This document shows, one piece after another, positions 1 to 64,000 of a stretch of DNA of 64,000 nt. The first letter of the stretch is position 1; every line of letters starts with the position of its first letter. A model generated the notes under the pieces. The model saw nothing but the letters and a program-made list of their open reading frames with translations, was not told the origin of the DNA and did not search any database. A program made the position numbers and the translations under genes. Source of the stretch: Actinomycetota bacterium (GTDB taxonomy: Bacteria; Actinomycetota; UBA4738). Where the stretch lies: contig DASXAQ010000103.1 of assembly GCA_036406615.1 (NCBI GenBank), positions 71,202 through 135,201 of the forward strand. The letters run 5' to 3'.

Positions 1-94
1 GGAGGCCATGGGCGCGGCGTCGCGTCCGCACGACTTCTCGCTGATGCTCGAGCAGGCCGGCATCCGGACGAACACCGTTCCCTCCGGCATCTGA
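1..94 (+). CDS. 3' end of an upstream CDS cut by the window edge; product not assignable (...EAMGAASRPHDFSLMLEQAGIRTNTVPSGI*)
   Basis: Open frame (phase starting at nt 2) running from the window edge to TGA at 92-94. Third codon positions are GC-rich. Too short to identify. Confidence 0.3.
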   Translation, partial: EAMGAASRPHDFSLMLEQAGIRTNTVPSGI

Positions 95-136
95 GCCCCC
101 GGCCGCCGATCGCGGCCCTCCCACGCACCTCGTAGG

Positions 137-1099
137 ATGGCCTTCTTCGATCGTTCCTCAGGAGGCGCCGTGCGCGTAACCGTCGTCGGAAGTGGGTTCG
201 TGGGAGCCACCACGGCCATGCGCGTCGTGCAGAAGGGCCTTGCCGACGACGTGGTGATGATCGACGTCGTCGAAGGGCTGCCGCAGGGGCTGGCGCTGGA
301 CATGCGCGAGTCGGCCCCGGTGGAGAGCTTCGAGCCCGCCGTGCGCGGCACGAACGACTACGCCGACACCGCCGGCTCGGACGTCGTGGTCATCACCGCC
401 GGGCTGCCGCGCCAGCCGGGCATGAGCCGGATGGACCTGCTGGACAAGAACGCGGCCATCATGCGAAGCGTCGTCGGTGAGGTCTCGACGCATTCGCCCG
501 ACGCCATCCTGATCGTGGTGACGAACCCCCTGGACGAGATGACGTTCCTGGCTTCCGAGCTGTCGGGATTCCCGCACGAGCGCGTGATGGGGATGGCCGG
601 CGTCCTCGATTCGGCCCGGCTTCGCTACTTCATCGCCGAGGAGCTCGGCGCCTCGCCCCGAGCCGTAGAGGCCATGACGCTGGGGTCCCACGGGGAGTCC
701 ATGGTCCCGCTGCCGCGCCACGCCACGGTCGACGGCAAGCCGCTGACCGACCTGGCCGACGACGCGACGCTCGAGCGCCTGTACCAGCGGACCCGAGACG
801 GCGGCGCCGAGATCGTCGGCCTCCTCAAGAAGGGAAGCGCGTACTACGCGCCGTCGGCATCGATCGCGCAGATGGTGAACGCCATCGCCGGCGACACGCG
901 CGAGGTGCTGCCCGTGTGCGCGTGGTGCACCGGTCAGTACGGGATCCAGGACGTGTACGTGGGCGTGCCGGCCCGTCTGGGGCGCCGCGGGATCGAGGAG
1001 ATCGTGGAGCTCGACCTGAACCAGGACGAGCTGGCGGCGCTGCGGGCGGCCGCCGAGGGCATCCGCGCCAAGTGCGCGGACCTGGCGAACCTGACGTAG
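137..1099 (+). CDS. mdh: Malate dehydrogenase (LDH/MDH family, NAD-dependent)
   Basis: N-terminal GSGFVGATTA Rossmann motif, a TNPLD motif and LDH/MDH-like length (320 aa). Complete ORF with ATG at 137. Confidence 0.9.
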   Translation: MAFFDRSSGGAVRVTVVGSGFVGATTAMRVVQKGLADDVVMIDVVEGLPQGLALDMRESAPVESFEPAVRGTNDYADTAGSDVVVITAGLPRQPGMSRMDLLDKNAAIMRSVVGEVSTHSPDAILIVVTNPLDEMTFLASELSGFPHERVMGMAGVLDSARLRYFIAEELGASPRAVEAMTLGSHGESMVPLPRHATVDGKPLTDLADDATLERLYQRTRDGGAEIVGLLKKGSAYYAPSASIAQMVNAIAGDTREVLPVCAWCTGQYGIQDVYVGVPARLGRRGIEEIVELDLNQDELAALRAAAEGIRAKCADLANLT

Positions 1100-1112
1100 G
1101 AGGACAGGCGAG

Positions 1113-2129
1113 ATGAGCGACGAGCTGGCTTCGACCGCGCGGGCGATGGTGGCGCCCGGCAAGGGCATCCTGGCGGCCGACGAGAGCACCGGGACGATCG
1201 AGAAGCGATTCACGAGCATCGGGGTCGAGTCGACCGAGGACAACCGCCGCGCATACCGGGAGATGCTGTTCACGGCCAAGGGCCTGGGCGACCACATCAG
1301 CGGCGTGATCCTGTTCGACGAGACGATCCGCCAGTCCACCGCAGACGGCACGTCGTTCGTGGACGTGCTGCGCACGGCGGGCATGATCCCCGGCATCAAG
1401 GTCGACACCGGCGCGAAGCCGCTCGCGCGATTCCCGGGCGAATCCGTGACCGAAGGGCTGGACGGCCTGCGCGGGCGCCTGGAGGAGTACCGGGGACTTG
1501 GCGCACGGTTCGCGAAGTGGCGCGCCGTCATCGCGCTCGGGCCGGGGCTGCCGACGGCCGGCTGCATCCAGGCGAACGCGCACGCGCTTGCTCGGTACGC
1601 TGCGCTGTGCCAGGAGGCCGGGCTGGTTCCGATGGTGGAGCCGGAAGTCCTGATGGACGGCGACCATTCGATCGACGTGCACGAGGCGGCCACCGAGTGG
1701 ACGCTGAATGCCGTGTTCGACGAGCTGTACGCGCAGCGCGTGGACCTCGAGGGCACGATCCTCAAGACGAACATGGTGCTGTCCGGCAAGGAGGCCGCGC
1801 AGCAGGCCGGCGTGCAGGAGGTCGCAGAGCGGACGCTGCACTGCCTGCGCGCCACGGTTCCGCCCGCGGTGGCGGGCATCGCGTTCCTGTCCGGCGGGCA
1901 GGCGGACGTGCCCGCGACCGCACACCTGGACGCGATGAACCGGACGGGTCCGCACCCGTGGGAGCTCTCGTTCTCGTACGGGCGCGCGCTGCAGGCGCCG
2001 GCGCTGAAGGCGTGGGCCGGGCACTCGGCCAACGCGGAACAGGGGCAGCGCGCGCTGCTGCACCGCGCTCGGTGCAACGGCGCGGCGCGTTCCGGGACGT
2101 ACTCGCAGGACATGGAGAACGCCGCCTGA
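1113..2129 (+). CDS. fba: Fructose-bisphosphate aldolase, class I
   Basis: GKGILAADES hallmark of class I FBP aldolase. The strong SD TAGGAGGA (1097-1104) overlaps the mdh stop. Length 338 aa. Confidence 0.9.
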   Translation: MSDELASTARAMVAPGKGILAADESTGTIEKRFTSIGVESTEDNRRAYREMLFTAKGLGDHISGVILFDETIRQSTADGTSFVDVLRTAGMIPGIKVDTGAKPLARFPGESVTEGLDGLRGRLEEYRGLGARFAKWRAVIALGPGLPTAGCIQANAHALARYAALCQEAGLVPMVEPEVLMDGDHSIDVHEAATEWTLNAVFDELYAQRVDLEGTILKTNMVLSGKEAAQQAGVQEVAERTLHCLRATVPPAVAGIAFLSGGQADVPATAHLDAMNRTGPHPWELSFSYGRALQAPALKAWAGHSANAEQGQRALLHRARCNGAARSGTYSQDMENAA

Positions 2130-2983
2130 TGAGCTCCGCGCGCGAGGTCCCGGCGCAGGAGATCACCCGCGTCGTGCGCGAGCTGTGCATGGAGATCTGC
2201 TACAAGGTGCCGCCCGAGATGGTCGAGTTGATGCGACGCGCTCGCGAGCGTGAGGAGTCGCCGCTCGGCCGCCAGATCCTGGACCAGCTGATCCGCAACC
2301 AGGACATCGCCGCGGAGGGCGAGTACCCGTACTGCCAGGACACCGGCTACACGGTCGTGTTCCTCGAGCTCGGTCAGGACGTGCACGTGACCGGCGGCGA
2401 CCTCTACGACGCCATCGATCGCGGCGTCGCCGACGGGTACACCGACGGGTACCTGCGCGGCTCGATCGTTCGCGACCCCCTGTTCGACCGCAAGAACACC
2501 GGCGACAACACGCCCGCGTTCGTGCACACGCGGGTGGTGCCGGGGGACCAGATCCGCATCCAGGTGGACGCGAAGGGCGCCGGCAGCGAGAACATGGGCA
2601 AGCACGCCATGCTCAAGCCGGCCGACGGCATCGAGGGCGCGAAGGCGTTCGTGCTTCGCGCCGTTGCTGAATCCGGACCCAACGCGTGCCCGCCGGGGAT
2701 CATCGGCGTCGGGATCGGCGGCAACTTCGAGATGTCGGCGGTGATGGCGAAGCGGGCCCTCATGCGCAAGGTCGGCCAGCCGAACCCGGACCCGAACGTC
2801 GCCGAGCTGGAGGCCGAGCTGTTCGACAAGTGCAACGCGCTCGGTCTGGGGCCGGAGGCGCTCGGCGGGACGCAGACGGTGCTCGCCGTGCACGTGGAAA
2901 CGATGCCGACGCACATCGCGTCGCTCCCCGTCGCCGTGAACATCGAATGCCATGCCCACCGCACCGGCGCGCGGGTGATCTGA
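2129..2983 (+). CDS. Fumarate hydratase class I (Fe-S hydro-lyase), alpha subunit of a split two-gene enzyme
   Basis: The product (MSSAREVPAQEI...CQDTGYTVVF...) matches the N-terminal catalytic part of class I fumarase / tartrate dehydratase alpha. The start is at codon 205 of track ORF 1517..2983 and overlaps the fba stop (TGATG). Confidence 0.8.
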   Translation: MSSAREVPAQEITRVVRELCMEICYKVPPEMVELMRRAREREESPLGRQILDQLIRNQDIAAEGEYPYCQDTGYTVVFLELGQDVHVTGGDLYDAIDRGVADGYTDGYLRGSIVRDPLFDRKNTGDNTPAFVHTRVVPGDQIRIQVDAKGAGSENMGKHAMLKPADGIEGAKAFVLRAVAESGPNACPPGIIGVGIGGNFEMSAVMAKRALMRKVGQPNPDPNVAELEAELFDKCNALGLGPEALGGTQTVLAVHVETMPTHIASLPVAVNIECHAHRTGARVI

Positions 2984-2986
2984 GCG

Positions 2987-3592
2987 ATGGCCGTCGAAGC
3001 GCTGAGCGACGGACGCAAGCGGGTGACGCCCCCGCTTGACGACGACGACGTCCGCGCGCTGCAGGCCGGAGACGTCGTGGTGGTGTCCGGGGTCGTCTAC
3101 GCGGCTCGCGACGCCGCGCACAAGCGGATGGTCGAGCTGCTGGACGCCGGCGAGCCGCTGCCGTTCGATCCCGTCGGACAGATCGTCTACTACGTGGGAC
3201 CCACGCCTGAACGGCCGGGCAACGTCATCGGCTCGGCCGGCCCAACCACGGCGAGCCGCATGGACAAGTACACGCCCCGGCTGTTGGAGCTCGGCCTGAA
3301 GGGGATCATCGGCAAGGGCGGGCGGGGACCGGGCGTCCGGGACGAGCTGGCGAAGCGCACGGCGGTCTACATGGCGGCGCTCGGCGGCGGCGGCGCGCTG
3401 GCGGCGCTGGCCGTCCGCTCGCAGCGAGTCATCGCGTTCGAGGACCTCGGCACCGAATCGATCCGCGCGATCGAGATGGACGACTTCCCCGCCTGGGTGG
3501 TCAACGACGCCGGCGGACGCGACTTCTACCAGGAGACGGTTCGCCCGTGGCGGCGCAACGAGGAGCTTCCCGAGGAGCTTCGGCTCTCGTGA
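2987..3592 (+). CDS. Fumarate hydratase class I, beta subunit (Fe-S hydro-lyase beta)
   Basis: A 201-aa product 3 nt after the alpha subunit. The GIIGKGGRG and DFPAWVVND-type motifs fit the class I fumarase C-terminal domain. Confidence 0.8.
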   Translation: MAVEALSDGRKRVTPPLDDDDVRALQAGDVVVVSGVVYAARDAAHKRMVELLDAGEPLPFDPVGQIVYYVGPTPERPGNVIGSAGPTTASRMDKYTPRLLELGLKGIIGKGGRGPGVRDELAKRTAVYMAALGGGGALAALAVRSQRVIAFEDLGTESIRAIEMDDFPAWVVNDAGGRDFYQETVRPWRRNEELPEELRLS

Positions 3593-3835
3593 GCGACCCG
3601 GCCGACGGCGAGCCCGGCGCCGAACACCACCGGCCCGGGGACCGCGGCTCGCCCCGTCAGGCGATCTCCAACTGGCGCGAGTATCAGGCGACGTTCGGCA
3701 CGAAGCTCGGCTTGGCCGCGCGCAATCTGTCGGTGCGTCTGCGGGGCCGAAGCTGTTGCGGGCATCCGGGCCAACCCGGTTGTTGACAGGTTCCCCACGA
3801 GGCTCCCGGTCGGGAGCCGTGAAGCCGAAGCGGCG

Positions 3836-4765
3836 CTAGGCGCCGGGGCGTTCGCTGTCGGCGGCGTCGAGCAGGTTCGCCGCCCGGCCCTTGCCGAGCA
3901 GCATCGACAGGAACCCCCACGCCGCCATCGTGGGGCGCCGTCCGCGCAGCACCTCGATCTCGATGCGCCGGCGGATCGGGAACCCGGCGACGCGACCGGT
4001 CTGCAGCAGCTTCTGCTGGACCTCGAGCCGGGACGCGTTCTCCGACACGATCGCCACGCCGAGACCCGACGCGACCGCCCGCTTGATGGCCTCGGCCGAC
4101 TCCAGCTCCATCGCCGGGCGAAGGCGGATGCTGCGCTCGCCGAGCCAGCGGTCGATCGCCTGGCGCGTTCCCGAGCGCGGCGGCGGCGCGATGAAGGGTT
4201 CGTCCAGGAACTGCTCGAGCGAGATGCGGCGTTTCCCCGACACGTTCGCGCTGCGCGACCAGATCGGGATCAGGTCGTCGGTGGCCAGACGCGTCGCCTC
4301 CACGCCCTCGGGCCGATCGTGCTCCCCGACGATGGCCAGGTCGACCTCGCGCGCGAGCAGGCGCGCGTCGATCTCCGAGGCTCCGGCGATCTCGATGCGG
4401 ACCTGGACGTCGGGATGCTGCTCGGTGAACGAGCCCAGCAACCCGGGCACGAGGTACGCGCCCGGCGTCGGGCTGGCGCCCACCAGCAGGCGCCCGCGCC
4501 GCAGGCCGCGAAGCTCCTCGGCCGTCTGGTCGGCCTCCTCCAGCGCTGCCAGCGCCGCCCGGCCCCGCTCTGCCAGCATGTGCGCCGCTTCGGTCGGAAC
4601 GCGGCGTCGGCCGGCGCGCTCGAACAGCGGGATGCCCGCCTCGCGCTCGAGCGCGGCCATGTGCTGCGATACGGCGGGCTGCGAAAGCTTCAATCTGGCC
4701 GCGGCCGCGGTGAACGTCCCGTTCTCGAGGACGGCGACCAGCACGCGGAGGTGGTCGAGGTTCAC
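3836..4765 (-). CDS. LysR-family transcriptional regulator
   Basis: N-terminal HTH (LDHLRVLVAVLENGTFTAAAARLKLSQPAVSQHMAALE) followed by a LysR substrate-binding domain. GTG start. Confidence 0.85.
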   Translation of the reverse strand: MNLDHLRVLVAVLENGTFTAAAARLKLSQPAVSQHMAALEREAGIPLFERAGRRRVPTEAAHMLAERGRAALAALEEADQTAEELRGLRRGRLLVGASPTPGAYLVPGLLGSFTEQHPDVQVRIEIAGASEIDARLLAREVDLAIVGEHDRPEGVEATRLATDDLIPIWSRSANVSGKRRISLEQFLDEPFIAPPPRSGTRQAIDRWLGERSIRLRPAMELESAEAIKRAVASGLGVAIVSENASRLEVQQKLLQTGRVAGFPIRRRIEIEVLRGRRPTMAAWGFLSMLLGKGRAANLLDAADSERPGA

Positions 4766-4876
4766 GGGCAGATCATAGCCGGGCGCGCGGGGTGCGCGGT
4801 AGATGTTTCGCCGTGGTTATCGCATGGTGGAGACGCGCGTGGACGCGGGCGCGCGCTTCGGTGAGAACGCGCTCGG

Positions 4877-5440
4877 CTAGAAGGGGACGGGCGAGGGTGG
4901 CGGTGCCACGCCGGGCGCGAACAGGGCATGCTGCCAGTCACAGGGGGGGAGACTGTCGGCCGGGGCTTCGGGCCCGCGCGGCGGGCCGGGGATCTGCGTC
5001 CCGGGCGCGACCTGCAGAACGCCGTCGACGATCTTCGATCCGAACCGGTCAAGGCCGCGCGGGGCCGGGCCGGCCAGGTACGCGCCGTTCTCGGCGAACT
5101 TGGAACCCGTTCCCGGATCCTCGAAGAGGTTCTGGCCGGGACACCAGGCCACCGGCGTCGTGCCATCCGGCTCGAATGCTCGAAGGGCGATGACGGTGGA
5201 GCCGCGCCGGACCACGAACATCGGCGTGATCTGGAGGTTCGCGGGGTTGACGCCCTCGCGCAGCTGGTCGACGGGGTATCCGCGGGCACCCCCGAGGCGC
5301 GCGACCAGCAGGCCCGAGGCGCCGGCGGCGATGGCGGCCACCGTCGCGGCCACCACCAGCCCGACCCGTCGGAGGCGTCGGTGGGTCACCGCGTGCGAGG
5401 CCATGCGGGCCGTCGCCGGTTCGAGCGTGGGGTGGGGCAT
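4877..5440 (-). CDS. Hypothetical membrane-anchored protein (N-terminal TM helix; possible degenerate Rieske-like domain)
   Basis: Third codon positions are GC-rich, consistent with coding. It has a hydrophobic anchor (LVVAATVAAIAAGASGLLVA) and a WCPGQNLFEDPGTGSKF segment that lacks the His ligands of a true Rieske centre. Start 5440, or alternatively 5404. Confidence 0.45.
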   Translation of the reverse strand: MPHPTLEPATARMASHAVTHRRLRRVGLVVAATVAAIAAGASGLLVARLGGARGYPVDQLREGVNPANLQITPMFVVRRGSTVIALRAFEPDGTTPVAWCPGQNLFEDPGTGSKFAENGAYLAGPAPRGLDRFGSKIVDGVLQVAPGTQIPGPPRGPEAPADSLPPCDWQHALFAPGVAPPPSPVPF

Positions 5441-5585
5441 CGCAGGGGCATCTGGATGGGGGCGACCATACCAACCTGGACATGGCTGCCAACCCCCGAC
5501 CCGTTGACGGTCTCAATTCGTACCGACACACTGTGTCGTGGCACGCCGACCGGCCCGCGCGGCGATCGCCGAGGAGGTGGCTCCG

Positions 5586-7028
5586 ATGCTCGGGTCGAGC
5601 GGGCGGTTGGACGGGGTGACACGCCCCGTGAAGCGTGCAAGCGTCATCCTGGCCGCCCTCGGCGCGGCCGCGTACATGCTGTCTGCGGGTCCCGGGCAGG
5701 CGGTGGTCGGGGCTCCGGCCCACGCCTCGTCACGCAGCGCGCGTCCGGCGACGGAAGGGCCGATCCAGCACGTCGTGGTGATCCTGCAGGAGAACCACAG
5801 TTTCGACAACGTGCTCGGAAAGTGGTGCGCGATCAACGCACGGTGCGACGGAGCCACGACGGGACTCCTGTCGGACGGCACCTCGATCAGCCTCCCGCCT
5901 GCGAAGGACATCGTCGGGCCGGCCCTGCATACGGTGCTCGCACAGCGGACGGCGATCGACGGTGGAAACATGGACGACTTCAACCTGGCCGGAAACTGTG
6001 GCCCGTCGACGGGCTTCGAGTGCTATCAGCAGTTCGACCCCACGCAGGTGCCGAACCTGGTGGCGCTTGCCGATCAGTTCGCGGTTTCGGACCGAACCTT
6101 CGAGTTCCGCACGACGCCGTCGTTCGTCGGGCACATGATCTTTGCTGCCGCGACCCAGGACGACTTTCAAGGGGACAACCCGCGCCACGTGCTGCCCGGC
6201 TTCTCGCGAGGACCCGGTTGGGGATGTGACTCGAACCTCGAGACGGGCTGGTCGTCCACCGGTCGGCCTCCGTACGTGCTGGTCCCGACCTGCGTGCCCG
6301 ACCAGTCCGGGAACGGGCCGGCGGTTCCATCGCCGGTCTCCTACGTGCCGACGATCTTCGATCGGCTGGATGCTGCCGGCCTGCGATGGATGCTGTACAG
6401 CGGGACCGGGCAACCGGGGACACCGACCGGCACCAGCGGCTACGGCTGGGGCATCTGTCCGACCTTCTACGAGTGTTTGAGCACCGAGGCCAGCCACTAC
6501 GTTCCCGCGAATCACATCCTCACCGCCGCGGCCGCGGGCACCCTGCCCTCATTCAGCGTCGTGACCCCGACCGGACCGCGGAGCCAGCACAACGGCGACT
6601 CCATGGCGGTCGGCGACAATTGGATCGGATCGGTCGTCGGGGCGATCGAGAACGGGCCCGACTGGGGAAGCACGGCGGTCTTCATCACGTACGACGACTG
6701 CGGCTGCTTCTACGACCATGTGAACCCGCTCCAGTACGACCCGAACTGGGGGATTCGGATCCCGATGGTCATCGTGAGCCCCTACGCGAGACCGGGATTC
6801 ACCGACAGCACGCCGGTGACCTTCCTCGGAATCCTCGCGTACGTCGAGCACCAGTTCGGGCTGCAGCCGCTGGTGCCCTCGGCAGATGGGGCTTCCTACG
6901 ATTTCTCGGACGCCTTCGACTACGATCAAGCGCCGATTCCCCCGGTGCCGATGACCTCCACCTCGATTCCTCCGTCGGAGCGTGAGTATCTGGGGGCTCA
7001 CCCGGTCGTCGGCAACGACCCCACGTGA
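5586..7028 (+). CDS. Secreted phosphoesterase of the phospholipase C / acid phosphatase (PlcN/AcpA) family
   Basis: HVVVILQENHSFDNVLG hallmark of the family plus a signal peptide. The SD GAGGAGGTGG (5571-5580) lies 5 nt before the ATG at 5586, which is codon 17 of track ORF 5538..7028. Confidence 0.8.
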   Translation: MLGSSGRLDGVTRPVKRASVILAALGAAAYMLSAGPGQAVVGAPAHASSRSARPATEGPIQHVVVILQENHSFDNVLGKWCAINARCDGATTGLLSDGTSISLPPAKDIVGPALHTVLAQRTAIDGGNMDDFNLAGNCGPSTGFECYQQFDPTQVPNLVALADQFAVSDRTFEFRTTPSFVGHMIFAAATQDDFQGDNPRHVLPGFSRGPGWGCDSNLETGWSSTGRPPYVLVPTCVPDQSGNGPAVPSPVSYVPTIFDRLDAAGLRWMLYSGTGQPGTPTGTSGYGWGICPTFYECLSTEASHYVPANHILTAAAAGTLPSFSVVTPTGPRSQHNGDSMAVGDNWIGSVVGAIENGPDWGSTAVFITYDDCGCFYDHVNPLQYDPNWGIRIPMVIVSPYARPGFTDSTPVTFLGILAYVEHQFGLQPLVPSADGASYDFSDAFDYDQAPIPPVPMTSTSIPPSEREYLGAHPVVGNDPT

Positions 7029-7149
7029 GTGGCCGCGCCCCGGATGGTCGCGACTGAATTCGGTACCGTCCGGGCAATCCGCTCCGGGAAGCCGTGCGTA
7101 CACCCGCACGTTCGAGGCGGTACCGTACCCGAGCCAGAGAGGGGGTTCC

Positions 7150-7785
7150 ATGAGACGGCCAGTCATGCGCGGGCTGATGCCGGCCGTCGCGCTTGCGATC
7201 ACGATGGTGCTGGCGTTCCAGGCCAGTGCCCTCGCCGCAACCGACACGGTGCAGATGGTGGGCAACTCGATCAGCACCTTCGCCTTTTCGCCGAAGCTGG
7301 CGAAGGCGAAGCTGGGCGACTCCGTCCAGTGGCAGAACACGTCGACGGCCACACCGCACACGGCCACGAACGACACGACGGATCCGTGGACGTTCGACAC
7401 CGGCATCCTGTCGGGTGGCGCGACCTCCGCCTCGTTCGCGTTCACCGCGGCGGGCACGTTCACGTACCACTGCAACATCCACCCCACGATCATGATGGGG
7501 TCGATCGGCGTCCCGATGAAGGTCAGCCCTGCTTCGGGCAGCGTTGGCAGCCCGTTCAAGATCCAGTGGGCGACCACGGCGCCGCCGGCGGGCCTGGTGT
7601 TCGACGTGCAGAAGAAGGACCCGGGCGGCACGTTCCAGCCGTGGCAGACGGGCGTCACCGTCCCGTTCATGCGGTTCACGCCGACGGTCGCCGGCACGTA
7701 CCAGTTCCGCGCCGACGTTCGCAACGCGAGCAGCGGTGTGACGAGCGGCTTCTCGCCCGGCAAGGCGCAGTTCACCGCTCACTGA
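7150..7785 (+). CDS. Secreted cupredoxin-domain (type 1 blue copper) protein
   Basis: Signal peptide MRRPVMRGLMPAVALAITMVLAFQASALA. Type 1 Cu ligand pattern H...YHCNIHPTIMMG (Cys-x2-His-x4-Met). SD AGAGGGGG upstream. The start is codon 57 of track ORF 6982..7785. Confidence 0.7.
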   Translation: MRRPVMRGLMPAVALAITMVLAFQASALAATDTVQMVGNSISTFAFSPKLAKAKLGDSVQWQNTSTATPHTATNDTTDPWTFDTGILSGGATSASFAFTAAGTFTYHCNIHPTIMMGSIGVPMKVSPASGSVGSPFKIQWATTAPPAGLVFDVQKKDPGGTFQPWQTGVTVPFMRFTPTVAGTYQFRADVRNASSGVTSGFSPGKAQFTAH

Positions 7786-7895
7786 GTCAAGTCGACGCGC
7801 GCACGGAGGGGTCGGGCCCGATCGGGGCCCGACCCCTCGCCCCGTCCGGACCCCTGATACCCGTAGGCGCGCCATCACGGCCAATCCGGGCGACT

Positions 7896-8723
7896 ATGCT
7901 CAAAGCCATGTCGGACATCTCCGTCGGGGAGGCGCTGGAGGGGTCAGAGGGACGCCGGGTCCCCCCGACCCGGCCCCCCCGAACCGGCCCCGCCACCCTG
8001 CGGCTCGATGCGTGGTGGCTGCAACCGCTGGTGACGGTCCTGGTGCTCGGCGGCTTCGTGATCTACGGGACGTGGGTGGCGTTCCAGAACGCGAACTACT
8101 ACGCCGACCCCTACATCTCGCCGTTCTACTCCCCGTGCCTGACGACGAACTGCACGGCGCCCGGCTGGTCGATCATCGGGTCGTGGTGGACCTGGTCGCC
8201 CGCGCTGCTGATCCTGCCGTTCCCGCTGGCGTTCCGGCTGACCTGCTACTACTACCGCAAGGCGTACTACCGCTCGTTCTGGTGGGCGCCTCCGGCGTGC
8301 GCGGTGCGCGACGCGCGGGCGGCCTACACGGGTGAGACGCAGTTTCCCCTGATCCTGCAGAACATCCACCGCTACGCGTTCTACCTGGCGCTGCCGTTCC
8401 CGGTGATCCTGACCTACGACGCCATCCGCGGCTTCTTCTTCCCGGACGGCTTCGGCATGGGGCTCGGCACGCTGATCCTGCTGGTGAACGTCACGCTGCT
8501 GTGGACGTACACGCTGTCGTGCCATTCGTGCCGCCACCTGGTGGGCGGCCACGTGGACGTCTTCTCGAAGGCGAAGGTGCGCTACTGGCTGTGGCGGCGC
8601 GTCTCGCTGCTCAACCTGCGACATGCCCTGTGGGCATGGCTCAGCCTGTTCGCCGTCGCGCTGACCGACCTGTACGTGCGTCTGGTGGCCTCCGGCGCCA
8701 TCCACGACCCGAGGTTCTTCTGA
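7896..8723 (+). CDS. Succinate dehydrogenase/fumarate reductase membrane anchor subunit (Cys/His-rich polytopic protein)
   Basis: Multi-TM protein immediately upstream of sdhA with a TGATG overlap at 8723, and the same frame and gene order as the actinobacterial anchor-sdhA-sdhB operons. The start is codon 290 of artefactual long ORF 7029..8723; alternative start 7908. Confidence 0.65.
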   Translation: MLKAMSDISVGEALEGSEGRRVPPTRPPRTGPATLRLDAWWLQPLVTVLVLGGFVIYGTWVAFQNANYYADPYISPFYSPCLTTNCTAPGWSIIGSWWTWSPALLILPFPLAFRLTCYYYRKAYYRSFWWAPPACAVRDARAAYTGETQFPLILQNIHRYAFYLALPFPVILTYDAIRGFFFPDGFGMGLGTLILLVNVTLLWTYTLSCHSCRHLVGGHVDVFSKAKVRYWLWRRVSLLNLRHALWAWLSLFAVALTDLYVRLVASGAIHDPRFF

Positions 8724-10519
8724 TGCCCGAGTACGAGTCGCACGAGTTCGACGTCATCGTGGTGGGCGCCGGCGGCGCCGGGCTTCGGGCTGCCATCGAG
8801 GCGTCCGCACGGGGCGCGCGGACCGCGCTCATCTGCAAGTCGCTGCTCGGCAAGGCCCACACGGTCATGGCCGAGGGCGGCGTGGCCGCGGCGATGGGCA
8901 ACGTGTATCCGGAGGACAACTGGCAGGTCCACTTCCGCGACACGATGCGCGGCGGCAAGATGCTCAACAACTGGCGCATGGCGCAGCTCCACGCGCAGGA
9001 GGCGCCCGACCGGGTCTACGAGCTGGAGGACTGGGGCGCGCTGTTCGACCGAACGCCCGACGGCCGCATCCTCCAGCGAGACTTCGGCGGCCACCGGTAC
9101 GCCCGTCTGGCCCACGTCGGCGACCGCACCGGCCTGGAGATGATCCGCACGCTGCAGCAGCACGCCGTGCACAAGGGCATCGACGTGTTCATGGAGTGCA
9201 CGGTCGTCGGGCTGCTCAAGGACGGGGACCGCATCTCGGGCGCCCTCGCCTACTGGCGCGAGTCCGGGGCGTTCGTCGTGTTCCGAACCAAGGCGGTCGT
9301 GCTGGCCACCGGCGGGATCGGGAAGTGCTGGCGGATCACGTCGAACTCGTGGGAGTACACGGGCGACGGCCACGCGCTGGCGCTGTGGGCCGGGGCCGAC
9401 CTGATCGACATGGAGTTCGTCCAGTTCCATCCCACGGGGATGGTCTGGCCGCCGTCGGTCCGCGGCGTCCTGGTGACCGAAGGCGTGCGTGGCGAGGGCG
9501 GGGTGCTGCTCGACCAGTCCGGGCGGCGCTTCATGTTCGACTACATCCCCGAGATGTTTCGATCCGAGACGGCGGAGACCGAAGAGGAAGCCGATCGCTG
9601 GTACACGGACCGCAAAAACGCGCGGCGGACGCCCGACCTGCTGCCGCGCGACGAGGTGGCCCGGGCGATCAACGCGGAGGTCAAGGCGGGACGGGGAACG
9701 CCGCACGGCGGCGTGTACCTGGACATCGCCTCGCGCCAGCCGGCCGAGGTGATCGTCCGCAAGCTCCCGGGGATGTACCACCAGTTCAAGCAGCTGGCGG
9801 ACGTCGACATCACGAAGGAGCCGATGGAGATCGGCCCCACATGCCATTACGTCATGGGCGGTGTGCGCGTGGACCCGGACACCGCGGCCGCCACGGTGCC
9901 CGGGCTGTTCGCCGCCGGCGAGGTGGCCGCCGGCATGCACGGCGCGAACCGGCTGGGCGGCAACTCCCTTTCGGACCTGCTGGTCTTCGGCCGCCGCGCC
10001 GGCATCGGCGCCGCCGAGTACGCGCAGGGCGTGCAGGGGCAGCCCACGGTCGACGACGCGCAGGTCCAGGAGCTGGCGGACGGTGCGCTCGAGCCATTCG
10101 GGCGCGACCGTGGAGAGAACCCATATGCCCTGCACGAGGCCCTGCAGACGTGCATGCAGAACCTGGTGGGCATCATCCGCACCGAGGTGGAGTTGAAGCA
10201 GGCGCTCGAGGAGCTTTCGGACCTTGAGGAGCGCGCCGGGCGGGTCAGCGTCGAGGGCCACCGCCAGTTCAACCCGGGATGGCACCTGGCCCAGGACCTG
10301 CGTTGCATGCTGGCCGTCTCGCAGTGCACCGCCCGGGCGGCGCTGGAGCGGACCGAGAGCCGGGGCGGGCACACCCGAGACGACCACCCGAACACCGACC
10401 CGGAGCTGGCCAAGGTGAACGTGCGCCTCCGCTGGCGGCCCGGCGCCGTCGAGGTGGACCGGGTTCCGCTGCCGCAGATGCCCGACGACCTGCGAGCGCT
10501 GTTCGAGGAGACGACGTAG
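8723..10519 (+). CDS. sdhA: Succinate dehydrogenase / fumarate reductase flavoprotein subunit
   Basis: FAD-binding VIVVGAGGAGLRAA motif, a covalent-FAD His in SLLGKAHTVMAEGG, and the C-terminal fumarate reductase domain. The start is codon 75 of the track ORF. Confidence 0.92.
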   Translation: MPEYESHEFDVIVVGAGGAGLRAAIEASARGARTALICKSLLGKAHTVMAEGGVAAAMGNVYPEDNWQVHFRDTMRGGKMLNNWRMAQLHAQEAPDRVYELEDWGALFDRTPDGRILQRDFGGHRYARLAHVGDRTGLEMIRTLQQHAVHKGIDVFMECTVVGLLKDGDRISGALAYWRESGAFVVFRTKAVVLATGGIGKCWRITSNSWEYTGDGHALALWAGADLIDMEFVQFHPTGMVWPPSVRGVLVTEGVRGEGGVLLDQSGRRFMFDYIPEMFRSETAETEEEADRWYTDRKNARRTPDLLPRDEVARAINAEVKAGRGTPHGGVYLDIASRQPAEVIVRKLPGMYHQFKQLADVDITKEPMEIGPTCHYVMGGVRVDPDTAAATVPGLFAAGEVAAGMHGANRLGGNSLSDLLVFGRRAGIGAAEYAQGVQGQPTVDDAQVQELADGALEPFGRDRGENPYALHEALQTCMQNLVGIIRTEVELKQALEELSDLEERAGRVSVEGHRQFNPGWHLAQDLRCMLAVSQCTARAALERTESRGGHTRDDHPNTDPELAKVNVRLRWRPGAVEVDRVPLPQMPDDLRALFEETT

Positions 10520-11275
10520 ATGGGATCTCGAATCACGATGCGCATCTGGCGCGGCGACGCCGAGGGGGGCGAGTTCCGCGACTTCATCGCCACGGCCGAG
10601 GAGGGCGAGGTCGTCCTCGACGTGGTGCACCGTATCCAGGCCACCCAGGCGGGCGACCTGGCGGTCCGCTGGAACTGCAAGGCCGGGCGGTGCGGCTCGT
10701 GCAGCGCCGAGGTCAACGGCGTCCCCAGGCTGATGTGCATGACGAGGATGAACCTGTTCGCCGAGGGCGAACCGATCACGGTCGGGCCCATGAAGACGTT
10801 CCCGGTGGTCAAGGACCTGGTGACCGACGTCTCGTTCAACTTCGAGATGGCCCGGCGGGTCCCGGCGCTCGAGCCCAGGCCGAAGGACCCCGTGACGGAG
10901 GCGGACGGGCACTACCGCATGCAGCAGGTCGACATCAACCGGGTTCAGGAGTTCCGCCGCTGCATCGAATGCTTCCTGTGCCAGAACGTGTGCCACGTCA
11001 TCCGCGACCACGACGAGAACAAGCGCAACTTCGCCGGCCCGCGCTTCATGGTGCGGTTGGCCGAGTTGAGCATGCATCCCCTGGACACACGCCGGCGCGC
11101 GCCGATGGGCGTGGGCTACTGCAACATCACGAAGTGCTGCACCGAGGTGTGTCCGGAGGACATCCACATCACCGACAACGCCATCATCCCGTTGAAGGAG
11201 CGCCAGGCCGACGTCAAGTACGACCCGCTTCGGCGCCTCGTGCGCCGGCTGCGAGGCGGCGCCAAGAAGTCCTGA
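10520..11275 (+). CDS. sdhB: Succinate dehydrogenase iron-sulfur subunit
   Basis: CKAGRCGSCSAEVNG (2Fe-2S), CIECFLCQNVC and CNITKCCTEVCP cluster motifs. TAGATG junction with sdhA. Confidence 0.9.
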   Translation: MGSRITMRIWRGDAEGGEFRDFIATAEEGEVVLDVVHRIQATQAGDLAVRWNCKAGRCGSCSAEVNGVPRLMCMTRMNLFAEGEPITVGPMKTFPVVKDLVTDVSFNFEMARRVPALEPRPKDPVTEADGHYRMQQVDINRVQEFRRCIECFLCQNVCHVIRDHDENKRNFAGPRFMVRLAELSMHPLDTRRRAPMGVGYCNITKCCTEVCPEDIHITDNAIIPLKERQADVKYDPLRRLVRRLRGGAKKS

Positions 11276-12730
11276 TCACGGCGGCGTCGAGGCCGGCCCT
11301 GGCCTGGGGCGCGGTCGAAGGACCACGGGCGGCCGTGGACGCTGGGAGAAGTCGAAGTCCGAGACCAGGTTCCCCAGGATCGAGGCGTTCTCGCGAACGT
11401 CCGGACGGGAGTCGGGACGTCCGTCGGTGCTGGGATCGAGCCGCTGGCCGTGCAGGAAGTCGTCCTCGATGAACTTGAGGTACGCGTCGAAGCTGAGCGT
11501 CTGGTGGTCGATGTACCCGCGGCGGGCGTACGGACTGATCACCAGGCCCGGCACCCGGATCCCGTAGCCGGCCGCGTCGACCGCCGGTGGGGGCACATGG
11601 TCGAAGAACCCGCCCCAGTCGTCCCACGACAGCAGGATCGCCGAGCTGCTCCAGTCGGGACTTCGCATCACCGCGTCGATCACCCGGGTCACGTACGCCT
11701 GACCGTTCTCGATGTTCGCAGGAGGGTGCTCGCTGTTGCGCCCGTTCGGCACCATCCACGACACGGCAGGGAGCGTCCCTCGGCGCGCCTCGTCGAAGAA
11801 CGTGCGTTCCCGCAGCACGTTCTGGATCTGGCCGTCCTCGTGCACGTCCTCGAAGTAGGGGAGGGGGTTCCAGATGCTCGGCGTGTCGACGAGCTGCTTG
11901 CCCTCTTTGCAGAACATCGCGCCGTTCATGCAATCGGGCTGCGTTCCCTGCGACACGAAGTACGACCAGCTGACGTCGTACTTGTGCAGCAGGTAGGTCA
12001 GGTCCGTCCACGGGTAGACCGGAACCTTCTCGTGACCGGGCCCGCGGCCCGGGTCCTGGACGTTGGTCGTACAGCGCATCGGGTCGGTGGGCGGAACGCA
12101 GCGAGCCGACCACCCGGAGACCAGGTACAGATGCGCCGGCTCGCTCCATCCAACGGTCGAGGAGAACAGGTGGTCCTGCAGGACGAAGTCGTTGGCCCAG
12201 CGCCAGTAGTTGGGGATCTCCCGAGCGTCGTGGTACCCCATGACGTCGATCCCGCCCTTCAGTCCCCGGCAGGCCGCGTCGAACACCTGCAGGCAGCCGG
12301 CGACCGCGCCGTCCGCCTGCCGGACGAACCCGTTCATGCGCCCGCCGTCGATGTCGCGGATCGCGTCGATCGCCCGGTGCGGGCCGCCGGAGTCCACCGG
12401 CGAGCGGTCGTGATACGGGCGCAGGCAGGCACCCGCGCCCGCATCCGGGTCCGGCAGGCAGGGCTCTGCCGCGCCTCGCGGGATGCCGTCGGCGCCGGGA
12501 AAGGTCCCGAAGTAGGAGTCGAAGGAACGGTTCTCCTGCATCACGACGATGACGTGGCGGATCTTGTGGATGCCGCCCGGGATCCGGTCGGCCGTACCGC
12601 CTGGGACCCCGGCATTCGCTGAGGGGCGCGTGCTGCCGCTCGCGGCGGTGCAGGCGGAGGCGACGAGCGCGATGCAGACGATCAGTCCGAGCAGGCCGGC
12701 CGCCCGCACGCGGCTCGCGTTCGCGCGCAT
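11276..12730 (-). CDS. Secreted phosphoesterase, phospholipase C / AcpA family (paralog of 5586..7028)
   Basis: [17 protein letters not shown] motif. Signal peptide [27 protein letters not shown]. The start is codon 123 of track ORF 11276..13096 (the N-terminal extension is an artefact). Confidence 0.8.
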
Positions 12731-12782
12731 CGCCCCGGGATTCGCCGCGACCGAGGGCGCGGGTTGTTGAGAGGGTGTGGAT

Positions 12783-13457
12783 TCAGCCGGGCAGCCGCAG
12801 GGCGACCAGGACCCCGTCGCGGATCGGCAAGATCGTCGACAGGTAGCCCCGGTCCGCGGTGACGGCGCGGTTGTGGCGCTCGATCGCCTGAGTGAGTTGC
12901 GGGCGCGGGTCGGGCTCGTCGGTGGTGCCGGCGACGCGGCCGTACCACAGCGTGTTGTCGCAGACGTACAGGCCGCCGGGTCGCACGCGCTCGCGCGCGG
13001 CCGCCCACGCGTCGGGATATCCCTGCTTGTCGATGTCGCAGTAGACGATGTCGAATTCGCCCTCCACGGCGGCCAACGCCTCCAGTGCGTCGCCAACGTG
13101 GTACACGACCGGGCCCGCCAGCCCGGCCCGTCCCAGGTAATCCATGGCGCGGTCCCGGTTGGCCGGGTCGGCGTCGGTCAGGTGCAGCTCGCCACCGGGC
13201 CCGACGGCTCGCGAGAACCAGTAGCCCGAGTAGCCGTAGCCCGACCCCAGCTCGAAGACCCGACGGGCCGAGACCGCGCGCGCGAGCTGCTCCAGCGACA
13301 CGCCGACCGCCCGCTCCACGATCGGGAAGTCGCTTCGCCGCGCCTCCTCCTCCATCTCGAGCAGCACGGGCTCGTCGTAGCGGTCGAGCAGCGACCGGAC
13401 GTAGTCTTCGGCCTTCGGATGGATCGTGGAGAACACGCGCGACCTCCTGCGGCCCAT
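12783..13457 (-). CDS. Class I SAM-dependent O-methyltransferase (caffeoyl-CoA OMT-like)
   Basis: [15 protein letters not shown] (SAM motif I) and [13 protein letters not shown] motifs. Start codon 37 (ATG) of the track ORF. Confidence 0.8.
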
Positions 13458-13486
13458 CCTACGTGCGCCGGGGGAGAATCTGTCGC

Positions 13487-15229
13487 GTGAGCTCGGGCGC
13501 CGATCGCGCGAGGCGGCTGGCGCCGCTGGTGCCGGTTGCCGCGCTCCTGGTCGCCGGCGCCGCATGCCCGGCCTTGCCGCCGCGGCGCCCCGTCCCCCCG
13601 CCGGTGCACGCGGTCGTCGGCGCCAACGTCCGCGTGACCGGCGACCGGTCGGGGTCCTACGCGGCGGCCGAGGGCAAGTCCGACGCCGTCACCCGAGGGT
13701 GTGGCAACGCCCGGCTTCCGCAGAACGAGCCCACGGTGGCCGTCGATCCCCGGGCCCCGAACGTGGTGGTCGCCGGCGCGAACGACCTGTGCGGCCTGGC
13801 GGGCGGCATGCGCGGACCGTGGGTGGGCTATTACCGCTCGGTGGACGGCGGCCGGACGTGGGCCGACAGCCTGGTGCCCGGCTACCCGGGCGACCTGGCG
13901 CCGCCGGGCGCGTCGCTGCCGGCCGGGGCCGACTGCACGGGGGCCTCCGATCCCACGGTGGCGTTCGACAACGCGGGTCGCGTGTTCTTCGGCTTCATCT
14001 GCTTCGACCCCAAGGGCCACAACGAGGGCCTGGCGATCGTGTCGACGTGGGATGCCGACGGCGCGCACTTCGTCGGCAGCGCGCTGGCGGGCGGCGCCCC
14101 GCCGGAGGGATCGGGCGGATCGAACGAGGACAAGATCGACCTCACCGTGGATCGAAGCGGCGGGCCGCGCGACGGCACCGTATATGTCGCGTACGCGCAG
14201 TTCGACGAGCACGGAGACAGCACGATCATGGTGACGAGCTCCCCGGACCACGGCCGTTCGTTCTCCGCTCCCGTGCAGGCCTCGTCGGAGATCGGCCAGT
14301 TCGCCGACCTGTCGGTCGCGCCCGACGGCGACCTGTACCTCGCCTACCGATCCTTCACGGGCGCGTTCGACGAAGGCGGCGACGAGGGCGGACTCGGCGG
14401 GGAGGGCGAGGGGGGAGACGACGATCGCGACCCGATCGAGCTCGCGCGCTCGGGCGACGGCGGCGCGACGTTCGCGCCGCCCACGACCATCGCCACGGGG
14501 ACGCCGTTCGACTCCGAGGGCTTCAGCGGCACGACGCACCGGCGCGACTGCGGGGACGGGCACGACGCCTGCTCCTCGGGCTTCACGTTTCCGCGGTTCG
14601 TCAGCTTCCCCGCGGTGGTCGCGGACGGGACCGGGGTCCACGTGATCTGGAACGCGGAGCTGGGCTCCGGCCAGTCGAAGGTGTTCGTGCGCAACTCGGC
14701 GGACGGCGCGCACTGGAAGTCGCCGCCCGTCCAGATCGATGACGAGACCGTGGGCCACCAGTTCTTCCCGGCGATCGCCTCGGCCGGCGGGATCCTGACG
14801 GCCGCGTTCTACGACACGCGATCCGACGCCTCCTACTCGCCCGCACGGCCGCCCTGCAACACGGCCGGCGGGACCAACCCCGGGCCGTGCGTGGACGTCT
14901 ACGCCGCTCACTCGGCCGACGGCGGGCGCACGTGGACCGAAGAGCGCGTCACGTCCGCGTCGGGCAACACGAACTGGGAGATCGACGACGGCTTCCGGGT
15001 TCCCTTCATCGGCGACTACATCGGGGTGGCGGCGACCCCGGGCCGCGCGATCGTCGTGTGGACGGACTCGCGCGACATCGTGCCGGGCCGCGACCCGGAC
15101 GAGCACGGTGACCGCGACGATCACGACGGGTTCGATGTCGACCTGGCGTCCTGTTCGTTGATCGGTCGCGCGTGCCTGTTCAAGGGCGGCCTGGACCAGA
15201 ACGTCTACGGCGCTGCCCTGCGATCCTGA
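13487..15229 (+). CDS. Secreted BNR-repeat (sialidase/glycosyl-hydrolase-like) protein with acidic Gly/Asp/Glu-rich insert
   Basis: Four S-x-D-x-G-x-T-W/F BNR repeats ([32 protein letters not shown]). Signal peptide [20 protein letters not shown] after the GTG at codon 135 of the track ORF. SD GGGGGAGA at 13470-13477. Confidence 0.65.
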
Positions 15230-15246
15230 GCGGTAGGCTGGCGCCG

Positions 15247-16842
15247 ATGGGACACGACGCGCGCGACGAACGCCGCGCCACCGACTCCGGGATCGAGGTC
15301 CGACCCCTCTACACGCCGTCCGACCTGCCGGGGTTCGATCCCGAGCGTTCGCTGGGCCGGCCCGGCCGTCCGCCGTTCACGCGGGGTGTGTACGGGTCCA
15401 TGTACCGCGGGCGCGTGTGGACGATGCGCCAGTACGCCGGCATGGGCACCGCCGCGGAGACGAACGCGAGGTTCCGCTACCTGCTGGAGCGCGGGCAGAC
15501 CGGCCTGTCCATCGCGTTCGACCTGCCGACGCAGATGGGCTATGACTCGGACCACCCGCGCGCCGAGGGCGAGGTCGGCAAGACCGGCGTGGCGATCGAC
15601 AGCATCGACGACATGCGCCGGCTGCTCGATGGCATCCCGCTCGAGAACGTGACGACGTCGATGACGATCAACGCCACTGCGCCGGTCCTGCTGCTGCTGT
15701 ACGAGCTGGTGGCTGAGGAACAGGGCGTGGCCGCCGCGGCGCTCGGCGGAACCGTGCAGAACGACCTGCTGAAGGAGTATGCGGCGCGCGGCACGTACAT
15801 CTACCCGCCGAAGCCGTCGATGCGGATCATCACCGACCTGTTCGCCTACTGCCGCGAGCGGATGCCGAAGTGGAACACGATCTCGATCTCCGGGTACCAC
15901 ATGCGGGAGGCGGGAGCGACCGCCGTGCAGGAGGTGGCGTTCACGCTGTCGAACGCGATCTCGTACGTGCGCGCGGCCGTGGACGCCGGGCTGGCCGTCG
16001 ACGAGTTCGCCCCACGATTGTCGTTCTTCTTCGCGTGCCATCAGAACTTCTTCGAGGAAGTCGCCAAGTTCCGGGCGGCGCGGCGGATGTGGCACCGCAT
16101 CATGACCGAACGGTTCGGCGCGACGGACCCGCGCAGCGCGATGCTGCGGTTCCACACGCAGACGGGCGGCGCGACGCTGACCGCCCAGCAGCCAGAGAAC
16201 AACATCGTGCGCACGGCGCTGGAGGCCCTGGCGGCCGTGCTCGGCGGTACGCAATCGCTGCACACCAACTCGTTCGACGAGGCGCTGTCGCTGCCGACCG
16301 AGCGCGCCGCGACGATCGCGCTTCGCACGCAGCAGGTGATGGCCTTCGAGACGGGCGTGGCCGACACCGTCGATCCGCTCGGGGGCGCGTACTTCGTCGA
16401 GGCGCTCACCGACGAGGTCGAGGCGCGCGCGTGGGAGTACGTCGACAAGATCGACGGGATGGGCGGCAGCGTGGCGGCGATCGAGGCCTGGTGGATCCAG
16501 GACGAGATCGCCGAGTCGGCGTTCCGGATCCAGCAGGCGGTGGAGTCGGGCGAGCGCGTCGTCGTGGGCGTCAACCGGTTCGAGGAGTCCGGCGCCGCGC
16601 CTCCGGAGCTGCAGCGGATCGACGAGTCGGAGGTGGCGTCGCAGGTCGAACGCGTGCGCGCGCTTCGGGCCGCGCGCGACCAGGCGGCCGTGGACGCCGC
16701 CCTGGCACAGATCGCCGACGCCGCGAGAGGCGCGGGCAACCTGCTGATCCCCATGCGAGAGGCGTTGCGGGCCAGGGCGACGCTCGGCGAGGTCTCGGAC
16801 GCGCTTCGGGCCGTGTTCGGCACCCACGACCCCGGCCGCTGA
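15247..16842 (+). CDS. Methylmalonyl-CoA mutase-family large (catalytic) subunit lacking the C-terminal B12-binding domain
   Basis: Matches the MCM TIM-barrel domain ([49 protein letters not shown]). Length is 531 aa and there is no DxHxxG B12 domain. The start is codon 26 of the track ORF. Confidence 0.85.
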
Positions 16843-16900
16843 TCCCCGGCGATCGATTCGCAGCCCCCGGTCCGGGCCGCCCCTGTAGTCTCTGCACCCG

Positions 16901-17620
16901 ATGGCGATCGCGATCGTGGGCGGGACCGGGGATGAGGGCTTCGGCCTGGCGCTTCGGCTGGCCCGTGCCGGCGAGGACGTGATCATCGGCTCCCGGGCAC
17001 AGGACCGTGCCGCCGCCGCCGCGCAGAAGGCCGAGGGGATCCTGGGTTCGGACGTCACGGTCCGCGGCATGGAGAACCCCGAGGCCGTCGCCGGGGCCGA
17101 GGTCGTGTTCGTCACGGTCCCGTTCGGCGGCCAGGCCGACACGTACCGGGGGCTGAAGGACGCATGGCCGGCCGGGACGGTCATCTGCGACTGCACCTCG
17201 CCGCTGGCCACGGCCGTCGGCGGCCGCGCGTGGCAGGTCATCACGCCGTGGCACGGCTCGGCGGCCGAACAGGCCAAGGCCCTGCTGCCACCGGGCGCCC
17301 GGCTCGTGTCCGGGTTCCAAACCGTGTCCGGCGAGGCGCTGCAGGAGCTCGACCGCCCGATGCAGGGCGACGTGCTGCTGTGCGGCGCCGAGGCCGAGGC
17401 CAAGGCGACGGTCGGGGCGCTGGTCGAACGGATCCCCGAGCTGCACTGGGTCGACGGCGGGCCGCTGTCGATGGCCCGCATCGTGGAGACGTTCACCGCG
17501 GTGCTCGTGCAGGTCAACCGCAACTACGGCATCCGCGAGACGGGGGTCGCGTTCACCGGCCGCGAAGCGTGGGGCGCGCCGCCGCCGAAGCAGGCCCGTG
17601 GCGGGGGAGCGGATGCATAG
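16901..17620 (+). CDS. fno: NADPH-dependent F420 reductase (Fno/NpdG family)
   Basis: MAIAIVGGTGDEGFGLALRLARAGEDVIIGSR N-terminus is typical of Fno. Length 239 aa. Confidence 0.8.
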   Translation: MAIAIVGGTGDEGFGLALRLARAGEDVIIGSRAQDRAAAAAQKAEGILGSDVTVRGMENPEAVAGAEVVFVTVPFGGQADTYRGLKDAWPAGTVICDCTSPLATAVGGRAWQVITPWHGSAAEQAKALLPPGARLVSGFQTVSGEALQELDRPMQGDVLLCGAEAEAKATVGALVERIPELHWVDGGPLSMARIVETFTAVLVQVNRNYGIRETGVAFTGREAWGAPPPKQARGGGADA

Positions 17621-18488
17621 GGAAGGCCGGCTGGTCGACCTTCCCGACGCTCGGCTGCACATCCTGGACAGCGGTCAACACGACGGCTATCCGTTGTTCG
17701 CGCTGCACGGCGGCCCCGGCTTGGATCACCACGAGTTCGGCGACTACCTGGACCCGCTCACCGATCGCGGCGTCCGGCTGATCCTGGTCGACCAGCGATC
17801 GCAGGGCCGCTCGCCGGCGACGCCCGAGTCGACGTGGACGCTGGAGAAGATGGCGGACGACATCTGCTTCCTGGCGCAGGCGCTCGGATTGGACCGGTAC
17901 GCGGTGCTCGGGCACTCGTTCGGTGCGTTCGTCGCGCTGCAGCAGGCGGTCGACTTCCCGGGGATGGCGACCCAGACGATCGTGTCCGGCGGGGTGCCTT
18001 CGTCCTCGTATCTGGCTGCGGTGGAGGCCAATCTGGCGGCGATCGAGCCTGCGGAGCTTCGCGAGCGCATCGCGGCATCGTGGGAACGCGAGGCGTCGGC
18101 GCAAACGTCCGACGACGTGCTCGAGCTGTTGCACGACCAGCTCCTGTTCTTCTTCGCCGACCTGAAGGACCCCCGCGCCGAGGCATACTTCGATCAGTGG
18201 CTGACGAAGGGCGTGTACGCGCCCGACGTCCTGCGCTCGTTCGCGGTGCGCGACTACGGCGGGATCGAGGTTGCGGACCGCCTCGGCGACGTGCCGCAGC
18301 GCGTGCTGGTCCTGACCGGGCGCCACGACCGAGTGTGCACGGTCGAAGCGGCCGAGGCGATCGCCAACGGCGTGCCGAACGGCGAGCTCGTGGTGTTCGA
18401 GGCAAGCGGTCACTCGGCGTTCATCGAGGAGCACGACGCGTACGTGGACGCCGTCGCCGAGTTCCTGGATCGAACCTCGCCCCGGTAA
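17613..18488 (+). CDS. Alpha/beta hydrolase (proline iminopeptidase-like)
   Basis: HGGPG oxyanion motif, GHSFG nucleophile elbow and a C-terminal GHSAF segment. It overlaps the fno stop by 8 nt. Confidence 0.75.
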   Translation: MHREGRLVDLPDARLHILDSGQHDGYPLFALHGGPGLDHHEFGDYLDPLTDRGVRLILVDQRSQGRSPATPESTWTLEKMADDICFLAQALGLDRYAVLGHSFGAFVALQQAVDFPGMATQTIVSGGVPSSSYLAAVEANLAAIEPAELRERIAASWEREASAQTSDDVLELLHDQLLFFFADLKDPRAEAYFDQWLTKGVYAPDVLRSFAVRDYGGIEVADRLGDVPQRVLVLTGRHDRVCTVEAAEAIANGVPNGELVVFEASGHSAFIEEHDAYVDAVAEFLDRTSPR

Positions 18489-18494
18489 GGGCGG

Positions 18495-20225
18495 CTACTC
18501 GATGACGGCCAGCGTCTGACCCGCCTGGACGACGTCGCCGGCCTTCACCAGGACGTCGGCGACCGTGCCCTGCAGCGGCGCTGGGATGTGGTTCTCCATC
18601 TTCATGGCCTCGAGGATGCAGACGATGTCGCCCGCGCCGATCGCCTGGCCGTTCTCGACCAGCACTTTCAGGATCGTGCCCTGCATCGGCGCCTCGATCA
18701 CCTTGCCCCCGTCGGCGCCGGCGCCGCTCGTGGACGCGGGCGGCGAGGGGGCGGTCCGCATCGCATCGCCCCAGAGCTTCACCGGGATCCGGTGCCCATC
18801 CACCTCGACCATCAGCCGAACGGTCTGCGCGGCCGGCGCTGCCGCGGCTGCAGCTGCGGCGCCTTCGGGCGAAGCGAAGCGTCCCGCCTCCAGCGCCTCC
18901 TCGACCCACTTCGTGTGGACGGTGCCCGTGCGGAACTCCTCGGAATCCAGCGCCCACTCGTGGAACGGGATCGTCGAGGGGATGCCTTCGAGATCCAGCT
19001 CGCGCAGCGCCCGCAGCATCCGACGGCGCGCGAGCTCGCGGGTCTCCGCCCACACGATGAGCTTGCCGAACAGCGAGTCGTAGTTGCCGGCGACGGCGCG
19101 GCCCTGCGTCACGCCCGCGTCCAGCCGGACGAACGAGCCGCCGGGTCGGTCCAGCCGAGTCACCAGTCCCGGCGACGGCAGGAAGTCGCGGTACGGGTCT
19201 TCGGCGTTCAGCCGGCACTCGATGGCGTGCCCGCGGCTCGCGGGCTGGAGGTCGACCTCCTCGCCGAGGGCGACCCGGATCTGGTGGCGCACCAGGTCGA
19301 GCTGCGTGACCATCTCGGTCACCGGGTGTTCGACCTGCAGGCGCGCGTTCACCTCCATGAAGTAGAAGGAGCCTCCGGGCTCGACCAGGAACTCGACCGT
19401 GCCGGCGTTCACGTACCCGGCCTCCCGCGCGATGCTGGTCGCGGCCTCGCCGATGCGCGCGCGCAGCGCCTCGTCGACGACCGGCGACGGCGCCTCCTCG
19501 ACCAGCTTCTGGTAGCGCCGCTGCATCGAACAGTCGCGCTCGCCGAGGAACGAGATGTGCCCGTGCGCGTCTGCCAGGATCTGGGCCTCGACGTGGTGCG
19601 CGCGCGCGATGTAGCGCTCCAGGTAGACCTCGGGGCGGCCGAAGTACGCCTTCGCCTCGCGGGCGGAACGCTCGACGGCCTCGTCCAGGTCGTCGGCCGC
19701 CTCGACCAATCGCATGCCCTTGCCGCCGCCGCCGAACGCGGCCTTGACCACCAGGGGGAAGCCGATGCGCTCCGCCTCGGCGCGGGCCTGCGCGGCATCG
19801 ACCGGGCCGTCGGTGCCCGGTACCACCGGCGCGCCGGCGCGGACCGCCGTGCGCCGAGCTTCGGCCTTGTCGCCGAGCATCTCCATCGCCCGCGGGGGCG
19901 GTCCGATGAACGTCATACCGGCGTCGGCGACGGCGCGGGCGAAGTCGGCGTTCTCGGCCAGGAACCCGTAGCCGGGGTGGACCATCGTCGCCCGGCCCTT
20001 GGCCGCGGCCTCCAGGAGTCGTTCGACGTTCAGGTACGACTCGGCCGGGGCGGCCGGCCCCAGGAAGTACGCCTCGTCGGCCTCCTCGACGTGCAGCGCG
20101 TCGCGGTCGACCTCCGAGTAGACGGCGATGCTGGGGATGTCCAGCTCGCGGCAGGTTCGAAACACGCGGACGGCGATCTCGCCCCGGTTGGCGACCAGGA
20201 TGCGTGGACCCGTCGTGTCGCTCAC
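18495..20225 (-). CDS. accA: Acetyl/propionyl-CoA carboxylase alpha subunit (biotin carboxylase + BCCP)
   Basis: Biotin carboxylase N-terminus RILVANRGEIAVRV, ATP-grasp domain and a C-terminal biotinyl domain with the EAMKM motif. GTG start. Confidence 0.9.
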   Translation of the reverse strand: MSDTTGPRILVANRGEIAVRVFRTCRELDIPSIAVYSEVDRDALHVEEADEAYFLGPAAPAESYLNVERLLEAAAKGRATMVHPGYGFLAENADFARAVADAGMTFIGPPPRAMEMLGDKAEARRTAVRAGAPVVPGTDGPVDAAQARAEAERIGFPLVVKAAFGGGGKGMRLVEAADDLDEAVERSAREAKAYFGRPEVYLERYIARAHHVEAQILADAHGHISFLGERDCSMQRRYQKLVEEAPSPVVDEALRARIGEAATSIAREAGYVNAGTVEFLVEPGGSFYFMEVNARLQVEHPVTEMVTQLDLVRHQIRVALGEEVDLQPASRGHAIECRLNAEDPYRDFLPSPGLVTRLDRPGGSFVRLDAGVTQGRAVAGNYDSLFGKLIVWAETRELARRRMLRALRELDLEGIPSTIPFHEWALDSEEFRTGTVHTKWVEEALEAGRFASPEGAAAAAAAAPAAQTVRLMVEVDGHRIPVKLWGDAMRTAPSPPASTSGAGADGGKVIEAPMQGTILKVLVENGQAIGAGDIVCILEAMKMENHIPAPLQGTVADVLVKAGDVVQAGQTLAVIE

Positions 20226-20245
20226 CTCGCCACCTTCGTCATGCC

Positions 20246-20254
20246 TGACATAAT
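20246..20254 (+). promoter_or_regulatory. Candidate extended -10 promoter element TGACATAAT for birA (TSS predicted near 20261)
   Basis: TGn + CATAAT lies in the 90-nt divergent accA/birA intergenic region, 62 nt upstream of the birA GTG at 20316. Confidence 0.3.
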
Positions 20255-20315
20255 CCCGCCGTCACGCGAACCTGGACGCGACCGTGACCGAGGCCGGAGG
20301 CCGGAGGCCGATCAC

Positions 20316-21101
20316 GTGCTGACGCAGCATACCGTCGCCGACGCGGCCCGAGCCGCCGGCCTTCCCGTCCCGATTCGCTTCCTTCCGGTCACCGGGTCGA
20401 CGAACGACGACGTGCTCGACATGGCCCACGCGGGGGCGCCCGAGTGGACGGTGATGGTGGCGGCACGGCAGGAGTCGGGCCGCGGCCGGCTCGGTCGAAC
20501 GTGGTCGTCGCCGCCCGGTACGTCGCTGGCCGTCTCGGTGCTGCTTCGTCCGTCGATGCTCGCCGCGGATGCGCCGCTGCTCGGGTTGATGGCGGCGGTG
20601 TGCATGGCCGAGGCCTGCGCGGACGCGTGCGGCGTGACGGTTCGCAGCAAGTGGCCGAACGATCTGACCGTGGGGGACCGGAAGGTCGGCGGCATCCTGC
20701 CCGAGGCGCAGATGGATGGGCCGGCGGTGACCTACGCGGTCATCGGCGCGGGGGTCAACGTCGGGCAAGGGCGCGACGACTTTGCGTCGGAGTTTCGCGA
20801 GACTGCGACGAGCCTGGCGGCCGAGGGAGGCAAGGCCGACGCGACCGGCCTGTTGGCGGAGTTCCTGGTTCGAATGCGGCGCGCTTACACGCCGGCCGAT
20901 TCGAGCTTCGGCACGCAGGTCGTCGGCGCATACCGTCGCCTCTGCGCGACGCTCGGCCAAACGGTGCGCGCCACGACCACCGACGGCCACACGATCGAGG
21001 GCGAAGCCGTCGACATCGGCCCGGCCGGCCACCTCATGATCCGAACCGCCTCCGGCGCGCTGGAGTCCGTCGGCTTCGGCGAGGTGCAACTCCTTCGGTA
21101 G
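20316..21101 (+). CDS. birA: Biotin--[acetyl-CoA-carboxylase] ligase (group I BirA, no DNA-binding domain)
   Basis: GSTNDD, GRGRLGRTW and KWPNDL motifs. GTG start, 261 aa; an alternative in-frame ATG is at 20241. It lies at the C-terminal end of artefactual track ORF 18588..21101. Confidence 0.8.
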   Translation: MLTQHTVADAARAAGLPVPIRFLPVTGSTNDDVLDMAHAGAPEWTVMVAARQESGRGRLGRTWSSPPGTSLAVSVLLRPSMLAADAPLLGLMAAVCMAEACADACGVTVRSKWPNDLTVGDRKVGGILPEAQMDGPAVTYAVIGAGVNVGQGRDDFASEFRETATSLAAEGGKADATGLLAEFLVRMRRAYTPADSSFGTQVVGAYRRLCATLGQTVRATTTDGHTIEGEAVDIGPAGHLMIRTASGALESVGFGEVQLLR

Positions 21102-21184
21102 CGGAGTGGGCTCGGCGGCCCAGTGGGGATCCTGAGAACGGCGCGTTGGTTGCCGGGACCTTCCGCGCGGGATAGCGTTCGGCC

Positions 21185-21880
21185 ATGGCCTTCCCGCGAC
21201 GCCTCCTCGCGCCGGGCGAGGATATCGTCCTCGACCTTCGTCCCCACTGGATCTCGGTCTTCGTATCGGGCCTCGAGGCTGTCGCCGCGCTCGTCGTCTA
21301 CGTGATCCTGCTGCTGAACGTCCCCGACTCGTGGGCGCCGTGGGTTCGCTGGCTGCTGTTCATCGTGCTGGCGTTGATCCTGATCCTCACCCTGGGGCGA
21401 AAGCTGATCGGGTGGGCGACGTCGCACTTCGTCGTGACGACCGAACGCGTGATCCACCGCTCGGGCTGGCTGGCGAAGCAGTCGATGGAGATCCCGGTTG
21501 ACCGCATCAGCGACGTGAAGTTCGGTCAATCGATCTTCGAGCGGCTCGTCGGCGCGGGGAACCTCACGATCGAATCCGCGGGGGAGTTCGGCCAGCAGAA
21601 GTTCGACTACATCATGCATCCCGAGCGGGTGCAGAAGACGATCTACGAACAGTCGCGCCGCGCGCGGGATTCGGGGCAGTCCCCGCCCGCACAGGCGCCG
21701 CCGTCGCCCGCCCCGCCCTCCACCCCGGCGCCGTCGTCCACGCCCACGATCACGCGCGTCCAGCCGCCCTCGGGCATGATCGCCGACGAGCTGGCCAAGC
21801 TCGACGAGTTGCGCAAGCAAGGGGTGCTGTCGGAGGAGGAGTTCCAGCGGCAGAAGGCTCGCCTGCTGGACCAGCGCTGA
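21185..21880 (+). CDS. Membrane PH-domain (YdbT/DUF304-like) protein with Pro-rich linker and C-terminal SHOCT domain
   Basis: Two TM helices, a bPH_2-like core, a PAQAPPSPAPPSTPAPSS linker and a C-terminal LAKLDELRKQGVLSEEEFQRQKARLL SHOCT motif. Confidence 0.6.
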   Translation: MAFPRRLLAPGEDIVLDLRPHWISVFVSGLEAVAALVVYVILLLNVPDSWAPWVRWLLFIVLALILILTLGRKLIGWATSHFVVTTERVIHRSGWLAKQSMEIPVDRISDVKFGQSIFERLVGAGNLTIESAGEFGQQKFDYIMHPERVQKTIYEQSRRARDSGQSPPAQAPPSPAPPSTPAPSSTPTITRVQPPSGMIADELAKLDELRKQGVLSEEEFQRQKARLLDQR

Positions 21881-21950
21881 CTCCACCCCGTCCGGCCACG
21901 TCGAACCCGGTTCCCGGCCGCCTCCCCCGCGACGGGCTACCCTGTAGTCC

Positions 21951-23120
21951 GTGGACTTCGACTTCACCGACGAGCAGCAGGACTTTCGCGCGGCCGTCCG
22001 CGACTTCGCCGACGAGGTCATCCGCCCCCGCGCCGAGGAGATGGACCGCCTCGGCGAACTCCCGATGGACATCGTCAAGCAGATGGGGGAGATGGGCCTG
22101 TTCGGCCTGCCGTTCCCAGAGGAGTACGGCGGCCAGGGCGCGGACTTCACGACGTTCTGCGTCGCGGTCGAGGAGCTGGCCCGCGTCGACTCGTCGATGG
22201 CGATCACGCTCGAGGCCGCCGTCGGCCTCGGCGCGAACCCGATCTTCCACTTCGGGACCGAGGAGCAGAAGCAACAGTGGCTGGTCCCGATGTGCCGCGG
22301 CGAGATCCTGGGCGCGTTCGGGCTGACCGAGCCGGGCGGCGGGTCCGACGCCGGTTCCACGCGCACTTCCGGGCGGCTGGAAAACGGCGAGTGGGTCATC
22401 AACGGCTCGAAGGCGTTCATCACGAACTCCGGCACCGAGATCTCGAAGATGGTCACCGTGACCGCCGTGACCGGCGAGGCCGAGGGCGGCCGGGGCCACA
22501 AGCAGATCTCGGCGATCATCGTGCCCGCGGGCACGCCCGGCTTCGAGGTGGCCGCGTCGTACCGCAAGGTCGGGTGGCACGCGTCCGATACGCACGAGCT
22601 GTCGTTCATCGACTGCCGCGTGCCGGAGGCGAACCTGCTCGGCGAACGCGGCGCCGGCTACGCGCAGTTCCTGCAGACGCTGGACGACGGGCGCATCGCA
22701 GTCGCGGCCATGGCGACCGGCCTGGCCCAGGGGTGCCTGGAGGAATCGTTGCGCTACGCGAACCAGCGCCACGCGTTCGGCCGGCCGATCGGAGGGTTCC
22801 AGGCACTGCAGTTCAAGATCGCCGACATCCGGGTGGGGGTGGACACCTCGCGCCTGGCGACCTACCGAGCCGCGTGGCTTCGCGATCAGGGCCGTCCGTA
22901 CAAGGCGGAGGCGGCGGTCGCGAAGCTGTACGCGAGCGAGGTTGCGGTGGAGGCCGCACGACAGGCCGTCCAGATCCACGGGGCGTACGGGTTCATGGAG
23001 GAGTTCCCCGTGGGCCGGCACTACCGCGACGCCAAGGCCCTGGAGATCGGGGAGGGCACCAGCGAGATCATGCGCTGGATCATCGCCCGTGACCTGGGGC
23101 TTCCCGAAGACCCGGCCTGA
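21951..23120 (+). CDS. Acyl-CoA dehydrogenase
   Basis: GLTEPGGGSDAGS and catalytic-base region IGEGTSEI. GTG start, 389 aa. Confidence 0.85.
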   Translation: MDFDFTDEQQDFRAAVRDFADEVIRPRAEEMDRLGELPMDIVKQMGEMGLFGLPFPEEYGGQGADFTTFCVAVEELARVDSSMAITLEAAVGLGANPIFHFGTEEQKQQWLVPMCRGEILGAFGLTEPGGGSDAGSTRTSGRLENGEWVINGSKAFITNSGTEISKMVTVTAVTGEAEGGRGHKQISAIIVPAGTPGFEVAASYRKVGWHASDTHELSFIDCRVPEANLLGERGAGYAQFLQTLDDGRIAVAAMATGLAQGCLEESLRYANQRHAFGRPIGGFQALQFKIADIRVGVDTSRLATYRAAWLRDQGRPYKAEAAVAKLYASEVAVEAARQAVQIHGAYGFMEEFPVGRHYRDAKALEIGEGTSEIMRWIIARDLGLPEDPA

Positions 23121-23191
23121 GCCCTTGACCCCCGCCCCGGGGGTGCCGAGATATCTGGGAGTGCTTGTAATGCCCCATTTCGGCCCTCAGG

Positions 23192-24409
23192 ATGGATCCG
23201 GTGCTCGGTGACCCGCGTGCCGCCTCGCCCGCGCCCTCGCGTGGCGTGAAGAGGCGGCCACTTCCCAACGGGGCTCGCGCGGCAGTGGTGCTCGCCGCGG
23301 TGTTCGTGCTGACCGCCTCGCTGACGCTGCCCGGCCGCGCCGACACGGGCTCGCAACTGGCAAGCGCCCAGGCGAAGCTCAACAAGCTCATCTCGCAGAT
23401 CGAGGCCGCGACGAAAGCCAAGGACGCGTTGCAGGTGCAGCTGAACGCCCTGGCGAAGCAGATGAGCGCCATGCAGGTCCAGATCGAGCAGGTCGCGACC
23501 CAGATCGCGCAGACCCAGCACGACATCGACGTGACCCTGACGCAGATCCAGGCGCAGCAGGGCGTGCTGGACCAGCGCGCGAGGCTCGTCTACGAGGCCG
23601 GCCCGGCGAGCACGCTCGAGTTCCTGCTCTCGTCCCAGTCCATGGGCGACCTGTCGGACCGGCTCCAGATCGTCGACGCGGCGGCCGCCAGCGACGAGGA
23701 CATCATCCAGCAGCTCCAGGACCTCGAGAACGGGCTGAACGCCAAGCAGCAGACGCTCCAGTCGCAACAGGCCGTCTTCGCGGGTCGCCAGAAGAAGCTG
23801 CAGTCGGCGCAGAACAAGCTGCAGACGCAGTGGAACCAGCAGAACGCGATCGTCACGCAGCTGGCCACCGACCGGCAGAAGGCCGAGTCGCTGGTCGCGA
23901 AGCTGAAGAAGAAGCAGGCGGCCGAGCTGGCCGCCGCGTTCGGCGGCAGCAGCGGCCCCGCGATCGGCGGCGTGTTCGTCACGTGCCCGGTGCGCGGGCC
24001 CCACGCCTACTCGGACGACTTCGGCGCGCCGCGCTACACGACCAACCCGCCACACCCGCACGGCGGCAACGACATCTTCGCGCCGCGCGGCACGCCCGTC
24101 GTGGCGCCGTTCGACGGCACCGCCGTCAACGGGTCGGGCGGCCTCGGCGGACTGGCCGTCAATGTGTACGGGGCGCTCGGCTACGTCTACAACGCGCACC
24201 TCGACCGCATCGGCACGCTCGGGCCCGTCACCGCCGGCACCGTGATCGGCTGGGTGGGCAACACGGGCGACGCGGCCGGCGGCGCGACGCACGATCACTT
24301 CGAGTTCCACCCGAGCGTGATCCCGCCGCACCCGTGGAAGAGCCCGTACGGCTACCGCGTGGTCGGGACCGGGATCGACCCGTACCCGTACCTGAACTCG
24401 GTCTGCTGA
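23192..24409 (+). CDS. Secreted coiled-coil + M23 (LytM-type) metallopeptidase
   Basis: Signal peptide cleaved after PGRA/DT, a Gln-rich coiled coil, and an M23 domain with intact HGGND (HxxxD) and HDHFEFH (HxH) motifs. It ends ...PYPYLNSVC*. Confidence 0.8.
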   Translation: MDPVLGDPRAASPAPSRGVKRRPLPNGARAAVVLAAVFVLTASLTLPGRADTGSQLASAQAKLNKLISQIEAATKAKDALQVQLNALAKQMSAMQVQIEQVATQIAQTQHDIDVTLTQIQAQQGVLDQRARLVYEAGPASTLEFLLSSQSMGDLSDRLQIVDAAAASDEDIIQQLQDLENGLNAKQQTLQSQQAVFAGRQKKLQSAQNKLQTQWNQQNAIVTQLATDRQKAESLVAKLKKKQAAELAAAFGGSSGPAIGGVFVTCPVRGPHAYSDDFGAPRYTTNPPHPHGGNDIFAPRGTPVVAPFDGTAVNGSGGLGGLAVNVYGALGYVYNAHLDRIGTLGPVTAGTVIGWVGNTGDAAGGATHDHFEFHPSVIPPHPWKSPYGYRVVGTGIDPYPYLNSVC

Positions 24410-24458
24410 GCGTCGCTCCGGCGAGCTTCCCGGGGGGCCGCGGATCCCCCAACGCGAA

Positions 24459-24489
24459 CGAGGGCGGGGGCTCTGCGCCCCCGCCCTCG
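24459..24489. terminator. GC-rich 13-bp-stem hairpin (CGAGGGCGGGGGC-tctgc-GCCCCCGCCCTCG) between convergent M23 and S53 genes; likely bidirectional terminator
   Basis: Perfect inverted repeat read directly from the sequence. It lies 50 nt after the stop at 24409 and 21 nt before the S53 stop at 24510. There is no U-tract, which is common in high-GC actinobacteria. Confidence 0.5.
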
Positions 24490-24509
24490 GTCGTGACCGC
24501 GCCGGTCGG

Positions 24510-25886
24510 CTACGAGCCGGCCAGCTCGTTCACCAGGGCCGCGGCATCCAGCGTGCCGACCCCCGTCGAGAGGTCGTAGCCGGGCAGCGCGTCGAATCCC
24601 TGCACCGTGAACGTCTGGTTGTCCTGCGTGAACGTGACCGTGTTGTTGCCGGACGTCACGTCGACGATCCCCGCCGCGTGCTTCTGCGACAGGTTGTACA
24701 GCGCCGGGTTGATCCACCCCAGGGAGTGTCCGGCCGCCTGGTCGGCGATCGAGACCACGCCCGCGAACATCGGGGTCGCCCAGCTGGTGCCGCCCACGAT
24801 GTAGTAGCCGGGCGGCAGTCCGGGGAACCCGAGGTACGTGATCGCGCCGCCGTCGACGGCCGCGCTCATCGAGATGTCCGGAACGCCGCGGCGGCTGCCG
24901 ACGACGTCGGCGACGCTGCGCTGGAACGACGGGCGGGCGAAGAAGATCGACTCGCCGCCGCCGCTGGCCGCCGGGGCCGGCACCGCGTTGACGTTCGGGT
25001 TGTACGTGTCGTTCCACACGTTGTCGGCCGCCGTCCGGTTGCCGTCGGCGTCCAGGTGCAGCTGCGTCCCGCCCACGCCGGTCACCAGCGGGTCGCTGGC
25101 GGGCCACTGCGTCACCTGCTGCGTGTAGTAGCGCGTCAGGTCGTGCTTGAACCCGGTCGCGCCGGCGTCACCGCTGCCGGCCAGGACCGTGATGCCGGCC
25201 TGCTTGGCCCGGACGTACGTCCCGCGAAGGCCGTTGATGACCCCCTTGCCGCTGAACGTCTTCTCGGTGGCCGCGAAGCTCTGCGAGATGACCGACGCCA
25301 GGCGGTTGCTGATGACGTAGTTCTCCGACCGCATGATGTCCGGGAATCCGTGCAGCCCTTCGGTTTCGCTCACGGGAGTCTCGACCAGCAGGATGTTGGC
25401 TCCCGGCGCGACCGAGTGCGCCCACTCCACGTCGAGCGAGGTCTCGACCGCCCAGTTGAACATGTCGGAGTTCGGGTCGAACGGCGGGATGGGACCTGCC
25501 GGCGTGATGATGTTGAAGTTCGGCGGAGCCGGCAGCCCGAAGTCGGAGTCGAACTGCGCCAGGTCCGCCTCGATCGTCGGCGACCCGAACGAGTCGACGA
25601 TCGCGATCGTCTGGCCCGTCCCATCTAGGCCCTGCCCGTACAGCGTGTTGAGGTCGTACGCGTTCTGGATCTGGAACGGCGCGTAGCAGGCGATCCCGAA
25701 GTCCGCCTCGCAGTCGGCCGTGGTCGGCGGCTGCGCGGAGACGAAGTGCGCCTGCAGGCCCTTCCAGTTGATCCACTTCGTGTGCGAGTTCGGCTTGGTG
25801 CCTGCGAGCGCGCCCACGCTCGCTACCGCGAGCACCAGCCCGGCCACCGCACCGGCGATGGCCACCTTGCGGACGATTCCTGACAT
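24510..25886 (-). CDS. Secreted S53-family serine peptidase (sedolisin/kumamolisin-like) with pro-domain
   Basis: GGTSWATPMFAG catalytic-Ser motif. Signal peptide MSGIVRKVAIAGAVAGLVLAVASVGALA. Strong SD GAGAGGAGGT upstream of the ATG at codon 29 of the track ORF. Confidence 0.75.
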   Translation of the reverse strand: MSGIVRKVAIAGAVAGLVLAVASVGALAGTKPNSHTKWINWKGLQAHFVSAQPPTTADCEADFGIACYAPFQIQNAYDLNTLYGQGLDGTGQTIAIVDSFGSPTIEADLAQFDSDFGLPAPPNFNIITPAGPIPPFDPNSDMFNWAVETSLDVEWAHSVAPGANILLVETPVSETEGLHGFPDIMRSENYVISNRLASVISQSFAATEKTFSGKGVINGLRGTYVRAKQAGITVLAGSGDAGATGFKHDLTRYYTQQVTQWPASDPLVTGVGGTQLHLDADGNRTAADNVWNDTYNPNVNAVPAPAASGGGESIFFARPSFQRSVADVVGSRRGVPDISMSAAVDGGAITYLGFPGLPPGYYIVGGTSWATPMFAGVVSIADQAAGHSLGWINPALYNLSQKHAAGIVDVTSGNNTVTFTQDNQTFTVQGFDALPGYDLSTGVGTLDAAALVNELAGS

Positions 25887-25974
25887 CTGACCTCCTCTCG
25901 GCCCCCCTCGAATCGGGGCGAACGCTCCAAAAAACCATGAGCGCACCGAATTGGTCAAATCCGCAACCATGCCA

Positions 25975-26000
25975 CACGGGATGGAACGATCCCACGGGAT
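25975..26000. promoter_or_regulatory. Overlapping inverted repeats CACGGGAT-ggaacg-ATCCCACGGGAT in the lower-GC divergent region between S53 and M23-2; putative operator
   Basis: GGGAT/ATCCC arms are present twice. The site is 29 nt upstream of the M23-2 ATG at 26029, inside the only AT-richer 142-nt intergenic stretch (25887-26028). Confidence 0.3.
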
Positions 26001-26028
26001 CGCGGCTGGTCAGGGCGCTCGCGTTGAC

Positions 26029-27222
26029 ATGTCCCGCCGGGCTCCTGTAGGGATAGGGACCGTGCCTGGGCCACGGCTTCCCCACGCGGTCCGCTCGGCG
26101 GCGATCGCCGCCGCAGCCGTCGTGATCTCCCTCGCGGCGATCGTGCCCGTTCGTGCGGACACCCACAGCCAGCTGAGCAGCGCGCAGGCGAAGCTCAACT
26201 CCCTGATCAGGAAGGTCAAGGTGGCCCAGCGCGCCGAGAACGCCGTTCAGGCTCAGCTGACCGCGCTGGCCGCCCAGATCAGCGAAGTCCAGACGAAGAT
26301 GGCCGAGACGCAGGCCCGGATCCAACAGACGTCCAACCAGATCGCGGCCGCGCAGGCGGCCATCAACCGGCGACAGGGCGAGTTGGACGCCAGGGCCGCA
26401 GAGACCTACGAGGCGGGGCCGGCCAGCGAGCTCGAGCTGTTGCTGGGCTCCACGTCCATCGCCGACCTCACCGACCGGATCGAGCTGGCGGACGCCGCCG
26501 CGCGGTCGGACCAGGACCTGATCGACGCGCTGCACGACCAGCAGAACGTCCTTCGACAGCGCCAGACTCAGCTGCGGCAGCTGCAGGCCACGTTGCTGGC
26601 CCAGCAGGCGCAGCTGGAGCAACAGCAATCGGCGCTGAACGTGAAGCTCGCCGCCGCGAAGAAGGTGTTCGACCGGCTGGCGGGCGCCAAGCGGCAGGCC
26701 GAGAGGCTCGTGTCGACGCTGAAGCGACGGGCCGCCGCGGAGGCTCGCGCCGCGCTGGGGCGGGCCGTGTTCTTCGGCGGCGGGGGACCGAGCATCTCGG
26801 GCGTGCTCCTGACGTGCCCCGTCCGCGGGCCGCACGGCTACGTGGACGACTTCGGCGCGCCGCGACCCGGCCACATCCATGCCGGCGTCGACATGCAGGC
26901 CGGCGAGGGCACGCCCATCGTCGCGCCGTTCCCGGGCAATGCGGTGCGGACGTGGGATCCCGGCGGCGGCAACGGCGTGATGGTCTACGGCGCGCTCGGC
27001 TACGCCTACAACGCGCACCTGTCGAGCTACGGCACGCTCGGCAGCGTGAGCACCGGCACCGTCATCGGGTACGTCGGCGCCACGGGCGACGCGACCGGAC
27101 CCCACGACCACTTCGAGTGGCACCCGAACACGATCCCGGCTCACCCGTACGTGAGCCCATACGGCTACAGCGTGGTGGGGACCGCGATCGACCCGTTCCC
27201 GTATCTGAACTCGGTCTGCTAG
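26029..27222 (+). CDS. Secreted coiled-coil + M23 metallopeptidase (paralog of 23192..24409)
   Basis: Same architecture as the first M23 gene, with HAGVD and HDHFEWH motifs. It ends ...PFPYLNSVC*. Start at codon 27 of the track ORF; alternative starts 25951 and 25981. Confidence 0.8.
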   Translation: MSRRAPVGIGTVPGPRLPHAVRSAAIAAAAVVISLAAIVPVRADTHSQLSSAQAKLNSLIRKVKVAQRAENAVQAQLTALAAQISEVQTKMAETQARIQQTSNQIAAAQAAINRRQGELDARAAETYEAGPASELELLLGSTSIADLTDRIELADAAARSDQDLIDALHDQQNVLRQRQTQLRQLQATLLAQQAQLEQQQSALNVKLAAAKKVFDRLAGAKRQAERLVSTLKRRAAAEARAALGRAVFFGGGGPSISGVLLTCPVRGPHGYVDDFGAPRPGHIHAGVDMQAGEGTPIVAPFPGNAVRTWDPGGGNGVMVYGALGYAYNAHLSSYGTLGSVSTGTVIGYVGATGDATGPHDHFEWHPNTIPAHPYVSPYGYSVVGTAIDPFPYLNSVC

Positions 27223-27917
27223 CGACCCTCTGCCGGTTCGTCGTCCCGGGCTGGGGGCTTCGGGCTGCCGACGTCATCCGTGCCGGAACCCTGCTTCCGC
27301 CGCCCTCGGAACCGGTTCCAGGCCAGCCGTCCCAGGATCACGGCCGCCAGCAGCCCGAGCATGATCAGCCCGAACCGCGAGAGCACCCGGTCGATCACGT
27401 CCAGCCGGCGGCCGAAGACATACCCGAAGATCGAGATGCCGGCCGCCCACACCAGGATGGCCGGAACGTCGAACAGCAGGAACCGGCGGTACGGCATCCG
27501 CGACAGGCCCGCGACGAACGGCACGAACGCCCCGGCCGCGGTGGCGAAGCGCCCGATCGCCACCGTGCGTCCGCCGTTCTTGCGGAAGAAGGCTTCCGCC
27601 TGCGCCAGCCGGCCGGTCATGCGCGAGCCGAACGGGAGCCGCATCAGCAACGCCGCCCCGTAGCGCCGGCCCAGCCAGTACCCGATCGACTCGCCGACGC
27701 AGGCCGCCAGGGACGCGACCAGGATCACCAGCGGCAGCGCGAGCTGGCCCTTGGCCGAGTACACGCCGCCCAGGGCCAGGATGATGTCGCCGGGGATGAT
27801 CAGGCCGACGAAGACCGAGCGCTCGGCAAGCACGCCGCCGGCGATCACGGCGTAGCCCGCCACCGAGTACAGCGGCTCGATGAAATCGACGATCCGTTCG
27901 ACGAGCGCGGCAAGCAT
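27219..27917 (-). CDS. DedA/SNARE-associated family membrane protein
   Basis: Polytopic protein with DedA-like core GLIIPGDIILALGG. Confidence 0.8.
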   Translation of the reverse strand: MLAALVERIVDFIEPLYSVAGYAVIAGGVLAERSVFVGLIIPGDIILALGGVYSAKGQLALPLVILVASLAACVGESIGYWLGRRYGAALLMRLPFGSRMTGRLAQAEAFFRKNGGRTVAIGRFATAAGAFVPFVAGLSRMPYRRFLLFDVPAILVWAAGISIFGYVFGRRLDVIDRVLSRFGLIMLGLLAAVILGRLAWNRFRGRRKQGSGTDDVGSPKPPARDDEPAEGR

Positions 27918-27979
27918 GGGTCCCGTACTAGTCTTGCCGGGTTCGGCGCCGGAGACCAGCGTCCCGCAATGGAGGTCCG

Positions 27980-28843
27980 ATGAAGGCCGAAGACGTGTCG
28001 AAGGTGGGGGTGGTGGGCTGTGGACTCATGGGCTCGGGGATCGTCGAGGTCTGCGCCCGCGCGGGCCTCGGAGTCACGTTCGTCGAGGCCGACCAGGAGC
28101 GCGTGGCCAACGGTCAGCGCCTGATCGAGACCTCGCTCGGGCGCGCGGTGGACCGCGGGAAGCTGGAGGCCGGAGCGCGGGACGAGGCGCTTTCCCGGAT
28201 CGAGTCGTCCACCGACCTATCGGCCCTGGCCGATGCCGACCTGGTCATCGAGGCGGTGATCGAGCTGTCCGACGAGAAGCGCCGCGTCTTCGGGCGCCTG
28301 GACGAGGTCACCCGGCCCGAGGTCGTGCTGGCGTCGAACACGTCGTCGATCCCGATCGTCGACCTGGCGTCGGTGACGAAGCGGCCCGATCGCGTGCTGG
28401 GCATGCACTTCTTCAACCCACCGCCGGTGATGGGCCTGCTCGAGCTGGTGCGCTCGATCGAGACGTCCGACGAGACGATGGCGTTCGCGCGCGCCATGGG
28501 CGAACGGCTCGGCAAGCGTGTGGTGGTGGCCAAGGACCGGGCGGGGTTCATCGTCAACATGCTGCTGGTGCCGTACCTGAACGGCGCGATCCGCATGTTC
28601 GAAGAGGGCTTCGCCACCGCCGAGGACATCGACACGGCGATCTCGCTGGGGCTGAACCATCCGATGGGCCCGCTGACGCTGCTGGACTACATCGGCCTGG
28701 ACACGGCGATGCACGTCGCCGACGTCCTGTACGAGGAGTTCCGCGACCCGTCGTACGCGCCGCCGCCGCTGCTTCGGCGCATGGTCGCGGCCGGGCGGCT
28801 GGGGCGCAAAACGGGCCGCGGCTTCTACGACTACTCGGCGTAG
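27980..28843 (+). CDS. hbd: 3-hydroxybutyryl-CoA dehydrogenase (3-hydroxyacyl-CoA dehydrogenase family)
   Basis: VGVVGCGLMGSGI NAD-binding motif and HFFNPP signature. SD TGGAGGT before the ATG. Confidence 0.9.
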   Translation: MKAEDVSKVGVVGCGLMGSGIVEVCARAGLGVTFVEADQERVANGQRLIETSLGRAVDRGKLEAGARDEALSRIESSTDLSALADADLVIEAVIELSDEKRRVFGRLDEVTRPEVVLASNTSSIPIVDLASVTKRPDRVLGMHFFNPPPVMGLLELVRSIETSDETMAFARAMGERLGKRVVVAKDRAGFIVNMLLVPYLNGAIRMFEEGFATAEDIDTAISLGLNHPMGPLTLLDYIGLDTAMHVADVLYEEFRDPSYAPPPLLRRMVAAGRLGRKTGRGFYDYSA

Positions 28844-28850
28844 CGGTCGC

Positions 28851-29711
28851 GTGGCCGGCGCGATCACCGCCGACGTGAAGGCGATCGACCTGCATGTCCA
28901 CCTGCCGACCGAGGAGTGGCTGAGCCAGTCGATCGGGCCGTACCTGGAGGCGACGGAGGCGTACTTCCGCGCGAGGGTGCCGCGCAAGACGATCGAGGAC
29001 GTGGCCGAGGAGTACGCGTCGCGCGGGCTGCTCGGCGTGGTGCTCGACTGGGACGACCACACCGTCACCGGGCGGGGCTGGATGGGCAACGACTGGCTGG
29101 CGGCCCTGGAGACCCGGTTCCCCGGCGTGCTGATTGGCTTCGGGTCCGTCGACCCGCACGACCCCGCGGCGGAACAGGAGCTGCTGCGCTGCAAGGATCT
29201 CGGGCTGCGCGGGCTGAAGTTCCATCCGACCATGCAGCGCTTCGATCCGGCCGACGAGCGGTTCTATCCGCTGTGGGAGCGCGCGCAGGACCTTGGGCTG
29301 ATCGCGCTGTTCCACACGGGAACGTGCGGCATCGCGGCCGGCACGCCGGGCGCGGGCGGGACGAAGATCCGCTATTCGCACCCGGGCTTCCTCGACGCGG
29401 TCGGCGCGGACTTCCCCGGGCTGACCTTGATCGCGGCGCATTTCGGCTGGCCGTGGTTCATGGAGTGCCTGGCGATCGCGCTGCACAAGTCGAACGTGTT
29501 CATCGAGCTGTCGGGCTGGGCGCCGAGGTACCTGCCGCCGGAAGTTCGCCGCGAGGTCGGGCGCCGGCTGAACGCGCAGACGCTGTTCGGCAGCGACTAC
29601 CCGTTCATCTCGCTCGACCGGTGGTTCGCGGAGTTCGACGAGCTGGGCCTGGCTCCGAAGGCGAAGGAGGCCGTGCTCCGCGGCAACGCCGCGCGACTGC
29701 TGGCCGTCTGA
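28851..29711 (+). CDS. Amidohydrolase-2 family metal-dependent hydrolase (TIM barrel)
   Basis: IDLHVHLPTEEW (HxH) near the N-terminus and later His/Asp metal ligands (FHTG...AAHFGWPW...GSDYP). GTG start. Confidence 0.65.
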   Translation: MAGAITADVKAIDLHVHLPTEEWLSQSIGPYLEATEAYFRARVPRKTIEDVAEEYASRGLLGVVLDWDDHTVTGRGWMGNDWLAALETRFPGVLIGFGSVDPHDPAAEQELLRCKDLGLRGLKFHPTMQRFDPADERFYPLWERAQDLGLIALFHTGTCGIAAGTPGAGGTKIRYSHPGFLDAVGADFPGLTLIAAHFGWPWFMECLAIALHKSNVFIELSGWAPRYLPPEVRREVGRRLNAQTLFGSDYPFISLDRWFAEFDELGLAPKAKEAVLRGNAARLLAV

Positions 29712-29718
29712 GGCGCCC

Positions 29719-30648
29719 TCAGTCGATGCGCCCGAGGTAGCGGGCGACGAGCCCGTCCACGTACCCCCACATCTTCGCCGCGTCGATGAACGCCATCATC
29801 GCCGGCACGCCCACGGCCTCGGCCGCCGCGTCGCCGGGACGGCCGGCGCTCCATCGCCGCCGCGCCCGCCGAAACGGTCGCGCCGCGTAGGCGGCCGCAC
29901 CGGCGGCGGCCAGGCCCAGCAGGGCCGGCCGGCGCGACCGAAGCGCCACAAGCGCGAAACCGTACGTGACGAACCGGATCGCGTGGCGTTCGGGGTACAT
30001 GCCGGCGAGCGCGTCGCCCCGCGCGTAGCGAGCGTACTGGCGCCACGTGGCCGCCAGGGTGGGGCGCACGCGCCAGTACGTGACGGCGTCCGGGGCCAGG
30101 TCCATGCGCGTGCCGCCCGCCTGCAATCGGTGGTTGAGGTACATGTCCTCGCCCACCTCCAGCCACTCGGGGTAGCCGCCGGCGGCATCGAACGCGTCGC
30201 GGCGAAACGCGATCGAGCGGGCCGACGGCATCCAACCGGGCCGGAGCTCGTCGTCCTCCGGGAGTGCGGCCGCGGCGGCGCACCGCTGGAGCAACGACGT
30301 GGCGATCGGGCGGTAGAAGCCTGCGGAGATTGCGGCGCCCCGCTCCATCGGTTCGAGCAGGTGTTCGAGCCAATCGGGGGCCAGGACGCAGTCGGCGTCG
30401 GTCACCGCGATCACGTCGTGGGATGCGGAACGGATGGCCAGGTTCCGCCCGCGGGCGATGTTCGCGCCCGGCTCGGAGATCACCGTGAACTCAGGCGCCT
30501 CGCGAAGCGCCTCGAGCGTGCCGTCGGTCGAGCCGCCGTCGACGATCACCACCTCGTCGGGCGGCCGCGTCTGGGCGCGCACGGAGTCGATGAACTCCCG
30601 GATGTGCTCGCCCGCGTCCTTCACGGTGGCGATCAGCGAGACCTTCAC
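29719..30648 (-). CDS. Glycosyltransferase family 2
   Basis: VIVDGGSTDGT and DADCV (DxD) motifs. GTG start at 30648, which is 36 nt downstream of the GT4 stop with no SD. 309 aa. Confidence 0.75.
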   Translation of the reverse strand: MKVSLIATVKDAGEHIREFIDSVRAQTRPPDEVVIVDGGSTDGTLEALREAPEFTVISEPGANIARGRNLAIRSASHDVIAVTDADCVLAPDWLEHLLEPMERGAAISAGFYRPIATSLLQRCAAAAALPEDDELRPGWMPSARSIAFRRDAFDAAGGYPEWLEVGEDMYLNHRLQAGGTRMDLAPDAVTYWRVRPTLAATWRQYARYARGDALAGMYPERHAIRFVTYGFALVALRSRRPALLGLAAAGAAAYAARPFRRARRRWSAGRPGDAAAEAVGVPAMMAFIDAAKMWGYVDGLVARYLGRID

Positions 30649-30683
30649 ACCGGGGGGATCGTAGCGCGGGCGGGTCCCGCGCC

Positions 30684-31799
30684 CTAGGACACCTGCTTGT
30701 AGACCTCCAGGGTCCGCCTCGCCGTCTCCGTCCACGAATAGCCGGCCGCTCGAGCCAGGCCCGCCTCGCGCAGCCGGGCCGCGAGCGCGGCGTCGGTCGT
30801 CACGCGCTCCAGCGCGTCGGCCAGAGCCCCGGTCGAGCGCGGGTCCACCGGGACGGCCGCCTCGCCCGCCACCTCCGGCAGCGACGAGGATGTGGAGACC
30901 ACGCACGGAATGCCGCGCGCCATCGCGTCGAGCACCGGCAGGCCGAACCCCTCGTACAGCGACGGGTAGGCGAACGCGGCCGCGCCCCGGTACAGCGCGT
31001 CGAGGTCGGGCGCGGGGACGTGCCCGGTCAGCACGACCTCGCCGGGTCCGTCGATCTCCAGTTCGCGCATCAGCGACTGGGGGTGCCACCCCATGGGGCC
31101 GGCCAGCACGAGGGCGTGGGGCGCGCCGCTTGCCACCAGCCGGCGGTAGGCGCGCACCAGGCGGGTCAGGTTCTTGCGCGGTTCGAGCGTCCCGGCGAAC
31201 AGCACGTAGGGCGCGCGTACTTTCAACCGGTGCAGCACGTCGTCGACGTCGGCGTCGGTGTGGTCGAGCGACGGACCGAGCGGCACGACCCGCACGCGGG
31301 ACGGATCGATGCGGGTTCGGCGGACCAGGTCCTCCGCCGTGTGGCGGGACACGGCGATCACCGCGTCGGCCGTGCGGACCGCGCGGCGCAGGCCCGCCCG
31401 GAACATCAGCCTCCACTGCCGCGGGAAGGTCTCCGGCTCGGTCAGGAATGCCACGTCGTGGACGGTGACCACCAGGCGCTGTCGCGGGCCGGGCGGCGGG
31501 ACCGCCGACGGCGACGGGGCGTGTAGCAGGTCCAGGCCGCCGAGCGACGCCGGCAGCGCGGGCCGCTGCAGCAGCGCCCAGCGCGGGTAGAGCTGGCGGA
31601 TGCTGCCGGGCAGCTCTTCGATCCAGTAGTCGCGCATCCACCGTTCGGGACGGGCCTCGGGGATGCGCGCGTGGAACAGAGCGACCTGCATCGACGGGTC
31701 CTGTTCGACCAGCGCCGGGACCAGCCGGCGGACGTAGGACCCGATGCCGCCCGGCACGGGGTACAGGCACTGGTCGACGTGGAAGGCGAGCGTGGTCAC
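30684..31799 (-). CDS. Glycosyltransferase family 4 (GT-B, PimA/PimB-like)
   Basis: [18 protein letters not shown] motif. 371 aa. GTG start. Confidence 0.8.
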
Positions 31800-31817
31800 G
31801 CGGCGGCCCGCATGGAG

Positions 31818-32066
31818 CTAGCGCGGGTCTCGCGAGGACGCGTCGCGCGGAGTCGCGTCGCCTCGCGACCACGGCCGGGCAACGGCGCCGCGCCAGCCGC
31901 CGGGGCTGCCGGCTCGCGGGCGACCACGCCCGCGCCCGTCTTCGCGCCGGCCGGCCTGCGCCCACGCGTGGGGGTCGCCGGACGACGCCCGGGCGAGCTC
32001 GTCGATGGCCGCCTGGACGATCCTTCGCTCTCGCGCCGACAGATCGTCGGGGATCTCGTATGGCAT
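31818..32066 (-). CDS. Small hypothetical protein (82 aa) immediately downstream of accD; positional candidate for an acyl-CoA carboxylase epsilon-like subunit
   Basis: ATG 13 nt after the accD stop. The product MPYEIPDDLSARERRIVQAAIDELARA... shows no strong family motif. Assignment is by position only. Confidence 0.3.
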   Translation of the reverse strand: MPYEIPDDLSARERRIVQAAIDELARASSGDPHAWAQAGRREDGRGRGRPRAGSPGGWRGAVARPWSRGDATPRDASSRDPR

Positions 32067-32079
32067 GCCCGTGCTCCGG

Positions 32080-33729
32080 CTAGAGCGGGATGTTGCCGTG
32101 CTTGCGAGAGGGGCCAGCCTCCCGCTTCGACAGCAGCATGCGAAGCGAGCGCACCAGCCGCGACCGGGTCTCGGCCGGCTCGATCACGTCGTCGACGAAC
32201 CCGCGCTCGGCGGCGATGTACGGGTTGCCGAACTGCTCCTCGTAGTCCGCGATCAGCTCGCGCCGCTTCGCGTCCGGGCTCTCGGCGCCCTGGATCTCGC
32301 GGCGGAAGATGACGTTCACGGCGCCCTCCGAGCCCATCACGGCGATCTCGGCCGTCGGCCACGCCAGGTTCACGTCCGAGCGCAGGTGTTTCGAGTTCAT
32401 GACCACGTACGCGCCCCCGTACGCCTTGCGCGTGATGACAGTCATCTTCGGGACGGTCGCCTCGCTGAACGCGTACAGCAGCTTCGCGCCGCGCCGGATG
32501 ATGCCGCCGTACTCCTGCGCGGTGCCGGGCAGGAACCCCGGCACGTCCTCGAACGCGATCAGCGGGACGTTGAACGCGTCGCAGAAGCGGATGAACCTGG
32601 CCGCCTTCTCGCTGGACTCGTAGTCCAGCGTGCCGGCCAGCACCTTGGGCTGGTTCGCCACGATGCCCACCGGGTGGCCGTCGAGGCGCGCGAACCCGAT
32701 CAGGATGTTCATGGCCCACAGGGGGAAGACCTCGTAGAACTCGCCGCCGTCGAAGATCCGGCGGATGACGTCCTTCATGTCGTACGGCTCGCGCGCGGAG
32801 TCCGGGACGATGTCGTTCAGCGCGTCGTCGCGGCGGTCGGGGTCGTCGGTCGGTGCGAACCGCGGCGGGTCCTCCAGGTTGTTCGACGGTAGGAACGACA
32901 GCAGGTAGCGGATCTGCGCCAGGCAGTTCGCCTCGTCGTCGGCGACGAAGCTGGCCATCCCCGAGCGCGTCGCGTGCGTCATCGCGCCGCCGAGCTCCTC
33001 GAACGTCACGTCCTCCCCGGTCACCGCCTTGATCACGTCGGGGCCGGTGATGAACATGTACGACGTGCCCTTCACCATGTAGACGAAGTCGGTGATGGCG
33101 GGGGAGTACACGGCTCCGCCGGCGCATGGGCCCATGATCACCGAGATCTGCGGGATCACGCCCGACGCGCGCACGTTGCGGTCGAACACGTCGCCGTAGC
33201 CGCCGAGCGACGCGACGCCCTCCTGGATGCGGGCGCCGCCCGAGTCGTTGATGCCGACGATCGGCGCGCCGGTCTCCATGGCCAGGTCCTGAATCTTCGA
33301 GATCTTCCCCGCCTGGATCTCGCCGAGGGATCCGCCGAAGACCGTGAAGTCCTGGCTGTAGACGAACACCTTCCGCCCGTCGATCGTGCCCCAGCCGGTG
33401 ACGACGCCGTCGCCGAAGGGCCGCACGCGGTCCAGGCCGTAGGTCCCGTAGCGATGGCGCGCGAGGGCGTCCATCTCGACGAACGATCCCTCGTCCACCA
33501 GCAGGTCGATGCGCTCGCGCGCGGTGAGCTTGCCGCGGGCGTGCTGGCGGTCGATCGCCTCGGCGCCGCCCCCCAGGCCGGCCTCCTCGCGCTGGCGTCT
33601 CAGGTAGTCGATGCGCTGGCGGACCGAGGCCTGGCCGGACGGCGACGGTTGCGCCGCAACGTCGTCGCCGACCGTCATGTCGTCTGGCTCGTCCTCGGCC
33701 GTGTCGCGTTCCTGCTTGGTATCGGCCAT
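32080..33729 (-). CDS. accD: Acyl-CoA carboxylase carboxyltransferase (beta) subunit, propionyl-CoA carboxylase-like
   Basis: Full carboxyltransferase N and C domains ([26 protein letters not shown]). 549 aa. Confidence 0.9.
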
Positions 33730-33797
33730 GACCAGGGGAGTCTATCCCCTCCTCGCGCGTCGCCCTCGAACGGGCCAGGGATGTCGGTGGGGGTTCC

Positions 33798-33803
33798 TAC
33801 GAT
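33798..33803 (+). promoter_or_regulatory. Candidate -10 hexamer TACGAT placed 6 nt upstream of ATG 33810 (leaderless-mRNA configuration)
   Basis: TANNNT hexamer, then a 6-nt spacer, then the A of the start codon. There is no SD upstream of 33810. Confidence 0.3.
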
Positions 33804-33809
33804 GCATCC

Positions 33810-34754
33810 ATGTCTCCGCTCACCTCCGTTCAGGCACATACCTTGCGGGAGCTCATGGGCGTGGGCGCGATCCCGGCCCACGATCAGGGCCTGATCCGCG
33901 AGGCCCGCGTTCGCCTCGATTCGGCGCTCGACGGAATCCTGCCGGCGGGGCCGGCCGAGCCGCTGTGGCTGTCGAAGGGTGCCCTGACCGACGCGCAGCG
34001 GTGCGAGGGCCTGTTCGCCGCCAGGCTCGGCGGCGAAGGGCCGGCGTTCGTGCACTCCGAGCGGTCGGCCGCCGGATCGCTGTTCCACCGCTGCATCGAG
34101 GTCGACGTGGGCAGCCGCGGCCGCGCCGACGTCTGGGAGGTCGCGACCCGGGCGGCCGAGCGGCTGGCTCGCGACGACCGGGCGTTCGCTGCCCACTGGC
34201 ATGCGACGGACGAGCTGGACCGCTCGGGACTGCTGGCCGACGCAGCGCGCAACGTGGAGCTGTTCCGGGCGTCGTTCCCGCCGCTCGGCCCGGGCGGGCA
34301 TGCCGTGCCGCTGCCGGAGCTCCGGCTGCGCGCGCCGGTCGCCGGCGGCCGCGTGGTGCTGACCGGGCGCGTCGACCTCCTGCTGGTGCTCGCGTCCGAG
34401 GCGTCCGGCGTGGAGCCGAACCGGCTGGCGATCGACCTGAAGTCGGGCGCCGCACATCCGGAGCACGCCGAGGACATGCGCCTCTACGCGCTGTTGATTG
34501 GCCTTCGCTACGGGACGCCGCCGGTCCGCGTCGCGACGGTGTTCCTGGAGTCGGGCCAGTGGCAGTCCGAGGACGTGACCGAGCGAACGCTCGGCCGCGC
34601 CGTGGATCGCGTGGTGGAGGCGGCCGCGGCGTGGGCGCGTCTGTCCGGCGTGGGCGCCGCCCCCGAGCTGCGGCCGGGGCCGCACTGCGGCTGGTGCCCG
34701 AGGCGCGCCGGGTGTCCCGCCGCTGAGGCGGCGGCGGTTGTGGCAGCGACGTGA
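33810..34754 (+). CDS. PD-(D/E)xK nuclease superfamily protein, Cas4/RecB-like with 4-Cys Fe-S motif
   Basis: Motif III IDLKSG (D-x-K). An N-terminal Cys plus C-terminal CGWCPRRAGC (C-x2-C-x5-C), typical of Cas4/AddB-type iron-staple nucleases. 314 aa. Confidence 0.6.
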   Translation: MSPLTSVQAHTLRELMGVGAIPAHDQGLIREARVRLDSALDGILPAGPAEPLWLSKGALTDAQRCEGLFAARLGGEGPAFVHSERSAAGSLFHRCIEVDVGSRGRADVWEVATRAAERLARDDRAFAAHWHATDELDRSGLLADAARNVELFRASFPPLGPGGHAVPLPELRLRAPVAGGRVVLTGRVDLLLVLASEASGVEPNRLAIDLKSGAAHPEHAEDMRLYALLIGLRYGTPPVRVATVFLESGQWQSEDVTERTLGRAVDRVVEAAAAWARLSGVGAAPELRPGPHCGWCPRRAGCPAAEAAAVVAAT

Positions 34755-34773
34755 CCGGTGGGCCGACGGCGGC

Positions 34774-35574
34774 TCACGAGATGACGGTCACCACCAGCCG
34801 GCCGGCCAGCAGGGCGGTCACGTTCAGCGCCGCGTGGGCGATGATCGGCGCCACGACCGAGTTCGCCCGGAGGCGAAGCCACGCGAACCCCACGCCGGCC
34901 GCCGAGGTGGCGGCCACGGTGCCGATGACGGCGCCGGTCGTTCGAAGCGCGCTGCCTTCGACCAACGCGCCGGCCGGGTTCAGGTGCAGCGTGTCCAACG
35001 TCGGGAACACGTGCCAGAGGCCGAACAGCAGCGAACTCACGACGACGGCGGACAGCGGCGTTCGGCGCCGCAGCAGCATCCCGAGCATGGCGCCGCGGAA
35101 GATGACCTCCTCGCACACGGCCGTCCCGAGCGGGATCCGAACCAACGCGTCGTAGACGACCGTGCCGGCCCCGAGGCCGATCACGCGCTGGTCCGCGAAG
35201 TAGCGCCGGGACGCCGGCACGGCGACCCCGAGCGCGACGACCGCGGCGATGGGTGCGGCGGCAGCGAGTCCGACCCGCAGACCGCGCCCCGCGCGGTCCG
35301 GCCGCAGGCCCATGTCCGTCCACGTCGCGCCGGTCCCGCGCCCGAGCGCGATGAAGGCGGCGGCCGCGGCGGCGTTGCCGGGGATGTACCAGGAGTCGGG
35401 GATGACGCGGTTGACGATCCAGCTGTAGGCCAGCGTCAGCGCGCCGGCGATCTCGAGCCCGCCCCACAGCGGATGCGCCGCGGGCCGGTCGCGCCAGTGG
35501 CGCCGGCGCCAGAGCTCGTCGGTCCGTTGGAGCGAACGGCCGCTGCCCTCGGCCCGGGCGGCCGAAGCGCTCAC
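34774..35574 (-). CDS. CPBP-family intramembrane metalloprotease (CAAX protease / bacteriocin-processing family)
   Basis: Motifs EEVIFRG, FGLWH and HAALN in successive TM helices. The GTG start at 35574 overlaps the upstream TGA stop (GTGA). 266 aa. Confidence 0.7.
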   Translation of the reverse strand: MSASAARAEGSGRSLQRTDELWRRRHWRDRPAAHPLWGGLEIAGALTLAYSWIVNRVIPDSWYIPGNAAAAAAFIALGRGTGATWTDMGLRPDRAGRGLRVGLAAAAPIAAVVALGVAVPASRRYFADQRVIGLGAGTVVYDALVRIPLGTAVCEEVIFRGAMLGMLLRRRTPLSAVVVSSLLFGLWHVFPTLDTLHLNPAGALVEGSALRTTGAVIGTVAATSAAGVGFAWLRLRANSVVAPIIAHAALNVTALLAGRLVVTVIS

Positions 35575-37616
35575 CCGGCATCCGGGGCCGGCACGTCTTC
35601 GGGCTCGCCCGCGGCTTCCGCTTCGCCGTCGACCGAGGGCGCCTCCGCCGGCGGCTGCGCGGCCTTGGTGCGGCTGCGGCTCTCCGCCTTGCGCGGGCGC
35701 CCGCGACGGGCCTTCGTCTCCTTCTTCTTGGCGTGCGCGTCGAGCAGCGCCTTGCGCTCGAGCTCGTTGGCGCGCAGCGCGCTCTCGACGGACGCGAGCT
35801 GTTCGTCGCTGGCGTCCAGCGAGTAGACCTCGCGCACGAACGTGGCCAGGTCCTTGCGATAGTCGTGGCCCTTCGCCTCGAACTGCCCTGGGATGACGTT
35901 CGCCGAGTTCTTCATGTCGATGAGGGTCTGCACGAACGTCGTGGGGCTGCGCCACTGCTCGGCCTTCGGCACGGTGGCCGCGCGCGCGGCGGCCGGCCCC
36001 AGCCAGTCGGGCGCGCGCGCGAGCAGGTCCAGCCCGAAGTGGGCCACACCGTCGTCGTCGTGGGTGATCATCACGTAGCGGAGCTTGCTTCGGGCCTCGG
36101 GGCCCAGGGCCTCGAGCTGCGCGAAGTCGTTGAACCTGCCGACCAGAGACCGGTCGACGTCGGCGCGTTCGCCTCTCAGCACCTGCTCCTTCCACTTGCT
36201 CATGTACGGCGAGCCGATCCACAGCGCCCGGTCGACACCGGCGTCGCGAAGCCCCTGCGTGCCGCGATGCTCGAACGCGTCCTGGCTCGTCCAGGCCCCC
36301 AGGCTCTCGCCGAAGAGCACCACGCGCGGCCGCTTGCCGGGCGGGCGTTCGGCGAGCGCGTTGTGGATGGCGTCGATCAGCATCCGGTACTGGTGCCGGC
36401 CCTCGTCGACGCGGTCCAGCGACAGCGGCGACGGCCGAAGGGAGTACTGCATGGTAACCGACGCCATGTTGCCGCGCGTGAAGTACTCGGCGGCCTCGAC
36501 CGCGACGTAGTTCACGTAGCCCGTGCCGGTGGGGGAGACGACCATCAGTAGCTCGCGGTCGAACGCGCCGGTTCGCTCCAGCTCCTTGATGGCCAGGTCG
36601 CGGCGCTCCAGCTCCGTCGGCGCGCTGCCCAGCCCGACGAAGACGCGGATGGGCTCCGCGACGGCCGGCTCGCCCATCACGTGCTCGATCAGCTCGGGGG
36701 TCAACGCCGTGGAGACGTTGCGCCGGCCCTGACGGCTGAGTGAGTCCCACGCGACCAGGCTCCCCGGCCCGCCGCTCACGAGCGACGACGTGGGGACGGC
36801 GGCGAACGCTTCCTCGATGGTCTCGGCTGCGTGTTCGATCTTGCGGTCGAAGCGCCGGATCAGTTCGTACAGCCCAGCGCCGATGGCCGTCAGCGCGACC
36901 GCGTGGCCGACCGGGCGGTACTGCCGCTCGGGGCCCGCCAGCGCCTTGGATAGCACGCGGCCCACGCCGGTGGCGAACCAGCGCTCACCGGTGGCGGCCA
37001 GGTTCAGCCCGACGGCCACACCGACCCCCATGCCGAATGACTTGGCCGCGGCCGCCTTCGAGTCCTCGCTGGCGTACTCGCCCGAGTCCGCCGCCTCCCA
37101 GCGCCGGCGCCGGTACTCGTTGACCGCCGCCAGGGCCGGACCGGCGAACAGGGAGACCGGGAACGACGCGTCGGCCCGGTCGCTTCGGCGCGTGATCACC
37201 TCCTGCATCACGCCGACCACGGTCCCGGCCACCCCGGTAGCCGTGAGCCACCATGCCGCGGTCCGGGCGACGCCGCGGGGCAGGCGCTCGCCGGGGCGCT
37301 GCTCGAGCGCCCGCTGGCCCGCGATGCCCGCGGCGATGGCGGCCAGGTCGAGGGCGATGCTCGCGCGCCGCCACGTGTGGCGGTCCGCCGACTCGGCCGT
37401 CGCGAACCGAAGGGCGACAGCCTCGATCGAGTCCTGGATCAGCGCGGCGAACCCGTAGTTGAGCGCGGTCGAGATGCCGGTCACCAGCGCCTGGTCGAGC
37501 GTGCTGCGAGGCATCAGGGTCGGCTGGAACGTGATCGGCATGACGGTGGCCGCCACGAGCGTTCCCGCCTGCTGTGTCCTGCCGCCGACCCCCGCGTTGG
37601 GCGATGGCCTGGTCAT
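35571..37616 (-). CDS. Membrane-anchored alpha/beta-hydrolase family protein (Abhydrolase_9/DUF2319-like) with basic AT-hook-like C-terminal tail
   Basis: N-terminal polytopic domain and a C-terminal domain with the GESLGA nucleophile elbow. The tail is ...KKKETKARRGRPRKAESRSRTK plus an acidic end. ATG at codon 106 of the track ORF, preceded by a G-rich SD. Confidence 0.6.
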   Translation of the reverse strand: MTRPSPNAGVGGRTQQAGTLVAATVMPITFQPTLMPRSTLDQALVTGISTALNYGFAALIQDSIEAVALRFATAESADRHTWRRASIALDLAAIAAGIAGQRALEQRPGERLPRGVARTAAWWLTATGVAGTVVGVMQEVITRRSDRADASFPVSLFAGPALAAVNEYRRRRWEAADSGEYASEDSKAAAAKSFGMGVGVAVGLNLAATGERWFATGVGRVLSKALAGPERQYRPVGHAVALTAIGAGLYELIRRFDRKIEHAAETIEEAFAAVPTSSLVSGGPGSLVAWDSLSRQGRRNVSTALTPELIEHVMGEPAVAEPIRVFVGLGSAPTELERRDLAIKELERTGAFDRELLMVVSPTGTGYVNYVAVEAAEYFTRGNMASVTMQYSLRPSPLSLDRVDEGRHQYRMLIDAIHNALAERPPGKRPRVVLFGESLGAWTSQDAFEHRGTQGLRDAGVDRALWIGSPYMSKWKEQVLRGERADVDRSLVGRFNDFAQLEALGPEARSKLRYVMITHDDDGVAHFGLDLLARAPDWLGPAAARAATVPKAEQWRSPTTFVQTLIDMKNSANVIPGQFEAKGHDYRKDLATFVREVYSLDASDEQLASVESALRANELERKALLDAHAKKKETKARRGRPRKAESRSRTKAAQPPAEAPSVDGEAEAAGEPEDVPAPDAG

Positions 37617-37808
37617 GGTCCCCCCGTCGTTTCGGTCTTCGGTCCCGCGATCCTGGACGGGTCGCGATGGCTCGCGCTTCACCCCATCGGCGTGAAACGG
37701 GCGCCACCCGCGAAGGCTATCCTCGGGCGGGTGAGTGGGGCGAATCGGCAAGCGGAGCCCGGGAGCGGATCCTCCGGCGTGAGGCTGTCCGTGCCCGCGT
37801 CGTTCGAC

Positions 37809-39239
37809 ATGCCGGCGTTCGACCTCTCGGAGTCCGTGGCCATCCGGCAGGAGGAGCCCGAGCGCTTCCAGGTCGTGTTCCTCGACACCGACGACCTGCG
37901 CCTGGCGCGATGGGGCGCGAGCCTGCGGCACCGGAGCGGTGCCGGGTGGACGGCGTCGCTGCCGGCCGCAGAGGGACGCGCGCCGCTCGCCGCCGGCCGG
38001 TACGACTACCCGGATGCGACGAACGCGCCGCCGCCCGCGGCCGTGGACCTGCTGCGTGGGTTCGCGCGTTCCGAGCCGCTGAAGCCCGTCGCCAGGCTGC
38101 GGACGCAGCGCCGGCGCGTCGAGGCGCGAAACGGGGACGACGCGTCGGCGGAACTGGTCGACGATGAGGTGTCGGTGCTGTCGGGGCGTCGGATCGCGGC
38201 CCGGTACCGGCGCCTCAGCCTGTTCGCGCCGGCCGGGGCGGGCCGCGACCTGATGGGGGCGATGGAGGCGGAGCTACGCGCGGCCGGCGCCGGTCCCGGC
38301 GATCCCACGCCCGACCACGTGGCGGCGCTCGGCCCGCGGGCGACGGGCCCGCCGGACGTCGTGTCGCCGGAGCTTCCACCCGATCCTACGGCGGCCGACC
38401 TCGTTCGCGCCGCGATGGCCTCCGCCGTGACGCTGCTGATCTGCCATCACGCCGCCGTGGTGGTTGGGGAGGACCCGGAGGGCGTGCATCAGGCGCGGAT
38501 CGCGAGCCGAAAGGTTCGCTCCACGCTGCGCACGTTCGCCGCTGTACTCGATCCCGAGTGGACCGAATCCTTGCGCGAAGAGGTCGGCTGGCTCGGCGGG
38601 GTGCTCGGGGACGCGCGAGACGCGGACGTCCTGTCGGCGCGCCTGCGCGAGCGGGCCCCGATGCTCGCGGAGGGCTCGGCCGGGCTCGACGCGCTTCTGG
38701 AGGCCGCGGAGTCGGCGCGTTCGGACGCGCGATCGGCCATGCTCCTGCAGTACCGCGGGCCGCGATACGCGGTGCTGCTCGACCGGCTGGTGGAGGCCGC
38801 GCGGGAGCCGGCGTTCGTTCCGGTCGCCGGCGATCCGGCGAGCTCGCTGGTGCCCGGCCTTCGCGAGCAGTGGCGCGCGGTTCGCCGCGCGGGCAAAGCG
38901 GCCCGCCAGGCGGGCACCGACGACGACCTGCACGAGCTGCGCATCCTGGCGAAGCGCTGCCGCTACTCGGCCGAGTCGCTCGCCCCGGTGGGAGGCAAGC
39001 GCGCCAGGTCCTTCGCCGCGGCCGCGGGGCGTCTGCAGGCCGTGCTCGGCGAACACAACGACGCGGTCACCGCACAGCGGTGGCTGCGGGAGTGGTCGTC
39101 GGGGAGGTCGTCCGCGGCGGAGGCGTTCACGGCCGGCGAGATGGCCGGCATCGAACGCGGCGTCGCCGCGGCCGCCCGCGATCGATGGCACAAGGCGTGG
39201 CGCGCGCTGGCCGAGCGCGACCCCGCCGACTGGCGCTGA
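37809..39239 (+). CDS. CYTH + CHAD domain protein (polyphosphate-granule-associated type)
   Basis: CHAD repeats with conserved His/Arg (HQARIASRKVRSTLRTF, LHELRILAKRCRYSAE) and an N-terminal CYTH-like region. ATG at codon 145; alternative GTG 37779. Confidence 0.65.
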   Translation: MPAFDLSESVAIRQEEPERFQVVFLDTDDLRLARWGASLRHRSGAGWTASLPAAEGRAPLAAGRYDYPDATNAPPPAAVDLLRGFARSEPLKPVARLRTQRRRVEARNGDDASAELVDDEVSVLSGRRIAARYRRLSLFAPAGAGRDLMGAMEAELRAAGAGPGDPTPDHVAALGPRATGPPDVVSPELPPDPTAADLVRAAMASAVTLLICHHAAVVVGEDPEGVHQARIASRKVRSTLRTFAAVLDPEWTESLREEVGWLGGVLGDARDADVLSARLRERAPMLAEGSAGLDALLEAAESARSDARSAMLLQYRGPRYAVLLDRLVEAAREPAFVPVAGDPASSLVPGLREQWRAVRRAGKAARQAGTDDDLHELRILAKRCRYSAESLAPVGGKRARSFAAAAGRLQAVLGEHNDAVTAQRWLREWSSGRSSAAEAFTAGEMAGIERGVAAAARDRWHKAWRALAERDPADWR

Positions 39240-39288
39240 CGCTGGGGCGGTTGCCGCCGGGGATCGGGCTCCCCTAGGGTTCGGACTG

Positions 39289-40533
39289 ATGGCCAAGGAC
39301 CTGTACGGCGTCGGGGAGATCCCACCGGTCGGTGAGGTACCGGCGCGCATGCACGCGCAGCTGGTTCGCCCCGACCGCTACGGCGATCCGGAGAAGGCGA
39401 TCCAGGACGAGGTCATCGACGTGCCGGAGATCGGGCCGCACGAGGCGCTCGTGATGGTCATGGCCGCGGGCGTGAACTTCAACAACGTGTGGGCCGCGCG
39501 CGGCGTGCCCGTCGACGTCACGAAGACCCAGGCCCGCTGGGGCGAGCCGACGGACTTCCACATCGTCGGATCGGACGCGTCCGGGGTCGTGTACTCCGTC
39601 GGGGACCAGGTGACGAACGTGAAGGTCGGCGACCGCGTGATCGTGCATGCGGGGCAGTGGGACCCGGACGACCCGAGCGCCGCCGACGGGCAGGACCCCG
39701 GCCTGGCCGACTCGTTCCGCGTCTGGGGATACGACACGTGCTGGGGTTCGTTCGCCCAGTTCTGCAAGGTGCAGGCGCATCAGTGCCTTCCGAAGGCGGA
39801 GCGATTGTCGTGGGAGGAGGCGGCCGCCCCGACGCTGACCGGCGCCACGGCGTACCGGATGCTGTTCGGGTGGCCGCCCAACACCGTGCGCGAGGGGGAC
39901 GTGGTCCTCGTGTGGGGCGGCTCCGGCGGATTGGGGTCGATGGCGGTGCAGCTCGTGACGCAGGCCGGCGGGCGCGCGGTCGCGGTCGTGTCGTCGCAGC
40001 GCAAGGGGGAGTTCGCGAAGTCCCTGGGCGCCGTCGGCTATGTCGATCGCACCCAGTTCTCGCATTGGGGCGTACCCCCGGCGTGGGACTCGCCCGAGTG
40101 GAAGCAGTGGTTCGACGGCGCGAAGGCCTTCGGCAAGGCGGTCTGGGATGTGCTCGGCGAACGGGTGAGCCCGCGGATCGTGTTCGACCATCCCGGTCAG
40201 GACACGATCCCCACGTCGATCTTCGTGTGCGATCGCGGGGGCATGGTCGTCATCTGCGCGGGCACCAGCGGCTACGACACGGTGGTCGACGTCCGCTACC
40301 TCTGGTACATGCAGAAGCGCTACCAGGGTTCGCACCTGTTCAACGACGAACAGGCGGCCGCGTTCAACGACCTGGTCCGCGACGGCAAGATCCAGACGAC
40401 GCTCGGGCACACGTACAGCTACGACCAGAGCGGCCTCGCCCATCAGCTGATGGGCGATGGAAAGCTGCCCGAGGGCAACGTCGCGGTGTTGATCAACAGC
40501 CCAGGACCCGGGCTAAAAGACCTGCCGTCGTAG
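39289..40533 (+). CDS. ccr: Crotonyl-CoA carboxylase/reductase
   Basis: N-terminal MHAQLVRPDRYGDPEKAIQDEVIDVPEIGPHEALVMVMAAGVNFNNVWAARGVP matches the CCR family (MDR superfamily). 414 aa. Start at codon 276 of the track ORF. Confidence 0.85.
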   Translation: MAKDLYGVGEIPPVGEVPARMHAQLVRPDRYGDPEKAIQDEVIDVPEIGPHEALVMVMAAGVNFNNVWAARGVPVDVTKTQARWGEPTDFHIVGSDASGVVYSVGDQVTNVKVGDRVIVHAGQWDPDDPSAADGQDPGLADSFRVWGYDTCWGSFAQFCKVQAHQCLPKAERLSWEEAAAPTLTGATAYRMLFGWPPNTVREGDVVLVWGGSGGLGSMAVQLVTQAGGRAVAVVSSQRKGEFAKSLGAVGYVDRTQFSHWGVPPAWDSPEWKQWFDGAKAFGKAVWDVLGERVSPRIVFDHPGQDTIPTSIFVCDRGGMVVICAGTSGYDTVVDVRYLWYMQKRYQGSHLFNDEQAAAFNDLVRDGKIQTTLGHTYSYDQSGLAHQLMGDGKLPEGNVAVLINSPGPGLKDLPS

Positions 40534-40570
40534 ACTCGCTCCACGTCTCGTCGTCGTGGAAGGAGCGCTG

Positions 40571-42946
40571 GTGAGCGAAGGTGCGATGGCGATGGAATCG
40601 CGCGAGTCCGAAGAGGATCTCGACGCGCCACGCCACTGGGAAGGCACCGAATGGCGGCAGGGTTCCATCCTCGGCCATCCGGTGCGACGCACCGAGGATC
40701 CGCGGTTCCTGCGAGGCGAGGCTCTGTATACGGAGGACCTCCCCGCCGACGGGGCGCTGTGGGCAGCGTTCGTTCGCTCGCCGCTGCCGCACGCGAAGGT
40801 CCTGAGCGTCGAGACGGCCGACGCGACCGCGATGCCGGGCGTCGCGGGCGTCTGGACGGCGTCGGACCTCGCGCTTCCCGACATCAAGCCGGACGGCGAC
40901 GCGCCCGAGTTCACGGCACGGCCCATCCTGGCGACGGATCGCGTGCGGTTCGCCGGCGAGCCGGTGGCCGTCGTGCTGGCGCAGACACGCGCGCAGGCGG
41001 ACGACGCGGCGGAGGCGGTGTTCGTGGACTACGGGGCGCTTCCTACCGTCGTCGATCCCATGGCGGCGCTGGAAACCGGTGCGCCGCAACTGTTCGACGG
41101 GCTCGGTTCCAACGTGATCGTGGAGCACGAGCCGGAGGACGACCCGCGCGCGCTCGATGACGCCGAGGTGATCGTCAAGGGCCGGTTCGTCAACCCGCGC
41201 GTGGCGCCGGTGCCGATGGAGCCGAACGGCGCGCTGGCGGTGCCGGATCCCGAGACCGGCGGACTGACCGCGTGGATCCCGTGTCAGGCGCCGTTCTGGG
41301 TCCGGAAGGACCTGGCGCGATCGCTCGGGCTCGAGCGTGAGCAGGTGCGCGTGATCGCGCCGGCCGTGGGCGGCGGGTTCGGCGCGAAGGTGGGCACGTA
41401 TCCGGAGCAGACCGTCGTGGCCGCGCTCGCGATGCGGCTCGGCCAGCCGGTGCGCTACGTGGAAAGCCGCTCCGAGAACATGGTCTCGATGACCCACGGC
41501 CGCGACCAGATCCAGGAGGTGGAGCTCGGCGCGACGCGCGACGGCATCCTGACCGGGCTGCGCGTGCGCGTGATCGCCGACACGGGCGCCTACCCCTTCG
41601 GCGGAGTGTACCTGCCGGAGCTCACGAAGATGATGGCGTGCGGTGTGTACCGCATCCCGCGCGTCGACTTCCATTCGTTCTGCGTCGCGACGAACAAGAC
41701 CCCTACCGACGCGTATCGTGGCGCCGGTCGCCCCGAGGCCGCCGCGATGATCGAACGGGCGATGGACCTGCTGGCGGTGGAGCTCCAGATGGATCCGGCG
41801 GAGCTTCGACGCAAGAATTTCATTCCGCCGCAGGACTTTCCGCTGGAGACGGTGACGGGTGGCAAGTACGACGTCGGCGAGTACGAGCGCGCCATGGACG
41901 AGGCGCTGCGCCTTGCGGACTACGAGACGCTGCGCCGCGAGCAGCGCGAGCGCCGGCAGCGCGGCGACCGGGTGCAGCTCGGCATCGGGCTGAGCACCTA
42001 CGTCGAGGTGACGGGGTTCGGGTCGGAGTTCGGCGCGGTCGAGGTGCACGAGGACGCGACCGCAACCGTGCGGACCGGGATCTCCCCGCACGGGCAGGGC
42101 CACGAGACCGCGCTCGCGCAGCTGGTCGAAGGGGTGCTCGGCATCCCGATGGCGAACGTGACCGTGCTGCACTCGGACACGAGCAAGGTGCCGAAGGGAG
42201 ACGGCACGATGGGATCGCGCTCGCTGCAGGTCGGCGGCAGCGCGGTGTGGACCGCCAGCCGAACGGTGCTGGACAAGGCGAAGCGCATCGCGGGGCACCT
42301 GCTGGAAGCCAGCCCAGACGACGTCGAGCTGTCCGACGACGGCCGGTTCCAGGTCGTCGGCGCGCCCGACACGGCCATCGGCTGGCCGGCCGTGGCGAAG
42401 GCGGCGGCCGACGGCGTCCGGCTTCCCGACGGGCTGGAGATGGACCTGGCCGCCGAAGGGGACTTCGACGCCGGCGGCACCACGTTCCCGTTCGGCGCGC
42501 ACGTGGCGGTCGCTGAGGTCGACACGGAGACCGGCGACGTGCGGTTGGTGCGGCTGGTGGCCATCGACGACTGCGGGCGCATCCTCAACCCGATGCTCGT
42601 CGAAGGGCAGGTGCACGGCGGCCTCGCTCAGGGCTCGGCGCAGGCGCTCTACGAGGGCGTCGAATACGACCCGGACGGCAACCCGCTGTCCGGCAGCCTG
42701 CTGACGTACGGCTTCCCCAGCGCGGCCGAGCTTCCGTCGTTCGAGACCGCGCACACCGAGACTCCGACGCACATGAATCCATTGGGCGCCAAGGGGATCG
42801 GGGAGTCCGGCACGATCGGGTCGACTCCAGCGGTCCAGAACGCGGCCGTCGACGCGGTGGCGCACCTCGGCGTGAAGCACATCGACATGCCGCTCACGCC
42901 CGAGCGGGTCTGGCGGGCCATCCGGGACGCGCGCACCGGCGGCTGA
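40571..42946 (+). CDS. Molybdopterin-dependent xanthine dehydrogenase-family large subunit (form II CoxL-like, AYRGAGR motif)
   Basis: Aldehyde oxidase/xanthine dehydrogenase MoCo-binding domains and the TDAYRGAGRPEA motif. SD GGAAGGAG (40558-40565) before the GTG at 40571. No adjacent medium or small subunit genes. Confidence 0.8.
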   Translation: MSEGAMAMESRESEEDLDAPRHWEGTEWRQGSILGHPVRRTEDPRFLRGEALYTEDLPADGALWAAFVRSPLPHAKVLSVETADATAMPGVAGVWTASDLALPDIKPDGDAPEFTARPILATDRVRFAGEPVAVVLAQTRAQADDAAEAVFVDYGALPTVVDPMAALETGAPQLFDGLGSNVIVEHEPEDDPRALDDAEVIVKGRFVNPRVAPVPMEPNGALAVPDPETGGLTAWIPCQAPFWVRKDLARSLGLEREQVRVIAPAVGGGFGAKVGTYPEQTVVAALAMRLGQPVRYVESRSENMVSMTHGRDQIQEVELGATRDGILTGLRVRVIADTGAYPFGGVYLPELTKMMACGVYRIPRVDFHSFCVATNKTPTDAYRGAGRPEAAAMIERAMDLLAVELQMDPAELRRKNFIPPQDFPLETVTGGKYDVGEYERAMDEALRLADYETLRREQRERRQRGDRVQLGIGLSTYVEVTGFGSEFGAVEVHEDATATVRTGISPHGQGHETALAQLVEGVLGIPMANVTVLHSDTSKVPKGDGTMGSRSLQVGGSAVWTASRTVLDKAKRIAGHLLEASPDDVELSDDGRFQVVGAPDTAIGWPAVAKAAADGVRLPDGLEMDLAAEGDFDAGGTTFPFGAHVAVAEVDTETGDVRLVRLVAIDDCGRILNPMLVEGQVHGGLAQGSAQALYEGVEYDPDGNPLSGSLLTYGFPSAAELPSFETAHTETPTHMNPLGAKGIGESGTIGSTPAVQNAAVDAVAHLGVKHIDMPLTPERVWRAIRDARTGG

Positions 42947-42962
42947 GGCCCCGAGGCGTTCC

Positions 42963-43841
42963 GTGCCATTGACGATTTGTCGCGTCGAGGACCCGGCCGA
43001 GTTCGCCGACCTCGCGTCGCCGTACCTGTTGCAAAACGAGGCGCGCCACAACCTGGAGCTCGGGATCCTGGACCGGCTTCGCGACGATCCGAGCGCAGTC
43101 GGGGACGAGCCGGCGCACCTGGCTGCCGCACTGCACGGCGCCGACGTGGTCGGGATCGCGATGCGAACGCCCCCGCACAACCTGCTGCTCTCGGCGGCCG
43201 ACCCGGCCGCGATCCCACCGCTCGCCGACGACCTGCGTGAGCGCTTCGAACAGCTTCGCGGGATACTGTCGGACCCGCCGACGGCCGCGGCGTTCGCTGC
43301 TCGCTGGGGCGAGCTGACCGGACAGGAGGCCACGCCGGGCATGCCGCAGCGGATCTACGAATTGACGCGCGCTCCCGACCAGCCCGACGCCCCCGGCCGG
43401 TACCGGATCGCCCGGCATCGCGACCGCGACCTGCTCGTGCGGTGGATCGAGGAATTCACCGCGGAGGCGGTCCCCGACCAGGCCGGCGATGACGTCGAAC
43501 GGTTCGTCGGGCGCCGCCTCGACGCCGGCGGCCGAAGCTTCGTCCTGTGGGAGGACGGCGAGCCCGTGTCGCTCGCCGGCGTCGGCGCGTTCACGCCGAA
43601 CGGTGCGCGCATCGGCCCGGTGTACACGCCGCCGGCCGTCCGGGGGCGCGGCTACGCCGCGGCCGTCGTGGCCCGGCTTTGCCGCGACCTGCTGGAGTCG
43701 GGCCGGCGCTTCTGTTTCCTGTTCACCGATCGGCGCAACGCGACGTCGAACCGCCTGTACGTCCGCCTGGGGTACGAGCCGGTGTGCGACATACAGGAGG
43801 TGCGGTTCAGCGAAGCGCCGGCAGGACCTCCTTCCCGATGA
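42963..43841 (+). CDS. GNAT-family N-acetyltransferase (C-terminal acetyltransferase domain)
   Basis: C-terminal GNAT core (GPVYTPPAVRGRGYAAAVVARL...RLGY). GTG start. Confidence 0.6.
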   Translation: MPLTICRVEDPAEFADLASPYLLQNEARHNLELGILDRLRDDPSAVGDEPAHLAAALHGADVVGIAMRTPPHNLLLSAADPAAIPPLADDLRERFEQLRGILSDPPTAAAFAARWGELTGQEATPGMPQRIYELTRAPDQPDAPGRYRIARHRDRDLLVRWIEEFTAEAVPDQAGDDVERFVGRRLDAGGRSFVLWEDGEPVSLAGVGAFTPNGARIGPVYTPPAVRGRGYAAAVVARLCRDLLESGRRFCFLFTDRRNATSNRLYVRLGYEPVCDIQEVRFSEAPAGPPSR

Positions 43842-44778
43842 GCTCGATGGCTCGCTCCGGCTCGGCCGTGGCCACCTGGATGGAGACCAGGTCCGCGGCG
43901 AGGTCGCGCGCCAGCGGACCATAGATCTCCACCAGGTCCCGTGCGCCGGATGCGACCGGATACGAGGCCAGCACCTCCGATCGGTCCAGGGCGTCGGCCC
44001 GTTCGCGCAGGACGCGTGGGCTCGTGACGGTGTCACGACCGGGGGCGCGCAGGCCGCGGAGCGGACGCACGGCTCGCCACGCCTCCTCTTCATCGCCCGC
44101 CAGGACGCACCAGCGCGTGGCCAGGACCGGCAGTGGGCCGCGAGGAGCCGCGGCTTCGCGGAACGGTTCGATCACCCGGGTCCGCGTGCGCTCGACGTCC
44201 TTGACGCTGGTGATGAGGCCGTCGGCGATCCGCCCGGCCGTTGCCGCCGAACGCGGCCCGTCCGCGGCCATCCAGACCGGGATGGGACGAAGCGGAGGGG
44301 TCGCCAGGCGGACGTGATCCAGCCGGAAGTGGTCGCCGGCGAGCGTGACCTCTTCGCCGGACCAGAGTGCTCGCATGGCGGTGACCGCCTCCACGAGGCG
44401 CTCCAACCGGTCCGGGGCCGGCATGGACGGTGCTCCAAGCGGCGCCTCGTGGATCGCGAGTCCCGTCCCCACGCCCAGCGCGAAGCGGCCGCCGCTGAGG
44501 CGGTCCAGCGTGGCCGACGCCTGCGCGATCACGGCCGGGTGGTGGCGGAACCACGCCGCGGTGACGGTCGTGATGAGCCGAATGCGATCGGTTCGCGCAG
44601 CGGCCGCGCCCAGCCACGTCCACGCGTCGCCGGCCGCGCCGGCGTCGTCGACCCACGGATGGAACGGATCGGAGACCGTCACGGCGTCGAATCCGGCGCG
44701 CTCGGCCAGCTCGGCCTGGCGCAGCAGCGACTCGGGTTGGAATACCTCCAGCGCGCACATCCAGGCGAAGGACGTCAT
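43807..44778 (-). CDS. LLM-class F420-dependent oxidoreductase (luciferase-like monooxygenase fold)
   Basis: Luciferase-like TIM-barrel motifs (FDAVTVSDPFHPW, GRFALGVGTG). ATG at codon 252 of the track ORF overlaps the upstream stop (ATGA). Confidence 0.75.
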   Translation of the reverse strand: MTSFAWMCALEVFQPESLLRQAELAERAGFDAVTVSDPFHPWVDDAGAAGDAWTWLGAAAARTDRIRLITTVTAAWFRHHPAVIAQASATLDRLSGGRFALGVGTGLAIHEAPLGAPSMPAPDRLERLVEAVTAMRALWSGEEVTLAGDHFRLDHVRLATPPLRPIPVWMAADGPRSAATAGRIADGLITSVKDVERTRTRVIEPFREAAAPRGPLPVLATRWCVLAGDEEEAWRAVRPLRGLRAPGRDTVTSPRVLRERADALDRSEVLASYPVASGARDLVEIYGPLARDLAADLVSIQVATAEPERAIELIGKEVLPALR

Positions 44779-45611
44779 GTTCCTTCGCCTACGCGCCACA
44801 CGGCCTTCGTGAACGCCTCGCGCAGGCCGGCGCGTTGCAGGTTGCGGTGGCTGGACGACGCGAACTCGGCGTTGGCGGTGACCAGCTCGCACCCGGCTGC
44901 GGCCGCGTCGGCGACTCGCCGGTGGATGAGCGCCGTCTGGCACCCGCGTCCTCGGAACGCGGGTCGGGTCGCGGCGGCCGCGAGCAGGCCGACGCCGTCG
45001 ACGACGGCCAGCACCGCGGCCGCCGCGGCCCGTCCATCGATGCGTGCCAGGTAGCAGCGCCACGGTTCGACGGACGCCCAGGGCGCATGATCCCGGCGCG
45101 CTTCGTCGAGGGCTTTTGCCGGCAGCTCCAACCCCTCCAGGAGGGTGTCGACGAACGCCTCGAACGCATTGCCCGGTCCCACCTCTTCGACGCGAGCGTC
45201 GGCGGCGGGGTTCGGGAGCGTTTCCGGCGCGGGGAGCCCGTAGAGCACGGAGTGGAACCCGATCTGGGCGGCCCCGCCGGCGGTCAGCGCAGACGCGAGG
45301 CGCTCGAACCCGTCGCCAGGCGCGAGTTCGAACCACGGCCGGACGCCGAGCCCTCGGTAGAACGCCAGGATGTCCTCGAGCCGTCCGGCATCGCGGGGGA
45401 ACAGCCGCATCACGCGGTTCATGAAGTCCAGGTCCGGTTCGGCGCGCGAGGCCGGCGCGATCGCGTCGCCGAACCGCTCGATGCGAAGCCCGCGCGGGTT
45501 CCCGGCCCGGCCCGCGACGCCTTCCAGCCATCGCAGCGTGAAGTCCGTGGCCGCCCCGTCGAGGCGCCGCAGCAGGTCCTCGGTCACCGGCGGCAGGGCG
45601 CGAACGGGCAT
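44775..45611 (-). CDS. GNAT-family acetyltransferase with N-terminal extension
   Basis: C-terminal GNAT motif (AFRGRGCQTALIHRR). 278 aa. Confidence 0.55.
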   Translation of the reverse strand: MPVRALPPVTEDLLRRLDGAATDFTLRWLEGVAGRAGNPRGLRIERFGDAIAPASRAEPDLDFMNRVMRLFPRDAGRLEDILAFYRGLGVRPWFELAPGDGFERLASALTAGGAAQIGFHSVLYGLPAPETLPNPAADARVEEVGPGNAFEAFVDTLLEGLELPAKALDEARRDHAPWASVEPWRCYLARIDGRAAAAAVLAVVDGVGLLAAAATRPAFRGRGCQTALIHRRVADAAAAGCELVTANAEFASSSHRNLQRAGLREAFTKAVWRVGEGT

Positions 45612-45680
45612 GGCCGCCCGAGCCTATCGCGGCGCCTCGGCCGGCTTGCGCCGGGGCCGGCGCCCGGCTTTACTGCGGGC

Positions 45681-46202
45681 ATGAGCGGCCACACCATGGG
45701 CGACCTCGCGGAGGTCCTGGACAACCTGGGCGTGTTTCGAACCGAACCCGGCGACCTGCTCGAGCTGTGCCCGTCCGGGTTTCGGCGCGTGCCCATCGCC
45801 ACGGGTTCGGACTTCTACCTCTCGCTGCAGGGGTTCGCCCCGGGCCAGCCCGCCTTCGCGCACACCCACCCCGACTCGGAGGAGTGGGTCGTGGTGCTGC
45901 GCGGCTCGGGCGTGGCGCTGTTCGGCGGCCGGCCGACGCCGCTGTCCACCGGGGTGGTCGTGGGACGCGGCGCGCACCACCCGCACGGGTTCGTGGCAGG
46001 CGACGAGCCGATGATCCTGCTGTCGGCCCAGCTGCCGCGCCCCGCCGAGGGGGCCACGACGTGGGACGACCCCGGCGGGACCACCGAGCCGATCGCGTGC
46101 GGAACCGGAGGACCGTGCCGGCGATGTCCGAGGTGCGGCGGCCACAGCGCCCCCGCGCCGGGCGCGGCCTTCCGCTGCGAGAACTGCAGCAACGCGTTCT
46201 GA
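45681..46202 (+). CDS. Cupin-domain protein with C-terminal Cys6 zinc-ribbon-like tail
   Basis: Cupin metal motifs HTHPDSEEW and HHPHG. C-terminal CGTGGPCRRCPRCGG...FRCENC. 173 aa. Confidence 0.55.
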   Translation: MSGHTMGDLAEVLDNLGVFRTEPGDLLELCPSGFRRVPIATGSDFYLSLQGFAPGQPAFAHTHPDSEEWVVVLRGSGVALFGGRPTPLSTGVVVGRGAHHPHGFVAGDEPMILLSAQLPRPAEGATTWDDPGGTTEPIACGTGGPCRRCPRCGGHSAPAPGAAFRCENCSNAF

Positions 46203-46203
46203 C

Positions 46204-47793
46204 TCAGGCCAGCGACACCAGATCCAGGTAGTCCTCGCTCCAGTAGTCCGTCGTGCCGTCCGGCATCAGCAGGACGCGGTCGGGCTCCAGCGCGCTCACG
46301 AACTCCTCGTCGTGGCTCACGATGACCATCGAGCCCGGCCACGACGTCAGGGCGGTCGCGATGGCCTCGCGCGAGGGCGGGTCCAGGTTGTTCGTCGGCT
46401 CGTCCAGCAGCAGCAGGTTGTGGCGTCCCGCCACGAGCTGCGCCAGCGCGAGCTTCGTCTTCTCGCCGCCGGACAGGGTGCCGGCGTCCTGGAACGCCCG
46501 TTCGCCGGTCAGGCCGAACATCCCCGTGAGCGCGCGCAGGTCCTGATCGGGCGCGGCCGACATCGCGCGCATGTGCGACAGCACGTCGACGCCCGGCGTG
46601 ATCCCTTCGTGCTCCTGCGCGTAATAGCCGGCCGACACGCCGGTGCCGAACCGGAACGTCCCCTGGTCCGGTTCGCTCTGCCCGGCCAGGATGCGCAGCA
46701 GCGACGTCTTGCCCGCGCCGTTGAGTCCCATGATCAGCAGCCGCTCGCCGCGCACCAGGTCGAACGCGACGTCCTCGAACACGAGCGGGCCGCCGTAGCC
46801 CTTGGCCATGCCCGCGACCTCCAGCGTCAGCTTGCCGCAGTGGGGCGGGTCGGGAAACCGGAACCGAACGCGCCGCTGTCGTTTCGGCGCCGCCACCGCC
46901 ACGGCGCGCAGGCGCGAGACGCGGGAGTCGAGGGTCTTGGCCTTGCGCGCGCGCTTCTCGGTCGAGTGCCGCATCGAATCCGCGAGCGAGGACAGCCGGC
47001 CGATCTCGGCCTGCTGGCGCTCGGCCAGTTTCGCCAGCCGGATCTCGTCGGCGAGCCGCGCGGCCCGGTACTGCGAGTACGTGCCCTTGTATTCGACCAG
47101 CCCGTCGTCGTCCAGGTGCAGGACGCGCGTGATCGCCTTGTCCAGCAGGATCAGGTCGTGGCTGACGACCAGCACGGCGCCGCGGCTGGTCGCGAGGAAC
47201 CGCATCAGCCACACCTTCGCGTCCACGTCCAGGTGGTTGGTCGGCTCGTCGAGCAGCAGGGTGTCGCTGCCGGCGAACAGGATCCGGGCGAGCTCCAGCC
47301 GGCGGCGCTCGCCACCCGACAGCACCTTCACCGGCCGGTCCATGCGGTCCGCGGCGATGCCCAGTCCGGCCGCGATGCGTCGCGCCTCGGACTCCGCCGA
47401 GTAGCCGCCGGCCGAGCGGAACTCCTCCTCGGCGCGGGAGAACTTCGCGACGTTGCGCTCCGAGGGGTCCTCCTCCAGCCGCAGCCGGAGTTTCTCGAGC
47501 CGGACGGTCGCCGCGTCCAGGTCGCGGCCGGACAGCACGTGCGCGAGCGCCGTCAGCCCGGGGTCGAGGTGGCGCAGCCCGGGGTCCTGCGGCAGGTAGC
47601 CGAGCGAGCCGCGCCGGACGACGCGCCCGCCCGCCGCCGGTGCCTGGCCGGCGACGATCTTCAGCAGGCTCGTCTTGCCCGCTCCGTTGCGACCGACCAG
47701 CCCGACCTTGTCGCCGGTGCGCAGCTGGAACGAGGCGCCGGACAGGATGACCCGGCCGCCCGCCTCCACGGAGAGATCGTCGACGTGCAACAT
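46204..47793 (-). CDS. ABC-F family ATPase (tandem ABC domains, no TMD; translation-factor/ARE type)
   Basis: Two Walker A sites (GRNGAGKTS, GLNGAGKTS), two LSGGE signatures and a charged interdomain linker. 529 aa. Confidence 0.85.
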   Translation of the reverse strand: MLHVDDLSVEAGGRVILSGASFQLRTGDKVGLVGRNGAGKTSLLKIVAGQAPAAGGRVVRRGSLGYLPQDPGLRHLDPGLTALAHVLSGRDLDAATVRLEKLRLRLEEDPSERNVAKFSRAEEEFRSAGGYSAESEARRIAAGLGIAADRMDRPVKVLSGGERRRLELARILFAGSDTLLLDEPTNHLDVDAKVWLMRFLATSRGAVLVVSHDLILLDKAITRVLHLDDDGLVEYKGTYSQYRAARLADEIRLAKLAERQQAEIGRLSSLADSMRHSTEKRARKAKTLDSRVSRLRAVAVAAPKRQRRVRFRFPDPPHCGKLTLEVAGMAKGYGGPLVFEDVAFDLVRGERLLIMGLNGAGKTSLLRILAGQSEPDQGTFRFGTGVSAGYYAQEHEGITPGVDVLSHMRAMSAAPDQDLRALTGMFGLTGERAFQDAGTLSGGEKTKLALAQLVAGRHNLLLLDEPTNNLDPPSREAIATALTSWPGSMVIVSHDEEFVSALEPDRVLLMPDGTTDYWSEDYLDLVSLA

Positions 47794-47803
47794 GCCGCCG
47801 ACA

Positions 47804-48880
47804 TTATGACGTCGTGAGGGCCACGGCCCGGCTCGCCAGGTTCGGCACGCCGGTTCGCAGCGTCTCGAAGAACGGGTCGTCGGTGTGGCCGGCCAGGTGT
47901 CGCGCGTAGCTGCCTTCCAACAGGATCGCGAGCTTGAACAGGGCCAGTACGCGGTAGAAACGGAGGCCGGCCATGGTCACCGAGCGGCCGGACCGCTCGG
48001 CGTACCGAGACAGGAGATCCTCTCGCGCGGCGAAGCCCGGCAGTCGCGATGGCGCGGTCGCATCGTGGGCGAACGTCGCCGGCTCGTCCGCGGCGGGCCA
48101 GAACGAGAGCATCCATCCCACGTCGGCCAGGGGATCGCCGATCGTGGCCATCTCCCAGTCGAAGATCGCGGCCAACGCAGGAGGCGCGCCGCGCCCCAGC
48201 CCGGGATCGAACGCCACGTTGTCCAGCTTGTAGTCCCCGTGGACGAGCGTCGCCGGACCCGAGGCGGGCAGGTTGGCGCGAAGCCATTCGCCGGCCGCCC
48301 GCAGGTCGGGGAGCGGGCGCGTCAGCGGCTCGGTCAGGTCCAGCTGTCCGCCCCAGCGCCGGAGCTGGCGCTCGAGGTAGCCGGTCTCCCGGCCGAACCC
48401 CTCGAGTCCCGCCGCCCGAGGGCCGATCGCGTGCACCTCGGCGAGCGCGTCGACCAGCTCCTCGCCGACGGCGCGCCGCGCAGCATCCGTCAGCGACGGC
48501 ACCGGCGGCCCCAAGTCCCGCATCACGACGCCGCGGACGCGCTCCATCAGATAGAAGGGGACGCCGATCACCGACGGGTCTGAGCACGCCGCGACCGGTC
48601 GCGGCGCGCGGACGGGCGTGTCCGCGATCGCCGACAGCACGCGGTGCTCGCGCAGCACGTCGTGTGCCGTCGGGAGAAACGCCCCGCGCGGGGGACGGCG
48701 GAGCACCCACGACTGCTCGCCGCGGCGGACGAAGAACGTCTCGTTGGAATGTCCCTGGGTGTGTCGCTCGACCTCCAGGGGCTCGTCCGCGGGTCCGAAG
48801 CGATCGTCGATCCAGCGCGCGAGCGCCCGGCGGTCGACCAGCGGCTCGCCGTTCGAAGCTGCCGGTGCGCCGGAGCCCAC
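47804..48880 (-). CDS. Phosphotransferase (APH-like kinase fold), ACAD-associated type
   Basis: HGDYKLDN catalytic loop and a DWE motif. The GTG start is 5 nt after the ACAD stop, with no SD. 358 aa. Confidence 0.7.
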   Translation of the reverse strand: MGSGAPAASNGEPLVDRRALARWIDDRFGPADEPLEVERHTQGHSNETFFVRRGEQSWVLRRPPRGAFLPTAHDVLREHRVLSAIADTPVRAPRPVAACSDPSVIGVPFYLMERVRGVVMRDLGPPVPSLTDAARRAVGEELVDALAEVHAIGPRAAGLEGFGRETGYLERQLRRWGGQLDLTEPLTRPLPDLRAAGEWLRANLPASGPATLVHGDYKLDNVAFDPGLGRGAPPALAAIFDWEMATIGDPLADVGWMLSFWPAADEPATFAHDATAPSRLPGFAAREDLLSRYAERSGRSVTMAGLRFYRVLALFKLAILLEGSYARHLAGHTDDPFFETLRTGVPNLASRAVALTTS

Positions 48881-48885
48881 GTGCG

Positions 48886-50100
48886 CTACCCGAGGCCGCC
48901 GGCTCCGGACGCGGTGGTGCCGGTCTCGGCCATCGCCTTCACGAGCGACCGGGCGATCACCATGCGGTGGACCTCCGACGGCCCGTCGTAGATGCGCGCC
49001 GCGCGGGCGTCGCGGTAGTAGCGCTCCAGCGGGAGGTCCGCCGAGTACCCGAGCGCTCCGCACACCTGCACCGCGCGGTCCACGACCCGGCCGAGCATCT
49101 CGGCCGCGGCCACCTTCACCATCGACACCTCGCGGCGCGCGTCGAGCCCCGATTCCAGCTTCCACGCGGCGTGCAGCACCATGAGCCGGGCGGCGTGCAG
49201 CTCGATGGCCGAGTCCGCGAGGGGGAACGACGCGCCCTGGTGCTCGTTCAGTCGGCGGCCGAAGTCCTCGCGCGCCCCGGCGCGTTCGACCGCAATGTCG
49301 AGCGCCCGCTGCGCGACGCCGATCCAGCGCATGGCGTGGGCCAGCCGCGCCGGACCCAGCCGGGCCTGCGCGAGCGCCAGGCCTTCGCCGGGGCTGCCGA
49401 TCACGGACTCCGGGCCCGCCCGGCAGTCCTCGAGCAGGATCTCGCAGTGGCCGCCCGGCGCGTCGGCGCCCATGACCGGGATCTCGCGCGTCACCTTCCA
49501 GCCGGGGTTGTCGCCGTCGACCAGGAACAGCGTGTGCCGCTGCCGCGGGTGCCGGCTGGTGTCCTCTTCGGTCTTGGCCAGCACCATCGCGAACGCGGCG
49601 CCGCGTGCGCCGGTGATGAACCACTTCTCTCCGTCGATCCGCCACCCGTCGCCGTCGCGCACGGCGGTCGTGCGCAGCTGCGTCGGGTCGGACGAACCCA
49701 CCACGCGCTCCGTCATGGCGAAGCACGACCGAGCCCGGCCCTCCGCCAGGGGACGAAGGTAGCGCTCTCGCTGGGCGGGCGAGCCCGCGGTGAGCAGCAG
49801 GTGCATGTTGCCCTCGTCCGGCGCCATGCAGTTCAGCGCCAGCGACGCCATGGCGGACGGCCCCAGCTCCTGCGAGACCATCGCCATGCCGAGCGGCCCC
49901 AGGCCAAGCCCGCCCCACTCCGGCGGCAGATGAGGGTTCCACAGCCCGGCCCCGCGGGCGCGCTCGCGCAGGCTGCTGAGCGTCGACTCGAACCCCTCCG
50001 GGACGGCGGTCGCCTCCGCCGGCAGGACCTCGTCGGAGACGAAGGCGCGAACCCGTGCGCACAGGTCCTGCAGGTCGGCGGGAATCGAGAAGTCAACCAC
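48886..50100 (-). CDS. Acyl-CoA dehydrogenase
   Basis: ACAD N/middle/C-terminal domains (CFAMTERVVGSSDPT, YDGPSEVHR). 404 aa. Confidence 0.85.
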   Translation of the reverse strand: MVDFSIPADLQDLCARVRAFVSDEVLPAEATAVPEGFESTLSSLRERARGAGLWNPHLPPEWGGLGLGPLGMAMVSQELGPSAMASLALNCMAPDEGNMHLLLTAGSPAQRERYLRPLAEGRARSCFAMTERVVGSSDPTQLRTTAVRDGDGWRIDGEKWFITGARGAAFAMVLAKTEEDTSRHPRQRHTLFLVDGDNPGWKVTREIPVMGADAPGGHCEILLEDCRAGPESVIGSPGEGLALAQARLGPARLAHAMRWIGVAQRALDIAVERAGAREDFGRRLNEHQGASFPLADSAIELHAARLMVLHAAWKLESGLDARREVSMVKVAAAEMLGRVVDRAVQVCGALGYSADLPLERYYRDARAARIYDGPSEVHRMVIARSLVKAMAETGTTASGAGGLG

Positions 50101-50117
50101 GGTCGACTATTTGACCG

Positions 50118-50588
50118 CTACGGGCGGGGCGGTGGCGAATCGCCCTCCTGCACCAGTTCGACCAGCACGCCGCGGAATCCCTTTGGATGGACGAACGCGA
50201 CGAGCGTTCCGCGCGAGCCTGGACGGGGGGCGTCGTCGATCAGCGGGACGTCCTGCGCGCGCAGCGACGCCAGCGCGGCGGCCACGTCCTCCACGCGGTA
50301 CGCGAGGTGGTGCACGCCCTCGCCCCGCCGCTCCAGGAACCGGCCCACCGGCGTCTCGGGGCCGAGCGCGCCGAGCAATTGGACGTACGACTCGCCGACG
50401 GCGAACAACACCTCCTCGACCCCCTGATCCTCGACGCGCTCTCGGTGGGCCGGCTGCAGCCCGAACGCCGACGCGTACATGGCGACCGCGGCTTCGAGGT
50501 CGGCGACGGCGATCCCGACGTGGTCGATCGCGCCGGCAAGCGGGGGAAGGGCTTCGTTCGCGCTCGACGATTGCGTGGGTTCGGTCAC
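50118..50588 (-). CDS. Methylmalonyl-CoA epimerase (VOC/glyoxalase family)
   Basis: IDHVGIAVADLE and HHLAYRVEDV tandem VOC modules. 156 aa. GTG at 50588 overlaps the XRE gene stop (GTGA). Confidence 0.75.
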   Translation of the reverse strand: MTEPTQSSSANEALPPLAGAIDHVGIAVADLEAAVAMYASAFGLQPAHRERVEDQGVEEVLFAVGESYVQLLGALGPETPVGRFLERRGEGVHHLAYRVEDVAAALASLRAQDVPLIDDAPRPGSRGTLVAFVHPKGFRGVLVELVQEGDSPPPRP

Positions 50589-50962
50589 GCGCGGCGGCGC
50601 CGCTTGCGGCCCGCAGCCGGCGGCGGCTGCAGCCGGTTGATGAGATCCATCGCCTCGGGCAGGTGATAGGCGGGGGAGGACAGGGCAGACAGCATCGCCG
50701 CCACGCCCTGGTACTTGATGTCCGGTGGCGTGTTCGGCGTGTCGATCGCGTAGAACTCGACCAGCTCCATGAACTGGCGAAGCGACGGGACCAGCCCGCC
50801 GCGCTCGTACGCGTAGATCGTCTGCTGGGCGGCGGGGCACCCGGCGACGGCGGCGGCGTCCTTCACGGCCCGATAGCCGGCGGTGCGCCGCAGCCCCCGC
50901 AGCAGCCCGCCGATGTGCTTGGCGGTGTCGGCGCCGACCGGCTCCTGCTTCTTTCGCGGCAA
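50585..50962 (-). CDS. XRE-family helix-turn-helix transcriptional regulator
   Basis: HTH_XRE-like core (TAGYRAVKDAAAVAGCPAAQQTIYAYERGGLVPSLRQFMELVEFY). TTG start preceded by SD GGGAGGG. Basic C-terminal tail. Confidence 0.6.
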   Translation of the reverse strand: MPRKKQEPVGADTAKHIGGLLRGLRRTAGYRAVKDAAAVAGCPAAQQTIYAYERGGLVPSLRQFMELVEFYAIDTPNTPPDIKYQGVAAMLSALSSPAYHLPEAMDLINRLQPPPAAGRKRRRRA

Positions 50963-51231
50963 CGAAAACGTCCCTCCCGGCAGGCCGGAACGTGCCCGCG
51001 GCCCGCGCGGCTACCTTAGAACCTGCGTTTCCGGCTTGTCATGCTCGCGAGGATTCGCCACCTCCTCGCAACGAATCGGGTTACGACCAAAGGACGCCGC
51101 CGCTACACCCTTCGCCCGATACCGGCTCGGAACGGGTGAGCGTACGATGGCCACACGCCGGAACCCGGACCTCGAAAACGCCCGGGAAGTCCGAATCGCA
51201 CCGTCACCGACACGAGCGACGAGGGAGCGAC

Positions 51232-53103
51232 ATGGCCGAGCAGAGCGTGCAGGACCCGCACGACACGGGGGTGCCGATCCAGTCGAGCCTGGCTCGCGAC
51301 GGCAAGCAGGACGTGGGCAGGATCCAGGACCGGAGCCGACGGCGACGGCTGTGGAAGGCGCTGCTCGTGATCGCCGTGCTGGACATCTACGTGGCCATCC
51401 GCGTGTGGCACGGCCAGTCCCCGGTGCCGCGGCTGCCCGATGGTTGGGGCTACTACGCCTTCTTCATCGTGTACTTCGCGGTGCTGCTGCTCGTGGGCCT
51501 GGCGATGACGCTGCCGTTCCTCATCTCGGCGCGGTCGCCGGCGCGCATGGTCCGGCCGGAGGAGATCGAGATCGGCCTGAAGCAGGTCGTCGGGCTCGAC
51601 GGCCAGGTGGACGAGGTCATGCGGACGCTCGACGTCTTTCTCGCGTATCGCACGTTCCGGGGGCTTGGCGGCAATCCGCGCCGCGGCGTGCTGTTCGAGG
51701 GGCCTCCGGGCACGGGCAAGACGTTCCTGGCCAAGGCGATGGCGAAGCAGGCAGGGGTGCCGTTCCTGTTCGCCTCCGCGACGCAGTTCCAGACGATGTT
51801 CTTCGGCATGACGGCGTTTCGCATCCGCCGCTACTTCAAGAAGCTGCGCAAGGCGGCCATCCGAGAGGGCGGGGCGATCGGATTCATCGAGGAGATCGAC
51901 GCGATCGCCCAGAACCGCGGCGGCGTCGACACGATGTCGCCGGCGTCGGGCAACGGTCGTTCGATCTCCCGGTTCATGGGGACGGAAAGCAGCGGCTTCG
52001 TCAACGAACTGCTGGTGCAGATGCAGTCGTTCGACGAGCCGTCGCGGACGAATCGGATCCTGAGCTGGCTCGGCGACCGGCTGAACGGCATGCTCCCGCC
52101 GGATTGGCGGATCAAGGCCGGCGGCCCCGTGTACCACAACGTCCTGGTGATCGCCGCGACGAACCGCGCCTCGTCCCTCGACCCGGCGCTGTTGCGGCCC
52201 GGCCGCTTCGACCGCCGCCTGTACTTCGACTTCCCGACGAAGCGCGCGCGGCGCGAACTGGTCGACTTCTTCCTGAACCGCAAGGCGCACGCGCCCGACC
52301 TCGACGACGACACGGCGCGAGAGCGCCTGGCCTTCGAGCTGCTCGGCTACACGCCGGCCATGCTCGAGCGGCTGTTCGACGAGGCCCTGGTGGTGGCCGT
52401 GCGCGACGGGCGCACCACGATGGAACTGAAGGACGTCTACGACGCGCGCCTGACGCAGGAGCTGGGGCTGAAGTCTCCGGTCACCTACACCGACCACGAG
52501 CGCACGGTGATCGCGACCCACGAGGCCGGACACGCCACGGCCGCCTACCTGCTCGGTACCACTGAGCGCATGGAGGTCCTGTCGATCATCAAGCGCCGCG
52601 AGGCCCTGGGACTGCTCGCGCGATCCGACACGCAGGAGCGCTTCACGAAGTCCCGCTCGGAGCTCGAGGGGTCCATCGCGATCGCGCTCGGTGGCATGGC
52701 CGCGGAGGAGATCTACTTCGGCGAGAGCACGACCGGCCCCGGAGGCGACTTGGGCCAGGCGACCGCGACGGCCACGACCATGGTGGGCGCGCTCGGCATG
52801 GGGAGCTCGCTGCTGTCGTTCACCGCGGTGGACGACGGCCCGGTCTCGGCGACGAACCTGGTCGGCAAGGTGATGGGGGATGCGGACGCCAAGCGCGAGG
52901 CGCAGGCGATCATGACCGCACAGAAGGAGCGCGTGCTCGAGGTGCTCGGGCACAACCGCGACATCCTGGAAGCGCTGCGCGATGCGCTGATCGAGCGCGA
53001 CGAGCTGGTGGGCGACGAGATCACGTCGGTGATCAACGCGACGCTCGACCGCCGCAAGATCGTCGTGCTGCCCGAGGCCGACCCGGCGGAGACGGACCGC
53101 TAG
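51232..53103 (+). CDS. FtsH-like membrane AAA+ ATPase / M41 zinc metalloprotease paralog (short extracytoplasmic loop, AAA insertion)
   Basis: Two TM helices separated by about 15 aa. Walker A GPPGTGKT, Walker B FIEEIDA, a roughly 40-aa insert before VIAATNR, and the zinc site HEAGHA. SD GAGGGAG at 51221-51227. ATG at codon 81 of the track ORF. Confidence 0.8.
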   Translation: MAEQSVQDPHDTGVPIQSSLARDGKQDVGRIQDRSRRRRLWKALLVIAVLDIYVAIRVWHGQSPVPRLPDGWGYYAFFIVYFAVLLLVGLAMTLPFLISARSPARMVRPEEIEIGLKQVVGLDGQVDEVMRTLDVFLAYRTFRGLGGNPRRGVLFEGPPGTGKTFLAKAMAKQAGVPFLFASATQFQTMFFGMTAFRIRRYFKKLRKAAIREGGAIGFIEEIDAIAQNRGGVDTMSPASGNGRSISRFMGTESSGFVNELLVQMQSFDEPSRTNRILSWLGDRLNGMLPPDWRIKAGGPVYHNVLVIAATNRASSLDPALLRPGRFDRRLYFDFPTKRARRELVDFFLNRKAHAPDLDDDTARERLAFELLGYTPAMLERLFDEALVVAVRDGRTTMELKDVYDARLTQELGLKSPVTYTDHERTVIATHEAGHATAAYLLGTTERMEVLSIIKRREALGLLARSDTQERFTKSRSELEGSIAIALGGMAAEEIYFGESTTGPGGDLGQATATATTMVGALGMGSSLLSFTAVDDGPVSATNLVGKVMGDADAKREAQAIMTAQKERVLEVLGHNRDILEALRDALIERDELVGDEITSVINATLDRRKIVVLPEADPAETDR

Positions 53104-53234
53104 GGAGCCAGCTCGAACGGCGGGGCGATCGCAAGGTTCGTCACCTTCCGCTTGGAGCCATCGGCGCGTTCTCGATCACCGGCGAACTCGAGGCCGGGCC
53201 TAGAATGGCCGGAAAGACCCTCCGGGAGACGCGA

Positions 53235-54419
53235 ATGGCCTCGTCCGTGATCGTTGCAGGAGCCCGAACGCCGATCGGGAAGTTCGCCGGCGGGCTGTCC
53301 ACCGTGCCGGCCGTGTCGCTCGGCGCCGTCGCCATCCGCGAGGCGCTGGCCCGCGCCGGCGTGCCCGCGGGCGACGTCGAGTACGTGATCATGGGCCACG
53401 TGATCCAGGCCGGCGCCGGGCAGATCACCGCCCGGCAGGCCGCCATCGAGGCAGGCGTTCCGAAAGAGGTCCCGGCCGTCACGATCAACAAGGTCTGCCT
53501 GTCCGGGCTCAACGCCGTCGCGCTGGCCGACCAGCTGATCCGGGCGGGCGAGCTGGAGGTCGCCGTCGCCGGCGGCATGGAGTCGATGTCGCTGGCGCCG
53601 TATCTGATGCCGAAGGCACGGACCGGTGAGCGTATGGGCGACGCGGCCATGGTGGATTCGATGATCCACGACGGCCTTTGGTCGACGTTCACCAACCAGC
53701 ACATGGGGGAGGCCTCCGACGAGGTGAACCGCGACCTGGGCCTCGGCCGGGCCGAACAGGACGCGTGGGCCGCCCGCTCGCACGCGCGGGCCCACGACGC
53801 GTGGGAGTCCGGACGCATGGCCGAAGAGGTCGTGCCCGTGGAGGTTCCGCAGCGAAAGGGCGACCCCGTGATCGTCGGCCGCGACGAGGGCATCCGGCCG
53901 GACACGACCGAAGTCTCGCTCGCGGCCCTTCGGCCCGCGTTCCACGACGACGGGACGATCACCGCCGGCAACGCGTCGCAGATCTCCGACGGCGCGGCTG
54001 CGCTGGTGGTCATGTCGGCCGATCGGGCGTCGCGCCTCGGGCTCGAGCCGCTGGCCGAGATCGTTGCCCACGGCATGTCGGCTGAGCGCTACTCGTACCT
54101 GCACACCGTGCCGGCGATCGCGCTGCAGAACGCGCTGAAGAAGGCGGATCTGGACCCCCACGATCTCGGGCTGATCGAGATCAATGAGGCGTTCGCGGCG
54201 GTCTCGCTCAACGCGGCGCGGATGCTCGGCGCCGACGAGGACATCGTCAATGTGAACGGGGGAGCGGTGGCCCTGGGCCACCCGATCGGCGCGACGGGCG
54301 CGCGGCTCGTCCTGACCCTGGCGCACGAGATGCGCCGGCGGGGCGTCGAGTACGGCGGCGCGACCCTGTGCGGCGGCGGCGGCCAGGGCGACGCGCTGGT
54401 CATCCGGCGGCCGGCATGA
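53235..54419 (+). CDS. Acetyl-CoA C-acetyltransferase (thiolase II)
   Basis: Thiolase active-site regions (NKVCLSGL, NVNGGAVALGHPIGATG, GGGQG). Start at codon 11 of the track ORF. Confidence 0.9.
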   Translation: MASSVIVAGARTPIGKFAGGLSTVPAVSLGAVAIREALARAGVPAGDVEYVIMGHVIQAGAGQITARQAAIEAGVPKEVPAVTINKVCLSGLNAVALADQLIRAGELEVAVAGGMESMSLAPYLMPKARTGERMGDAAMVDSMIHDGLWSTFTNQHMGEASDEVNRDLGLGRAEQDAWAARSHARAHDAWESGRMAEEVVPVEVPQRKGDPVIVGRDEGIRPDTTEVSLAALRPAFHDDGTITAGNASQISDGAAALVVMSADRASRLGLEPLAEIVAHGMSAERYSYLHTVPAIALQNALKKADLDPHDLGLIEINEAFAAVSLNAARMLGADEDIVNVNGGAVALGHPIGATGARLVLTLAHEMRRRGVEYGGATLCGGGGQGDALVIRRPA

Positions 54420-55585
54420 AGGTGGCCGACCTGGCGTTCGACCTGCCGGAGGAGCTTCGCGAGTTCCGCGACGTGGTGCGCGAGATCGTGGAAACGCGGG
54501 TCGGACACAAGCGCGCGGCCGAGATCGACGAGACCGACGAGTTCCCCTGGGACGTCCACAAGCTGTTCGTTGAGAACGAGCTCATGGCCGTCGGTTACCC
54601 GGAGGAGTTCGGCGGCGCGGGCGGCGGTTCGCTGACCGTCGCCGTGATGATCGAGGAGATCTCCCGGGTCTCCGCGGGTTGCTCGCTGTTCCCCCTGGTC
54701 AGCCGCCTGGGGGCCATCCCGGTCCTGCTGGCCGGCACCGATGCGATGAAGCGCGAGCTGTTCGGCGGCATCGCCCGGGGCGACCACCTCATGTCGTACT
54801 GCCTGACCGAGCCGGGCAGCGGATCGGATTCGGTGGCCATGCGGACGCGGTACGAAGCCACCGGGGGCGGGTACCGGCTTCGCGGCACGAAGCGGTTCAT
54901 CACCGGCGCGGGGGTCTCCGACGCGTACATGGTGTTCGCCACACGCGATCCGGCCGAGAAGGCGAAGGGCATCTCCGCGTTCCTCGTCTACAAGGACGAT
55001 CCCGGCGTCTCCTTCGGCAAGGAGGAGCAGAAGATGGGCATCCGCGGGTCGCCGACGCGCGAGGTGATCTTGGAGGACGCCGAGATCCCGGGCGACCGTC
55101 TGATCGGCGACGAGGGCGAGGGCTTCGCCTACGCGATGCGGACGCTGGACTACTCCCGGCCGACGATCGCCGCGCAGGCGCTGGGGATCGCGCAGGGGGC
55201 GTTCGACTTCGCCGCCAGGTACTCGCTGTCGCGCGAGCAGTTCGGCGCGCCGATCTCTTCGCTGCAGGGCGTGCAGTTCATGCTCGCCGACATGGCGATG
55301 GAGATCGAGGCGGCACGGCTGTTGGTGTACCGCGCAGCAGCGCTCGTGGACGCGAAGGACCCGCGGATGACCGCGTTCGCGTCCATGGCCAAGTGCTTCG
55401 CGAGCGATGTCGCGATGAAGGTGACGACCGATGCGGTCCAGGTGCTCGGCGGCTACGGCTACATGCGCGAGTACCCGGTCGAGCGGATGATGCGCGACGC
55501 GAAGATCACCCAGATCTACGAGGGGACGAACCAGATCCAGCGCGTGGTGATCGCCCGCGAGATCCTGCGGGCAATCGATTCCTAA
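54416..55585 (+). CDS. Acyl-CoA dehydrogenase (short/butyryl-CoA DH-like)
   Basis: CLTEPGSGSDS and YEGTNQIQR motifs. The ATG overlaps the thiolase stop (ATGA). Confidence 0.9.
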   Translation: MKVADLAFDLPEELREFRDVVREIVETRVGHKRAAEIDETDEFPWDVHKLFVENELMAVGYPEEFGGAGGGSLTVAVMIEEISRVSAGCSLFPLVSRLGAIPVLLAGTDAMKRELFGGIARGDHLMSYCLTEPGSGSDSVAMRTRYEATGGGYRLRGTKRFITGAGVSDAYMVFATRDPAEKAKGISAFLVYKDDPGVSFGKEEQKMGIRGSPTREVILEDAEIPGDRLIGDEGEGFAYAMRTLDYSRPTIAAQALGIAQGAFDFAARYSLSREQFGAPISSLQGVQFMLADMAMEIEAARLLVYRAAALVDAKDPRMTAFASMAKCFASDVAMKVTTDAVQVLGGYGYMREYPVERMMRDAKITQIYEGTNQIQRVVIAREILRAIDS

Positions 55586-55809
55586 CCGCCGGCCTCCCAG
55601 ATGCGCTCCCAGGCGGGGCGCTCTTCGTCGAGCTGGCGAATGACCTCCTCCAGCTCCGTCGCGCGGATCACGGGCCGTCCGGCGCCGCCAACGCGAGCCG
55701 GACCCACCGGGTGCAGGCGCCCGGCGCGCATCCAGAGCTGAATCGTGTTGTAGGTCACGCCGGCCCTGCGGGCCGCCTCGTGACGGGTCAAGAGCTCCTC
55801 GCTCTGCAC
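55582..55809 (-). CDS. Excisionase/MerR-like helix-turn-helix DNA-binding protein (75 aa)
   Basis: LLTRHEAARRAGVTYNTIQLWMRAGRL HTH_17-type motif. GTG start preceded by SD AAAGGGGGG. Its stop overlaps the ACAD stop (CTAA). Confidence 0.5.
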   Translation of the reverse strand: MQSEELLTRHEAARRAGVTYNTIQLWMRAGRLHPVGPARVGGAGRPVIRATELEEVIRQLDEERPAWERIWEAGG

Positions 55810-55950
55810 ATGCCCCCCTTTCAGCACCTCGATCCTCCCGGCGACGCGAGCATCATAGCGTGCCCTGGTTGGGGCCAATGCGCAAGTTGACCGAATCCTG
55901 GCGGGTTCCCCTGGACGGCCGGCGGCCCCGCCGGGGTATGCTCCGGCTCC

Positions 55951-56481
55951 ATGGGGCCTGGTGTGGGCGAGGACCGGGGGGCTCCAAGGTCGCCGTCGGC
56001 GTCCGGCGTCGAGCTCATCCAGTACATGGAGCTCGCCGACGCGAACCTGCTGGGCAACGTCCACGGAGGCGTCGTGATGAAGCTCGCAGACACCGCCGGG
56101 GGCCTGTCGGCGATGAAGCACTGCGGGGTCCCGGTCGTCACCGTCGCCATGGACGAGATGTCCTTCATGGAGCCCGTGCGCGTCGGAGACGTCCTCAGCG
56201 TGAAAGCCATGGTCAACGACGTCGGGACCACGTCCCTGGAAGTGGGCGTGAGGGTCGAGGCCCAGAACATCGCCACGGGAAAGGTCGTCCACACCTCCAG
56301 CGCCTACCTCGTGTACGTGGCGCTGGACGCCGAAGGCCGCCCCACCCGGGTGCCGCCCATCGAGCCCACCTCCGATGCCGAACGGCGCCGTCAGGCCGAG
56401 GCGAAGCTGCGGCGCCAGGCGCGGCTGGCCAAGGCGGCGGCGATCAAAGCCGCCCGCGCGCGGGGTGAGCAGGAGGCCTGA
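55951..56481 (+). CDS. Acyl-CoA thioesterase (hotdog fold, YciA-like)
   Basis: LLGNVHGGVVMKLADTAGG matches the YciA/BFIT hotdog signature. Alternative ATG at 56026. Confidence 0.75.
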   Translation: MGPGVGEDRGAPRSPSASGVELIQYMELADANLLGNVHGGVVMKLADTAGGLSAMKHCGVPVVTVAMDEMSFMEPVRVGDVLSVKAMVNDVGTTSLEVGVRVEAQNIATGKVVHTSSAYLVYVALDAEGRPTRVPPIEPTSDAERRRQAEAKLRRQARLAKAAAIKAARARGEQEA

Positions 56482-56600
56482 GCAGCCCCAGCAGGACATC
56501 CACGCGGGGATGGGGGGGTCGGCGCTGGGGCGCCAAAACGCCAGAAGGACTCAACACCGCACCGGCGTTGCCCGCAGGGGGCGCGGGTAGGCTGACCGCC

Positions 56601-57980
56601 GTGGCATGGATCCGACGCAAGCGAGCCTCCGACGGAGCGCCGACGGCCGAAGGAAGCGTCGCCGAGACGGGAAAGCGGCACTCCGGGTTGCGCAAGAGCT
56701 TCCTGGTCGTCGCCGGCGTGCTGGCGCTGGTGCTGGCAGGCGGCTCCGCCTTCTCTTTGTCAACGATCCGGAACGTGAACAATGGAATTGGCAAGGTTTG
56801 CGTGAGCAACTGCGGCAACGAGAACCCCGATCAGACGCTCACCAATCTGGCGCCGAAATGCGTCCGCAAGGTCTGCAACTACCTCCTGCTCGGCAGCGAC
56901 AGCCGCTCGGGATTCGACAAGAAGCAGCAGCAGCAGTTCGGCAACTCCTCGAGCGTGACGGGGCAGCGTTCCGACTCCATCCTGCTGGTGCACCTGGACA
57001 TCCCCGACAACCGGACCACGGTGCTGTCGATCCCGCGCGACCTGCTGGTGGACATCCCCGGGCACGGGCAGGACAAGATCAACGCGGCCTTCGACTACGG
57101 CCCCAACGTCCTGGTGAAGACCGTCGAGAACCTCACCGGCATGCAGATCAACCACTACGTGGCGATCAACTTCACCGGGTTCACGAAGCTCGTCGACGCG
57201 GTCGGCGGTGTCCCGGTGTGCGTATCGCACCCGATGATCGACCGGCTGTCGGGCCTCTACCTTCGCCACACCGGCTGTTACCACATGGACGGCCGCACGG
57301 CCCTGGCATTCGTGCGCGCGCGCCACGTCGAGGGCGACACGATCCCGGACTTCTCCCGGATCAGCCGCCAGCAGGCGTTCTTCCGCGCGTTGATCCAGAA
57401 GATCGAGTCGGCGGACTCCATCGCGCACATCCCGGCGATCATCTCCGCCCTCAAGCACAACCTGGTGGTGGACCAGCGCCTGAACATCTTCGACATCCAG
57501 GACCTGGCCCACAGCCTGGAGAAGCTGGGCCAGGGCGGGGTGGACTTCCGGGTCGTCCCGGCGGTCCCGACGGTGATCAACGGGATCGACTACGTGACGC
57601 TGGTCTCGACGGAAGCCGACAAGTGCTTCGCGATGCTGAAGGCGAACAAGAACCTCGGCCACCTCTGCAAGGCCCTGCCATCCACCCCGGAATCCCCGGC
57701 GACCGTCCGGATCCAAGTGTTCGACGCGAACTCCGGCGGGCTCGCCGACAAGGTGGCCACCTACCTGGCCCAGGCCGGGTTCGAGGTGCAGCCGGTGCAA
57801 CCGGCGCCGTCCACGTACCACAAGAGCCAGATGCTGGTCGTGAACGGGCAGGGCGCCGCGAAGGACGTCGTGCACACCTACCTGCCGAGCCTGCACCTCA
57901 TCAAGGCCTACCAGGGCCCCCACGTGGCGGCCGACATCGTCGTCGTCATCGGCGCGGGGTACAACGGGCCGGGTTCGTAG
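56601..57980 (+). CDS. LCP (LytR-CpsA-Psr) family cell-envelope phosphotransferase with C-terminal LytR_C domain
   Basis: TM anchor, then the LCP core NYLLLGSDSR...SDSILLVHLD...RDL, then a C-terminal LytR_C-like domain. A Cys-rich insert CVSNCGN...CVRKVC precedes the core. Confidence 0.8.
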   Translation: MAWIRRKRASDGAPTAEGSVAETGKRHSGLRKSFLVVAGVLALVLAGGSAFSLSTIRNVNNGIGKVCVSNCGNENPDQTLTNLAPKCVRKVCNYLLLGSDSRSGFDKKQQQQFGNSSSVTGQRSDSILLVHLDIPDNRTTVLSIPRDLLVDIPGHGQDKINAAFDYGPNVLVKTVENLTGMQINHYVAINFTGFTKLVDAVGGVPVCVSHPMIDRLSGLYLRHTGCYHMDGRTALAFVRARHVEGDTIPDFSRISRQQAFFRALIQKIESADSIAHIPAIISALKHNLVVDQRLNIFDIQDLAHSLEKLGQGGVDFRVVPAVPTVINGIDYVTLVSTEADKCFAMLKANKNLGHLCKALPSTPESPATVRIQVFDANSGGLADKVATYLAQAGFEVQPVQPAPSTYHKSQMLVVNGQGAAKDVVHTYLPSLHLIKAYQGPHVAADIVVVIGAGYNGPGS

Positions 57981-57998
57981 CTTCGCTAGACTTCGGGC

Positions 57999-58289
57999 GT
58001 GGCCGTCCCGATCGACGTCGATCACGTTGCGCGCCTGGCTCGCCTGGAGCTCACCCCCGACGAGCGGGAGCGATTCGGGCGCCAGCTCGCGCAGATCCTG
58101 GAGCACGCCGAACGGGTCGGGCAGGTTGCGGCCGAGGACGTGCCGCCCACATCGCACCCACTGCCACGATCCAACGTGCTGCGTGACGACGAGCCGCGCG
58201 ACGGGCTGACGCACGACCAGGCGATCGCCAACGCCCCCGCGACCGAGGGCGGCATGTTCCGCGTGCCGCGCATCGTGGAGCAGGGATAG
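57999..58289 (+). CDS. gatC: Asp/Glu-tRNA(Asn/Gln) amidotransferase subunit C
   Basis: IDVDHVARLARLELTPDE typical GatC N-terminus. 96 aa. Confidence 0.85.
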   Translation: MAVPIDVDHVARLARLELTPDERERFGRQLAQILEHAERVGQVAAEDVPPTSHPLPRSNVLRDDEPRDGLTHDQAIANAPATEGGMFRVPRIVEQG

Positions 58290-58291
58290 CC

Positions 58292-59764
58292 GTGCCCGAA
58301 CTGTGCGACCGAACCGGCCACGAGCTGGCGTCGCTGTTGCGCGACGGGACCACCTCGCCTGCCGAGGTTCTGGAGTCGTGCCTGGCGCGGACCGCGGCGC
58401 TCGACGAGCGGCTGCACGCGATCCTGACGCCGACCGTCGACGAGGCGCGGGCCCAGGCTGCCGGCGCCGAGGACCGGCTGCGTTCCGGCGGCGCTTCGGC
58501 CGTGGCCGGCATCCCGCTGGCCCTCAAGGACGTCCTGTGCACCAGCGGCATCCGCACGACGGCGGGCTCGAAGATCCTCGAGCCCTACGTTCCGCCGTAC
58601 GACTGCACGGCCTGGGCCCGCCTGAAGGACGCGGGCGCGGTCCTGGTTGGCAAGACCAACTGCGACGAGTTCGCGATGGGGTCCTCGAACGAGAACTCGG
58701 CGTTCGGCCCCGTCCACAACCCCTGGGCGACCGACCTGGTGCCGGGCGGATCCTCGGGCGGCTCGGCCGCCGCCGTGGCGGCCGGCCAGGCCGTGTGGGC
58801 CCTGGGCACCGATACGGGCGGCTCGGTCCGCCAGCCGGCGGCCCTCTGCGGGGTCGTCGGGCTGAAACCGACGTATGGCCGGGTCTCCCGCTACGGGCTG
58901 ATCGCGTTCGCCTCGTCGCTGGACCACGTGGGGACGCTCACCCGCGACGTGCGCGATGCGGCGACGCTGCTGTCGGGCATCGCCGGGTTCGACCCGCTGG
59001 ACGCGACCAGCCTGCCCGACCCGCCCCGCGACTTCACCGAGGGGATCGACGGCGGCGTGCGCGGGCTTCGCGTCGGCGTCGTCGAGGACTGGCTCGGCGT
59101 GGAGGGAACCCAGCCGGGCGTTCGCGACGCGTTCCACGCGGCGCTGGACCGCCTGGACGGGCTCGGCGCCGCGGTCGAGCCGGTGAAGCTCCCGCACGCA
59201 GACTTCGCGCTGTCGGCGTACTACCTGATCGCTCCCGCCGAGGCGTCATCGAACCTGGCGCGGTACGACGGCGTCCGCTACGGCCTGCGCGTCGACGGCG
59301 ACGACGTCGTCCAGATGAACATGCGCACGCGCGGCTCGGGCTTCGGCGACGAGGTGAAGCGGCGCATCATGCTCGGAACGTACGCGCTGTCGGCGGGTTA
59401 CTACGACGCCTACTACGGCCAGGCGCAGAAGGTCCGCACGCTGGTCATCCGCGACTTCGAGCAGGCGTTCGCCGGCGTGGACGTGGTGGTGGCGCCGACG
59501 TCGCCCACCACGGCGTTTCGGATCGGCGAGCGGGTGGACGACCCGCTGGCGATGTACCTGTCCGACGTGTTCACGATCCCGGCCGACCTGGCGGGCATCC
59601 CGGCGATCAGCATCCCGTGCGGCCTCGCCGACGGCCTGCCCGTCGGCTTCCAGGTCATGGGCGCGCTGCGCGACGAGGCCACGGTGCTCCGCGCGGCCTT
59701 CGCGCTGGAGCAGGACCTGGCGTTCGACGCCCGGCCGCCGCTGGTTGCGGAGGTCGCCCCGTGA
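58292..59764 (+). CDS. gatA: Asp/Glu-tRNA amidotransferase subunit A (amidase)
   Basis: Amidase signature GGSSGGSAAAVAAG. 490 aa. Confidence 0.92.
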   Translation: MPELCDRTGHELASLLRDGTTSPAEVLESCLARTAALDERLHAILTPTVDEARAQAAGAEDRLRSGGASAVAGIPLALKDVLCTSGIRTTAGSKILEPYVPPYDCTAWARLKDAGAVLVGKTNCDEFAMGSSNENSAFGPVHNPWATDLVPGGSSGGSAAAVAAGQAVWALGTDTGGSVRQPAALCGVVGLKPTYGRVSRYGLIAFASSLDHVGTLTRDVRDAATLLSGIAGFDPLDATSLPDPPRDFTEGIDGGVRGLRVGVVEDWLGVEGTQPGVRDAFHAALDRLDGLGAAVEPVKLPHADFALSAYYLIAPAEASSNLARYDGVRYGLRVDGDDVVQMNMRTRGSGFGDEVKRRIMLGTYALSAGYYDAYYGQAQKVRTLVIRDFEQAFAGVDVVVAPTSPTTAFRIGERVDDPLAMYLSDVFTIPADLAGIPAISIPCGLADGLPVGFQVMGALRDEATVLRAAFALEQDLAFDARPPLVAEVAP

Positions 59765-61233
59765 GCGCCGCCGGCACGGCCACCGACGTCGAGGCCGTCA
59801 TCGGCCTGGAGTGCCACGTCGAGCTCTCGACGCGGACGAAGATGTTCTGCGGGTGCCGCAACGCGTTCGGGGCGCCTCCCAACTCGAACGTGTGCCCGAT
59901 CTGTCTGGGCCACCCCGGCACGATGCCGGTGCCGAACCGCACCGCGATCGAGTACATCGTGCGGATCGGGCTGGCGCTCGACTGCCGGATCGCCCCGGAT
60001 TCGCTGTTCCATCGCAAGAACTACTTCTATCCGGACATGCCGAAGAACTTCCAGATCTCCCAGTACGACCTGCCGATTTGCGTCGACGGGCACCTCGACG
60101 TGCAGGTGGATGGCGAGAGCAGAAGGATCGGGATCACGCGCGTGCACATGGAGGAGGACACGGGCAAGACCTCGCACGCCGGAACGACCGGCCGCATCGC
60201 CCAGGCCGAGTACGCGCTCGAGGACTACAACCGTGCCGGCGTGCCGCTGGTCGAGGTCGTCTCCGAGCCCGACATCCGCTCGCCCGAGGAGGCTCGCGCC
60301 TACCTGACGGAGCTGCGCGCCGTGCTGCAGACGCTGGGCGTGTCCGACGTCCGCATGGAGGAGGGGTCGCTGCGATGCGACGCGAACATCAGCGTGCGCC
60401 CCGTGGGCAGCGTCGAGCTCGGGACGAAGGTCGAGATCAAGAACATGAACTCGATCCGATCCGTCGAGCGCGCGCTGCGGTTCGAACGCGACCGTCAGCG
60501 GGCGGCCCTGGAATCGGGCGAGCCCATCGCGCAGGAGACCCGGCACTACGACGAGAACACGGGCGCAACGTCGTCGATGCGATCGAAGGAGTTCGCGTTC
60601 GACTACCGCTACTTCCCCGAACCCGACCTGACGCCGCTCGAGCCCGAGCCGGCGTGGGTGGAGGAGATCCGCGCCGCGCTGCCGGAGCTTCCGGCCGCCC
60701 GGCGGGCGCGCTTCGAGACCGAGTACGGGTTGTCCCCGCAGCAGTCGGGCGTCGTCGGCGGGCAGTCCGACTGGGCGTCGTTCTTCGAGGACGCCGTCGC
60801 CCTGGGCGCGGACGCGCCCTCGGTGGCCAACTGGACGGCGGGGGACCTGGCGGCGCTGGTCAACGAGTCCGGGGACGGGCTGGGCGCGTCGAAGGTCACC
60901 CCGGCGCACATCGCGGACCTGGTCCGCCTGGTCGATGACGGCGTGCTGAGCTCTGCCGGCGCCAAGGCGGCGCTCGCCGAGGCGTTCGCGTCCGGCGAGC
61001 CGATCGAGGCGATCGTCGAAGCGAAGGGGTTGCGACAGGTGTCGGACGAGGGCGCTCTGGAGTCGGTGATCGACGAGGTCATCGCCGAGAATCCCGGGCC
61101 GGTCCAGCAGTACCTCGGTGGCAAGGACGGGGCGATCAACGCCCTGGTGGGGCCCGTCATGAAGAAGACCAAGGGCTCGGCCAACCCCGCGGTCGTGCAG
61201 GAGATCCTTCGCCGGCGCCTGGCCCGCCCCTGA
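59761..61233 (+). CDS. gatB: Asp/Glu-tRNA amidotransferase subunit B
   Basis: GLECHVEL and Zn-binding CGCRNAFGA motifs. The GTG overlaps the gatA stop (GTGA). It sits inside the fused track ORF 58303..61233. Confidence 0.92.
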   Translation: MSAAGTATDVEAVIGLECHVELSTRTKMFCGCRNAFGAPPNSNVCPICLGHPGTMPVPNRTAIEYIVRIGLALDCRIAPDSLFHRKNYFYPDMPKNFQISQYDLPICVDGHLDVQVDGESRRIGITRVHMEEDTGKTSHAGTTGRIAQAEYALEDYNRAGVPLVEVVSEPDIRSPEEARAYLTELRAVLQTLGVSDVRMEEGSLRCDANISVRPVGSVELGTKVEIKNMNSIRSVERALRFERDRQRAALESGEPIAQETRHYDENTGATSSMRSKEFAFDYRYFPEPDLTPLEPEPAWVEEIRAALPELPAARRARFETEYGLSPQQSGVVGGQSDWASFFEDAVALGADAPSVANWTAGDLAALVNESGDGLGASKVTPAHIADLVRLVDDGVLSSAGAKAALAEAFASGEPIEAIVEAKGLRQVSDEGALESVIDEVIAENPGPVQQYLGGKDGAINALVGPVMKKTKGSANPAVVQEILRRRLARP

Positions 61234-61469
61234 CCGATCCCCCGGGCGTCCGGGAACGTACCCCCTCGTGGCTGGGTTCAAGATCGAAGGACGCCCCTTC
61301 CGATGGGGAAGTGGGCGAAATCGGCGAAGATAGAGGGGTCATGTACGCAATCGTCAACCACGTCGCCTGAGAGCTGAACCAGCAGCAGAGGTTCGCCGAA
61401 GCGCGGCGAGCCTCCGCGGTCAGGGCGGTCGCCCGGGCGAAGAAGCACGCGAAGAAGAACGGTGGCGCG

Positions 61470-61748
61470 GTGAGCCTGACCGGCTACGGCGTCAGCGCGT
61501 CTGCGGCGAGCCCGAACGGCTCGAGCCCGCACCTCAACGGTTCGAGCCCGAACGGGTCGGGCCATCCGAACGGCACGAACCCGAACGGGTCGAGCGCACA
61601 CGCGAACGGGTCGAGCCCGAACGGGGACCACGACGGTCACACGCGGCGGCGCTTCTGGCTGTTCGGCCGTCCGAGGCGCGAGCGGATCGTGGACGTCCAC
61701 GAGTTCCGGCCGACCGGCGAGGACGTCTACAAGGCGTTCCGGTACTGA
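61470..61748 (+). CDS. Small (92 aa) protein with N-terminal N-G-S-S-P low-complexity repeats and basic/aromatic C-terminus
   Basis: GC-rich third codon positions across the frame. GTG start. The antisense ORF 61278..61814 is Arg-rich, which is typical of an artefact. Confidence 0.45.
   Translation: MSLTGYGVSASAASPNGSSPHLNGSSPNGSGHPNGTNPNGSSAHANGSSPNGDHDGHTRRRFWLFGRPRRERIVDVHEFRPTGEDVYKAFRY
61509..61628 (+). repeat. Imperfect tandem 15-21-nt repeats CCGAACGG(N)TCGAGC, about five copies (encode NGSSP units)
   Basis: The repeat is visible directly in the nucleotide sequence. Confidence 0.5.
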
Positions 61749-61833
61749 CGGCCGCCGGCCGCGCCGGGGGCGGATGGTAGGCTGGCCGAACCGTTTCGCT
61801 GGAGCGCACACCACCGCTCAGGAGGGGGCGTAC

Positions 61834-63006
61834 GTGGACAAGCCCGAGATCCTGATGGCCCCCGGCCCGACCCCGGTGCCGCCCGACGTATTGCTCGCGC
61901 AGGGCAGCCCGCTCGTCTACCACCGCGGGCCCGGGTACGGCGACCTGCTGCGCGAGGTGACCGAGGGCCTCCAGGAGATCCTGAAGACCCGCTCGGACGT
62001 GCTCGTCCTGACGTCGTCGGGAACGGGCGGCCTCGAGTCCGCGGTGGCCAACCTCCTGTCTCCCGGAGACCGCGTGGTCGTCCCGGTCGCGGGGTTCTTC
62101 GGGCAGCGCTTCGCGAAGATCGCGACCGCGTTCGGCGCGGAAGTTCGAGCCATCGACTACGAGTGGGGCAGCGCCGTGCGCCCCGCAGACGTGCGCGCGG
62201 CCGTCGACGAGGCGCCCACGAAGGCGGTCCTCATGCAGCACAGCGAGACGTCGACCGGCGTCGTGCACGACATCCGTGCGGTCGGCGAGGTGCTGCGCGG
62301 CTCCAGCGCCCTGTTCGTCGTCGACGTCGTCTCGAGCCTGGGCGCGGTGCCCTACGACGGCGACGGCTGGGGCGTGGACGTTGCGGTGGGAGGATCCCAG
62401 AAGGCGTTCTCCGCAACGCCGGGCGTGGCGTTCGTCTCGGTCTCGCAGTCGGCATGGGAAGCCTCGCGCGCCGCGACGAACCCTCGCTTCTACTTCGACT
62501 GGGCGGCGTACAAGGAGGCGTACGACCGCAAGGACCCGGAGAATCCCTTCACGCCGGCCATCTCGGTGATGCAGGGCCTGCGCGCGGCGCTCCGCCTGTA
62601 TTTCGACGAGGGCGCCGACGCGGTGCTGGCGCGCCACCGGCTCCTGTCCGCCGCGACCAAGGCCGGCGTTCGCGCGCTGGGCCTCGAGCTGTCGGGGGAG
62701 GATCCCGAACGCGCCTGGACGGTCACGGCGGTGAAGGCCCCCGACGGCATCGACGGGGATGAGCTCGTCGCCCGCGTCCGGTCCGACCATCGGATCGTGC
62801 TGGCGCCGGGTCAGGGCCCGCTGAAGGGCAGGGTCTTTCGGATCGGGCACCTTGGGCAGTACGACCGACTGGACATCCTGCGCGGGCTGGCCGCGCTGGA
62901 GATGACGCTTCGCGCCATGGGGTACCCGGCCGAGCCGGGCGCGGCGGTCGCCGCCGCGGAGGCCGTGTTCGGCGCGGAGGGGAGCTCGCCGCCGGCGCAG
63001 GCCTAG
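61834..63006 (+). CDS. Class V PLP-dependent aminotransferase (probable phosphoserine / serine-glyoxylate-type aminotransferase, paired with serA)
   Basis: Class V aminotransferase core (GGSQKAFSATPGVAFVSVS, with a Lys in SQK). SD GGAGGGGG is 5 nt before the GTG at 61834; alternative ATG 61855. Confidence 0.75.
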   Translation: MDKPEILMAPGPTPVPPDVLLAQGSPLVYHRGPGYGDLLREVTEGLQEILKTRSDVLVLTSSGTGGLESAVANLLSPGDRVVVPVAGFFGQRFAKIATAFGAEVRAIDYEWGSAVRPADVRAAVDEAPTKAVLMQHSETSTGVVHDIRAVGEVLRGSSALFVVDVVSSLGAVPYDGDGWGVDVAVGGSQKAFSATPGVAFVSVSQSAWEASRAATNPRFYFDWAAYKEAYDRKDPENPFTPAISVMQGLRAALRLYFDEGADAVLARHRLLSAATKAGVRALGLELSGEDPERAWTVTAVKAPDGIDGDELVARVRSDHRIVLAPGQGPLKGRVFRIGHLGQYDRLDILRGLAALEMTLRAMGYPAEPGAAVAAAEAVFGAEGSSPPAQA

Positions 63007-63026
63007 CCGGGACGGCGGACGCCGCG

Positions 63027-64000
63027 ATGACCGCCGACCCGCCGGACCGCCCCCGCATCCTGATCACCGAGCCAATCTCCGAGGGCGGCATGGCATCGCT
63101 GTCCGCGGAGTTCGACGTGGACGTGCGCCCGGAGCTGGTCGCCGGCGGCCTGGCCGACGCGATCGGGCCGTACACCGCGCTGATCGTTCGTTCGCAGACG
63201 AAGGTCACCGCCGAGGTGGTCGAGCGCGCCGCGTCGCTTCGGGTGATCGCGCGCGCGGGCATCGGCGTCGACAACGTGGACGTCGAGGCAGCCACGAGAC
63301 GCGGCATGCTCGTGGTCAACGCGCCGCAGTCGAACATCGTGTCGGCGGCCGAGCACGCGTTCGCCCTGCTGCTCGCGCAGGCGCGCAACCTCCCGCAGGC
63401 GCACGCGGCGTTGAAAGCCGGCGCGTGGGAGCGGGAGCGGTTCCAGGGCGTGGAGCTGCTGGGCAAGACGCTCGGCGTGCTGGGGCTGGGCAACGTCGGC
63501 GCGATGGTCGCCCAGCGCGCGCTGGCGTTCGGGATGCGCGTCGTGGCGTTCGACCCGTACGTGTCGCGCGAACGGGGGCGGTCGCTCGGGGTCGATCTGG
63601 TCCCGGAGCTGGATGCGCTGCTCGTGCAGGCCGACTTCCTGAGCGTCCATCTGCCGTCGACGCCGGAGACCCGCGGGCTGATCGGGGAGCGCGAGCTGGC
63701 GCTGTTGCCGCCCGGCGCCCGGATCGTGAACACGTCGCGCGGCGACGTGCTGGACGAGGCGGCGCTGGCCGCCGCGGTCGCGTCGGGTCACCTGGGCGGG
63801 GCGGCGCTGGACGTGTTCACCAAGGAGCCGCTGCCGGCCGGCAGCCCGCTGCTGTCGCTGGACGACGTGGTCGTGACCCCGCACCTGGGGGCCGCGACGA
63901 AGGAGGCGCAGGACAAGGCCGGCGTCGCGATCGCGGAGATGGTGGCCCTGGCGCTGCGCGGCGAGTACGTCCCCTACGCCGTCAACGTGTTCGCCGGGGC
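63027..64000 (+). CDS. serA: D-3-phosphoglycerate dehydrogenase, N-terminal part (truncated by window end)
   Basis: GLGNVGAMVAQRALAFGMRV NAD-binding motif of D-isomer 2-hydroxyacid dehydrogenases. The frame is open to the window edge. Confidence 0.85.
   Translation, partial: MTADPPDRPRILITEPISEGGMASLSAEFDVDVRPELVAGGLADAIGPYTALIVRSQTKVTAEVVERAASLRVIARAGIGVDNVDVEAATRRGMLVVNAPQSNIVSAAEHAFALLLAQARNLPQAHAALKAGAWERERFQGVELLGKTLGVLGLGNVGAMVAQRALAFGMRVVAFDPYVSRERGRSLGVDLVPELDALLVQADFLSVHLPSTPETRGLIGERELALLPPGARIVNTSRGDVLDEAALAAAVASGHLGGAALDVFTKEPLPAGSPLLSLDDVVVTPHLGAATKEAQDKAGVAIAEMVALALRGEYVPYAVNVFAG

Follow-up and report, generated by a model that had tools for sequence, protein, structure and literature searches.

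We propose that two adjacent genes of an actinomycetotal bacterium, encoding a membrane serine hydrolase of the Abhydrolase_9 family and a CPBP protein of the CAAX-protease type, specify a dedicated two-component membrane enzyme module in which both partners would act on a lipid-anchored substrate. We give this reading a probability of roughly 0.55. In roughly two of every three related genomes, from several phyla, the genes have remained adjacent, and therefore the two proteins probably work together. The pair lies in a window of 64,000 nucleotides (contig DASXAQ010000103.1, positions 71,202 to 135,201), by which we mean the whole stretch of DNA that was analysed.

Organization of the gene pair

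Both genes are on the minus strand, and the locus is laid out as follows.

35571..37616, minus strand: gene 1, membrane serine hydrolase of 681 aa, family Abhydrolase_9, with its TGA stop at 35571-35573
34774..35574, minus strand: gene 2, 266-aa protein of the CPBP / Rce1-like intramembrane glutamic endopeptidases (PF02517)
35571..35574, minus strand: GTGA, overlap of the CPBP GTG start and the hydrolase TGA stop, read directly
37617..37808, no strand: divergent intergenic region of ~190 bp, from the hydrolase ATG to the probable CYTH-CHAD ATG (37809), by coordinates

The stop of the hydrolase and the start of the CPBP gene share 4 nt (GTGA, at 35574-35571 on the minus strand), and ACGGGGGGACC directly precedes the hydrolase ATG. 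Public gene calls have identical boundaries for both products (P0001, 681 aa, and P0121, 266 aa, each 100% identical). The first-pass annotation had described a two-gene module here, and its sequence-level statements (gene lengths, 4-nt overlap, families and motifs) were all verified; upstream the module ends at a divergent CYTH-CHAD gene, and downstream at a convergent PD-(D/E)XK nuclease gene. The neighbours of the locus are core-metabolism genes. In this organism the two genes form an operon, and the GTGA overlap entails co-transcription and, probably, coupled translation too. The divergent intergenic region is presumed to be the promoter region of the pair; a scan of it for consensus sigma-70 elements gave no match, although such a scan says nothing either way for an actinobacterium of 71% GC.

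The overlap depends on the GTG being the true start of the CPBP gene, and here the N-termini of homologs are decisive.

35482..35520, minus strand: Trp/Arg-rich conserved N-terminal motif of the CPBP protein, DELWRRRHWRDRP, from homolog alignment

An internal ATG at residue 88 (MGLRPD) had been considered as a competing start. It is ruled out because homologs conserve the N-terminal region that precedes it: residues ~19-80, comprising the motif and two helices, are conserved, the motif is kept as DDLWRRxxWRRxP in homologs of 66-76% identity, and homologs of 257-259 aa start 10-15 residues before it. Between the GTG and the motif there are no other canonical in-frame starts, and the alignment of the NCBIfam Rv0804_CPBP profile begins at residue 43. 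The GTG start is real, as is the 4-nt overlap.

Conservation of the pair

Co-conservation of the adjacent genes had been named beforehand as a test of the pairing, and the outcome speaks strongly for it. Among 80 species-level genome loci with a relative of the hydrolase (40-81% identity), 51 carry an orthologous CPBP gene within 3 kb (53-367 bits); the remaining 29 have no CPBP match above 9 bits. The linked loci span Actinomycetota, Chloroflexota, Saccharibacteria and Babeliales. The arrangement varies: the CPBP gene is tandem downstream in 27 loci, convergent in 17 (with overlapping 3' ends in 6), divergent in 5 and tandem upstream in 2, where it precedes the hydrolase by a gap of ~26-45 nt. 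In the hydrolase tree, orientation goes with clade; this implies several rearrangements in which adjacency was preserved.

The first-pass annotation also took the two proteins to be probably translated together in a fixed ratio. A 4-nt NTGA overlap does occur in 12 of the 27 tandem downstream genome loci (14/30 when L002, L003 and the window are added), the others having gaps of 2-44 nt, so that the arrangement seen here recurs. As a general statement the claim went too far: with 22 of the 51 linked loci convergent or divergent, coupled translation is a local arrangement and not a conserved property. Across four relative orientations, it is proximity that is conserved, and co-translation is not.

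The reciprocal view, starting from the CPBP protein, gives a similar picture. The hydrolase is present in 28 of 56 evaluable metagenome loci found via the CPBP, and lies immediately upstream in tandem in 27 of them. Among evaluable loci with a CPBP of 50% or higher identity to the query, a single one is not among these 28. Two further CPBP relatives, P0130 and P0238, also adjoin the hydrolase. The partnership is nevertheless not obligatory for either family, since ~36% of hydrolase loci, including one entire Actinomycetes clade, have no adjacent CPBP, and CPBPs also occur in other contexts: one branch (41-48% identity) is flanked by a beta-eliminating lyase on one side and a pair of ABC exporters on the other, and another branch adjoins a BrkB/YihY gene.

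These exceptions, among them the 29 CPBP-less loci, would suit two proteins of independent function whose adjacency is inherited synteny or genomic hitchhiking, as would the overlap, 4 nt being the commonest overlap class in bacteria generally. We consider this improbable. Adjacency has outlasted at least four changes of relative orientation and is found in all four phyla despite completely different flanking genes, while every other neighbour of the hydrolase occurs at less than one third of the CPBP frequency (the next commonest, DUF6325 and LPG_synthase_TM, at ~16 and ~10 loci). The pairing is beyond chance. In the literature searched we found no mention of a conserved CPBP neighbour of Abhydrolase_9.

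The genomic contexts also bear on an earlier suggestion that the pair might be an immunity-like device. In such a pair a potentially self-damaging hydrolase, such as a phospholipase, would be matched by an 'Abi'-type CPBP that shields the producer or carries out processing of an exported peptide. Immunity to bacteriocins is a known role of CPBP/Abi proteins, and one CPBP branch does adjoin ABC exporters. We regard a toxin/immunity or bacteriocin-type pair as very improbable, as neither protein has a PADLOC match, the window locus contains no gene for a peptide precursor, an exporter or a mobile element, and the hydrolase is a polytopic membrane protein, not a secreted toxin, that is vertically coherent across clades. 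We found nothing in support of the suggestion.

The hydrolase

Judged by its profile matches, the 681-aa protein is an ordinary Abhydrolase_9 member with no difference at family level. Pfam assigns residues 186-303 to PF15420 (Abhydrolase_9_N, 61.1 bits, cut-off 27) and residues 323-602 to PF10081 (Abhydrolase_9, 217.1 bits, cut-off 26), in the N-to-C order of the family, which comprises 1,919 clusters at 50% identity with E <= 1e-3. In the searchable literature we found no tested function, biochemistry or solved structure for any member.

36822..37616, minus strand: helical membrane domain at the N-terminus (residues 1-265), predicted to have seven helices (PF15420, AF2)
35811..36650, minus strand: alpha/beta-hydrolase catalytic domain, residues 323-602
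36297..36311, minus strand: nucleophile elbow G436-E-S438-L-G440 (GESLG), from alignments and the AF2 model
36051..36053, minus strand: putative catalytic Asp522, invariant in both alignments (55 and 19 sequences)
35865..35867, minus strand: putative catalytic His584 in a GHDYR motif, from conservation in alignments
35574..35735, minus strand: variable, predicted-disordered C-terminal tail, residues 628-681 (pLDDT; non-alignable)
35694..35705, minus strand: R638-G-R-P641, AT-hook-like core, read from the sequence

G436, L439 and G440 do not vary across 55 diverse homologs, down to 27% identity, and S438 is present in at least 90% of them and in all members of the 19-sequence alignment. H584 and Y586 are likewise invariant in the homolog alignments, with D585 and R587 at least 90% conserved. 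AF2 models were made as single chains, each protein alone, and that of the hydrolase (pLDDT 90.6, pTM 0.89) places the GESLG elbow between strand 431-437 and helix 439-446 and Asp522 after strand 514-517, so that Ser438, Asp522 and His584 follow the canonical alpha/beta-hydrolase order at canonical positions relative to the strands. The nearest solved folds are those of cutinases, esterases, lipases and LysB. The modelled fold is thus a cutinase/lipase-like minimal alpha/beta fold with a predicted Ser438-Asp522-His584 triad.

The N-terminal domain is modelled as helices 13-30, 39-71, 79-103, 112-144, 154-178, 184-226 and 230-265; their core hydropathy is just 0.7-1.5, and the number of membrane spans may differ from these seven predicted helices. 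A seven-span, N-in model would put the catalytic domain outside the cell, with a weak K+R bias (12.4 vs 8.2). The sole hydrolase-CPBP fusion, P0340, would point to the opposite side; this fusion is a singleton whose nearest relatives are unfused.

The first-pass annotation had drawn attention to a canonical AT-hook core in the tail. We confirm the tail sequence (KKKETKARRGRPRK...PAPDAG, first half basic, end acidic and Pro-rich) with RGRP at residues 638-641, and the surrounding ARRGRPRKAE (residues 636-645) does fit an AT-hook core with basic flanks; some near relatives (L004, L008, L009, L046 and L049) also have Lys/Arg-rich tails. That the tail tethers a membrane hydrolase to AT-rich DNA is nonetheless extremely improbable. 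Among 270 homologs RGRP is carried only by P0001 and the frameshifted P0117, the nearest homolog (83% identical) having ARGRRRK instead, and it was seen in none of the hydrolase tails of the 80 genome loci. Pfam found no AT_hook in the protein, and searching the tail by itself at E <= 10 made no difference. RGRP is also frequent through composition, with 50 occurrences in the six-frame translation of the 71%-GC window, and so is not beyond chance. The AF2 model puts it where a long predicted helix (604-639) ends, not in an extended segment, and the tail would be extracellular if the weakly favoured topology holds. Conservation of the tail in orthologs, a test likewise set in advance, failed: tails are not alignable among homologs, range from 0 to 104 aa, are often absent and have unrelated compositions. 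With pLDDT falling from 66 to 29 across residues 641-681, the RGRP tail is, by alignment and model, a lineage-specific disordered appendage with no conserved role, and the AT-hook can be set aside as a misleading lead.

The CPBP protein

The second protein matches PF02517 (Rce1-like) at 67.1 bits (cut-off 22.4) and is modelled with a pLDDT of 93.6. Three motifs carry the residues expected of the family.

35095..35112, minus strand: motif 1, E155-E156-x-x-x-R160 (EEVIFR, residues 155-160), from conservation
35011..35025, minus strand: motif 2, F184-G-L-W-H188, from conservation
34822..34836, minus strand: motif 3, H247-A-A-L-N251, from conservation

None of 46 homologs deviates at E155, E156, R160, F184, G185, H188 or H247, and at least 90% of them keep N251. 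Related loci gave 55 CPBP ORF pieces, of which 49 have intact motifs and the rest are split or truncated ORFs and L009, and the residues of motifs 1 to 3 are also intact in linked CPBPs of other phyla. On these residues, the protein looks catalytically competent.

The NF050068 (Rv0804_CPBP) model gives 85.6 bits for the window protein and 45-72 bits for linked CPBPs of other phyla. Because these scores are far below the 200-bit equivalog cut-off, we place the protein in a sister subfamily of Rv0804 and not within it. The myxosortase models (MrtX, MrtS and MrtJ) give 17-38 bits against cut-offs of 75-250. As far as profile scores define it, this is a distinct CAAX-protease/Rce1-like subfamily that has no curated model.

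Proposed function of the pair

Bacterial CPBPs are numerous and mostly orphan. Several of them have recently been reported to be obligate partners of membrane enzymes engaged in envelope construction or tailoring, as in LnsAB, SagB-SpdC and SpbR-SpsB. We propose that the hydrolase and the CPBP would make up a single membrane enzyme module, or would function as one, at the membrane surface: the hydrolase would carry out ester or acyl chemistry, and the intramembrane cavity of the CPBP would bind and present the lipid-anchored part of the substrate. Because the EExxxR, FxxxH and HxxxN residues are invariant, the CPBP probably cleaves a peptide bond too. The working analogies are LnsA-LnsB, in lipoprotein N-acylation, and SagB-SpdC, in the release of lipid-linked peptidoglycan.

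The same invariance, which sets this CPBP apart from the scaffold-type LnsB and SpdC, together with the tight adjacency, would also fit a CPBP that is a maturation or regulatory protease with the hydrolase itself as substrate, either cut in the linker after the last membrane helix, which would free the catalytic domain, or trimmed at the tail; the two would then be paired as a protease and its substrate and not as a joint machine. Proven CPBP proteases are known, such as MroQ and the myxosortases (as cited in PMC13559823 and PMC11980579). We find this explanation doubtful. Tail length and composition are unrelated to the presence of an adjacent CPBP (median 19 vs 34 aa, p = 0.76), many CPBP-linked hydrolases are tailless, and the tail is therefore not a conserved substrate. 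No conserved cleavage-type motif was found, and the hydrolase shows no Cys-containing tripartite C-terminal sorting signal of the myxosortase type, having neither a Cys nor a C-terminal hydrophobic helix.

A bolder form of the joint module is possible, and we offer it tentatively: an active CPBP protease and a membrane serine hydrolase/acyltransferase may act successively on a single lipid-modified substrate (a peptide, a protein or an envelope precursor), in a pathway widespread among monoderms and their relatives with reduced genomes, Saccharibacteria and Babeliales. If true, such a two-enzyme pathway would give bacteria an equivalent of eukaryotic CAAX-type processing, with proteolysis beside a lipidated residue and ester chemistry, and would be a new route of lipoprotein, lipopeptide or envelope-lipid tailoring. 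Saccharibacteria are, as far as known, dependent on host lipids, which makes membrane-lipid remodelling enzymes of particular interest there. The conserved, orientation-independent pairing offers a concrete, testable hypothesis for two orphan families.

Comparison with known systems

The closest match of the CPBP in the PDB is MmRce1 (4CAD), a type II CAAX prenyl protease with which it has the three catalytic motifs in common; a common Rce1-type fold is suggested by a Foldseek probability of 0.97, though with a TM-score of 0.43-0.50 (E 0.17, 13-16% identity). To our knowledge, protein prenylation has not been described in bacteria, and the CPBP substrate must therefore differ from that of Rce1. 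Among curated CPBP models the Rv0804 family (NF050068) scores best for the window protein and for linked CPBPs in four phyla, and its alignment covers nearly the full length. Like other Abhydrolase_9/DUF2319 proteins, the hydrolase has two domains: a helical membrane part at the N-terminus and, after it, a minimal alpha/beta hydrolase bearing a GxSxG Ser, an Asp and a His. The Abhydrolase_9/DUF2319 'transmembrane lipases' are described solely in silico, as cited in PMC11878206.

In the lipoprotein N-acylation system of Staphylococcus aureus, LnsA, a hydrolase-fold enzyme, requires LnsB, a polytopic partner of the CPBP family (PMC13559823). The likeness to the present pair lies in the combination of a membrane-associated hydrolase-fold enzyme with a CPBP partner, and LnsAB uses a phospholipid acyl chain and a lipid-anchored substrate. 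LnsA, however, is an NlpC/P60 Cys-His enzyme, neither a Ser alpha/beta hydrolase nor polytopic, lnsA and lnsB are not adjacent, and the CPBP motifs of LnsB are degenerate and dispensable where those of the window protein are invariant. In S. aureus peptidoglycan release, the membrane-anchored hydrolase SagB is scaffolded by SpdC, a CAAX-protease-like eight-helix protein of the CPBP family and a possible binding partner for the substrate's lipid carrier (bioRxiv 10.1101/2020.05.21.109470). SagB is a glucosaminidase, whereas the window hydrolase is esterase/lipase-like. As the motifs that are invariant here are degenerate or dispensable in LnsB and SpdC, the scaffold may be the half of the analogy that is wrong: the catalytic residue of SpdC is not required, whereas the CPBP protein described here appears equipped for catalysis.

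Locus organization

The hydrolase and the CPBP protein are encoded on the minus strand of a window with a G+C content of 71%, and a database search found a 100% identical public copy of each protein. Because the gene upstream is divergent and the gene downstream is convergent, the two form a self-contained two-gene unit, arranged with its neighbours as follows.

35571-37616, minus strand: hydrolase gene, 681 codons; ATG at 37616, TGA at 35573-35571; start preceded by ACGGGGGGACC
34774-35574, minus strand: CPBP gene, 266 codons; GTG start overlapping the hydrolase stop
About 37809-39239, plus strand: CYTH + CHAD two-domain protein, probable ATG at 37809; divergent from the hydrolase gene across ~190 bp
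33810-34754, plus strand: PD-(D/E)XK nuclease family protein (PF12705), 314 aa; convergent on the CPBP gene
32080-33729, minus strand: acyl-CoA carboxylase carboxyltransferase subunit, flanking the pair
About 39.3-40.5 kb, plus strand: crotonyl-CoA reductase-like enzyme of the zinc-ADH family, flanking the pair
40556-42946, plus strand: molybdopterin hydroxylase large subunit, flanking the pair

The last three of these neighbours constitute a core-metabolism context and are not linked to the pair in related loci. CYTH-CHAD proteins are a polyphosphate- or triphosphate-associated family. The nuclease, whose stop codon lies 19 nt from that of the CPBP gene, is Cas4/AddB-like, carries a cysteine cluster (HCGWCPRRAGC) at its C-terminus and had no match in an NCBIfam search. 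For the hydrolase and the CPBP protein, a PADLOC search returned no match, and we regard a toxin/immunity-type relationship between the two as very improbable. A scan for promoters and terminators gave no informative signal.

The first-pass annotation described the two genes as translationally coupled, and the overlap itself is real: the minus strand reads GTGA at 35574-35571, so that the GTG start of the CPBP gene overlaps the TGA stop of the hydrolase gene. The alternative start that would remove this coupling, an internal ATG at CPBP residue 88 (MGLRPD), is ruled out by conservation of the region upstream of it. A DDLWRRxxWRRxP motif and two helices preceding the internal Met are kept in CPBP homologs of 257-259 aa, which start 10-15 residues ahead of the motif, and the profile alignment to the Rv0804 family begins at residue 43. 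Apart from the overlapping GTG, no canonical in-frame start precedes the conserved motif until candidates are reached at -385 nt and farther upstream. Translational overlap of this kind is a common gene arrangement.

Two members of uncharacterised families

The hydrolase consists of an Abhydrolase_9_N domain (PF15420) followed by an Abhydrolase_9 domain (PF10081, E 3.5e-64), a family represented by 1,919 clusters at E <= 1e-3 when 1.84 billion cluster representatives were searched exhaustively. Among 55 full-length relatives, with identity down to 27%, Gly436, Leu439, Gly440, Asp522, and His584 are invariant and Ser438 is at least 90% conserved; the latter is invariant in a set of 19 sequences. 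In a confident AlphaFold2 model built from the 19-sequence alignment (pLDDT 90.6, pTM 0.89), seven N-terminal helices (residues 13-265) are followed by a compact alpha/beta domain, then by a long helix towards the C-terminus (residues 604-639) and a low-confidence tail; the most similar folds are those of cutinases, lipases, and LysB. A sequence search of the PDB found no related entry. Conservation in the membrane domain peaks in the loop that joins helices 1 and 2, in which Phe30, Leu34, Arg37, Asp41, and Gln42 are invariant in 19 relatives, and the 681-residue protein contains no cysteine. Searches of the literature for Abhydrolase_9, DUF2319, or PF10081 found no experimental work, and the published treatment that we found is confined to computationally predicted 'transmembrane lipases'. 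The hydrolase is an ordinary member of a known, uncharacterised family.

The same is true of the CPBP protein, which belongs to the Rce1-like Pfam family (PF02517). Its top curated NCBIfam model, that of the Rv0804 family, scores 85.6 bits against a cut-off of 200 bits, and the same model gives 45-72 bits with linked CPBPs from Mycobacteriales, Saccharibacteria, Chloroflexota, and another actinobacterial MAG. The subfamily is therefore distinct from the Rv0804 family and has no curated model. Glu155, Glu156, Arg160, Phe184, His188, and His247 are invariant in 46 homologs, and Asn251 is nearly so. The AlphaFold2 model (pLDDT 93.6) has MmRce1 (4cad) as its best PDB match (probability 0.97, TM 0.43-0.50); by sequence, the PDB search found no relative. 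Nothing functional was found in the literature on Rv0804, nor on Rv1069c, a possible family member on which we do not rely.

Conservation of the pairing

A scan of GTDB at one genome per species, with the 19-sequence hydrolase alignment as query, found 561 relatives, of which the best 80 loci (identity 40-81%) were retained. The retained loci represent Actinomycetota, Acidimicrobiia, Chloroflexota, Saccharibacteria, Babeliales, and Bifidobacteriaceae MAGs, together with the cultured genera Actinoplanes, Intrasporangium, and Longivirga. When six-frame ORFs of the 80 loci were searched with an HMM made from CPBP homologs, the result was bimodal: 51 have an orthologous CPBP match within 3 kb of the hydrolase (53-367 bits), and the other 29, 3 of which have no downstream DNA, contain nothing above 9 bits. 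An unfiltered hmmsearch and a motif scan uncovered no divergent CPBPs hidden in these 29 loci. The adjacent pair proposed from the window alone is therefore co-conserved among these best 80 loci.

In the 51 linked loci, the CPBP gene lies downstream in tandem in 27, convergent in 17 (6 with overlapping 3' ends), divergent upstream in 5, and upstream in tandem in 2. In a neighbour-joining tree built from the hydrolases, orientation is coherent within clades. Tandem clades include the window's own, Chloroflexota, Saccharibacteria, and Babeliales; the convergent orientation marks one clade each of Actinomycetes and Acidimicrobiia, the divergent one occurs elsewhere, and a CPBP neighbour is missing altogether from one Actinomycetes clade. 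Among cultured strains, Longivirga aurantiaca CGMCC 4.7317 (L071) carries the pair in divergent orientation. The 4-nt NTGA overlap occurs in 14 of 30 tandem loci inspected (the 27 genome loci, loci L002 and L003, and the window), and the remainder have gaps of 2-44 nt. Thus the overlap stands, but what is conserved across the four arrangements is the proximity of hydrolase and CPBP and not their co-translation. Other flanking genes are unrelated from clade to clade, and we consider it quite unlikely that the adjacency is without functional meaning. No earlier description of an Abhydrolase_9-CPBP neighbourhood was found in the literature.

Many Saccharibacteria (CPR) MAGs and one Babeliales MAG carry the tandem pair in low-GC genomes with gaps of 2-44 nt and no overlaps (L024, L030, L035-L037, L041, L045, L047, L051, L055, and L058). 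Its presence in such reduced genomes is notable and suggests either transfer between these lineages and Actinomycetota or an old origin.

A reciprocal metagenome scan with the CPBP alignment yielded 56 evaluable loci, 28 of which contain the hydrolase; in 27 of them it is the tandem gene immediately upstream. The 28 comprise every evaluable locus whose CPBP reaches 50% identity to the query, locus L123 excepted. Most of the 28 hydrolase-free loci, with CPBPs mostly 41-48% identical to the query, share a mutually conserved synteny of beta-eliminating lyase, CPBP, and ABC exporter pair, and they are probably one lineage sampled many times. The lyase is upstream and the two exporter genes (ABC_membrane + ABC_tran) are downstream of the CPBP in this alternative branch (L099, L105, L118, L126-L134, and L146-L165), and those metagenome loci have no Abhydrolase_9 gene within 4 kb. 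A further CPBP clade follows a BrkB/YihY (PF03631) gene and not a hydrolase (L001 2700-3954, minus strand; L087 4013-5723). In L001, where the hydrolase is 4.6 kb away, the CPBP signal is divided between two reading frames and runs into the gene called as BrkB, suggesting that the long-read assembly contains a frameshift. For both families the linkage is strong without being absolute.

One metagenomic ORF, P0340 (489 aa, on a 2153-nt contig), joins the C-terminal half of the hydrolase through a ~35-residue linker to a complete CPBP. We rejected it as Rosetta-stone evidence because it is a singleton with unfused close relatives: no further fused cluster emerged from a targeted search, and its relatives at 84-88% identity are unfused. 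This fusion is probably a frameshift or a rare event; together with P0377, a 246-aa hydrolase/CPBP chimera with an internal deletion that is likewise a singleton, it may be a frameshift or assembly artefact.

Other recurrent neighbours were also considered. An 'Ion_trans_2' cluster at 32 loci was rejected as an artefact, since it consists mostly of shadow ORFs on the antisense strand of the hydrolase gene, which single-linkage clustering had tied to a few real channel genes; the clusters 'unk347' and 'unk160' are shadow ORFs too. In the window's clade, the gene immediately upstream of the hydrolase usually encodes an MprF-flippase-like membrane protein (LPG_synthase_TM, PF03706; L002 6809-7885, L003 3333-5874, L004 4768-5940, and L084 1754-2848; also L007-L009, L046, L049, and L050), an adjacency that may hint at a membrane-lipid theme. 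A small DUF6325 protein (PF19850) occurs 0-3 kb from the hydrolase in ~16 of the 80 loci, with or without a CPBP (L001 7323-7907, L024 4017-4502, L053 5145-5618, L081 3099-3611, and about 12 others). Both are absent from the window, LPG_synthase_TM as judged by tblastn.

The C-terminal tail of the hydrolase

An AT-hook had been read in the hydrolase tail, and the tail does contain ARRGRPRKAE. The RGRP core, however, is found in the query alone among 120 close homologs, and within the last 80 residues of 270 homologs it is found only in the query and one frameshifted sequence. The homolog P0002, 83% identical, has ARGRRRK, and the remaining close homologs have a Lys/Ala/Glu-rich tail, a Ser-rich tail, or none. 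Pfam AT_hook matched neither the full protein nor the isolated tail at E <= 10, and the six-frame translation of the window contains RGRP 50 times. The AT-hook is thus not a real family feature; the motif is an accident of one lineage, set in a variable tail that is probably disordered, and that the tail tethers the protein to DNA is extremely improbable. A few near relatives (L004, L008, L009, L046, and L049) do share a more general character, a tail rich in Lys and Arg. Acidimicrobiia-type hydrolases carry instead another, mutually conserved extension of ~50 residues, HGATGKSLAATVIERAL...GGGASIP (L014, L020-L023, L027, L028, L034, L043, and L048).

It is also conceivable, if unlikely, that the CPBP protein processes the hydrolase itself. 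Tail length, which ranges from 0 to 104 residues over the best 80 genome loci, is unrelated to CPBP adjacency, and on this ground we rejected the tail as a CPBP substrate.

Proposed joint function and precedents

The main result is a conserved, orientation-independent Abhydrolase_9-CPBP neighbourhood: two membrane proteins whose catalytic residues are conserved and whose genes are kept together through several rearrangements and across phyla. We propose that they share a lipid-anchored substrate and work on it jointly in the membrane. Ester or acyl chemistry would fall to the serine hydrolase, and the CPBP protein would bind the lipid part of the substrate and, because its motifs are invariant, probably also cleave a peptide bond. 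In Rce1 and SpdC, the CPBP fold encloses an intramembrane cavity that opens to the bilayer.

A Kyte-Doolittle scan of the hydrolase detects no spans at normal thresholds, and its seven helices have low hydropathy (0.7-1.5). Positive-inside counts of Lys and Arg (12.4 vs 8.2; low-GC homologs and the 55 sequences) weakly favour an N-in orientation with the catalytic domain outside. The fused ORF P0340 would imply the opposite side for this domain, but it is a singleton whose nearest relatives are unfused.

The Abhydrolase_9-CPBP neighbourhood fits an emerging pattern of CPBP-partnered membrane enzymes, for which the precedents are recent. In Staphylococcus aureus, the NlpC/P60 protein LnsA depends on the CPBP protein LnsB for lipoprotein N-acylation from phosphatidylglycerol (PMC13559823), and SpdC is a scaffold for the glucosaminidase SagB on lipid-linked peptidoglycan (bioRxiv 10.1101/2020.05.21.109470). 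Among other CPBP proteins, SpbR regulates the signal peptidase SpsB and MroQ is a true protease (PMC13559823). The main difference lies in the CPBP motifs, which are dispensable in LnsB and SpdC, whereas in the present subfamily they are invariant.

Follow-up and report, generated by a model that had tools for sequence, protein, structure and literature searches.

HTH regulators dedicated to short-chain acyl-CoA assimilation include PccR, RamB and M. tuberculosis PrpR of the ScfR family, which control propionyl-CoA, acetyl-CoA and ethylmalonyl-CoA pathway genes and are often encoded beside their targets (PMC6765138, PMC10370305). These proteins comprise about 450–490 residues and carry DUF955/IrrE-like and DUF2083 sensor domains. 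The HTH protein of the locus described here is likewise encoded among acyl-CoA genes, but it has only 125 residues and neither of these domains, and so no recognisable ligand-sensing module. The closest fold neighbours of its AF2 model are ClgR (PDB 3f51), the N-terminal domain of BldD (PDB 2ewt) and an XRE regulator of M. smegmatis (PDB 5woq), with which it shares a comparable size and an actinobacterial setting. Sequence similarity to these proteins is marginal, the conserved C-terminal half of the family is unlike any of them, and no gene context of ClgR or BldD was shown to be common with the family.

With regard to gene sets, thiolase, epimerase and a Ccr at TIGR01751 level are neighbours in most related genomes, as in ethylmalonyl-CoA pathway gene sets; the difference lies in the FtsH-like protease gene and the small HTH gene, which stand here between thiolase and epimerase. 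Described clusters arranged in this way are not known to us, nor did a search of the literature bring up a report of one. The ACAD and kinase genes that follow the epimerase have their counterparts in ACAD10 and ACAD11 of mammals, and in LvaA and LvaC of the Pseudomonas putida levulinate (lva) operon.

Gene layout of the locus

The window, namely, the whole 64-kb stretch of DNA analysed, carries five co-directional genes on the minus strand, coding for an XRE-like HTH protein, a methylmalonyl-CoA epimerase (MCE), an ACAD, an APH-type kinase and an ABC-F protein (Table 1). All five had been named in the initial annotation of this DNA; each ORF is present where it was placed, the domain assignments hold, and the HTH gene is indeed divergent from an FtsH-like gene. 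As for the tight spacing reported there, the GTGA overlap and the 5-nt and 10-nt gaps stand, while the MCE–ACAD gap, given as 18 nt, measures 17 nt. On a contig that encodes an identical 125-aa XRE protein, a public, independent gene call agrees on the genes, on the 4-nt overlap and the gaps of 17 nt and 5 nt, and on the 269 nt that separate XRE from the FtsH-like gene. The observation of the five genes and their junctions is confirmed.

Table 1. Features of the locus, by position in the window
Feature	Position	Strand	Remarks
XRE/BldD-NTD-like small HTH gene	50585..50962	−	TTG start, 125 aa
MCE gene	50118..50588	−	GTG start, 156 aa
ACAD gene	48886..50100	−	17-nt gap after MCE
APH-type kinase gene	47804..48880	−	5-nt gap after ACAD
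ABC-F gene	46204..47793	−	10-nt gap after kinase; last of co-directional run
GTGA junction	50585..50588	−	MCE GTG (50588-50586) over XRE TGA (50587-50585); read from sequence
XRE/FtsH-like divergent intergenic region	50963..51231		269 nt
FtsH-like AAA+/M41 zinc protease paralogue gene	51232..53103	+	divergent from XRE gene
Acetyl-CoA acetyltransferase (thiolase) gene	53205..54419	+	downstream of FtsH-like gene
Crotonyl-CoA carboxylase/reductase (Ccr) gene	39289..40533	+	convergent with five-gene run
Putative sigma-70-type promoter of XRE	51013..51042	−	ATGACA (51042-51037), 18-nt spacer, TAAGGT (51018-51013)
SD of XRE, GGGAGGG	50972..50978	−	9 nt upstream of TTG start; read from sequence

The epimerase exceeds the cutoff of the TIGR03081 equivalog (144.1 bits, cutoff 114.95), matches Pfam Glyoxalase_4, and has the MCE structures of S. 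coelicolor, P. shermanii and human as its best solved relatives. It is probably an ethylmalonyl-CoA epimerase as well, with a part in either route; the window also encodes methylmalonyl-CoA mutase and carboxyltransferase. Ccr scores 516.7 bits against TIGR01751 (cutoff 378.55), and the thiolase matches Pfam Thiolase_N and Thiolase_C. The FtsH-like protein matches Pfam Peptidase_M41 and AAA, and reaches 289 bits with TIGR01241, far below the cutoff of 600.

The reading that we favour, with moderate confidence when taken as a whole, is that of a conserved XRE–MCE unit lying in an acyl-CoA neighbourhood, with lineage-specific insertions and a single transcript for the five genes. The two-gene unit would consist of a regulator endowed with its own promoter and a strong ribosome-binding site, and of an epimerase starting on the regulator's stop codon without a ribosome-binding site of its own. 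It would sit in a conserved neighbourhood for acyl-CoA assimilation, with thiolase and FtsH-like genes divergent and Ccr convergent, and two pieces would have been inserted between epimerase and Ccr in the lineage of the window, namely, an ACAD10/11-type pair and a YheS-like ABC-F gene. The split pair would supply a 4-hydroxyacyl-CoA kinase and a 4-phosphoacyl-CoA eliminase, feeding 4-hydroxy acids into beta-oxidation.

The XRE–MCE junction

In bacterial operons, no class of overlap is more common than the four-base one between start and stop codons, and a GTGA by itself counts for little as evidence, because a TGA that follows A, G or T always makes NTG. Among 80 species-level Actinomycetota genomes, MCE lies directly after the XRE gene in 78; start and stop overlap in 47 of the 80 loci (39 as NTGA, 8 as TGATG or TAGTG), and 24 more have a gap of at most 27 nt. 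The MCE frame is compatible with overlap in 62 of 78 loci, where 26 would be expected (binomial p ~8e-17, the loci being not phylogenetically independent), and independent gene calls still give a 4-nt overlap in the most distant family members. By this frame bias over 80 related genomes, the junction is more than chance, and the gene pair is real and conserved in many uncultured soil actinobacteria. The initial annotation had called for a comparison with related genomes, which bears the junction out, but it had also regarded the arrangement as unusual; the four-base overlap is of an ordinary kind, and represents the conserved state of the bicistron.

The SD-TTG start assigned earlier to XRE is well supported, its SD/anti-SD duplex (−10.8 kcal/mol) being the strongest among 14 starts tested in the window, compared with −1.7, −2.4, −4.8 and −5.0 kcal/mol for the four downstream cistrons. 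Since MCE begins on the XRE stop without a ribosome-binding site of its own, it is most likely translated by terminating and reinitiating ribosomes, and its output would so be tied to that of the regulator. The locus shares the features of such translational coupling, described for ATGA, GTGA and TGATG overlaps in bacterial operons: a 4-nt overlap, a strong SD on the first cistron only, a downstream cistron without SD, and an overlap-compatible frame kept across species. Nothing distinctive separates the locus from this textbook case.

A longer epimerase, starting at the in-frame GTG at 50840 and leaving the small ORF untranslated, was considered too. This GTG exists and opens a 240-aa ORF (50118..50840), but the XRE frame carries a third-position-biased divergence (0.29/0.20/0.47 by codon position), a canonical start codon stands at the same aligned codon in 81 of 81 XRE sequences, and homologues are found by the hundreds at the protein level (more than 900 at 76–99% identity). 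In addition, both the conserved core and the MCE family model begin at residue 21, counted in the short form, no other in-frame start was read between the XRE stop and this core, and the short form also appears in the independent gene call. The codon-position differences and the shared start clearly mark the XRE ORF as coding and translated, a point on which the initial annotation had made its operon model depend; coding signature, homologues and short-form gene call effectively refute the longer epimerase.

The HTH protein and its divergent neighbour

The XRE protein has basic N-terminal (MPRKKQEP...) and C-terminal (...GRKRRRRA) tails. Its match to Pfam HTH_31, at 24.9 bits (E 2.5e-5), falls short of the gathering score of 27, while many of its homologues carry PF13560 or PF01381; a relative is encoded in 183 species genomes. 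In Foldseek, the AF2 model (pLDDT 81.7) has the M. smegmatis regulator, ClgR and the BldD domain as top matches, with a probability of 0.92–0.94 and non-significant E-values of 0.2–0.8; an earlier, shallower model gave no HTH matches. A PDB profile search with the family returned the N-terminal domain of BldD (E 0.014) as sole match below E 0.1. With 83 representative clusters within 1.84 billion proteins, the family is compact, isolated and uncharacterised, and its C-terminal half and Arg-rich tail are family-specific. The protein is most likely the local DNA-binding regulator of the locus.

Alternatively, the small protein could be a stoichiometric partner of the epimerase, for instance a chaperone or scaffold, and not a transcription factor, the overlap then matching production as for the subunits of a complex. 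Its identity across species (55–86%) is unusually high for a small regulator, its pairing with MCE is obligatory, its C-terminal half is unmatched outside the family, and no operator was found at the locus. We nevertheless hold this to be very improbable, given that homologues match HTH_31 and HTH_3, that the top fold neighbours of the model are all DNA-binding XRE proteins, that the part of BldD matched by the family profile is its DNA-binding domain, and that basic arms at both termini are typical of DNA binders. To our knowledge, well-studied MCEs need no partner.

The surroundings of the pair are conserved as well. The FtsH-like gene is divergent from XRE in 72 of 79 loci, and thiolase occupies the equivalent position in 63 of 79. 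On the other side, a Ccr-like gene lies downstream on the opposite strand in 59 of 80 loci, 37 of them with less than 700 nt from the MCE end; the convergent Ccr is the next gene after MCE in most genomes, and about 10 kb away in the window. The ancestral neighbourhood is one in which thiolase and FtsH-like genes are divergent from XRE–MCE, and XRE–MCE converges on Ccr.

The FtsH-like gene being nearly as constant as MCE, the HTH protein might be tied mainly to this protease and not to the epimerase, the MCE overlap reflecting compact packing. It could activate or repress the protease–thiolase operon in the manner of ClgR, or be a labile regulator whose level is set by the protease. Genes for proteases are the targets of ClgR, and XRE here lies divergent to one; ClgR also figures among the closest fold matches, although the profile search did not retrieve it by sequence. 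Furthermore, the FtsH-like ATG (51232) has a good SD of its own (duplex −8.2 kcal/mol), and locus L044 keeps XRE and FtsH-like genes without MCE. Conversely, L032 and L071 keep XRE–MCE without a detectable FtsH-like gene, and the frame-preserving overlap of MCE is under evident constraint. On balance we regard a mainly protease-linked role as unlikely.

The putative XRE promoter would place the transcription start near 51006, with a 5' UTR of about 44 nt. It is the single match to TGACA-N17/18-TANNNT on both strands of the window, where 0.17 is expected by chance. Of 21 near-clade loci, 16 have the same architecture, placed 39–89 nt before the XRE start, and the −35 and −10 boxes are the only conserved columns of the promoter region. 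A −10 box is conserved at 6–9 nt from the start codon in 27 loci that are more distant, implying that their transcripts are leaderless. Directly next to the −35 box, on its upstream side, the window has a 7-bp inverted repeat (51047-51053 and 51063-51069). A comparison of the XRE/FtsH-like intergenic DNA between loci revealed neither a conserved dyad nor a conserved operator block, and the autoregulation and control of both directions put forward in the initial annotation are accordingly conjectural.

Genes downstream of the epimerase

Sequence extends 3 kb or more beyond MCE in 58 loci; ACAD and APH genes follow in eight of these, ABC-F in five and both in none. The complete five-gene set occurs in no other species genome examined, so that genome comparison lends no support to co-expression of ACAD–APH and ABC-F with the epimerase. 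Both are lineage-specific insertions, and the five-gene operon initially put forward is not conserved, being lineage-specific and made of ordinary known parts.

In Pfam, the ACAD hits all three ACAD domains; in the PDB, it scores best with 4hr3 (263 bits) and ACAD11 (238–245 bits), compared with about 193 bits for MCAD and SCAD. Its R-x4-R-x2-H-A-M-R and Y-D-G-P-S-E-V-H motifs align with R626, R631, H634 and R637 of ACAD11 and with the catalytic D753 (PMC12440821). It is an ACAD10/11/LvaC-type enzyme of acyl-CoA dehydrogenase fold, and is predicted to eliminate phosphate, converting 4-phosphoacyl-CoA into 2-enoyl-CoA. The kinase, with a Pfam APH match at 1.5e-50, an HGDYKLDN catalytic motif and PDB matches to 9o56 (241 bits) and to the ACAD11 kinase domain (179 bits, E 1.5e-51), resembles the kinase domain of ACAD10/11 and LvaA, and is a predicted 4-hydroxyacyl-CoA kinase; its gene tightly adjoins ACAD in about 11 other loci.

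Both genes match ACAD11 domains better than ordinary ACADs, and the catalytic Asp, the R/R/H/R phosphate-binding cluster and the HGD..N kinase motif are present; as in the lva operon, the two activities would reside on separate polypeptides (PMC12440821, PMC11342911). The differences are the order, ACAD then kinase, the absence of an LvaB-like small gene, LvaD and LvaE, an HAMR motif in place of HCMR (as also in PDB 4hr3), and the attachment of the pair to an epimerase operon. What had been taken for a generic acyl-CoA catabolic ACAD and kinase is, by residues and PDB matches, a split ACAD10/11 (LvaA/LvaC)-type module with predicted activity on 4-hydroxyacyl-CoA.

With junctions of −4, 17, 5 and 10 nt, weak or absent later SDs and no second promoter-like site, a single five-gene mRNA from near 51006 is probable. 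It is also conceivable, if unlikely, that XRE–MCE is a transcription unit by itself, ACAD–APH and/or ABC-F being expressed from internal promoters in upstream coding sequence, and that tight spacing results from recent insertion into a compact genome. The lineage-specific occurrence of these genes is in line with this, and in loci L004 and L008 ABC-F lies about 35–110 nt past MCE (by MCE-end placement), with room for a promoter of its own. Actinobacterial promoters are degenerate, too much so for exclusion by a consensus scan; a generic promoter scan found nothing and missed the XRE promoter itself. Yet the 17-, 5- and 10-nt gaps with their weak SDs leave no intergenic room, the sole consensus site of the 64 kb is upstream of XRE, and MCE–ACAD–APH are equally tight in about ten other genomes (junctions of about 0–45 nt).

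As for ABC-F, initially viewed as an odd passenger of an acyl-CoA operon, it follows MCE in no more than 5 of 58 loci, and is a neighbour that varies between genomes rather than a functional passenger. The protein comprises two ABC_tran domains and the ABC_tran_Xtn linker, and scores 364.9 with NF000355, below the cutoff of 380. It is YheS-like, its closest solved relatives being E. coli YheS (292 bits), then Uup, PoxtA, YbiT and EttA.

The XRE–epimerase pair and its conserved neighbourhood

The five ORFs recorded in the initial annotation were all found on the minus strand of the window (GC about 71%), namely, a gene for a small helix-turn-helix (HTH) protein (the XRE gene), followed by genes for a methylmalonyl-CoA epimerase (MCE), an acyl-CoA dehydrogenase-fold enzyme (ACAD), an APH-fold kinase (APH), and an ABC-F ATPase (Table). 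The domain assignments are upheld, with strong matches for ACAD, APH and ABC-F. The spacing described there holds for the XRE–MCE overlap and for the gaps of 5 and 10 nt, whereas the gap between MCE and ACAD is 17 nt and not 18 nt. An independent public gene call, made on a contig encoding an identical 125-aa XRE protein, contains the same genes: XRE and MCE overlap by 4 nt, the next two gaps measure 17 and 5 nt, and 269 nt of intergenic sequence separate the XRE gene from a divergent gene coding for an FtsH-like AAA+/M41 protease paralogue. With co-directional genes, gaps of -4, 17, 5 and 10 nt, and a single upstream promoter candidate, the run displays the features of an operon. The convergent cupin-domain gene, whose product ends in a zinc-ribbon-like C-terminal CxxC...CxxC tail, has its stop codon 1 nt from that of ABC-F, and this tail-to-tail convergence leaves no room for an intergenic terminator.

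Table. Coordinates of the features discussed, in the window unless a related locus is named
Feature	Coordinates	Strand	Remarks
XRE-like gene, 125 aa	50962..50585	-	TTG start
MCE	50588..50118	-	GTG start 50588-50586 overlapping XRE TGA 50587-50585
ACAD	50100..48886	-	17-nt gap after MCE
APH-fold kinase	48880..47804	-	5-nt gap after ACAD stop
ABC-F	47793..46204	-	10-nt gap after APH
Cupin-domain gene	45690-46202	+	convergent, ends at 46202
XRE promoter candidate	51042-51013	-	ATGACA-N18-TAAGGT, ~44 nt before XRE start
FtsH-like paralogue	51232-53103	+	divergent from XRE gene
Crotonyl-CoA carboxylase/reductase (Ccr)	39289-40533	+	passes TIGR01751 equivalog cutoff; ~10 kb from MCE
Ccr of related locus L084	1244-2482	-	passes TIGR01751 equivalog cutoff
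Ccr of related locus L085	2630-3871	-	passes TIGR01751 equivalog cutoff
Methylmalonyl-CoA mutase catalytic subunit	15172-16842	+	
PccB-like carboxyltransferase	32080-33729	-	
Further ACAD	21951-23120	+	
Further ACAD	54368-55585	+	
M23 peptidase gene	23192-24409	+	PcsB-type coiled coil
M23 peptidase gene	25951-27222	+	PcsB-type coiled coil

The epimerase gene is an MCE gene by equivalog score (144.1 bits against TIGR03081, cutoff 114.95), the activity of its product being predicted, and among PDB entries it matches best the MCE structures of S. coelicolor, P. shermanii and human. With regard to related loci from other genomes, the XRE gene is directly followed by MCE in 78 out of 80; 39 loci show a 4-nt overlap of the stop and start codons (NTGA) and eight a 1-nt one (TGATG or TAGTG), and a gap of at most 27 nt separates the two genes in 24 additional ones. 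Because any TGA after A, G or T gives NTG, the reading frame is the fair test of this junction, and MCE lies in an overlap-compatible frame in 62 of the 78 loci against 26 expected (p ~8e-17, the loci not being independent). The most distant full-length relatives (E ~1e-31) keep the 4-nt overlap in independent gene calls. By adjacency, frame and distant relatives alike, the XRE–MCE junction passes the test of conservation in related genomes that had been suggested for it. The initial annotation had also considered this regulator–enzyme junction unusual, a view that we do not retain, as a first-cistron regulator, a 4-nt overlap and downstream genes devoid of a Shine-Dalgarno (SD) sequence are ordinary in high-GC actinobacteria. 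A search of the literature for XRE regulators associated with methylmalonyl-CoA epimerase returned no relevant report.

Only in one locus, L024, does a gene separate the pair: an isocitrate lyase gene (7410-8867, minus strand; NF011645, 730 bits) lies on the opposite strand between XRE and MCE. In another, L044 (7001-8823), XRE and the FtsH-like gene are kept, MCE is absent, and a convergent Ccr gene directly follows the XRE gene.

All locus counts derive from homology searches; a gene finder based on GC3 had overlooked several genes, among them the window Ccr. In 72 of 79 loci, the FtsH-like gene lies upstream of the XRE gene and diverges from it, and a thiolase gene is located beyond it in 63 of 79. 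Downstream, the usual neighbour of XRE–MCE is a convergent Ccr (519-555 bits against TIGR01751, cutoff 379); of the 80 loci, 59 have it on the opposite strand, 37 of them at most 700 nt from the MCE end. This convergent Ccr points to a role of MCE in the ethylmalonyl-CoA pathway. Near relatives of the window have either ACAD–APH or ABC-F placed between MCE and Ccr: among the 58 loci with enough downstream sequence, eight carry ACAD and APH, five carry ABC-F and none carries both, whereas the window possesses both, with more genes still before its Ccr. The conserved unit is not the five genes. These counts define an ancestral module with thiolase and FtsH-like genes in one direction, XRE–MCE in the other and a convergent Ccr, in an ethylmalonyl-/methylmalonyl-CoA setting; ACAD–APH and ABC-F are later insertions, and the five-gene operon is a lineage-specific accident of insertion. 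Furthermore, the 64-kb region is enriched in genes of propionyl-/methylmalonyl-CoA metabolism, comprising a mutase catalytic subunit, a PccB-like carboxyltransferase and two further ACADs. These results leave current understanding standing, and their worth lies in annotation and in the generation of hypotheses.

The ACAD–APH pair and the ABC-F gene

The 4-hydroxy-acid module of the ACAD10/11 type has been characterised recently: in the ACAD10/11/LvaC chemistry, a 4-hydroxyacyl-CoA is phosphorylated and the phosphate is then eliminated, yielding a 2-enoyl-CoA (PMC12440821; PMC11342911). The residues defining this chemistry are, in ACAD11 numbering, D753, R626/H634/R637 (HCMR motif) and R631 (PMC12440821). 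The window ACAD matches PDB 4hr3 and ACAD11 with 238-263 bits, compared with about 193 bits for MCAD/SCAD, and APH matches the ACAD11 kinase domain with 179 bits. The ACAD segment IYDGPSEVH aligns to LADGPDEVH of ACAD11, which holds D753, the catalytic Asp replacing the usual ACAD Glu. Alignment of ARLGPARLAHAMRW to GRLGPGRIHHCMRT reveals equivalents of R626, R631, H634 and R637, all of them present, and the Cys of the HCMR motif is replaced by Ala, as in 4hr3. Given these signature residues and the kinase match, ACAD and APH, adjacent in about 11 loci, constitute a split bacterial ACAD10/11-type module, with an activity predicted from sequence. Such a split module in Actinomycetota of this clade is a new, if modest, observation. 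A metabolic link to MCE is plausible, since odd-chain 4-hydroxy acids such as 4-hydroxyvalerate give propionyl-CoA.

The ABC-F protein harbours two ABC_tran domains and an ABC_tran_Xtn linker, with no membrane domain, which is the architecture of this class. Its nearest solved relatives are YheS, Uup, PoxtA, YbiT and EttA, E. coli YheS being the closest. Assignment to a named subfamily was rejected, with scores below the cutoff for EttA (298 bits vs. 599) and for NF000355 (364.9 vs. 380), and so were the antibiotic-resistance ARE classes, every model of which scores far under its cutoff. Rather than the odd operon passenger initially proposed, ABC-F turns out to be a variable neighbour, present downstream of MCE in 5 of 58 loci; in this minority of near relatives, the gaps are larger than in the window. 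In our reading, it is a syntenic neighbour displaced downstream by the ACAD–APH insertion rather than a functional passenger.

The small HTH protein and its expression signals

The operon model of the initial annotation depended on translation of the small HTH ORF. More than 900 homologues share 76-99% identity with the XRE protein, and about 1,250 further ones group around a relative 55% identical to it. The first aligned codon is ATG, GTG or TTG in 81 of 81 sequences, the differences at codon positions 1, 2 and 3 amount to 0.29, 0.20 and 0.47, and both ends are near-invariant (start M/V/L-PRKKQEP, tail RLQPxPAAGRRRRKR). The start codons, this divergence pattern and the many homologues establish the ORF as a real coding gene, and a longer epimerase beginning at an upstream start is therefore dismissed.

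A relative of the XRE protein is encoded in 183 species-level genomes, and all of the inspected genomes carrying one (80 of 80) are uncultured Actinomycetota MAGs. The family is compact and isolated, with 83 representative clusters at E <=1e-3 and 17 at <=1e-30 among 1.84 billion proteins. HTH_31 matches residues 17-74 of the window protein with 24.9 bits (E 2.5e-5), short of the gathering score of 27, no NCBIfam model matches it, and precomputed PF13560 assignments exist for most homologues of the more distant sub-clade, some also carrying PF01381. A first AF2 model, built from 21 close homologues (pLDDT 62), gave only meaningless Foldseek matches, none of them of the XRE type. When redone with a more diverse alignment of 50 sequences, the model reached a pLDDT of 81.7, and its top PDB matches were all XRE-type DNA binders (5woq, 3f51, 2ewt and C-proteins; the fold neighbours being an M. 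smegmatis XRE protein, ClgR, the BldD N-terminal domain and C-proteins), with a probability of up to 0.94 but E-values of 0.2-0.8 and TM-scores of 0.36-0.68. The family profile retrieves the BldD DNA-binding domain at E 0.014. "XRE/BldD-like HTH protein" is accepted as the best reading, with DNA binding as a prediction. Orthology to ClgR was dismissed, because the family profile fails to retrieve ClgR at E <=1. An XRE antitoxin followed by its toxin gene was likewise discarded, as both equivalog score and genomic context identify the gene after XRE as a genuine MCE.

Regulators of the ScfR family (PccR, RamB and PrpR) control the same pathways elsewhere; their architecture comprises an N-terminal HTH, a DUF955/IrrE-like and a DUF2083 domain over about 450-490 aa (PMC6765138). 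Unlike these regulators, the 125-aa XRE protein has no sensor domain, model matches being confined to the HTH region, which places it outside the ScfR family. The description of an uncharacterised compact HTH family tied to MCE and an FtsH-like protease in a large uncultured clade is new, though modest. The XRE protein represents a testable candidate regulator of C2-C5 acyl-CoA assimilation through the ethylmalonyl- and methylmalonyl-CoA routes in a widespread uncultured group of soil actinobacteria.

The promoter candidate upstream of the XRE gene is the single match to TGACA-N17/18-TANNNT in the 64-kb window (0.17 expected), and 16 of 21 near relatives share this promoter layout. Among the more distant loci, 27 carry a conserved -10 box, GCTATCGTG, at a distance of 6-9 nt from the XRE start codon, which implies that their XRE–MCE mRNA would be leaderless. 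Other loci have the same box 25-50 nt upstream of the start, together with an SD. The SD of the window XRE start is the strongest among 14 tested (-10.8 kcal/mol), compared with -1.7 for MCE, -2.4 for ACAD, -4.8 for APH and -5.0 kcal/mol for ABC-F. Ribosomes would load at the XRE cistron, and translation of the four following cistrons would be coupled to it; the weak SDs of cistrons 2-5 are consistent with such a coupling.

A generic scan for sigma-70 promoters and intrinsic terminators in 45600-51400 yielded nothing, and is uninformative in a genome of 71% GC; an Rfam search of 45000-55000 returned no RNA family at the E-value threshold. With regard to operators, palindromes with exact 5- or 6-nt half-sites and 0-12-nt spacers did not exceed shuffled controls in 22 near-clade and 59 far-clade upstream regions, and promoter-anchored column conservation over the 81 regions revealed no conserved block besides the -35 and -10 boxes. 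A GAnCnGCTATCGTGc block directly 5' of the XRE start codon occurs in 27 loci within L022-L080 (e.g., L039 and L068, ~6985-7000). As an operator, this far-clade block was rejected, for it overlaps the -10 box and contains only a 3-nt dyad (ACG-N5-CGT), which is too weak. Inverted repeats are found just upstream of the -35 box in the window (51047-51053/51063-51069) and in five related loci (L002, L009, L015, L017 and L019); they are perfect or near-perfect, with sequences differing between species, and could represent drifting regulator sites or, in the divergent FtsH-like mRNA, hairpins of the 5' UTR.

The divergent FtsH-like protease and a possible switch

In the FtsH-like paralogue, the HEAGH zinc site, the Walker A motif and the second region of homology are all intact; its Walker B (FIEEID) is unusual, and its AAA module contains an insertion of about 40 aa. 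Its score against the FtsH equivalog, 289 bits, lies well under the cutoff of 600. Because the HTH protein is constantly paired with this gene, one may speculate that the protease provides the signal input of a regulator devoid of its own sensor, although we hold this to be improbable. Equally speculative, and a long shot in our estimation, the two proteins might form a protease–regulator switch setting the transcription of acyl-CoA assimilation genes, likened in its logic to ImmA/ImmR and IrrE/DdrO. The level at which these genes (thiolase, epimerase and Ccr) are transcribed would then depend on regulated degradation of the HTH protein, and the start/stop overlap would couple epimerase output to synthesis of the HTH protein. 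If true, this switch would represent an undescribed control circuit for the ethylmalonyl-/methylmalonyl-CoA pathways, conserved across a large uncultured lineage of soil Actinomycetota.

Elsewhere in the window, the two M23 peptidase genes are paralogous, and an ORF on the opposite strand (24510-25970), with no assigned function, lies between them.
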